Assembly (NCBI GenBank): GCA_052387115.1
Contig: JBQTJM010000184.1
Span: forward strand, 1 to 24,000
DNA from: Gammaproteobacteria bacterium
GTDB lineage: Bacteria; Pseudomonadota; Gammaproteobacteria; JACCXJ01
DNA: 24,000 nt
Reading direction: 5' to 3'
Shown here: piece after piece, positions 1 to 24,000 of the stretch
How positions within the stretch are numbered: the stretch's first letter is position 1
Layout: each line of letters starts with the position of its first letter
Notes under the pieces: model-generated
Databases searched by the model: none
What the model was told of the DNA's origin: nothing
The model's input: the letters and a program-made list of their open reading frames with translations, nothing else
Made by a program: the position numbers and the translations under genes

Positions 1-2105
1 CGATCGCCACCCGGGCCTCCCTTCAGGACGTCGTTTCCTGCTTCTCCGAACAGCATGTCGTTTCCGCGATGGCCGGACAGCCTATCGCGACCCGGACCAC
101 CGCAGATGACGTCGTTGCCGTCGAGCCCGGCGATCGTGTCGTTCCCGGCCAGGCCATGGATGACGTCATCCCGCGGGCTTCCGAATAGAATGTCACGCAC
201 ATCGGTCCCGACGACGGTTGCCGGGAGCCCGTTACACAGGACCGGAGGCGGTACCTGCGCGAGGCTGGCGTCGGCCCGGATCAACCCATGGCCGGTCCCG
301 AAGTCGAAACCAGTGTCGAACGCCGGCGTCGCCGGATCGTCCATGTCGATGGCCGTGTTTTTAAGAAGGGAATAGATACCATCGGGGTTGAATGCCGGGT
401 TCAGCTCCCTGATCAAGACCGCGACCGCGGCGGCGTGCGGGGCGGCGGCCGAGGTTCCGAAAAAGTTCGGGAAGCCCGTGCCGTCCGTGTCACTCCCGAA
501 AAACGTCGTGTCGGCCCCGTCCGGCGCCGTGATGTCCGGCTGCTCGCGGACCTCCGGTGTGGCGAGCCGGGATCCGGCGGTGTCGAAGAGGATGGGCGAG
601 CCCCCGGCCGACGAGAACGTCTCGATGAGCGGCGGGTCCACGCCGAACGCCGGCGTACGCTGGTAATCGGCGGCGCCGACGCCGAGCCCTCCTAATGCCG
701 CGCTATGGCCCCAAGAGGCGCCGGTCCTGGTGTCGAACTCGTCGATTGTGATAGAGCCACTTCCAACGTTCACCGTCTTCATCAGACTCGGGTTCGGCCC
801 AGAGAACTTTCCGATAATCACGCCGAAGGTGGTGTCGGGTCCCGCGTTGGTGAAGCTGAAGACCTCGAAGGGGTCCCCTCCGACGTTGTCGTCAGCGCTG
901 CGGTCAAGGACGGTGTTGCAGTCCGCGTCGGTGAGCACGATGTCCAGGTCGCTCGCCGAGCCCGGCGGGCCGCTGACCGAGGCGAAGGGCTCGTCCCATT
1001 GGAAGACCTGGGTCAACGTGCGGCCGACAGGGACAGTGATTTGCTGGCAGGCGTCGACGAGACCAGGATCCGGCTCGAAGTCGTGCGCCTCTTCCGGCCC
1101 GAAGCCGATGTCGACCAAGACGCCGCTCGGGCGGAACGGGGACTCGTAGGCATTGCGATCCGCATTGCCGGCCGAGCTGAAATAAGCCACCCCCATCCCT
1201 TTGACGGTGTTGACCGCCTGGGCGACGATGCCATCCTGGTAGAAGGGCTCGTCGAAGTAGATGACATCGTCGTTGATCACCGTTGCCCCGGCGTTGGCGA
1301 GATCGATGATGCCCTGGGCGAAAACCGCCTGCCCGCCGAACGCCGTGTGAAAGGCCTGGCTGGCCCCGGGGGCGACATCGTGGATGAGCTCCATCATGCC
1401 CCGCCCTTCGTCCGTCGCCGGACAAGAACCCTCTTCCAGGACGGTGATCCCCGCGGGCAGATCGCCGCTCGTGACGCCCGCTGTGGCACCCCCGAGGCAG
1501 TCGAAACTGTCCGACAGGGTGCCCACCATGACTCCGGCGCCATCTACGCCGAAGGCCGTGCGACCGAGGTCCGCGCGCATCGCGGCGTCCCCCTGACTGG
1601 TCACCTCGCCGACCTGGGTGGCCGCATAGGCGGGCCGTGCCAACTGCAGGGAGGGGAGGCTCTTGAGCGCCGGGATCGCGGTGATGGTCAGGCGGGCCGA
1701 CACCATGCGTCCGAACACCGTGACCTTGTCCGCCCCGAGCGCGCGCAGATCGGCGGCGAGGGCTTCCGGATCGCCCGAAGCGGCCGTATCGATGACCACC
1801 GATCCCCCGGTGATGGGTGCGATCATATTGCTCGACAGGAAGGCCGGGGCGGCCGCCCCTTGCCGCTTCGTCATCAGATGCGCCTGGTACTCCGCGTGTA
1901 ATGCCATGAGGTCGGCGCCCATCTTGGCCATGGCGGCCTTCGAGGGCGACGTGCCGAGCCCGAGGGTCTCGGCCCCGCGTAGCTCGATCACAGGAGGACC
2001 GGCGTCCTGGGCCGAGGCCGGCGGGGCGGTCGAGCCGAGGACAACGGCCGCGAGGACGAGTTTCAGGGTGGTTCGGGCGCTCGTCTCTCTACGCTGGATC
2101 ATCAT
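1..2105 (-). CDS. Secreted subtilisin-like (S8) serine protease with C-terminal hemolysin-type (RTX-like) Ca-binding repeats; the C-terminus runs off the window
   Basis: Absent from the ORF track because there is no stop inside the window. My reverse-complement translation starts at ATGATG (2105-2100), with GAGGAG at 2115-2110. The N-terminus MMIQRRETSARTTLKLVLAAVVLGSTAPPASA/QDAG looks like a Sec signal. The complement of 421-476 reads GFPNFFGTSAAAPHAAAV, the subtilase catalytic Ser motif. The complement of about 1-200 reads GNDTIAGLDGNDVICGGPGRDRLSGHRGNDMLFGEAGNDVLKGGPGGD, nonapeptide GGxGxD-type repeats. The frame is consistent from 2105 down to position 1. The long + strand ORF 705..1901 is its antisense shadow. 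Confidence 0.8.
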   Translation of the reverse strand, partial: MMIQRRETSARTTLKLVLAAVVLGSTAPPASAQDAGPPVIELRGAETLGLGTSPSKAAMAKMGADLMALHAEYQAHLMTKRQGAAAPAFLSSNMIAPITGGSVVIDTAASGDPEALAADLRALGADKVTVFGRMVSARLTITAIPALKSLPSLQLARPAYAATQVGEVTSQGDAAMRADLGRTAFGVDGAGVMVGTLSDSFDCLGGATAGVTSGDLPAGITVLEEGSCPATDEGRGMMELIHDVAPGASQAFHTAFGGQAVFAQGIIDLANAGATVINDDVIYFDEPFYQDGIVAQAVNTVKGMGVAYFSSAGNADRNAYESPFRPSGVLVDIGFGPEEAHDFEPDPGLVDACQQITVPVGRTLTQVFQWDEPFASVSGPPGSASDLDIVLTDADCNTVLDRSADDNVGGDPFEVFSFTNAGPDTTFGVIIGKFSGPNPSLMKTVNVGSGSITIDEFDTRTGASWGHSAALGGLGVGAADYQRTPAFGVDPPLIETFSSAGGSPILFDTAGSRLATPEVREQPDITAPDGADTTFFGSDTDGTGFPNFFGTSAAAPHAAAVAVLIRELNPAFNPDGIYSLLKNTAIDMDDPATPAFDTGFDFGTGHGLIRADASLAQVPPPVLCNGLPATVVGTDVRDILFGSPRDDVIHGLAGNDTIAGLDGNDVICGGPGRDRLSGHRGNDMLFGEAGNDVLKGGPGGD

Positions 2106-2663
2106 GGAGCTCCTCTCGATGGTTCGGGGTGCGTACATCGCGGCGCCGCCCTAACTGCCCGCGTCCTCGACATTCGTGGTCGCATAGGCGGGGCGGGCGA
2201 ACTGCAGGGAGGAGAGGTCCTGGAGCGCCGGGATCGCGGTGATGGGCAGGCGACCCGACACCATTCGTCCGAACGCCGTGACGTTCTCTGCGCCGAGCGC
2301 GCGTAGATCGGCGGCCAGGGCCTCGGGATCGCCGGATGCCGTGGCATCGATGACGACGGCTCCCCCGGCGACGGGTGCGATCGCATCGCTGGACTCGAAG
2401 GCCGGGGCGGGCGCCCCTTGCCCGCTGGTGTCCTTCAGGTGCGCCTGGTACTCCGCGTACAGGGCCAGGAGGTCCTGCCCCACCTTGGCCGTGGCGGCCT
2501 TCGAGGGCGAGGTGCCGATCCCGAGGGTCTCGGTACCTTGTAGCTCGATCACGCGCTTCCCGGTGCCTTGGGTCGAGACCGGCGGGGCGGTCGAACCGAG
2601 CAGGACGGCCGCGAGCATCAGGTAGAGGTGGGTGCTGGAACGCGCCCGTCTACGCTTGTTCAT
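1570..2663 (-). repeat. Direct duplication of about 535 bp at a 558-bp offset (about 1570-2105 versus about 2128-2663) covering the 5' end of the protease gene
   Basis: Hand alignment of 1671-1730 against 2229-2288 gives 53/60 identical bases. The two start codons (2105 and 2663) are exactly 558 nt apart. Homology continues about 20 nt past the upstream copy's stop (2131-2150 versus 1573-1592). Confidence 0.75.
2151..2663 (-). CDS. Stand-alone paralogue of the signal peptide plus N-terminal pre-pro region of the adjacent S8 protease (170 aa); could be a decaying duplicate
   Basis: The ORF MNKRRRARSSTHLYLMLAAVLLGSTAPPVSTQ... aligns colinearly with the first about 170 aa of the downstream protease. 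Shared blocks include VIEL.G.ETLG.GTSPSKAA, AEYQAHL, VVID..ASGDPEALAADLRALGA and RPAYA. Its TAG stop (2153-2151) aligns with a CAG Gln codon (1595-1593) of the full-length gene. Confidence 0.6.
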   Translation of the reverse strand: MNKRRRARSSTHLYLMLAAVLLGSTAPPVSTQGTGKRVIELQGTETLGIGTSPSKAATAKVGQDLLALYAEYQAHLKDTSGQGAPAPAFESSDAIAPVAGGAVVIDATASGDPEALAADLRALGAENVTAFGRMVSGRLPITAIPALQDLSSLQFARPAYATTNVEDAGS

Positions 2664-2865
2664 AATTAAATAATAATATCATCGCGCGACAGGGCGCCGC
2701 GATCGACCTTGCTGCCGCGGCCGCGTTGTTTCTAATCATTGCCGCCGCGGAAGGCGTCAACGGCGCCACCGCCGGGCCGATATCGAGCCCGTGCGCGCCT
2801 CCCACCCATCCCGATGATGCCCCGATGACATCCCGATCACCCTCCGGTCGGTAGCTCCAACACCC

Positions 2866-4377
2866 ATGTCCGTCGCCATCGTCTACAGCCGCGCCCAGGT
2901 CGGGATCGAGGCGCCGCTCGTGACCATCGAGGTGCACCTGTCCAACGGCCTGCCGGGGCTGTCCATCGTCGGCCTGCCCGAGGCGGCGGTGAAGGAGAGC
3001 AAGGACCGGGTCCGCAGCGCGCTGCTCAACTCCCAATTCGAGTTTCCGCTCAGGCGCATCACCATCAACCTGGCGCCGGCCGATCTGCCCAAGGAAGGCG
3101 GGCGCTTCGATCTGGCCATCGCGCTGGGCGTCCTGGCCGCATCCGGTCAGCTCGATGCCGCCGCCTGCCGGGGCCTGGAGTTCGTGGGCGAGCTGGCCTT
3201 GACCGGGGAGCTGCGGCCCGTGCGTGGGATCCTGCCCTCGGCCCTGTCGGTGCGAAACGCCGGGCGCGCGCTGGTGGTCCCGCGGGACAATGCCGCGGAG
3301 GCGGCCCTGGTCGATGCCCTGCGCGTTTTTCCAGCCGAGCACCTCTTGGAGGTCTGCGCCCATGTGCAGGGCCAGACGCTGATGCAGCCCTGCGCCCCGG
3401 CGCCCGTGGCCCCGATCGACGGACAGCACGTGGAGCTGGCGGACATCAAGTCCCAGTACCACGCCAAACGCGCGCTCGAGATCGCCGCGGGCGGTGGCCA
3501 CAACCTCTTGATGGTGGGACCGCCCGGCACCGGTAAGAGCATGCTGGCGCGTGCCCTGCCCGGGATCCTGCCGCCCATGGATGAGCAGGAGGCCCTGGAG
3601 TCGGCGGCCGTGCATTCGGTGAGCGCCCAGGGCTTCCGGCCCGAGAGCTGGAGGCGGCGTCCGTTTCGCGCGCCTCATCACACGGCCTCGGCGGTGGCCC
3701 TGGTGGGCGGTGGCAGCCACCCCCGGCCGGGGGAGATCTCACTCGCCCATCACGGGGTCCTGTTCCTGGACGAGCTGCCCGAGTTCGACCGGCGCGTGCT
3801 CGAGGTCCTGCGCGAGCCGCTCGAGAGCGGGACCATCACGGTCTCGCGCGCCGCGCAGCAGTCCGATTTCCCGGCGCGCGTGCAACTCATCGCGGCCATG
3901 AATCCCTGCCCTTGCGGCTATCTCGGCGATCCGAGCGGTCGTTGCCACTGCAGCCCCGAGCAGGTGCGACGCTATCGGTCCAAGATCTCCGGCCCGCTCC
4001 TGGACCGCATCGACATGAGCATCGAGGTGCCGAACATCCCCCAAGAGGTGTTGCTCCAGACGACCGCCGAGGCCGAAACCAGCGCCCTGGTGCGCGAGCG
4101 CGTGCGCCGCGTGCGCGAGCGGCAGCTCGAACGCGCGGGCAAGCCCAGCAGCCGCCTGGGCCTGGCCGAGATCGAGCGCGATTGCCGCCTGCGAGCAGGC
4201 GATCGGCGACTCTTCGGCGGCGCCATCGAGCGCCTGGGCCTGTCGCCGCGTGCCGTGCACCGCATCCTCAAGGTGGCTCGTACCGTCGCCGATCTGGCCG
4301 GCCTCGAGGTCATCGAGACTCCCCAGCTCACCGAGGCCATCACCTACCGCCGTCTGGGACGCAAGACAGGCTCGTAG
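2866..4377 (+). CDS. comM: YifB/ComM family Mg-chelatase-like AAA+ ATPase (competence protein ComM homologue)
   Basis: 503 aa. The N-terminus is MSVAIVYSRAQVGIEAPLVTIEVHLSNGLPGLSIVGLPEAAVKESKDRV (Lon-protease-like ChlI N-domain). Walker A is GPPGTGKSM and Walker B is GVLFLDELPEF. Length and architecture are typical of the family. Confidence 0.93.
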   Translation: MSVAIVYSRAQVGIEAPLVTIEVHLSNGLPGLSIVGLPEAAVKESKDRVRSALLNSQFEFPLRRITINLAPADLPKEGGRFDLAIALGVLAASGQLDAAACRGLEFVGELALTGELRPVRGILPSALSVRNAGRALVVPRDNAAEAALVDALRVFPAEHLLEVCAHVQGQTLMQPCAPAPVAPIDGQHVELADIKSQYHAKRALEIAAGGGHNLLMVGPPGTGKSMLARALPGILPPMDEQEALESAAVHSVSAQGFRPESWRRRPFRAPHHTASAVALVGGGSHPRPGEISLAHHGVLFLDELPEFDRRVLEVLREPLESGTITVSRAAQQSDFPARVQLIAAMNPCPCGYLGDPSGRCHCSPEQVRRYRSKISGPLLDRIDMSIEVPNIPQEVLLQTTAEAETSALVRERVRRVRERQLERAGKPSSRLGLAEIERDCRLRAGDRRLFGGAIERLGLSPRAVHRILKVARTVADLAGLEVIETPQLTEAITYRRLGRKTGS

Positions 4378-4441
4378 CCCCACCGGCCTGAGGTCGACGA
4401 AAGGCTTGCGCCATGGCGATCGATCCGGTCAAATGCGCGGC

Positions 4442-4816
4442 ATGCCGAATCACCGCATCGCGGTCCGTTCCGAGACCGCCTATATCGAGGAGCAGTCCGT
4501 ACCCGAGGCCAACCAGTTCGTGTTCGCCTACACCATCACCATCGAGAACACCGGGACCCTGCCTGCCAAGCTCATGACGCGGCACTGGATCATCACCGAC
4601 GCCAACGGCAAGGTACGCGAGGTGCGCGGCGAGGGCGTGGTCGGGGAACAGCCCTATCTGCGACCGGGCGAGGCGTTCCGCTACACCAGCGCCGCGATGA
4701 TCGAGACCCCGGTCGGGACCATGCAAGGCAGCTATCAGATGATCGGCGACGACGGGGTGCGTTTCGACGCCCCCATCGCCGTCTTCAGGCTCTCGCTCCC
4801 CGACATCCTGCACTAG
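4442..4816 (+). CDS. apaG: ApaG (DUF525) protein
   Basis: MPNHRIAVRSETAYIEEQSVPEANQFVFAYTITIENTGTLPAKLMTRHWIITDANGKVREVRGEGVVGEQPYLRPGEAFRYTS is the canonical ApaG pattern at a length of about 124 aa. The ORF-track start at 4250 is an unlikely N-terminal extension overlapping comM. An ATG at 4433 is an alternative start. Confidence 0.9.
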   Translation: MPNHRIAVRSETAYIEEQSVPEANQFVFAYTITIENTGTLPAKLMTRHWIITDANGKVREVRGEGVVGEQPYLRPGEAFRYTSAAMIETPVGTMQGSYQMIGDDGVRFDAPIAVFRLSLPDILH

Positions 4817-4968
4817 CGCGCGGCTCGCCCGCGTCGCCCCGGGGACGCCCCCCTGGCCCGGTCGCTCGCCGGGGTGCATCCAAAATCTCCTCTCCTGCGT
4901 AACATCTCTCGAACGGCGCCGTTTCATCAACCCTTTCGACCACACTGGTTATATTGGAGGAGACAGAC

Positions 4969-5889
4969 ATGTACGCGCGAACCCTGAGTGACCGTGCCTT
5001 TAGACACATCGTCATCCGGCATGCCGGCTGGTGCCTGGGCCTGGCGATGGCGGTGGCACTCTCTGCATCCCCGGCCCGAGCGACCAATTCCGACAGCGTG
5101 GGCCTCAAGGTCTTCGGTTTGACCGGCGATCAGTGGCTCGTCAAGTTTCGCAGCGACAGGCCCAGGCGCTTGCAGAAAATCGGTCCCATCGCGGGCTTGA
5201 ATTCGGCCGATACCGCCCTCGTCGGTATCGACTTCCGGGTCCAGGACGGGAAGCTCTACGGCCTCGGCAATGGTGGCGGGATCTACACCATCGACACCCG
5301 GACGGGGGTGGCATCGGAAGCGCCCGAATCGCCGCTCACGGTGCCCCTGGTGGGCAACTTCTTCGGCGTGGACTTCAACCCCGCGGCGAATGCGCTCAGA
5401 ATCATCAGCGACACCGGCCAGAACCTGCGCCACCGCTTCGCCCCGCAGTTCGCTCCCCAGAGGACGGCGCAGGATACCGATCTGGTCTATCCGGCCATAC
5501 CGGCCACGCCCACGACGCCCGCCATCCCCGCGACCCCCGGGATAGGGGTCACGGGCGCCGCGTACACCAATAACGACCTCGATCCCAACACCGCTACCAC
5601 GCTGTTCGACATCGACAGCCAGCGTAATCAAGTGGTGATCCAGTCGCCACCGAACGCCGGGGTGCTCACGGCGACCGGCGGCCTCACGGTGGACCCGGAC
5701 GCATCGGTCGGGTTCGACATCTATTCCAGGCTGAAAAACGGTGCGACCTTCAGCAATACCTCCTTCGCTTCGCTCATGGTCGGCGGCAAATCGCGCTTCT
5801 ACTCGGTGAGACTGTTGACCGGCAGGGCGTTCCTGATCGGCGCGTTCCCGGTGCCCATGGCGGACATCGCGGTCGCACTCAAGCAGTGA
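4969..5889 (+). CDS. Secreted DUF4394 domain protein
   Basis: ATG at 4969 is preceded by GGAGGAG (4956-4962). There is a signal-like segment, WCLGLAMAVALSASPARA. The motifs LVGIDFRVQDGKLYGLGNGGGIYTID, FGVDFNPAANALRIISDTGQNLR and LFDIDSQRNQVV match my recollection of DUF4394 proteins. Confidence 0.75.
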   Translation: MYARTLSDRAFRHIVIRHAGWCLGLAMAVALSASPARATNSDSVGLKVFGLTGDQWLVKFRSDRPRRLQKIGPIAGLNSADTALVGIDFRVQDGKLYGLGNGGGIYTIDTRTGVASEAPESPLTVPLVGNFFGVDFNPAANALRIISDTGQNLRHRFAPQFAPQRTAQDTDLVYPAIPATPTTPAIPATPGIGVTGAAYTNNDLDPNTATTLFDIDSQRNQVVIQSPPNAGVLTATGGLTVDPDASVGFDIYSRLKNGATFSNTSFASLMVGGKSRFYSVRLLTGRAFLIGAFPVPMADIAVALKQ

Positions 5890-5927
5890 TCCCCGAGGCA
5901 GTGATCCCCCAGGCAGTGATCCACTAA
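5883..5927 (+). repeat. 3 x 15-bp tandem repeat (GCAGTGATCCCCGAG / GCAGTGATCCCCCAG / GCAGTGATCCACTAA) starting in the last codons of the DUF4394 gene
   Basis: Read directly from the sequence. Each unit carries TGA in the gene's reading frame (5887, 5902, 5917). Confidence 0.9.
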
Positions 5928-5940
5928 TCCTGCGATCTTC

Positions 5941-5973
5941 GGCCGGGGCGCGGTGTCGCCCCGGCCGTTTTCT
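5941..5973 (+). terminator. Rho-independent terminator between the convergent DUF4394 and DUF2845 genes
   Basis: Perfect 10-bp GC stem GGCCGGGGCG (5941-5950) / CGCCCCGGCC (5957-5966) with a 6-nt loop, followed by GTTTTCT. Confidence 0.7.
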
Positions 5974-5995
5974 ATGCGGTGATGAGAAATCCGGG

Positions 5996-6313
5996 TTAAG
6001 GCCGGGTCACGGTCTCGATGTTGACCAGCCGGGTCCCCACGAAGGTCAGGATGCGTTGGAACGCCCCGGGCCCGGGTTCGTAGTACCACTGTTCGACGAA
6101 GCGCTCGTTGGCCCCCGAGATCTGCTGTTGAGAAGCAGGACGACCGCACTTCTTCAACACCTCGAACGAGGTGTCGCCGGGCCTGACGAGGCCCGTACCA
6201 CAGCGAAACGTATCGGCTCGGACCGTGCTCGCGGCGAGCCCGGCAAACAGCGCCGCCACGATGAGCCGGTTTCGCCGGCGGGACGAGCCTGGTCCTCTGG
6301 TTCCGGTCTTCAC
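5996..6313 (-). CDS. DUF2845 domain protein (small secreted or lipoprotein-like)
   Basis: The C-terminal about 75 aa, DTFRCGTGLVRPGDTSFEVLKKCGRPASQQQISGANERFVEQWYYEPGPGAFQRILTFVGTRLVNIETV, fit the DUF2845 pattern (Cys pair, W.Y..GP..F.R.L.F..G.L..IE). They follow the signal-like segment RRRNRLIVAALFAGLAASTVRA. The start is uncertain: I chose GTG at 6313, and ATG at 6424 or the track start at 6556 are alternatives. Confidence 0.55.
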   Translation of the reverse strand: MKTGTRGPGSSRRRNRLIVAALFAGLAASTVRADTFRCGTGLVRPGDTSFEVLKKCGRPASQQQISGANERFVEQWYYEPGPGAFQRILTFVGTRLVNIETVTRP

Positions 6314-6597
6314 CCTGATAGCATAGTCGATCCCTGCGTCGGCATACTCAATGAGCGTCCGCCCCCGGCGGGAGGCGATCTCGTCTCCGTCTCCCGGGCG
6401 CGTGACTTTGGAGCTCGGCCGCATCCACGGCGCCGGGGTGGGGCATCCGCCGCCCTGATCGGGGTGTGATAAGGTATGTAGCCTCGGTCCCCCGCTTCTC
6501 TGACGCGGGTCGGGGCGTGGCCGGAACCTGTTCCGAACCGGTGAGGACCGATTCATTGCCGCGCGTCACCGAGGCACGAGCTTCCATAGCCACCCCT

Positions 6598-7878
6598 ATG
6601 CCGGCACTCGCATCCATTCTGCTGATGCTTTGTGCGCCGCCCTTCGTCATCGTGCTCTGGTACACCAATGTGGCGCTCGGAGGATCCCTCTTATCCCTAT
6701 GGGAGTTATGCTCGCGCGAGGGGTTGTTCACGACGATTTACGCCGCCTGGCGGCCGGTGATGTTCGGCACGCCGGAGGCATGGATGATCCTGGGTGTGTT
6801 CGGGGGGCTGCAACTCGTGTTGATGCGGGTGGCGCCGGGCAGATCGTTTCACGGCCCGGTCACGCCGCGCGGAAACATCCCCGTTTACCGGGCCAACGGC
6901 CCGCTCGCGTTCTCGATCACCCTGGCGTTCTACTGGTTCGGCGCGTTTTATCTGCGGTTATTTTCCCCCGGCATCGTATACGACCACTTCGGCGGCATCC
7001 TGGGCGCGCTCAACCTGTCCGCCCTGATCCTGTGCCTCATGTTGTATGTGAAGGGGCGGGTGGCACCCTCGAGCAGCGACACCGAACACAGCGGTAGTCC
7101 CGGGTTCGATTTCTACCGGGGTACCGAGCTCTATCCGCGCATCCTCGGCTGGGACGTGAAGCAGCTCACCAACTGCCGCATCGGCATGATGGGCTGGGCG
7201 GTGATCATCATCTCCTTCGCGGCCGAGCAGCACGAGCTACACGGTCTCAGCGATTCCATGCTGGTCGCCGTGGCGCTGCAGCTCATGTACATCACGAAGT
7301 TTTTCTGGTGGGAAACCGGCTATCTGAGGACCCTCGATATCGTCCACGATCGCGCGGGTTTCTATATCTGCTGGGGATGTCTCGTATGGGTCCCGGGTGT
7401 CTACACCTCCGCTACTCTGTATCTGGTCAATCACCCGCGCCACCTCGGTATCCCACTGGCCGCCGCCATCCTCATCCTGGGCGCGACGTGCGTGATGACG
7501 ACCTACCTTGCCGATCGGCAGCGTCAGCACGTGCGCGCCACGAACGGCCGTTGCAGGGTCTGGGGCATGCCGCCACGGATCATCCGTGCCCGCTACTTCA
7601 CCGAGACCCGCGATCCGGGCCAGAGTCTCCTGCTCGCTTCCGGCTTCTGGGGGATCAGCCGCCATTTCCATTACCTGACGGAGACCCTGGGCGCCTTCTT
7701 CTGGAGCGTACCGGCGCTGTTCGAGCATTTTATGCCCTATGTCTACGTGACGTTCCTGGTGGTCTTGCTTGCGCATCGTGCCATACGCGATGACCGGCGT
7801 TGCGCGCGCAAGTACGGACAAGACTGGGAACGGTATTGCCGACTCGTGCCTTACAGGATCGTACCGGGCTTGTACTGA
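6598..7878 (+). CDS. ERG4/ERG24-family sterol reductase, closest in motif content to 7-dehydrocholesterol (Delta7-sterol) reductase DHCR7/DWF5
   Basis: Polytopic membrane protein. ISFAAEQHELHG, FFWWETGYLRTLDIVHDRAGFYICWGCLVWVPGVYT and NGRCRVWGMPPRIIRARY match remembered DHCR7 blocks ([51 protein letters not shown]). The C-terminus LLLASGFWGISRHFHYL...LLAHRAIRDDRRCARKYGQDWERYCRLVPYRIVPGLY matches the DHCR7 tail (GWWGVARHFNY...[34 protein letters not shown]). ATG at 6598 (MPALASILL) is taken as the start. The 44-aa Arg/Gly-rich extension from 6466 was rejected. Confidence 0.87.
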   Translation: MPALASILLMLCAPPFVIVLWYTNVALGGSLLSLWELCSREGLFTTIYAAWRPVMFGTPEAWMILGVFGGLQLVLMRVAPGRSFHGPVTPRGNIPVYRANGPLAFSITLAFYWFGAFYLRLFSPGIVYDHFGGILGALNLSALILCLMLYVKGRVAPSSSDTEHSGSPGFDFYRGTELYPRILGWDVKQLTNCRIGMMGWAVIIISFAAEQHELHGLSDSMLVAVALQLMYITKFFWWETGYLRTLDIVHDRAGFYICWGCLVWVPGVYTSATLYLVNHPRHLGIPLAAAILILGATCVMTTYLADRQRQHVRATNGRCRVWGMPPRIIRARYFTETRDPGQSLLLASGFWGISRHFHYLTETLGAFFWSVPALFEHFMPYVYVTFLVVLLAHRAIRDDRRCARKYGQDWERYCRLVPYRIVPGLY

Positions 7879-7903
7879 GCTGATCTGGTGTGGGAGGAGA
7901 CCT

Positions 7904-8515
7904 ATGAGATACGTGTTCGATCCCGCGCGCTTGTGCGAAATCTCGAAGATGGGCATCGGCCTGCCGCACTCGGAGATGTTTCAGGTCATTACGGACGAGC
8001 TTGCGAGAAGCTTTCCGGGCCGGATCATTACCGAGCCCGAATGGTTCTTCAACAATGCCGGGGGGGCGATGGGTATGTTGACCATCCTGTACGCCTCGTG
8101 GAAGGAGTATCTCATTTTTTTCGGCACTCCCATCGGTACCACCGGGCATACCGGCCGGTACTCGTTCATCGAGGACCATTGCTTTTTGCTTGACGGCGAG
8201 ATGTGGTATTACGCCGCCGGGGAGACCGACAAAACGGTTTATAGACCCGGGGATACGATCTATCTGGGCAAGGGCCAGGCGAAGTGTTATCGCATCGTCG
8301 ATCACGCCTGGATCCTCGAGTATGCCCGTGGCCCGATCGCGACCATGCTGCCGTTCGGCCTCGCCGATTCGCTTTTCAGCACGCTTGATTACACAACCGT
8401 CTTCCGCACCTTCCGGATCTACGGCAGGCATGTGATACGGAACACGTTTCGTCACGTTGCCCGCCGCGCCGGCCAGGAGGCGGAGAAGCGTTCCGGCAGA
8501 TCCGCCGGGCTGTGA
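7904..8515 (+). CDS. ERG2 / sigma-1-receptor family protein (C-8 sterol isomerase-like), lacking the N-terminal membrane anchor
   Basis: ATG at 7904 is preceded by GGGAGGAG (7892-7899). EWFFNNAGGAMGMLTILYASWKEYLIFFGTPIGTTGHTGRY...VYRPGDTIYLGKGQA...WILEYARGPIATMLPFGLADSLFSTLDY aligns with the remembered SIGMAR1/ERG2 core ([40 protein letters not shown]...FYPGETVVHGPGEA...[28 protein letters not shown]). Confidence 0.85.
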   Translation: MRYVFDPARLCEISKMGIGLPHSEMFQVITDELARSFPGRIITEPEWFFNNAGGAMGMLTILYASWKEYLIFFGTPIGTTGHTGRYSFIEDHCFLLDGEMWYYAAGETDKTVYRPGDTIYLGKGQAKCYRIVDHAWILEYARGPIATMLPFGLADSLFSTLDYTTVFRTFRIYGRHVIRNTFRHVARRAGQEAEKRSGRSAGL

Positions 8516-9213
8516 TAGGTCCCGCATAACCGATCCCAGAAGGTGAAGAACTGTCCGTAGTTATACCGAAAATACCAGTGGTGGGCCGTGTGACATCCTG
8601 CATGGTTGACGAAGCTCAATGGAGTCCAGCGGATGCGATCGTGGATCATGACGGCCCAGATCGTCACCAGGGTGACGAAGCCGTTGTATACCCATACGTG
8701 CAGGGGGAACAAGAGCGCACAGAGATGATAGGGCAAGGCCTGTGCAAACGAATCGAGCGGATGAAACGCCAGGCTGGCCAGCGGCGTGGGCTCTCGAAAC
8801 CGGTGGTGGAAGACGTGCAGGTGGCGGTAGAGAAAACGGGTATGCAGGGCGCGGTGGATCCAATAGATGGACGTTTCGGCGATGGCCAGGACGGCGAAAA
8901 TGCTGCCGAGCAGATAGGGCCAACCGTGCTCGGCCACCGAGAAATAGACCTCGCTCGCGCCAGACAGGATCAATACCTCGATCGGCAACATGAGGAGCGC
9001 GTTTCCGGAAACTGAATAGAGCGACCACAACACCGATCTGCGCAGCTCGTCAGCGTCGGGACGGTATCCCGGATGGTGCCTCTCGCGTCGTAAGACGAAA
9101 AACACGAGGTAACTGCCCCCGGCCAGGATCGCATAGAGACAAACCCCGAAGAGCGACAGCATGAGATACAGGCCGGTCAGGCCATGGCTCTCGTGGACCC
9201 AATAGAATACCAT
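8452..9213 (-). CDS. Fatty-acid-hydroxylase superfamily sterol desaturase, SC5D/ERG3 (C-5 sterol desaturase / lathosterol oxidase)-like
   Basis: There are three His boxes: HRALH, HVFHHRF and HTAHHWYF. WIHRALHTRFLYRHLHVFHHRFREPTPLASLAFHPLDSFAQALPYH...PLH...IWAVMIHD...HTAHHWYFRYNYGQFFTFWDRLCGTY is colinear with the remembered human SC5D block ([46 protein letters not shown]...IWTISIHDG...[27 protein letters not shown]). ATG at 9213 has GGAAGGG 8 nt upstream. Confidence 0.83.
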   Translation of the reverse strand: MVFYWVHESHGLTGLYLMLSLFGVCLYAILAGGSYLVFFVLRRERHHPGYRPDADELRRSVLWSLYSVSGNALLMLPIEVLILSGASEVYFSVAEHGWPYLLGSIFAVLAIAETSIYWIHRALHTRFLYRHLHVFHHRFREPTPLASLAFHPLDSFAQALPYHLCALLFPLHVWVYNGFVTLVTIWAVMIHDRIRWTPLSFVNHAGCHTAHHWYFRYNYGQFFTFWDRLCGTYHSPADLPERFSASWPARRAT

Positions 9214-9315
9214 GGCGGTTGCCCTTCCTGCCCGCGGGCGTGCTGATCGTCCTAGGCGGTGTGTCGGAGCAGCGAGTCGCCCGCTTGCTGCCTAGCTAGC
9301 GGCCGGCCGAGCCTG

Positions 9316-10230
9316 TCACCTACATTCCAGAAGGTCCTTAAATTCCTGCCCTGCGCTCTGATAGGCCAGCGCCCTGGCCTTCTGCAGGTTGTCATGGGCC
9401 TCGGCGTAGTAGGCGGGGGACTGCTTGATGGCCTCGACGAAGTAGTCCTCTGCCTGCCGGTACTTCCCGTCGATCAAGCAGAGATAGCCCACGCTGTTCG
9501 AGGCACGTGATTCGGGCATGATGCGCGTGAACGCATCCATCGCCTTGTTATATCGTCCGGTGCGCACGTACAAGAGGCCGAGGTTGGACCAGGCCTTCTC
9601 GTGCCGGGGATTGATCTGTAATGCCCGCTCGAATTGCGACTGCGCACCCTCCAGGTCCCCGGCCGAATACTTCGAGTAGCCGAGGTTGGTCAACAACATG
9701 GCGGCGTCGGGCCGCTCGCGGAGGGCCGCTTGATAATGCTGTTCGGCGGCCGGGTAGTCGTGGTTCAGATCGGCGATGACGCCGAGCCCGTTGTGGGCAC
9801 GCCAGCGGTGCTCATCGGCGGCCAGGGCCCTTTCCAGATACGCCTTGGCCTCCTCCGGTTTCTTGTCGCGGAGCAGCACGAGACCGATACCCTCGAGCGC
9901 GCCGGCATGCTCCTTGGCTATGGACAGGGTCTCGTGAAAGGCGCGCATCGCCAGTTCTAGATTGCCCTTGAGGTAGTGGATGACGCCGACCATATAGTGG
10001 GCGTCCGCCTTGTCCTCCTCCAGACTCAGGACGTTCACATACTCGAAGAGCGCCCGGTCGAGCTCCCCCTGGCGCAGCGCGGCGTCGGCGCGCGCCATGC
10101 CCACCTCCGCCTGCTTGGTGTCGTCCTGTGCTTCCGTCGTGGCGGCCGGCTCGAACAGCGTCGCGCAACCCCCCATCCCGATCGCGGCCATGAGCACCGC
10201 GCCCCTGAAGATACCGAAATGCATCGTCAT
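9316..10230 (-). CDS. tadD: TadD-like TPR-repeat lipoprotein
   Basis: There are multiple TPR units (repeated A..Y..AL...P....A..NLG patterns). The N-terminus MTMHFGIFRGAVLMAAIGMGGC is lipobox-like. ATG at 10230 is preceded by GGAGGTG at 6-nt spacing, and I prefer it to the track's TTG at 10260. It is the last gene of the tad operon. Confidence 0.8.
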   Translation of the reverse strand: MTMHFGIFRGAVLMAAIGMGGCATLFEPAATTEAQDDTKQAEVGMARADAALRQGELDRALFEYVNVLSLEEDKADAHYMVGVIHYLKGNLELAMRAFHETLSIAKEHAGALEGIGLVLLRDKKPEEAKAYLERALAADEHRWRAHNGLGVIADLNHDYPAAEQHYQAALRERPDAAMLLTNLGYSKYSAGDLEGAQSQFERALQINPRHEKAWSNLGLLYVRTGRYNKAMDAFTRIMPESRASNSVGYLCLIDGKYRQAEDYFVEAIKQSPAYYAEAHDNLQKARALAYQSAGQEFKDLLECR

Positions 10231-10260
10231 GGTCTTCACCTCCCCCGATCTCTTCCCCAA

Positions 10261-10290
10261 GCGCCGTGCCTCCCCGCAGAGGCACGGCGC
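10261..10290 (-). promoter_or_regulatory. Perfect 12-bp GC hairpin in the tadC-tadD intergenic spacer (possible intra-operon RNA stabiliser or attenuator)
   Basis: GCGCCGTGCCTC (10261-10272) / GAGGCACGGCGC (10279-10290) with a 6-nt loop. Only TT follows on the transcribed strand, so it is not a classical terminator. Confidence 0.45.
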
Positions 10291-10300
10291 AGGGAACCGC

Positions 10301-11263
10301 TCAATGCGCCGTCTGAAACACGCGGATCACGGCCAAGACCGCCGGCCCCACGGCCACGAGGAAGAACGACGGCCACAGGCAGAACACCATCGGAAAGATC
10401 ATCTTCGTTCCGATCTTCGCGGCGGCCTCCTCGGCGCGCTGCATGCGCTTGTCGCGGAACTCCTCCGAGTAGATCCGCAAGGTATCCCCGATACTCGTTC
10501 CGAAGCGCACGCTCTGGCACAAGAGCGAGACCAGGCCGCGGATATCATCGAGCCCGGTGCGCTCCGCCAGCGCCTTCAGGGCGTCCGTGCGCTCCACCCC
10601 CGCCTGGATCCCCGCGTTCACGAGCGCCAGCTCCATGGCGAGCGCCTCGTGGCTGACCACGAGCTCCTCGGCCACGCGCTGGAGCGCGGCGTTCAAGCCG
10701 AGCCCCGCCTCGGTACAGGTCACGAGCAGGTCCAACGCATCCGGGAAACCGTTCATGATCGCGCGCCTGCGGCGCTCGGCGCGGCGGCTAACATACAGGT
10801 TCGGCAGGAACAGGGCGACGCCGCCTGCATAGAGCGCGGCCATCAGGACCTCTGTCGTGCCCAATCCCGGGAAGAACGTCGCCCCGAGCACGACCACGGC
10901 CGCCACGGACAGCAGCAGTATCACCTTCGCCGCGTAGAAGGTCATGAGGGCGGTACCGGAGCGGAACCCCGCCTGGAGGAGCTTGGCCCGCATGCCGGAA
11001 CGTTCCACATCGCTCTTGGGCAGGACATAGGCGCCGAAGGGCTCGACCACCTTCGCGAGGTGCGCGAAGCGACCCCGGTCTTCGCCGCTCACGCCGGAGA
11101 CCGCCTGGAGGCGGCGCCGGAACGGATCGAAAACGCCGGTCACGACCACGAGGACGCTCAGGCCGAACAAGGCGGCGGCGAAACCGATGCTCCCGGCGAG
11201 CAGCCAGCGCGCTTGCGCCGGATCGCTCGCGATCTGCGAAAAGAACTGCGCCAGGTATTCCAT
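10301..11263 (-). CDS. tadC: TadC (type II secretion F-family inner-membrane platform protein)
   Basis: 320-aa polytopic protein with GspF-like repeats. It sits directly after tadB. GAGGAG lies upstream of ATG 11263. Confidence 0.9.
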   Translation of the reverse strand: MEYLAQFFSQIASDPAQARWLLAGSIGFAAALFGLSVLVVVTGVFDPFRRRLQAVSGVSGEDRGRFAHLAKVVEPFGAYVLPKSDVERSGMRAKLLQAGFRSGTALMTFYAAKVILLLSVAAVVVLGATFFPGLGTTEVLMAALYAGGVALFLPNLYVSRRAERRRRAIMNGFPDALDLLVTCTEAGLGLNAALQRVAEELVVSHEALAMELALVNAGIQAGVERTDALKALAERTGLDDIRGLVSLLCQSVRFGTSIGDTLRIYSEEFRDKRMQRAEEAAAKIGTKMIFPMVFCLWPSFFLVAVGPAVLAVIRVFQTAH

Positions 11264-11274
11264 TGCCTATCTCC

Positions 11275-12246
11275 TCACACCTCGATCCGGATGATCTTCC
11301 TCATCCACAGGATCCCCACGGTCATGTTGACGCAGGCCCCCAGGATGAGCCATCGGCCGAGCGGGTCCTTGGTGAGACCCGGCAAGTAACCGGGCTCTGT
11401 GACGAATAGCGCCCCGACCAGGACGAAGGGGAGCAAGACCAGGATCCAGGCCGACATGCGGCCCTCCGCCGACAAGGTGCGGACGCGCCGCTGCAGGCGG
11501 AAACGCCCGCGCACCACGGCCGCGATCTTGTCGAGGATCTCCGCCATATTGCCCCCCGTCTCGCGCTGGATGACGACCGCCGTCACCACCGTCATGAAGC
11601 TCATGCTGGGCACCCGCTCGAGCAGCGCCAAGAACGCCGCCTTGGTGCTCATGCCATAGTTGATGTCGGAGTAGGCGGTGCGGAACTCGCCCGCGATGGG
11701 CTCGGCGCTGTCCTCGGCCACGAAGCGCATGGCCTCGGTGAACGGCAAGCCCGCCCGCAGCGCCCGGCTCATGACCGCGAGCGCATCGGGGAGCTGCTCC
11801 TCGAAGAGCGCGATGCGCCGGTTGCGCTTGAGACGGATGTTCAGGATGGGCAGGAAAAACGCCGCAACCGCCGCCGGTAGGCCGAACAGCGGTTCTTTGG
11901 TCAAGGCGGCCACGATGACGCCCGCGCCGAGCGCCAGCCCGGCCGCCTGCAGGACCACGCGGTACGCGCGGGTCTTGAGTCCCGCCTGTTCGACGAGCCT
12001 GGCCAGGCCTTCCATTCCGGGCAGGCCTTGCATCGCTTTTCCGAGCGGCGGAAGCTCTCGCCAGTACTTCTCGCGCAAGAGCGATACCGCCGCGGGATCC
12101 AGGGCATCCTCGACCTCCCGCACGCGCCTGCGCAACCGCCGGGCGATATGCGCGTCGGTGCCGAAGGTCGGCACGAACATCGCCATCGACAGGAGCGCGA
12201 CGGCGACGAAGACCATGATGAGGAGAATCGTGTAGTCGGTCCACAT
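11275..12246 (-). CDS. tadB: TadB (type II secretion F-family inner-membrane platform protein)
   Basis: 323-aa paralogue-type partner of TadC. GAGGAG lies 8 nt upstream of ATG 12246. Confidence 0.9.
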
Positions 12247-12258
12247 GGTCGTCGCTCC

Positions 12259-13635
12259 TCAGCCGATCCGGCGGCCGGGCTTGAAGAGGCCCAGGTCCAG
12301 GCTCATCCCGCGGCGCTTCAGGTGGTCGTGGAATTTCGGCACCATCCCGGTGGCCTGGAAACAACCCAGGACCTCGCCGCCCTGGTCCACGCCGGTGCGC
12401 TCGAACTTGAAGATCTCGGACATGGTGACGATGTCGCCCTCCATCCCCTGGATCTCCTGCACGCTCACCAGCCGCCGCCTGCCGTCCTCGTTGCGCTCGA
12501 GCTGCACGACCAGGTGGATGGCCGAGGCGATCTGGGCGCGCATGGCGCGGATGGGCAGCTGCAGCCCGGCCATCATGACCATGGTCTCGAGCCTGGAGAG
12601 CGCATCGCGCGGGCTGTTGGCGTGTACGGTCGAGAGCGAGCCCTCGTGTCCGGTGTTCATGGCCTGGAGCATGTCCAGGGCCTCGCCCGCGCGCACCTCG
12701 CCGATCACGATGCGGTCGGGCCGCATGCGCAGGCTGTTGCGCACCAGATCGCGCTGGGTGACCTCGCCCTTCTGTTCGATGTTGGGCGGCCGGGTCTCCA
12801 GGCGCACGATGTGCGGCTGCTGGAGCTGCAGCTCGGCCGAGTCCTCGATGGTGACGATGCGCTCGTAGGGCGGGATGTAGCCGGACAAAATGTTCAGCAA
12901 CGTGGTCTTGCCGCTGCCCGTGCCCCCCGACACCAGGACATTGAGCTTGGCCTTCACGACCGACTGCAGTACCTCCATCATCGGCTGGCTGGTGCTGCCG
13001 ATGCGGACCAGGTCCTCGGCGCGCAGGCGCTCCTTCGGGAAGCGCCGTATGGACAAGGTCGGGCCATCGATGGCGAGCGGGGGGATGATGGCGTTGACGC
13101 GCGAGCCATCCTTGAGCCGCGCGTCCACCATGGGGCAGGACTCGTCGATGCGCCGCCCGACTCTAGACACGATGCGGTCTATCATGCCGAGGACATGGGC
13201 GTCGTCCTTGAAGTGGACCGCCACGCGCTCGAGCTTCCCGCCGCGCTCGACATAGACCGACTCACGGCCGTTGACCAGGATGTCGGTGACGGCGGGATCG
13301 GCCAACAGGGGCTCGAGCGGCCCGAGGCCCAGGACCTCGTCCTCGATCTGCTTGATGACGCGCTGGCGCGACGGCGCGTTCAAGGGCGCGGACTCCTCGT
13401 TCATGAGCCGGTTCGCGACCTCGCGGATCTCGCCTTTGGCCTGCTTCTCCTCGATGCCGGTGATGAGCGAGAGGTCCACGACCTCGAGGAGCCGGGCGTG
13501 GATGCGGTGCTTCCACTCGCGCTCCTGGGCCTGGTTGCGCTCGGCCGCGGCGGATACGAGGCCGGTCGGCGCGCTCCGGACGGCGGTGGGCGGGTCCACC
13601 TCGCCGTTCCCTGTCTTGCGATAAAAGGCTTCCAT
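12259..13635 (-). CDS. tadA: TadA/CpaF secretion ATPase
   Basis: Walker [15 protein letters not shown]. Asp and His boxes are present ([12 protein letters not shown]; [13 protein letters not shown]). 458 aa. GAGGAG lies upstream of ATG 13635. Confidence 0.95.
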
Positions 13636-13638
13636 GTC

Positions 13639-14835
13639 TTATCTCCTCAACAAAAGCTGGTTGAATACCGCGCCCAACTTGCCCTTGCGCTCGGCCTTGG
13701 GTCTTGGCGCGAGCCGCTCGGCGATCTCGATGATGGCCTTGGTGACGGCGGCGCCCTTGGCGCCCTCGCACAGCGGCAAGCCGAGGTTGATGGCCTCGGA
13801 CACGCGCCGGTAATCGTTCGGGATCTCGACGAGCGAGCCGGGCTTCAGCGCCGCCTGGATCTCGGCGCTGCCGATCGGGCCGTTCTTGTCGTGGCGGTTG
13901 ACGACGAGGTGGATGCGGTCGTTGGGGATCGCGAGGTCGCGCGTCGCGACCCGCACCATGCGCTTGGCATCGCGCAGATGGGTGATGCCCTGCTGCATGA
14001 CGATCAAGAGGTTCTCGGCGCGCTCCATCAGGCGATGGGTCACGGGATCGATCTGGCGCGGGAGGTCCACGACCACATGTTCGAAGTCCCCGACGACCTG
14101 GCCCAAGAGCCGATCGAGCCGGTCCTCCGGGATCTCCCAGGGCAGCGCCAGCTCCTCGGACATGGAGGCCAGGAGGCGCAGCCCGCTCGGGTGCTTGAGC
14201 ATATAGCCTTCGAGGGCCACGGTGTCGATGTGGTCCGCGTTGGCCAGTGCCGCGACGACCCCGTCACGCGGGGTGAGGTCCAGATACAGCGGCAAGGTCC
14301 CGAACTGCAGGTCCATGTCGAGTAGCGCGGTCCGCATATGGAGGTGACTCGCCATGCAATGGGCGACGTTGCAGGCCAGAAACGAGGCCCCCGAGCCGCC
14401 CTTGGCGTTGATGACCGCGGTGAGACGGCCCTTCCCTTTCTGTCTCTGCGCCTTGGCGCCGAGCTCCTCGGCCATCCGCTGGACCGAGGCCAGGATCTCG
14501 GCGCGTTCCACGGGGTGCGTGAAATAATCGCGGGCGCCGGCCTGCATCGCCATGCGGATCACGCGGGCGTTATCCTCGGCCGGCCCGATGACGATGAGCT
14601 GCGGCCGCTCGGGGTGCGCCATGACCTCCCGGAGCTCGGTCTCCCAGAACTGGCTGAGATCGAGGATCAAAACGTCGGGCGGCGTGTCCACCCCGTACAG
14701 GGGGTCCAAGTGGCCATTGACCACGACGCGCGTCCGCACCTCGACGCCCGGCTCCGACTTGAGCATCAGCTCGATGTACTCGACCTGCAGCCGCGAGCGG
14801 CTGGAGATCAATATCTTGCATCTGGGTTTCATCAT
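13639..14835 (-). CDS. tadZ: TadZ/CpaE (receiver-like N-domain plus ParA/MinD-type ATPase domain)
   Basis: Deviant Walker A VINAKGGSGASFLACNVA. The N-terminal about 120 aa are CheY-like (KILISS...DVLILDL...VIGPAED). It lies immediately upstream of tadA. Confidence 0.9.
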   Translation of the reverse strand: MMKPRCKILISSRSRLQVEYIELMLKSEPGVEVRTRVVVNGHLDPLYGVDTPPDVLILDLSQFWETELREVMAHPERPQLIVIGPAEDNARVIRMAMQAGARDYFTHPVERAEILASVQRMAEELGAKAQRQKGKGRLTAVINAKGGSGASFLACNVAHCMASHLHMRTALLDMDLQFGTLPLYLDLTPRDGVVAALANADHIDTVALEGYMLKHPSGLRLLASMSEELALPWEIPEDRLDRLLGQVVGDFEHVVVDLPRQIDPVTHRLMERAENLLIVMQQGITHLRDAKRMVRVATRDLAIPNDRIHLVVNRHDKNGPIGSAEIQAALKPGSLVEIPNDYRRVSEAINLGLPLCEGAKGAAVTKAIIEIAERLAPRPKAERKGKLGAVFNQLLLRR

Positions 14836-14872
14836 CGCTGGTGTCCTTGCGTTGAATGTCGTCTTGCGGTGA

Positions 14873-15325
14873 TCAAGTGCACGGGTTGGGGCCGGGGGGG
14901 GCGTATCCCAGGCTTTCGGCCGGGATGGTCGTGGCGGACGTGAAGACCTCCTCCTCGAGCGTGACGTTCATGAAGGGGATGAGGAGTCGGTGCTCGTAAC
15001 CGCTGATGCTTACCCGGACGGCCACGGTACCCCCGGTCGTCGGGTCCGGGACGGCCACCACGTTGACCATGCCTGTGGTGAGCCCTTTCAATATCGGGCT
15101 CTCCCCATCCGCCGTCCCGAACACCGCGGCTCGCCTCGCGGTCGCCCAATCGGCCGGGGAGCAGACTGCGGCCACCCGCGCCCCGCGCCGGGTGGCCTCC
15201 GCGATGGTGTTGTAAGCAAACATGGCGCGCGCCACCTCGATCGCGCCGAACAGGATGATGAAGAGCGCCGTGCCGATGATGGCGAATTCGACGGTGTAAA
15301 TCCCTTTCTGCCGCGTGTTCATCAT
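14873..15325 (-). CDS. TadE-like pseudopilin
   Basis: The N-terminus MMNTRQKGIYTVEFAIIGTALFIILFGAIEVARAMF is the TadE/TadG-type signature (G..xVEFA plus a hydrophobic helix). There is an ATGA overlap with the upstream tadE-like gene. Confidence 0.85.
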   Translation of the reverse strand: MMNTRQKGIYTVEFAIIGTALFIILFGAIEVARAMFAYNTIAEATRRGARVAAVCSPADWATARRAAVFGTADGESPILKGLTTGMVNVVAVPDPTTGGTVAVRVSISGYEHRLLIPFMNVTLEEEVFTSATTIPAESLGYAPPGPNPCT

Positions 15326-15828
15326 AAGGCCCTCATCGTGGCCGAAGCCGTCATGTTGATGCCGAAGTCGATGTTTCCGTCTCCGAACCCGAAGGTGGGG
15401 ATGCCGAGGTCGAAGATCGGGTCGTAGTTGTAAGGCGTTCCTGCGCCGACCTGGACCTGCACGTGGACGCCATCTACGGCAGTGACCGTGATCTGTCCCG
15501 TGCTCAGGCCCTGGAGCACCGGATCGCCCGTGCCGCCCGGGTTGCCGTAGACCACCACGTTCCGGGTGGCGGTCCGTTTACCAGCGGTGATGTCAATGAC
15601 TCCGGTCGTCCCCGCGATGGCCTCTTGGGCCAGATACCGCACCCCGTCCCGCACCGCCTTGTGCAGGGTGTTGTACTGATAGAGCCAGCGGCCGGCCTCG
15701 GCGGCAACCAGCATGAGGAGCAAGAGCACCGGCACCGCGATCGCGAATTCGACCATCGCGATCCCGCGCTGCTTCTTGCGGCAACGTCTTTCAGGCGCGT
15801 TAGCGCATCGAGAATCACCGGCATCCAT
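15322..15828 (-). CDS. TadE-like pseudopilin
   Basis: KKQRGIAMVEFAIAVPVLLLLMLVAAEAGRWLY signature. Start taken at ATG 15828 (MDAGDSRC...). The track's extension to 16047 translates a non-coding repeat element and was rejected. Confidence 0.75.
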   Translation of the reverse strand: MDAGDSRCANAPERRCRKKQRGIAMVEFAIAVPVLLLLMLVAAEAGRWLYQYNTLHKAVRDGVRYLAQEAIAGTTGVIDITAGKRTATRNVVVYGNPGGTGDPVLQGLSTGQITVTAVDGVHVQVQVGAGTPYNYDPIFDLGIPTFGFGDGNIDFGINMTASATMRAL

Positions 15829-15837
15829 TCCTTCCAC

Positions 15838-16034
15838 CCGTTCGCCCTGAGCGTAGGCCCGGAGGGCCGGAGTCGAAGGGCGGGGTCGAGGCTCGGAATC
15901 GCGGACTGGTTCGAGACCCCCGAGCCGGGCTTCGACTCCGCGGCTCGCAAAAAAGCCGCGAGCCACTACGCTCAGCCCGAACGGAGATCTGGTTCCATCG
16001 CTCTGAGCCAACCTATCGGGTCGCTCGGTATGAG
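15838..16034 (-). repeat. Structured GC-rich repeat element, copy A (REP/MITE-like), in the 249-nt gap between the tadG-like and tadE-like genes
   Basis: Internal inverted repeat CCGTTCGCCCTGAGCGTAG (15838-15856) / CTACGCTCAGCCCGAACGG (15966-15984), matching 17/19. Nested arms CGGAGTCGAAG (15869-15879) / CTTCGACTCCG (15930-15940). It shares exact inverted blocks with copy B: a 19-mer (15866-15884 = revcomp of 23681-23699), an 18-mer (15970-15987 = revcomp of 23797-23814), an 11-mer (16003-16013 versus 23746-23756) and a 7-mer (16028-16034 versus 23734-23740). Confidence 0.7.
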
Positions 16035-16077
16035 TCCTTCTAAACATGGCTTTGCCTCTCTGTCCTTGGCACGCGGT

Positions 16078-17391
16078 CTACGAATCCCGGCTGTCCGGAT
16101 CCTTGTAGAGCACGATCCTGTAGAGCAAGCCGCCGCCGGCGGGTGGGGGGGTCGTCGCGATGGGTCCGTCGGCCTGGCAATCCCCGACGAGCTGCCCGAA
16201 GATCTCCTGTGTATTGCCCGCGTGGGTAACGGGTCGGGTCATGAAGAAACAGCCGAGACCGAGCACGCGTACGTCTCCTTGACCGTTGGTGGTTCCCGTG
16301 CAATCCCCAATCGGCACGGGCATGACACGGCGCTCGGCTACGCCGGTACCATCCGGCATGGGCGGGTAATCGAACTGCTCGCTGGTCTGACGATCCACAT
16401 AGTCGTCGTAGCAGAAGGTGCAGGTACCGATGGCCGGGTCGGGGTTGGTGTCCGCGCCCTCCGGCTGGCTATACGTGACGGTATCCGCAGGGTAATCCGT
16501 GCTGCTCATGCCGCCCTGGTAGATGCCGAACCGGGTATTGAAGCCCTGAGACACGGGTCCTACCTGGTTTCCGGGTTGTGTGGGGACCGTTTCATCTTCC
16601 AAGCATCCTGAATAGCCGCCGGCCAGGTTTTCGCGAACGCAATCGCCGCCGGGGCAACCGAGACGAATGAGCTGATAGTTGCCGGGCCCGACCTCCCATT
16701 CGCCGTTGTACCGACCCGAATGCGTTTTGAGGCGAACCTCCTCGTTGTCAGCGGGGTGATACCCGAAGCAGGCCCCATCGGAGCAATCCGTGTCTGTGTC
16801 CGCCGCGTCTCCGCACATCATGATCGGCGCGATGTCGCAGACCCTATTCCCGGGTGTGGTATCAATGGGCGCCGGACCCGCCACGGCCGTGCCGCCGATG
16901 TCCTGCTCGTCCCCTACGCCCGGAAGGACGTTGGCGAGCCAGGTGTCCATGGTGAAGCCCGTGGCGCGGGCTCGCACGAACGTCGCGGGCGGGTCGTCGG
17001 TCTCGTCGGCGCCTCCCACGAAGGGGTCGAGCGTCGCGGAGAACTCGAAGCTCAGCGTGTAAGTTGAGTCCCGCAGCTCGCGCTCGACGAAAGTCGAGGC
17101 GCCGGCCGCGGCCGCCACGTGTTCATCGAAGGCGTCCTGGCCCGCCGCTTCCGCCTGCGCCACCGTGCCGTCGTTATTCAGCGTCTTCGCCGCCGACAGC
17201 GCGGCCGCATCGAGCGCGTTCTGCAAATGCGTCTTGTCGACGAAGAGGTGCCCGGACTGCAAGGCCAGGCCCGCCATCCCGATGATGGCGAGCATCCCCA
17301 CGGCCACGAGCGCGAGGACCGCGCCGCGCTGGCGGCGGGGTCCCCGTACGTCCCTGTGCCCCAGTCCCTTGTGTTTCGTTCCCTTGTCCAT
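16078..17391 (-). CDS. TadG-like pilus-assembly protein (Tad N-terminal domain plus Cys-rich C-terminal region)
   Basis: ATG at 17391 is preceded by AAGGAGGTG at 5-nt spacing. The N-terminus is RRQRGAVLALVAVGMLAIIGMAGLALQSGHLFVDKTHLQNALDAAALSAAK (TadG-type N-domain). The track's TTG start at 17433 was rejected. Confidence 0.8.
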   Translation of the reverse strand: MDKGTKHKGLGHRDVRGPRRQRGAVLALVAVGMLAIIGMAGLALQSGHLFVDKTHLQNALDAAALSAAKTLNNDGTVAQAEAAGQDAFDEHVAAAAGASTFVERELRDSTYTLSFEFSATLDPFVGGADETDDPPATFVRARATGFTMDTWLANVLPGVGDEQDIGGTAVAGPAPIDTTPGNRVCDIAPIMMCGDAADTDTDCSDGACFGYHPADNEEVRLKTHSGRYNGEWEVGPGNYQLIRLGCPGGDCVRENLAGGYSGCLEDETVPTQPGNQVGPVSQGFNTRFGIYQGGMSSTDYPADTVTYSQPEGADTNPDPAIGTCTFCYDDYVDRQTSEQFDYPPMPDGTGVAERRVMPVPIGDCTGTTNGQGDVRVLGLGCFFMTRPVTHAGNTQEIFGQLVGDCQADGPIATTPPPAGGGLLYRIVLYKDPDSRDS

Positions 17392-17429
17392 CTCGCACCT
17401 CCTTGCTGTCCCTTTGCGCCTACTCGGCG

Positions 17430-17714
17430 TCAATCACCGATATTGATACGAATGGGCTGGTCGACCACCTCCGGCTTGGCGATATCGCCCCGGTAGATCT
17501 CGAGCGCCCGGTTACCCCTGGTTCCGTCCAGCCTCTCCGGCGGGTCCACCGGCGGATGGCGGGAGGCCTCGGGGTTGTAAGTCTGGGCCTTGACCATATT
17601 GCGGACCGACTTGCCGAAGTCCTGCTCGACCCGCACCGGATCGCTCCAGGTGCAAGCCGTGAGCAATAACGCGGCCGACAAGACCGCACCCGAGCGTTTG
17701 ATAGTGGAGATCAT
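17430..17714 (-). CDS. Small tad-locus lipoprotein (family not recognised; positional analogue of RcpB/CpaD-type secretin partners)
   Basis: MISTIKRSGAVLSAALLLTAC carries a good lipobox (LTAC). GGAGGG lies 7 nt upstream of ATG 17714. It starts 15 nt after the secretin stop. Confidence 0.7.
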   Translation of the reverse strand: MISTIKRSGAVLSAALLLTACTWSDPVRVEQDFGKSVRNMVKAQTYNPEASRHPPVDPPERLDGTRGNRALEIYRGDIAKPEVVDQPIRINIGD

Positions 17715-17729
17715 CGCGCTGCCCTCCGC

Positions 17730-19394
17730 TCACAGATCATGTCCGAACTTGCCCCCCTCGGGGACGCCTTGGGGTGCGCCGCTCTCGAAGCGCGGGGCCG
17801 GCGGTGCGGGGGGCGGCGACACCTGGCCCTCCGAGCGGCCGAGGAGATAGAACTCCAGGTCGCTCGGCGGCACGAAGGAATCCGTCGGCAACTTCACCTG
17901 CTGCGGTTGGATGGGGCGCGCGAGCCTAGGGGTGACGAAGATCACCAGCTCGGTCAGCCCCGAACGGAATTCCTGGCTGCGGAAGAGCTGGCCGATGACC
18001 GGCACGTCGCCGAGCCCCGGGATCTTGTCGATGAACTCGCGGGTGCTCTCGTTGATGAGCCCCGCGATCCCGATGGTCTGGCCGTCCGCCAGCTCGACGC
18101 TGCTCCCGGCGCTGCGCTTGTTGAGCGACGGAATGATGAATTGGCTCTGCGCCTGCGCGACGCCGACGATGACCGCGTTGTCGCGGGACAGCTCGCTGAC
18201 GCTGACGTTGAGCTTCAGGCTGATGCGCCCCGAATCCAGGACCAGCGGGAGGAACTTGACCCCCACCCCGAACTCCTTGAAGACGATCGTCACCTCGCCG
18301 AGGTCGCTCGGCACGGGGACCGGGAATTCCCCGCCCGACAGGAACTCCGCCTCCTGGCCGGTGATCGTGGTCAAGGTCGGCTCGGCGAGCAGCTTGCCGA
18401 GGCCCTTCTGGCGGGACAGCGTCAGCGCGGCCTCGAACAGGTATTCCCCGCTCAAATAGCTCAGGAACACGCCCTTGCCGTCGATGGTCGGGGTCGCGCG
18501 CTGCAACTCTGCGATCGCGGGACCCGAGATGTTGCTGCTACCGCCGCCCCCGAAGATCGGGATTTCCAGCGCCTCCTCGCCGAACAAGGCATCCGGAAAA
18601 CTCAGCCCCCCGCTGTTCGCGCCCTGGATGCTCCTGTCTCCGAAACGAAACAGGCTGGTGTTCGCGTCGAGCCGTTTCAGGACATCACGGGCGATCTCGG
18701 CGACCTTGATCTCCAGCATCACCTGCTGGGCGCCCGCGATCTGCATCATGTTCACGATCGCCTCGGGTCCGCAGCCCTGCTGGCCGCCGCCCGCGGGTTG
18801 CGCGGCGGGGGCCGCGGCCGCACCGAGGCCGAGATCGGACCCCTGGCCGCCCTGGGCGCCGGGGGCGCATTCGGGCAGGAAGCTGGCCGCGAGCTGTAAT
18901 GCGGTGTTCATCTTGACCACGTTCGAGATCTCGCCGTCCAGGATGATCTTGTTCTGGGAGGAATGGACCTTGACGACCTCGCCGGGCAGGAGCTCGTGGA
19001 GCTTAAGCTTGAGGCTCTCGAGATCATGGGTGATCTCGATGTCGAAGGCCTCGAAGATGCGGCCGGGCTTGTCCCACACCACCACGTTGGTGGTGCCGAG
19101 GCGCTTTCCGAGGATGTAGAGCTGATCTCCCGGCATGACCAGGATGTCCGCGATGTCGGGATTGCCGACCGAGACCTTGGCGGCCGCGCGGCTCAGTTCG
19201 ATGATGCCGGATTTGTGCTGCGCGATCTGGAACTTGCCGTGGCGGCTCTCCCGCAAGACCAGGCCCCCCGGCCGCTCTTGGGACCAGGCGGCCGGCGGCA
19301 GCAGGGTAAGCGCTAAGGCGATCCAAATCGAGGTCTTCCACGATCCGGGGCAGCGGCCCGGCAAGGCGCGAAGGCATGGTATTGAAGTGGGCAT
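17730..19394 (-). CDS. rcpA: RcpA/CpaC outer-membrane secretin
   Basis: 554 aa with a signal-like N-terminus. The secretin C-domain reads LLAEPTLTTITGQEAEFLSGGEFPVPV...IPGLGDVPVIGQLFRS...ELVIFVTPRL. Confidence 0.92.
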   Translation of the reverse strand: MPTSIPCLRALPGRCPGSWKTSIWIALALTLLPPAAWSQERPGGLVLRESRHGKFQIAQHKSGIIELSRAAAKVSVGNPDIADILVMPGDQLYILGKRLGTTNVVVWDKPGRIFEAFDIEITHDLESLKLKLHELLPGEVVKVHSSQNKIILDGEISNVVKMNTALQLAASFLPECAPGAQGGQGSDLGLGAAAAPAAQPAGGGQQGCGPEAIVNMMQIAGAQQVMLEIKVAEIARDVLKRLDANTSLFRFGDRSIQGANSGGLSFPDALFGEEALEIPIFGGGGSSNISGPAIAELQRATPTIDGKGVFLSYLSGEYLFEAALTLSRQKGLGKLLAEPTLTTITGQEAEFLSGGEFPVPVPSDLGEVTIVFKEFGVGVKFLPLVLDSGRISLKLNVSVSELSRDNAVIVGVAQAQSQFIIPSLNKRSAGSSVELADGQTIGIAGLINESTREFIDKIPGLGDVPVIGQLFRSQEFRSGLTELVIFVTPRLARPIQPQQVKLPTDSFVPPSDLEFYLLGRSEGQVSPPPAPPAPRFESGAPQGVPEGGKFGHDL

Positions 19395-19536
19395 AGGGGC
19401 CTCTCTTACTGCGCATGGCTCGGTGCCTCCCTGCCTCCGAGCGCCCCGACCACCCTCCAGCCTCCCCGCGGTGGACTGAACGCTCGATTCCCATCTTTCA
19501 ATACTTTACCTTAGACGCTTAAACCGGATCTTTCAA

Positions 19537-20331
19537 CTAGAGCCGGACCTGGGACCTGTCCACCTTCACCCCGCGGATGATGGTGACGTGGCGGAAGGCC
19601 GGCTTTGGGCGCGCCGGCGCCGCCACCTTGGGTGGCTCGGCGGCTTTCTTCTCCGCCTTGGCCAGGACACTCTCGTCGGTCGGGTTGCGGAGCGCGAGCT
19701 GGACATTGCCCTCGTCGGTGGCCTTGACCAGCCGCTCGGCCTGCTTGGGCGTCATTTCCAGGGTCACGGCCCGCACCACTACCGGCTTGTCCTCTTCGCT
19801 CGCGGCCGTCTGGTCCACCGCCAGCACCCGGAGGTTCTGGAGGATGGTCTGGGAGTGCGAGCGCCGATTGCTGTCGTCCTTGCGGGTCGCGATCACATCG
19901 ACCCGGTTGCCGGGGAGCAGGAACCCCCCGACGCCGATCACGTCGTTGACGCGCACGGTCACGGCCCGCATGGTGGCGGCGACCATCGCGGCCAGGCTGC
20001 TGCCGCCCTGGTGCTCGACCACCCGGCCCTCGATCACCACCTCGTTCGGATAGATGGTCCCGTTCGCGATCTTGCCCTCGACCTGCGCGACCTCGGTGAA
20101 GGCCCCGGCCGGCATCGATGCGCTCGGCCACGGCACGGTCTTGAGCTGGGCCGGCTCGATCTTCTGTGCGAAGGGGATCTCCAGCGCCGCGACGACCACG
20201 GGGGTGGTCTTCTCTTCCACTTTGGCGACCGGGGTGAGGCGGGCCTGGATCCATTGGTTCGCCATCCACGTGGCGCCGGTCCCCAGTCCCACGGCAACGA
20301 TGAACATCATCACGGATCTCTGCTTGAACAT
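19537..20331 (-). CDS. cpaB: CpaB/RcpC Flp pilus assembly protein
   Basis: There is an N-terminal TM segment (MFKQRSVMMFIVAVGLGTGATWMA), then a SAF-like segment (VVVAALEIPFAQKIEPAQL) and an RcpC-type beta domain (RAVTVRVNDVIGVGGFLLPGNRVDVIAT). Confidence 0.9.
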   Translation of the reverse strand: MFKQRSVMMFIVAVGLGTGATWMANQWIQARLTPVAKVEEKTTPVVVAALEIPFAQKIEPAQLKTVPWPSASMPAGAFTEVAQVEGKIANGTIYPNEVVIEGRVVEHQGGSSLAAMVAATMRAVTVRVNDVIGVGGFLLPGNRVDVIATRKDDSNRRSHSQTILQNLRVLAVDQTAASEEDKPVVVRAVTLEMTPKQAERLVKATDEGNVQLALRNPTDESVLAKAEKKAAEPPKVAAPARPKPAFRHVTIIRGVKVDRSQVRL

Positions 20332-20355
20332 ATACGACTCCTGCCTTGACGGACT

Positions 20356-21717
20356 CTATCGACCGGGCGTTGTGCCCGGAACCACGAAATAATTGTTCCA
20401 CGCCATCTCGATCAGCTCGGGCGTGACGGATGTCTGGCCCAGATACCACGCATGGTCCAGGGCCATGCCCAACAAATCGCGCGGGTGGCAGGGGAGTAGC
20501 GGCACGCCCTCACGATCGTGCAGCGCGAGCGTGAAGCGCAGCGCCTTCGCATCGAACGCGATGTCGCGGTCGGCACATACCCCCTGCCAGATCGCGCCGT
20601 ATTCGTCGCGGCTCAGGGCGCCGAATGGGATCTTGTGGCCGATGCGCCGCAGGAAGGCCTCATCCGCGAGCCGGGCGGGGTCGAGGTTGGTCGCGAAGAC
20701 CAGCACCACATCGAAGGGCACCGGGAAGCGCTTGCCGGAGGCGAGGCTGAGATGATCGATCCGGGTCTCGAGGGGCACGATCCAGCGGTTGAAGAGATCG
20801 ACGGTGGCCGCCCGCTGGCGTCCCAGATCGTCGATGACATACACGCCGTTCGCGGCCTTCATCTGTAACGGCGCCTGGTGCCGGCGCGCGGCCGGGTCAT
20901 AGGCCATCTCCAGCATGTCCATGGTCAGCTCGCCGCCCGTGATCACGGCGGGGCGCTCGCACAGGACGAAGCGCGGATCGCAACCGGTGGTGACCTGGTG
21001 GGACGCCCTGTGTTGCTCCCTCAGGGGCCTGTGGACGATGGGGTCGAAGACTTGGACCTCGGTGTCGCCGACCGCGATGGCATGGGGGATGAGCACCGGC
21101 TCGCCGAGCAGCCGGGCCAGTCGCCGGCAGAGGTAACTCTTGCCGGAGCCGGGGGGCCCGTACACGAAGATCGAGCGGCCCGAGTGCAACGCCGCCCCGA
21201 GCTGGTCGAGGAGGTCCTGCCGGATCACGGTATCGGCGAAGGCCTCGTGCATGCGCTCGTGGGTCACGCGATGGGCGTGGACGCTCTGGGATTTGACGAC
21301 TTCGGTATAGCGAGCAAGGGGGACCGGCGCCGGGCCGATGTAGCCGCTCCGCGCCAACGCCTCTAGGGCGAAGGCGCGCCCCCGATCCGTGAGGGCGTAA
21401 CGCAGTCCGGCCGTGCCCGGCGCCGGTCCCTTGACCTCGATGAGCATCTGGGCGCGGAGCGCACCCACCAGCTCCTCGACGATCGGGCCGCCGAGCGCCG
21501 TGCGGCTCGCGAGCTCACCGAGGTCCAGGATGCCGGCCTCACGCAAGTGCTTCGCCACCAGTTCCTGGAGCAAGCTCTCGCTGAGCCCCGTATCGGCAAC
21601 GGTACGCGGGCGCGGCGCCAATCCGCCCGCTGCCGCCGGCCGTGTGTCCGAGGCGGCCGCGGCCTTCTCGGCCGGATGCGGCCTCGCGTCGATCTTCAAT
21701 GCGTCGATGTTGAGCAT
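20356..21717 (-). CDS. Classic-clade AAA+ ATPase with an N-terminal about 150-aa helix-rich (possibly winged-helix) domain; not part of the canonical tad gene set
   Basis: Walker A GPPGSGKSY, Walker B VYVIDDLGRQ, sensor-1/SRH-like VLVFATNLDPARLADEAFLRRIGHKIPF. 453 aa. GC content matches the host genes. It lies between the methyltransferase gene and cpaB, with a 24-nt gap to cpaB. Confidence 0.85.
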   Translation of the reverse strand: MLNIDALKIDARPHPAEKAAAASDTRPAAAGGLAPRPRTVADTGLSESLLQELVAKHLREAGILDLGELASRTALGGPIVEELVGALRAQMLIEVKGPAPGTAGLRYALTDRGRAFALEALARSGYIGPAPVPLARYTEVVKSQSVHAHRVTHERMHEAFADTVIRQDLLDQLGAALHSGRSIFVYGPPGSGKSYLCRRLARLLGEPVLIPHAIAVGDTEVQVFDPIVHRPLREQHRASHQVTTGCDPRFVLCERPAVITGGELTMDMLEMAYDPAARRHQAPLQMKAANGVYVIDDLGRQRAATVDLFNRWIVPLETRIDHLSLASGKRFPVPFDVVLVFATNLDPARLADEAFLRRIGHKIPFGALSRDEYGAIWQGVCADRDIAFDAKALRFTLALHDREGVPLLPCHPRDLLGMALDHAWYLGQTSVTPELIEMAWNNYFVVPGTTPGR

Positions 21718-21825
21718 TCGTCTTTCCTGCTAGTCAGTGCCTAAACAAACCCGCAGCCCGCAATCCCCTTAGCCGCGATGGAGCCGCCGGAGGCGGGATG
21801 AAAAGAAGCGGGTCCAGGACCGACG

Positions 21826-22539
21826 CTAAAACACATAAGGCATCAACCGCCAACGGACTGATGTGGCATAACGCTGGTAGCGCTCGTCCCGGAGAAGGTG
21901 GCGCTCCTCGAAAATGATCCGTAAGAGCATCATTCCCATCCACGCAACGACTATCGAGAAGTTGTACCAGGACGTGTTGGCCAGTAGATACCCGCTTAAG
22001 GTGACCAAATAACTCGCATACAAAGGGTGGCGGATAACGCCATAAACCCCCTGGGTTTTCACGCCCCTGTTCGCAGGCACGATCCCGAAGCTTCTGTTCA
22101 AGACTAAGGCCCCCGCGATCTGAAGGCAGATCCCGAGCGTCATCACAATGCTGCCGAGGTACGGCGCCAAGCCTTGCATGGAAGGCCGCAGCAATAAAGG
22201 CAAAAACGTTCCTCCCGCCGAAACTGCCCATTCTAGCGGGCTCGTGGACTTGCTCATCTGGTCCCTTCTTACTATAAACATCAGCGCAAGCCAAGCCTCT
22301 GCGAACACCAGCAGCAAAAGAGAGAAGGCGTTGGTCTTTTGGAAACTGGTATAGTGGCTAAATGCGAAGAGACCCCATAACGCCGCCGCGGAAACGTTCA
22401 CGAGCAATATCCGCATGGCAATCAAGACATTCATCATGTTCATGGCTCTATACCTGCCAATAAAACGCATCCAAGAATGCTTGATATGAACCCATAGCCT
22501 GGATGGACCGAAGCGGAATCCAGTAATACGCCCGATCAT
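21826..22539 (-). CDS. ICMT/PEMT-family integral-membrane methyltransferase (isoprenylcysteine carboxyl methyltransferase-like), low-GC
   Basis: The C-terminal signature is TQGVYGVIRHPLYASYLVTLSGYLLANTSW...LLRIIFEERHLLRDERYQRYATSVRWRLMPYVF (RHP.Y ... EE..L ... Y..Y). There are several TM helices. ATG 22539-22537 overlaps the tadV TGA 22538-22536 (ATGA). ATG at 22443 (MNMMNVL) is an alternative start. Hand counts give 30/60 GC on lines 21901-21960 and 22261-22320, against 43/60 on tadV line 22681-22740. Confidence 0.8.
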   Translation of the reverse strand: MIGRITGFRFGPSRLWVHIKHSWMRFIGRYRAMNMMNVLIAMRILLVNVSAAALWGLFAFSHYTSFQKTNAFSLLLLVFAEAWLALMFIVRRDQMSKSTSPLEWAVSAGGTFLPLLLRPSMQGLAPYLGSIVMTLGICLQIAGALVLNRSFGIVPANRGVKTQGVYGVIRHPLYASYLVTLSGYLLANTSWYNFSIVVAWMGMMLLRIIFEERHLLRDERYQRYATSVRWRLMPYVF

Positions 22540-23084
22540 TTATGCAGCCATAGGATCGCCCAAAGCGTCCCGAGCCCGATGGCGAGCGCATAGGGGAAAC
22601 GCCGCGCCGCCGCCTCGCCGCCGCGTGGGCCGGCATGGTTCAGCGTGCCGGTCACGACGAGGAAATTCAGTGTCGCCAGATAACGCCGCGCGAGCTGGCC
22701 GAAGCCCCGGTGGCGCAACAGGATCGCGACCGCCATGACGCCCCCGACGATCAGGGTGAGCGCGGCGGCGACAAGCGTCGCGGAGGGGCCGAGGAAAGCA
22801 CCCACAGCGGCCATGAGCTTCACATCACCCGCACCCATCGCGCCGCGGATATAAAAAGGGACGAAGAGCGCAAGACCGCTGGCCAGACCCAAGAACCCGG
22901 ACCCGAGCGCCTCGAACCCGCTGAAATACGATTGCAGCACGAGGCCTGCGACAGCGCCCCCGAAGGTCACCCCGTTCGGGATGCGGTGATAGCGCAGATC
23001 TAAATAGGCCGCGAACGAGAGCATGAGCGCGAGCTGGCCATGAAGCACCGGTAAAAGGACAAGAGGACTGGGCTCGATCAGCAT
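22536..23084 (-). CDS. tadV: TadV/CpaA-type prepilin peptidase (A24 aspartic peptidase without a methyltransferase domain)
   Basis: The two catalytic Asp contexts are AAYLDLRYHRIPN and GAMGAGDVKLMAAVG. The protein is 182 aa and polytopic, and lies immediately downstream of flp. Confidence 0.9.
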   Translation of the reverse strand: MLIEPSPLVLLPVLHGQLALMLSFAAYLDLRYHRIPNGVTFGGAVAGLVLQSYFSGFEALGSGFLGLASGLALFVPFYIRGAMGAGDVKLMAAVGAFLGPSATLVAAALTLIVGGVMAVAILLRHRGFGQLARRYLATLNFLVVTGTLNHAGPRGGEAAARRFPYALAIGLGTLWAILWLHK

Positions 23085-23123
23085 CGGGATTCAGCTCGTT
23101 TTGGTCGAAATAGGTGTTCGGTT

Positions 23124-23156
23124 CAAAAGTGGAGGGGCAGCGCGCTGCCCCACCAC
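23124..23156 (-). terminator. Intrinsic terminator or attenuator immediately after flp
   Basis: On the minus strand GTGGTGGGGCAGCG / CGCTGCCCCTCCAC (23156-23129) forms a 14-bp palindromic stem with one mismatch and the central bases as loop. It is followed directly by TTTTG (23128-23124). This is a typical arrangement for high pilin:machinery stoichiometry. Confidence 0.6.
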
Positions 23157-23172
23157 CAACGCCCCACGCAAG

Positions 23173-23337
23173 TTACGGAGTAATAGCGGCGGTGTTGGTG
23201 CCGATCGTGGCTGCGACCTGGGTGCCCAAGGCCGTAAACGCACCTACGACCGCGACAGTAACCAAAAACCCGGCCACCGCGTACTCGACCGTGGTCAGGC
23301 CGCTCTCATCACGCACGAAAGAAAGGATCTTGTCCAT
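23173..23337 (-). CDS. flp: Flp-family type IVb/c prepilin (54 aa)
   Basis: Below the ORF-track size cutoff and found by manual translation: MDKILSFVRDESGLTTVEYAVAGFLVTVAVVGAFTALGTQVAATIGTNTAAITP. The Flp motif G/xTxVEYA is followed by a hydrophobic helix. AAAGGAG lies about 8 nt upstream of ATG 23337. The stop is TAA at 23175-23173. Confidence 0.9.
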   Translation of the reverse strand: MDKILSFVRDESGLTTVEYAVAGFLVTVAVVGAFTALGTQVAATIGTNTAAITP

Positions 23338-23678
23338 GAAATATCTCCTTTGATAAATGTGTCAGTTCAGTTCAACCTCGTACACCCCAGCAGTCCCGTG
23401 TACTCTCCGTGGATCGGCAACCTCGGCGCCGAGCGCCTGCGCTAGCCTTCCCTTCGCGATGCCTCCCTTGCCGGGATTGGGCCTTGCTGCTTCCCTGCAT
23501 CGCCCGTCTGGGCCGTGAGACCCATGCGTCCTGCTGATGGCCATCATCATCGGCCACGGCGCGACGAATCGCTAGCAATGTTTTGCGGAGGATGAGCATT
23601 TTCTTGCGCAGTGAAACCGCGCTGCTGTGCCCATTCCGAGCGAGCACGGCCCTCGGGCTCGTGGTCTTCGACAGGCGC

Positions 23679-23868
23679 CTCCCGCCCTTCGACTCCGGCG
23701 CTACGCGCCTAGGGCTCAGGGCGAACGGATCGTCTCATACTATCCGGTTGGCTCAGCGCTTCGAGTGAGTTCAGAACGAGAGGAGCTTTCAAGCGTTCTC
23801 CGTTCGGGCTGAGCCCTCGCAGTGCCGCAAACGAAGAGCCCGGCTTTCGGCCGGGCTCTCGGGGGCTG
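23679..23868 (+). repeat. Structured GC-rich repeat element, copy B (inverted relative to copy A), upstream of flp
   Basis: Internal inverted repeat GGGCTCAGGGCGAACGG (23712-23728) / CCGTTCGGGCTGAGCCC (23800-23816), with the same central 2-nt mismatch as copy A. Terminal perfect hairpin AGAGCCCGGC (23835-23844) / GCCGGGCTCT (23850-23859). The exact blocks shared with copy A are listed under that feature. Block order is circularly permuted relative to copy A. Confidence 0.7.
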
Positions 23869-23909
23869 CGGGGCACGTCCGGGTCAGGGTGGCCCGGAGT
23901 ACCCGATAG

Positions 23910-23999
23910 CTACGGGGCGCTCGGAACCTCCAAGGTCCCCAGGGTGCTGGCGCGCAGGCCGCCCTGGTTTCCCTCTCCGCCGCCTCTTCTTCCGTTCTT
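23910..23999 (-). CDS. Possible 3' end of an unidentified minus-strand gene entering from beyond the window
   Basis: The frame reading ...KNGRRGGGEGNQGGLRASTLGTLEVPSAP then TAG (23912-23910) has strongly G/C-biased third positions. The hairpin at 23859-23835 followed by TCGTTTG could serve as its terminator. There are only 29 codons and no family assignment is possible. Confidence 0.3.
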   Translation of the reverse strand, partial: KNGRRGGGEGNQGGLRASTLGTLEVPSAP

Positions 24000-24000
24000 T

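Follow-up and report, generated by a model that had tools for sequence, protein, structure and literature searches.

Does the locus described here equip a gammaproteobacterium to complete the sterol ring system, and if so, where does its substrate come from? Sterol tailoring beyond C-4 and C-14 demethylation was long held to be eukaryotic, and steranes in rocks are taken as eukaryote fossils. To our knowledge, the Myxococcota are the one bacterial phylum in which cholesterol synthesis has been shown to date. The window, meaning the whole stretch of 24,000 nucleotides analyzed, contains three adjacent genes, the eukaryotic counterparts of which work one after another at the same positions of the sterol ring.

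An independent gene call on the identical public contig returned all three open reading frames at exactly the coordinates given by an earlier, sequence-only reading, with products of 426, 203 and 253 residues. The first (6598..7878, plus strand, 426 aa, family ERG4_ERG24) encodes a DHCR7-type sterol reductase resembling plant DWF5, predicted to be a Delta7-sterol reductase. The second (7904..8515, plus strand, 203 aa, ERG2_Sigma1R) encodes an ERG2/sigma-1-receptor family protein, the predicted sterol Delta8-Delta7 isomerase. The third (8452..9213, minus strand, 253 aa, FA_hydroxylase) encodes a sterol desaturase family protein, predicted to be a Delta7-sterol C-5(6) desaturase of the SC5D/ERG3 type. 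The isomerase gene starts 25 nt past the reductase stop, and direct reading of the sequence revealed a Shine-Dalgarno-like site, GGGAGGAG (7892..7899, plus strand), 4 nt before its ATG; the short gap makes it probable that reductase and isomerase are co-transcribed. The desaturase gene converges on the isomerase gene, with 64 nt shared at their 3' ends because a spacer of 168-283 bp, present between the two genes in the closest relatives, is missing from this genome. As a consequence, the conserved isomerase domain (7904-8452) is followed by a lineage-specific read-through tail (8453-8515), whose 20 residues are read antisense to the desaturase gene. In this genome the desaturase gene itself follows the final gene of a tad pilus operon at a distance of 102 nt and in the same orientation; about 85 bp of upstream sequence common to the relatives is absent from the window, which renders desaturase expression in this genome uncertain.

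The trio belongs to a conserved 3.2-kb block (5993..9237) that blastn aligned to relatives at 92-95% nucleotide identity and that also includes a DUF2845 gene (5996..6424, minus strand; Pfam DUF2845, 1e-15). When the window was compared by blastn with the related loci L001, L003, L019, L105, L025, L026 and L028, homology to every relative ended at 9237/9238, a point 24 nt ahead of the desaturase start codon. Beyond the block the downstream context varies, and the far flank differs in every relative. All three trio genes are under purifying selection: their dN/dS values fall between 0.12 and 0.30 (reductase 0.17-0.25, isomerase 0.14-0.30, desaturase 0.12-0.17), with zero indels across 7-8 relatives. 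The DUF2845 gene (dN/dS 0.26-0.36) lies beside the reductase gene in L001-L003, L019, L025, L027 and L028 and is co-inherited in all close relatives; we saw nothing linking it to the pathway.

Horizontal acquisition had been proposed from hand counts of GC (35/60, 33/60 and 35/60), which we reproduced exactly. Windowed GC is 0.59-0.61 over the trio versus 0.65-0.70 in the flanks, and GC3 of the trio is 0.76-0.81 versus about 0.84-0.94 for most neighbours. The dip is thus real, but given these GC3 values it argues for acquisition less strongly than had been supposed, also because part of it reflects a first-position composition that membrane proteins commonly show. The variable flank is stronger evidence for mobility than GC, with the block occurring in at least four genomic contexts among near-identical relatives.

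At the family level, profile searches placed each protein far above the respective cut-off and well outside chance expectation, as the sequence-only reading had anticipated. The reductase matched Pfam ERG4_ERG24 over residues 57-426 (E=5e-75, 253 bits, cut-off 27), the isomerase ERG2_Sigma1R (E=5e-62, 209 bits, cut-off 21) and the desaturase FA_hydroxylase (E=3.6e-26, 93 bits, cut-off 31). Subfamilies were assigned with reference sequences that had each been verified by exact look-up. By this comparison the reductase is indeed of the DHCR7 type, sharing 52% identity with Arabidopsis DWF5, 35% with human DHCR7 and 26% with both ERG24 and ERG4 (26-38% across ERG24 and TM7SF2), and 60-65% with the proteins named DHCR7 in Coxiella, Parachlamydia and Protochlamydia. 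In a neighbor-joining tree, which was built from distances and a small set of eukaryotes rather than by full maximum likelihood, it grouped with DWF5 and bacterial DHCR7 at 100% bootstrap, and the whole DHCR7 group received 99%; neither the identities nor this tree placed it with ERG24, TM7SF2 or ERG4. The hydropathy pattern resembles that of DWF5. The closest solved structure is that of MaSR1 (4quv; E=3.8e-62), a bacterial Delta14 reductase, with which the C-terminal sterol-reductase/NADPH motifs LLLASGFWGISRHFHY and RDDRRCARKYGQDWERYCRLVPYRIVP align; despite this score, MaSR1 is clearly more distant from the window protein than is DWF5.

The isomerase shows 41% identity with yeast ERG2 and 38% with human SIGMAR1, in keeping with the fungal-type identity first assigned to it, and matches the human sigma-1 receptor (S1R) structure 5hk1 with E=2e-35 over 174 residues. 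Its Glu139 aligns with S1R Glu172, the buried glutamate of this cupin-like-barrel family, a residue invariant across ERG2, S1R and the bacterial homologues, and its acidic pair E90-D91 corresponds to the DD of yeast ERG2, while the position of Asp126 in eukaryotic S1R is occupied by Cys93. No N-terminal transmembrane anchor was found, as the isomerase has no hydrophobic 19-mer scoring 1.5 or more, versus one each in ERG2 and S1R. In the alignment every bacterial homologue begins level with S1R residue 35; the anchor is a topology feature of eukaryotic ERG2/S1R and not part of the catalytic domain. Homologues about 60% identical carry the IMG label 'C-8 sterol isomerase', and proteins 93-96% identical to the reductase and the desaturase are labelled '7-dehydrocholesterol reductase' and 'Delta7-sterol 5-desaturase', respectively.

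The desaturase shares 38% identity with human SC5D, 37% with yeast ERG3, 31% with AtSTE1 and 20% with ERG25. Its bacterial clade is sister to SC5D/ERG3/STE1, the eukaryotic C-5 desaturases, with 98.5% bootstrap versus ERG25/MSMO1/CH25H/SUR2. This tree sustains the proposed SC5D/ERG3 identity over that of a C-4 methyl oxidase, a cholesterol 25-hydroxylase or a sphingolipid hydroxylase; the best NCBIfam match, OlsE, scored 31 bits where the cut-off is 475. The catalytic residues are kept: all three His boxes (HX3H, HX2HH, HX2HH), which provide the di-iron ligands, are present, and H120, H124, H133, H136, H137, H208, H211 and H212 are invariant with SC5D, ERG3, STE1 and ERG25. Conservation extends to H191 and to the SC5D-type motif TPLASLAFHPLDS, and the hydropathy pattern resembles that of SC5D. 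In eukaryotes the electron donor of this desaturase is cytochrome b5; Pfam scans of the large open reading frames of the window showed no cytochrome b5-like or ferredoxin gene adjacent.

Do these proteins have company that makes sterols? They might have belonged to generic bacterial clades unrelated to sterols, but their nearest relatives outside the lineage reside in operons that also encode a cyclase, an epoxidase, CYP51 and SdmAB. Isomerase homologues of 58-63% identity occur within the sterol operons L013/L014, L005, L006 and L010, accompanied by genes for 3beta-HSD/SdmB, Rieske/SdmA, C-14 reductase, CYP51 and a fused epoxidase-cyclase, and isomerase orthologues in sterol operons immediately follow the epoxidase-cyclase gene. 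Outside the lineage the closest desaturase (67%) is that of L018; it is likewise encoded right behind an epoxidase-cyclase gene and convergently with an ERG2 gene. When flipped, L018 reads methyltransferase and isomerase facing desaturase and epoxidase-cyclase, an isomerase/desaturase geometry identical to that of the window. For the reductase, the nearest relatives on long contigs (64-65%) are in or beside the sterol clusters L015 and L022/L023, and its nearest relatives P0125 and P0128 are in de novo sterol clusters. The block resembles a piece split off from the end of an L018-like operon; in the window, a plant-type DHCR7 takes the place upstream of the isomerase.

From these data we infer three successive activities of membrane-associated enzymes that would complete the sterol ring system. 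The ERG2-type protein would move the Delta8 double bond to Delta7; the SC5D/ERG3-type di-iron desaturase would then use O2 to add a Delta5 bond, yielding a Delta5,7-diene; finally, the DWF5/DHCR7-type reductase, with NADPH, would remove the Delta7 bond to leave a Delta5 nucleus of the cholesterol type. In the searchable literature we found no assayed proteins from these bacterial clades. Since the isomerase is useful only with Delta8 intermediates, which are environmentally scarce, biochemical logic favours de novo synthesis over scavenging, and a Delta8 sterol made by the cell itself is the most likely substrate. The genes for epoxidase, cyclase, CYP51, C-14 reductase and SdmAB would then lie elsewhere in the genome. 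On balance we think it rather probable that the trio is a working set that finishes sterol rings from the bacterium's own Delta8 sterol.

One challenge to self-made substrate comes from what surrounds the trio. Pfam analysis of all large open reading frames and tblastn with reference sterol proteins across the 24-kb window detected no epoxidase, cyclase, CYP51 or C-4 demethylation gene, as the sequence-only reading had noted, and early sterol genes were likewise not found within 10 kb of the trio in the relatives L001, L019 and L105. Conceivably, then, the same enzymes serve a bacterium with no sterol synthesis of its own and remodel sterols from eukaryotes or other bacteria into Delta5 sterols, a reading that we consider possible but doubtful. 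The occurrence of the block in at least four contexts among near-identical relatives means that it behaves as a self-contained unit, and some members of the reductase clade come from intracellular bacteria lacking a cyclase, which have been proposed to use host sterols (PMC2667531). With equal reserve, the 3.2-kb block might be regarded as a self-sufficient, horizontally shuffled ring-finishing cassette in a gammaproteobacterium unable to cyclise squalene; foreign Delta8, Delta7 and Delta5,7 sterols could come from sterol-producing bacterial neighbours, eukaryotic prey or hosts. However, Delta8 sterols are transient and scarce outside cells, so that scavenging would hardly explain an isomerase under selection, and all informative relatives of the isomerase and desaturase are linked to de novo genes. 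Distance from early genes also has a precedent in Enhygromyxa salina, whose complete pathway is scattered across the genome (PMC10202945).

A second alternative concerns the reaction of the reductase. If it were a C-14 reductase, the trio would convert a Delta8,14 sterol to Delta8, then Delta7 and then Delta5,7, ending at an ergosterol-type diene nucleus. We judge this improbable, even though the operon of L022/L023 has a single ERG4/ERG24 gene, a homologue of 64% identity placed directly after CYP51, and the clade could hence reduce Delta14 instead of, or besides, Delta7. The same reading could draw on the Delta14 specificity of MaSR1, the enzyme with the closest solved structure, and on L018, where isomerase and desaturase occur with a C-14-type reductase only. 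Against it stand the 52% identity to DWF5 versus 26-38% to ERG24 and TM7SF2, and the fact that the C-14 reductases of bacterial sterol operons form a separate clade. Moreover, L010 has both C-14-type and DHCR7-type genes, implying distinct roles, and in L022 an unannotated 153-aa gene after the cyclase could, as a candidate, encode an NTF2-type 8,14 reductase (PMC13277303). That the real substrates are polycyclic lipids other than sterols, or secondary metabolites, and that the sterol-like family membership misleads, is very improbable: Bradyrhizobium sp. BR 1432 does carry reductase, isomerase and (frameshifted) desaturase genes amid those for P450s, an aromatic prenyltransferase and radical-SAM proteins, and most metagenomic ERG2 homologues at 50-55% identity are solitary among housekeeping genes, but the window proteins are closest to bona fide sterol-operon homologues, not to those groups, and the consecutive action of their three eukaryotic counterparts on the same ring positions would otherwise be a striking coincidence.

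Taking the trio as a Delta5-sterol pathway fed by endogenous Delta8 sterol, a close known parallel is the cholesterol pathway of E. salina and related Myxococcota (Lee, Wei & Welander 2023; PMC10202945), in which bacterial homologues of C-8 isomerase, C-5 desaturase and 7-dehydro-reductase similarly reach Delta5 sterols. Minicystis rosea even has adjacent 7-dehydroreductase and C-5 desaturase genes (PMC10202945 Supplementary Data 1), its desaturase being 56% identical to ours. Whereas the Myxococcota have a cyclase in the genome and mostly dispersed genes, the window presents one compact block in an uncultured gammaproteobacterium, with a reductase of the plant/Chlamydiae type and no early gene found in the window or in the 10-kb flanks of its relatives. 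A published table of cyclase-bearing bacteria lists all three functions together only in Myxococcota and no gammaproteobacteria with a 7-dehydroreductase or C-5 desaturase (PMC10202945). The trio is rare, as had been suspected, being found with this reductase type at 4 of 80 metagenomic ERG2 loci, all of this lineage. Homologues of late sterol enzymes were thus already known from bacteria; what the locus would add, as predicted from its sequence, is this gammaproteobacterial set. Intact bacterial versions of three late enzymes side by side are further evidence that complex sterols are not exclusive to eukaryotes, and this compact, selected trio, together with the complete operons of its relatives, lengthens the list of bacteria that potentially make Delta5 sterols. 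Being small and clustered, the genes are directly testable in existing Escherichia coli systems for sterol production.

Stand-alone bacterial DHCR7 genes have been described before (Moliner et al. 2009, PMC2667531; Desmond & Gribaldo 2009, PMC2817430). Those of Coxiella burnetii, Legionella drancourtii and Protochlamydia/Parachlamydia belong to the clade of the window reductase (60-62% identity), which groups with plant DWF5. Unlike the window reductase, which is operon-linked to an isomerase and near a desaturase, they are isolated and have no ERG2/ERG3 partner, and action on host sterols has been proposed for Coxiella, L. drancourtii and Chlamydiae, which have no sterol synthesis (PMC2667531). 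The origin of plant-type DHCR7 appears in a new light, as relatives are now found inside bacterial de novo sterol clusters and not in intracellular parasites alone. Should the block instead prove to be a mobile set for foreign sterols, it would parallel, in a free-living bacterium, the exploitation of host sterols suggested for Coxiella and Chlamydiae, and cyclase-less bacteria could add cholesterol-type sterols to sediments.

Among gammaproteobacteria, the MEALZ_1312/1311 pair of Methylotuvimicrobium/Methylomicrobium likewise joins an ERG4/ERG24-family reductase to an ERG2-family isomerase (PMC10202945 Supplementary Data 1; PMC13277303), but its reductase is the C-14-type MaSR1, no C-5 desaturase accompanies the pair and its host is already known to make sterols. 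Eukaryotic ERG2/SIGMAR1, SC5D/ERG3/STE1 and DHCR7/DWF5 share domains, catalytic motifs and hydropathy patterns with the trio at 37-52% identity; their genes are unclustered and their isomerase is anchored N-terminally, whereas the window genes are clustered and the isomerase has no anchor. In the uncultured-bacterial operons L010/L011, L013 and L018, with isomerase and desaturase orthologues 58-67% identical to those of the window, the late genes are, unlike here, joined to SdmAB, C-14 reductase, CYP51 and fused epoxidase-cyclase. L010 itself combines SdmA, C-14 reductase, CYP51, epoxidase-cyclase, C-5 desaturase and ERG2 genes with those for another DHCR7-like reductase, 42% identical to that of the window, and a DHCR24-like flavoprotein.

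The three predicted sterol genes lie exactly where the sequence-only reading had placed them. Open reading frames were found for a reductase at 6598-7878 (+ strand, 426 aa; Pfam ERG4_ERG24, E = 5e-75), an isomerase at 7904-8515 (+ strand, 203 aa; ERG2_Sigma1R, E = 5e-62) and a desaturase at 8452-9213 (- strand, 253 aa; FA_hydroxylase, E = 3.6e-26), and the gene call of an identical public contig gives the same boundaries. All three matches far exceed the curated Pfam cut-offs. The isomerase gene starts 25 nt past the reductase stop codon and is preceded by a ribosome-binding site, GGGAGGAG. The desaturase gene, whose strand had gone unmentioned, is convergent with the isomerase gene on the opposite strand, and the 3' ends of the two overlap by 64 nt. 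No sigma-70-like promoter was found across 5850-9400, nor any convincing terminator candidate between the convergent genes.

Because these Pfam families are broad, we compared the proteins with reference enzymes from human (DHCR7, SC5D, SIGMAR1, TM7SF2, MSMO1, CH25H), Arabidopsis (DWF5 and STE1, with FACKEL left out) and yeast (ERG2, ERG3, ERG4, ERG24, ERG25, SUR2); the identity of every reference sequence used was confirmed by an exact match in the protein collection. The reductase is 52% identical to Arabidopsis DWF5 over its full length and 60-65% identical to Coxiella, Parachlamydia and Protochlamydia proteins annotated as DHCR7; identity falls to 35% for human DHCR7 and to just 26% for ERG24 and ERG4. 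In a neighbour-joining tree, it grouped with DWF5 and the Coxiella/Chlamydiae-type bacterial DHCR7 proteins at 100% bootstrap, and the whole DHCR7 group, including the human enzyme, was split from the C-14 and C-24(28) reductases at 99%. The desaturase, 37-38% identical to SC5D and ERG3, formed with its bacterial relatives a sister group to the eukaryotic C-5 desaturases (bootstrap 98.5% versus ERG25, MSMO1, CH25H and SUR2). It retains all eight His-box histidines and carries the SC5D-type motif TPLASLAFHPLDS. Its only NCBIfam match was OlsE, with a score of 31 bits where the cut-off is 475, and a PDB sequence search with it returned no match. The isomerase shares 41% identity with yeast ERG2 and 38% with the human sigma-1 receptor, and it matches the solved structure of that receptor with E = 2e-35. 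The receptor's buried Glu172 corresponds to an invariant Glu139, whereas the position of its Asp126 is occupied by Cys93 in the bacterial protein, which has an adjacent acidic pair (E90-D91), as does yeast ERG2. The N-terminal membrane helix of ERG2 and the sigma-1 receptor, in contrast, is absent from the isomerase and from all of its bacterial relatives. The ERG2-family tree, with only two eukaryotes and without an outgroup, had low support and was uninformative.

The strongest evidence that the trio consists of sterol enzymes comes from the contexts of homologues elsewhere. Isomerase homologues 58-63% identical to ours form the ends of operons on gammaproteobacterial MAG chromosomes and metagenome contigs (loci L013/L014, L005 and L006) that encode an SdmB-like 3beta-HSD, an SdmA-like Rieske oxygenase, a C-14-type reductase, CYP51 and a fused squalene epoxidase-oxidosqualene cyclase. 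Loci L010/L011 combine SdmA, C-14 reductase, CYP51, epoxidase-cyclase, a desaturase (63% identical to that of the window), a DHCR7-like reductase (42%), a DHCR24-like flavoprotein and an isomerase. In L010 (JGI metagenome contig Ga0613754_000048, 1-10573) these genes form one co-directional operon with a cyclase fusion of 1143 aa, which would equip a single uncultured bacterium with a cholesterol-type pathway that is nearly complete on paper. In L018, the desaturase closest to ours from outside the lineage (67%) sits right behind an epoxidase-cyclase gene and tail-to-tail with an ERG2 gene, the same geometry as in the window, with a sterol methyltransferase gene next. On long contigs, the nearest reductase relative (65%, L015) adjoins genes for epoxidase, SdmA/B, sterol methyltransferase and a DHCR24-like protein, and the next nearest (64%, L022/L023) lies in the order SdmA-SdmB-epoxidase-CYP51-reductase-Rieske-cyclase. 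Identities, trees, motifs and these operon contexts all support the interpretation first drawn from the sequence, that the trio would be an isomerase, a C-5 desaturase and a Delta7 reductase acting on sterols.

Several of the loci merit mention in their own right. In L020 (10001-20594 of the 160-kb ENA contig ctg815808), IS elements bracket an isomerase gene, a gene for a shortened desaturase (198 aa) and one for a stand-alone oxidosqualene cyclase. Genes for SSB, a Toprim protein, a group II intron reverse transcriptase and a TrwC/TraI relaxase adjoin them, which suggests a conjugative element as carrier of sterol genes. A divergent pair of a plant-type DHCR7-like reductase and a KshA_C-type Rieske oxygenase recurs in sterol clusters (L022 5081-7335, L023, L024 and L015 8822-11287). 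Rieske oxygenases like Neverland/DAF-36 and Tetrahymena DES7 carry out C-7 sterol desaturation in eukaryotes, and by analogy the pair may represent a different handling of the Delta7 bond. In Bradyrhizobium, a hopanoid-producing genus, strain sp. BR 1432 (L012; JBPUGF010000003.1, 8444-11424) has a 499-aa reductase and an ERG2 homologue, together with a desaturase gene that appears to carry a +1 frameshift near 11109 and has an intact homologue in B. diazoefficiens (P0282); four P450s, an ABBA-type aromatic prenyltransferase and several radical-SAM genes are neighbours.

Given what ERG2, SC5D/ERG3 and DHCR7/DWF5 are known to do, and given the contexts of homologues, the isomerase would shift Delta8 to Delta7, the desaturase would introduce Delta5 with O2 and an electron donor, and the reductase would take away Delta7 using NADPH, their combined product being a Delta5 nucleus. 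In our preferred reading the cell makes its own substrate, with the early genes (epoxidase, cyclase, CYP51, C-14 reductase, SdmA/SdmB) elsewhere in the genome, since a Delta8 isomerase would be of little use without Delta8 intermediates, the trio and its adjacent DUF2845 gene resemble the detached tail of an L018-type operon, and bacterial sterol genes can be dispersed, as they are in E. salina (PMC10202945). In L018 the position just upstream of the desaturase is taken by the epoxidase-cyclase; in the window's lineage that position is the variable junction. Scavenging of sterols made elsewhere is a serious rival to this self-made substrate: no early sterol gene was seen in any flank of the window or its relatives, and the reductase is of a type common to cyclase-less intracellular bacteria (PMC2667531). 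As a second rival, the reductase clade might reduce Delta14, in which case the trio would end at a Delta5,7-diene; in L022/L023 the homologue is the only ERG4/ERG24 gene and directly follows CYP51. A relic or pseudogene is ruled out, as the trio has no indels relative to seven or eight relatives and dN/dS is 0.17-0.25 for the reductase, 0.14-0.30 for the isomerase and 0.12-0.17 for the desaturase, clear purifying selection throughout.

Such a trio is rare. An ERG2 profile scan of metagenome contigs returned 80 loci, only four of which had the trio with a DHCR7/DWF5-type reductase; with 87% or higher identity to the window, these four belong to the same lineage. About a dozen others had some sterol gene nearby. 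Most ERG2 homologues at 50-55% identity (L040-L062, L072 and others) stood alone among unrelated housekeeping genes, and up to 10 kb around them contained no sterol gene; thioredoxin-reductase-like, PBP1, EF-G, TerC and integrase genes were among the neighbours of the solitary genes. The host assignment comes from three 'Gammaproteobacteria bacterium' MAGs with the same genes at ~94% amino-acid identity. Among 124 cyclase-bearing bacterial genomes, C-8 isomerase, 7-dehydroreductase and C-5 desaturase occurred together only in Myxococcota (Enhygromyxa, Sandaracinus and Minicystis), and no gammaproteobacterium in that survey had a 7-dehydroreductase or C-5 desaturase (PMC10202945, Supplementary Data 1). 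The trio is not a new kind of system but a new, compact gammaproteobacterial instance of bacterial late-sterol-enzyme homologues. Its closest published parallels are the cholesterol genes of Myxococcota, which are dispersed there, the reductase-desaturase pair of Minicystis, the C-14 reductase-isomerase pair of Methylotuvimicrobium, and the stand-alone DHCR7 of Coxiella, Legionella and Chlamydiae. It extends predicted Delta5-sterol capacity beyond Myxococcota in a three-gene unit that is easily put to test, and the complete sterol operons found in other loci add to its interest.

The trio and the DUF2845 gene form a 3.2-kb block (5993-9237) with 92-95% nucleotide identity to eight related contigs. 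The alignment with all eight breaks off at 9237/9238, 24 nt before the ATG of the desaturase gene; the relatives share ~85 bp more and then enter at least four divergent contexts. L001 continues with nitrate reductase genes. L019 has transposases together with genes for DcuC, a CDP-alcohol phosphatidyltransferase, a 3beta-HSD-like protein and a non-CYP51 P450, and L105/L028 have helicase fragments and another P450. In the window, a tad pilus operon co-directional with the desaturase gene ends in a TPR (TadD-like) gene 102 nt ahead of it (junction region 9214-9316), so that the desaturase may depend on read-through transcription. We found no direct or inverted repeats above chance flanking the block and no tRNA, integrase or transposase in the window. 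PLSDB plasmids contained no ERG2 homologue and a single, distant reductase match (Planktothrix, 27%), leaving plasmid carriage without support. Lacking flanking repeats, tRNA, integrase and plasmid copies, the junction is not a recognisable mobile element but a rearrangement hot spot.

A second rearrangement lies within the block. The relatives have a spacer of 168-283 bp between the isomerase and desaturase genes (L001 5507-5772, L002 6550-6718, L003 6550-6833), with a palindromic REP-like element, CCCCTCTCCCTCC...GGGAGAGGG...GGTGAGGGGATCAA, in L001 and L003. By a clean deletion, the window (8452-8515) has lost this spacer and with it the original stop codon of the isomerase gene. The result is both the gene overlap and a tail of 20 extra residues encoded antisense to the desaturase gene. 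Nearby, the DUF4394 gene (4954-5889) is missing from L001 and L002 (indel ~1.07 kb); it is followed by three tandem 15-nt units (5879-5917) and then by a strong hairpin that is GC-rich and has a T-run (5940-5967). In two close relatives, L019 (region 15748-18052) and L105 (region 5773-7464), a 3beta-HSD-like dehydrogenase a few kb from the block's desaturase side is ~35% identical to SdmB-like genes of sterol clusters. The P450s near the trio in these loci are not CYP51 (24-30% identity, versus 50-85% among true orthologues). These dehydrogenase and P450 genes, which the window lacks, could be further sterol-modifying genes.

The low GC that had been read as a sign of horizontal acquisition is real, and the hand counts behind it were exact. 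GC is 0.59-0.61 over the trio versus 0.65-0.70 around it. However, the trio's GC3 of 0.76-0.81 is only modestly lower than the 0.84-0.94 of most neighbours, and part of the dip reflects first-position composition, so composition is weak evidence for recent transfer. At 705-1901 (+ strand), a 398-aa ORF without a Pfam match has inverted codon-position GC (GC1 0.84, GC3 0.65) and is probably not the real reading frame of that region. A second low-GC patch contains a PEMT/ICMT-family membrane methyltransferase gene (21826-22539, - strand) whose GC of 0.525 and GC3 of 0.68 are the lowest in the window, and which may be another acquired lipid-related gene.

Follow-up and report, generated by a model that had tools for sequence, protein, structure and literature searches.

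The window, by which we mean the whole 24-kb stretch of DNA that was analysed, carries what we class, from its genes, as a type of Tad locus with its own membrane methyltransferase, whose fold is known and whose subfamily is new. Genes of this subfamily are a recurrent accessory of tad loci across the Beta-, Gamma- and Alphaproteobacteria, the Myxococcota and the Desulfuromonadales, and they are found most often right after tadV, the gene of the prepilin peptidase. The link to the Tad system is robust on comparative-genomic grounds, and the substrate assignment is a prediction. In the following the tad-associated methyltransferase is called MT.

All the components of a Tad/Flp (type IVc) pilus locus lie in one cluster of the window, as assigned by Pfam searches and, for Flp, by reading the processing motif. 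The features are the following:

23173..23337, minus strand: flp, Flp prepilin, 54 aa, processing motif MDKILSFVRDESG/LTTVEYAVAG...
22536..23084, minus strand: tadV, prepilin peptidase, 182 aa, Pfam Peptidase_A24 (3.6e-19) and no other family
22444..22535, minus strand: spacer between tadV and MT, 92 nt, AT-rich (GC about 0.45), open in the MT frame (32 codons), probably non-coding
21826..22443, minus strand: MT, 205 aa, coordinates including the stop, predicted ICMT/PEMT-fold membrane protein
21718..21825, minus strand: spacer between MT and the ATPase gene, 108 nt, no convincing terminator, fold z-score -0.87
20356..21717, minus strand: AAA+ ATPase, 453 aa, Pfam AAA_16 (7.6e-9), uncharacterised
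9316..20331, minus strand: remainder of the tad operon (eleven genes, listed below), Pfam matches to RcpC, Secretin, Tad, TadE, AAA_31/CbiA, T2SSE, T2SSF (twice) and TPR
19537-20331, minus strand: cpaB/rcpC, Pfam RcpC
17730-19394, minus strand: cpaC secretin, Pfam Secretin
17430-17714, minus strand: small lipoprotein, lipobox LLLTAC
16078-17433, minus strand: tadG, Pfam Tad
15322-16047 and 14873-15325, minus strand: two tadE-like genes, Pfam TadE
13639-14835, minus strand: tadZ, Pfam AAA_31/CbiA
12259-13635, minus strand: tadA, Pfam T2SSE
11275-12246, minus strand: tadB, Pfam T2SSF
10301-11263, minus strand: tadC, Pfam T2SSF
9316-10260, minus strand: tadD-like gene, Pfam TPR

The original prediction had placed MT inside the tad operon, between tadV and the assembly genes, and the Pfam assignments of its neighbours confirm this position. 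It had also held that TadV lacks the N-terminal methylase domain of PilD-type peptidases; indeed, Peptidase_A24 is the only Pfam match in the 182 residues of TadV, whose translation shows the Asp motifs DLRYHRIPN and GAGDVKL, so that the fusion of methylase and A24 peptidase that characterizes the bifunctional PilD type is absent. The AAA+ ATPase has no NCBIfam equivalog. The flp gene of the window is 66-72% identical to those of two related loci, L002 and L003. A connection between MT and sterol genes, mentioned in the original prediction, was considered and rejected: the sterol genes (ERG4/24 at 6466-7878 and a fatty-acid hydroxylase gene at 8452-9213) are located 12-15 kb away, past the whole operon, and the tad loci of relatives, of Oxalobacteraceae, of Nitrosomonas and of others show a tad context only, without such neighbours.

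The longest open reading frame of MT covers positions 21826-22539 of the minus strand (237 aa) and begins at an ATG that shares the tetranucleotide ATGA (22536-22539) with the stop codon of tadV. The overlap itself, as originally predicted, is present in the DNA, but as the start of MT it probably does not hold. The start is probably the methionine M33 (22443), 92 nt after tadV, because nearly all MT homologues are 205-206 aa long and have a first residue equivalent to M33, as does an NCBI protein (P0001) that is identical to MT over its whole length and starts there; because L002, a relative with 80% identity, carries a stop codon in frame, two codons ahead of the equivalent methionine; because in another relative, L004, the DNA upstream of the methionine is unrelated to the 32-codon extension of the window; and because, in the comparison with L003, two indels that compensate each other (+1/-1) lie within the 96-nt extension, whose dN/dS is 3.9, against 0.31 in the gene body. 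Translational coupling of MT to tadV through the overlap, which had been suggested from the ATGA, was rejected on these same grounds, the extension being broken in L002, unrelated in L004 and non-coding-like against L003. Co-transcription across tadV, MT and the ATPase gene is likely, since there is no convincing terminator or promoter between the genes: scanning the spacers for promoters and terminators and folding them gave nothing above background. A ribosome-binding site (AGGAAAG) precedes the ATG of the ATPase gene.

The family of MT had been predicted as ICMT/PEMT, polytopic and membrane-bound, and profile searches, structural comparison and motifs agree on this. Pfam PEMT (PF04191) matches above its cutoff (35.5 bits against 25, 1.5e-8), but only over residues 131-216 of the 237-aa reading frame, which is the cofactor half, and Pfam ICMT (PF04140) stays just under its own for the window protein (22.8 against 24). 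A precomputed PF04140 match is present on many of the homologues. MT stays far from the equivalog cutoffs of protein-S-isoprenylcysteine O-methyltransferase (NCBIfam NF040696, 33 bits against 160), of LmtA (TIGR04571, 24.4 against 325 bits, 2.1e-5) and of MddA (NF045656, 18.2 against 270 bits, 1.2e-3), and NCBIfam holds no model dedicated to its subfamily. A profile of 20 homologues matches Ma-ICMT (4a2n) and a plant ICMT-like subunit (8xku_G) over the pattern GxYxxxRHPxY...RxxxEExxL. Moreover, an AlphaFold model built with 79 homologues (pLDDT 86.8, pTM 0.84) retrieved 8xku_G, 5v7p and 4a2n with a Foldseek probability of 1.00 (TM 0.57/0.60 to 4a2n), the next matches being steroid 5-alpha-reductases.

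Among the 79 homologues 17 columns are invariant, including R138, H139, Y142, E179 and E180; the cofactor motif RHPxY...EE is thus kept throughout and aligns with that of Ma-ICMT. A second motif, LNRSFGxVPANRG, is specific to the MT subfamily, and the N-terminal helices are likewise peculiar to the subfamily. According to the model, MT is a five- to six-helix enzyme of the inner membrane with the ICMT/PEMT fold and an intact SAM-binding motif. This motif is borne by Arg/Lys-rich loops (58-68 and 115-139, as read from the helices of the model) and by the C-terminal tail, and by the positive-inside rule the active site would face the cytoplasm at the membrane surface. Scores below the equivalog cutoffs, combined with this fold and with the invariant motifs, indicate that MT is a distinct subfamily of the ICMT/PEMT superfamily and probably catalytically active. 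The gene is under purifying selection, to judge from dN/dS values (0.19-0.31 against L002 and L003, 0.11 against L004) like those of the neighbouring tad genes.

Several known enzymes offer a comparison. ICMT/Ste14 proteins (Ma-ICMT 4a2n, Tribolium 5v7p) have the same fold, are small and polytopic, and share the RHPxY...EE motif, and access to their active site is from the inner leaflet, on the cytoplasmic face; MT, however, is only about 19% identical to them, no prenylated CaaX substrate is in sight, and the C-termini of Flp in the MT loci are ordinary. The PEMT/Opi3 type is the best Pfam match, and enzymes of this family N-methylate a primary amine at the cytoplasmic membrane surface, a reaction chemically like the N-methylation of a pilin N-terminus, but the genomic context of MT is a pilus operon and not lipid synthesis. 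Weak matches over the cofactor region connect MT with LmtA, the lipid A 1-phosphate O-methyltransferase, and with MddA, a methanethiol S-methyltransferase; MT belongs to neither family, and these enzymes show that the ICMT fold accepts O-, N- and S-nucleophiles. The N-terminal methyltransferase domain of PilD, which methylates newly cleaved pilins with SAM at the cytoplasmic face and is encoded together with the peptidase (PMC10191384), is the functional analogue that we propose; the two are not homologous, since the PilD domain is a loop in the cytoplasm that binds Zn and is fused to the peptidase, whereas MT is a separate ICMT-fold membrane protein whose activity on pilins is putative.

A scan of one genome per species returned 170 relatives of MT, and the best 80 of them were fetched with 10-kb flanks; together with three close contigs they gave 83 loci, which were searched with the tad proteins of the window. 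At least three tad genes are found within 10 kb of MT in 68 of the 83 loci (82%), and among the others several contigs are too short for a judgement. When gene order was recounted over 84 loci (the 83 plus L084), the arrangement of the window, tadV followed by MT and then by the AAA+ ATPase gene, was found in 49. In two loci tadV and MT are followed by cpaB, in two by another gene or by the end of the contig, and in one MT precedes tadV. In about six (Nitrosomonas and Anaeromyxobacter) MT is divergent from tadV, with flp genes in between in the Nitrosomonas cases; MT follows tadZ in three (Methylobacter), tadD in three and tadC in two, and no tad gene was detected in 11. Five metagenome contigs (L142, L152, L161-L163) have the order tadC, AAA+ gene, MT; a fusion of DUF192 with the methyltransferase directly follows tadC; and on a Caballeronia plasmid a 33% identical MT lies about 3 kb from tadA-tadE. 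The taxa concerned are Burkholderiales, Nitrosomonadales, Methylococcales, unclassified Gammaproteobacteria, Rhodospirillaceae, Anaeromyxobacter and Desulfuromonadaceae.

MT is not universal among tad loci, and some members are located outside them (L039, L050, L065 and L167). Nonetheless, a linkage to tad genes that is maintained through many rearrangements, together with dN/dS values of 0.1-0.3, argues for a function of MT in the Tad system. The functional tie to Tad put forward in the original prediction is thereby strengthened, since homologues occur overwhelmingly within tad loci and commonly right after tadV. The literature, as far as its incomplete full-text coverage extends, gave no account of a linkage of tad or Flp genes with ICMT-, PEMT-, Ste14-type or PAP2 genes, and we provisionally regard the association as undescribed. 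A literature match to an ICMT-like gene in Burkholderia concerned an unrelated gene.

The ATPase gene lies directly downstream of MT in those 49 loci, and for this Tad subtype it is a conserved companion of tadV and MT. Among the first 600 pattern matches listed in metagenome contigs, at least 586 relatives of the ATPase were confirmed by tblastn, and the 80 that were kept lie mostly in tad loci. In the nearest of these relatives (50-55% identity) tadV is directly followed by the ATPase gene. At the tadV/ATPase junction MT is absent from all 58 AAA+-anchored metagenome loci that extend far enough upstream, and it is found elsewhere in the retrieved stretch in only six of the AAA+-anchored loci, a sample taken with 6-kb flanks in which an MT at the far end of the operon would be out of view. 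Long open reading frames that seemed to join the ATPase to MT are out-of-frame read-through in high-GC DNA and not fusions. No fusion of TadV with MT was present among the best 150 of 19,303 library matches, and the longer proteins within those 150 showed no A24 fusion. We flag the module of tadV, MT and AAA+ ATPase as an uncharacterised part of one large Tad subtype.

The composition of MT differs sharply from that of its surroundings, as the original prediction had noticed. With a GC of 0.532 at 21826-22443, against a mean of 0.654 (sd 0.035) over all the 618-nt sliding windows, the gene is the global minimum of the 24 kb, the lowest value elsewhere being 0.565. The drop begins at the tadV stop (about 22535) and ends by about 21750, past the stop of MT. 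GC3 is 0.70 in MT against 0.74-0.94 in neighbouring genes, and its GC1 is 0.47. Written with the codon usage of its neighbours, the same protein would have a GC of 0.616 and a GC3 of 0.889, so that amino-acid composition accounts for about a third of the deficit and the choice of codons for the other two thirds. The MT genes of L002, L003 and L004 are also low in GC (0.51-0.55). In L002 and L003 the GC3 of MT is 0.70-0.74 against 0.89 in their tad genes, and in L004, where no tad genes were detected for that comparison, it is 0.63. Synonymous divergence of MT in L002 and L003 equals that of the neighbouring genes (dS 0.27-0.68, 4-fold identity 0.64-0.84), and together with the low GC common to these loci it shows that MT was present, and already GC-poor, in the common ancestor. 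The orthologues of Janthinobacterium, Massilia and many others match the GC of the genes around them.

These data fit an acquisition of MT from a lineage of about 58-60% GC. L004 has an MT 76% identical to that of the window and a tadD-like protein only 56% identical; in L084 the values are 51% for MT, 53% for tadD and 61% for tadC. In L004, L084 and L005 the tad operon ends with MT, which comes after tadD or tadC. The genes native to L004 and L084 have a GC of about 0.57-0.63, and their GC3 of about 0.64-0.76 is near the 0.70 of the window MT. The simplest reading is that the window MT was horizontally acquired from a lower-GC gammaproteobacterial tad locus into the gap between tadV and the ATPase gene, before the clade of the window diverged. 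The same slot holds MT with native composition in Oxalobacteraceae and others. A search for insertion scars gave a single match, a 21-nt imperfect direct repeat (76%) that flanks MT and may be due to chance. One Pseudoduganella copy of MT adjoins an IS110 transposase.

That MT is a recently inserted foreign hitchhiker without a role in Tad is, on balance, very improbable. It would account for the strong compositional anomaly, for the nearest AAA+-type loci having no gene at the tadV/ATPase junction, for the weak repeat and for the transposase beside one copy; against it, 82% of the homologue loci are tad loci, the insertion is common to relatives at a dS of 0.27-0.68 and under purifying selection, and in the probable donor loci (L004, L084) MT also belongs to a tad operon. 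Of the recently inserted single-gene cassette originally proposed, the foreign composition and the junction left empty in the nearest AAA+ loci stand; the recent date does not, and the gene is a regular member of tad loci. It is also unlikely that MT and the AAA+ ATPase act together, perhaps as a regulatory or quality-control module, with another Tad component or a small molecule as their target. The two genes are indeed adjacent in both orders (MT before the ATPase gene in the 49 loci, after it in the five contigs mentioned above), but the tad loci of Nitrosomonas, of Anaeromyxobacter and of several Gammaproteobacteria have MT without the ATPase, most AAA+-type loci have no adjacent MT, and the apparent fusions are read-through only.

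Somewhat unlikely, in our judgement, is a lipid substrate, although this is the main rival of the reading that we favour. MT would then methylate a lipid of the inner leaflet (phosphatidylethanolamine to its monomethyl form or to phosphatidylcholine, another envelope lipid, or a phosphate of lipid A type), either tuning the membrane around the Tad machinery or giving a donor for a phospho-form modification. Part of the evidence speaks for such an enzyme and against a pilin substrate: the best Pfam family is the lipid family PEMT, MT has a weak likeness to the lipid A phosphate methyltransferase LmtA, a PAP2_3 gene (sphingomyelin/IPC-synthase-like) directly precedes tadV in 37 loci of Oxalobacteraceae type, and some members of the subfamily occur outside tad loci. 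The likeness to PEMT, ICMT and LmtA, however, is confined to the cofactor-binding C-terminal half and far below the equivalog cutoffs, the clade of the window has no PAP2_3 gene between flp and tadV, and a general lipid enzyme would have no obvious reason to remain linked to tad, or adjacent to tadV, through rearrangements.

We tentatively favour the reading that MT methylates TadV-processed Flp and/or the pseudopilins at the cytoplasmic face of the membrane, and we consider it quite possible. It is favoured because tadV is the commonest partner of MT, because the two proteins would share a membrane face and because N-methylation is precisely the activity that TadV misses in comparison with PilD. 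Peptidases of Tad systems lack the methylase domain of PilD and have their catalytic Asp residues at the interface between cytoplasm and membrane (PMC10191384). TadV would cleave the leader peptide at the cytoplasmic face and create a new N-terminus, and the cofactor site of MT would be located at that same face. MT would draw the processed Flp, and probably also the TadE/F/G pseudopilins, sideways out of the inner leaflet and methylate them with SAM. The most likely target would be the new N-terminal amine; the carboxylate of Glu5 is ranked below it because only the amine depends on TadV. In this way MT, as an enzyme not homologous to the PilD domain, would supply in trans the N-methylation of which PilD-type peptidases are capable and TadV-type peptidases are not. 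The more specific proposal of a trans-acting, ICMT-fold pilin methyltransferase for Tad pili that is not homologous to PilD and acts on the N-terminus or on Glu5 may hold, but it is doubtful.

Some facts do not sit easily with pilin methylation. The N-termini of Flp are ordinary and are the same in loci with an adjacent MT and in related loci that lack one (G/LTTVEYAVAG or G/VTAIEYGLIA). The 58 AAA+-anchored loci without MT at the tadV junction, the members located outside tad loci and the lack of a TadV fusion among the best 150 library matches also count against it. Distinctive features of Flp, such as a CaaX box or an unusual residue 1, were looked for in the MT-bearing loci, and none was found. 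To our knowledge, the model Tad systems work without a methyltransferase gene of this kind. Cryo-EM of the Caulobacter Tad pilus revealed no density that would correspond to a modification (PMC10710030).

In many bacteria it is Tad pili that drive adhesion, the formation of biofilms and colonisation. MT travels with the loci of these pili in dozens of genera and has apparently never been discussed. The reason for the N-methylation of type IV pilins has been unexplained for more than 40 years (PMC10191384). If pilin methylation by MT is true, type IV filaments would have arrived at this modification on two separate occasions, and Tad systems that have MT and those that lack it would be natural controls for its purpose. 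MT would also give the ICMT fold a bacterial class of protein or lipid substrate. MT offers a concrete gene for asking whether, and why, Tad pilins or their membrane surroundings are methylated.

The AAA+ ATPase gene of the tad locus, which is placed with tadV and the methyltransferase gene on one side and cpaB on the other, marks out a large tad-locus subtype. Among the 600 pattern matches listed, from metagenome contigs, at least 586 relatives were confirmed by tblastn, and most of the 80 that were kept display the gene order flp-tadV-AAA+-cpaB-cpaC. The window features considered here are:

20356-21717, minus strand, uncharacterised AAA+ ATPase of 453 aa (AAA_16)
17430-17714, minus strand, conserved 94-aa ORF with the lipobox LLLTAC, between the secretin gene and tadG
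8452-9213, minus strand, fatty-acid-hydroxylase-superfamily gene
6466-7878, plus strand, ERG4/ERG24-family sterol reductase homologue (2.3e-74)
21791-21811 and 22496-22516, two copies of an imperfect 21-nt direct repeat (16/21 matches)

The window ATPase has no NCBIfam equivalog and its PDB matches are to generic AAA+ proteins only. The versions of Nitrosomonas and Nitrosospira bear an N-terminal extension that, by eye, reads like an MshEN-type c-di-GMP-binding motif. The lipobox ORF, for which no Pfam match was found, occupies the position of a CpaD/RcpB-type lipoprotein, and counterparts of 94-96 aa were called in three relatives (L001, L002 and L003). Just past the end of the operon, in this gammaproteobacterial MAG of about 65% GC, lie the sterol reductase homologue and the fatty-acid-hydroxylase-superfamily gene; no evidence was found connecting them with the methyltransferase.

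The surroundings of tadV and of the methyltransferase vary among genomes, and three cases are:

L006 8264-9334, PAP2_3 membrane phosphotransferase-family gene (PF14378, 2.4e-24)
L085 142-1131, DUF192 (COG1430)-methyltransferase fusion (protein P0206)
L039 9938-12752, region of a Pseudoduganella methyltransferase copy outside any tad locus

In L006 and 36 other Oxalobacteraceae-type tad loci (e.g. L022, L034, L051 and L083), ordered flp-flp-PAP2_3-tadV-methyltransferase-AAA+-cpaB, the PAP2_3 gene directly precedes tadV, and the peptidase is thus flanked by two membrane enzymes; the window and its close relatives have no PAP2_3 gene at tadV. One of these relatives, L003, contains at 2414-2957 of its ENA contig a tadV region with a 79% match to the window TadV, where the called gene has only 66 aa, probably because of a frameshift, which would reflect either an assembly error or a pseudogene.

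The copies of the direct repeat sit in both spacers flanking the window methyltransferase gene, 705 nt apart, and could represent an insertion scar or chance. In the split tad loci of Methylobacter and relatives (L045, L053 and L063) the order is tadV-AAA+-cpaB-cpaC-tadG-tadE-tadE-tadZ-methyltransferase, with tadA, tadB and tadC absent within 10 kb; in L045, the one locus checked downstream, the housekeeping genes dapA and purL follow. The fusion gene directly follows the 3' end of a tadC gene, and two loci from Gaiellaceae (L050 and L067) have a stand-alone DUF192 gene close to that of the methyltransferase. Finally, the Pseudoduganella copy, away from any tad locus, has as neighbours a transposase gene of the IS110 family and an amidase gene that is truncated, and these surroundings suggest that the methyltransferase gene is capable of moving alone.
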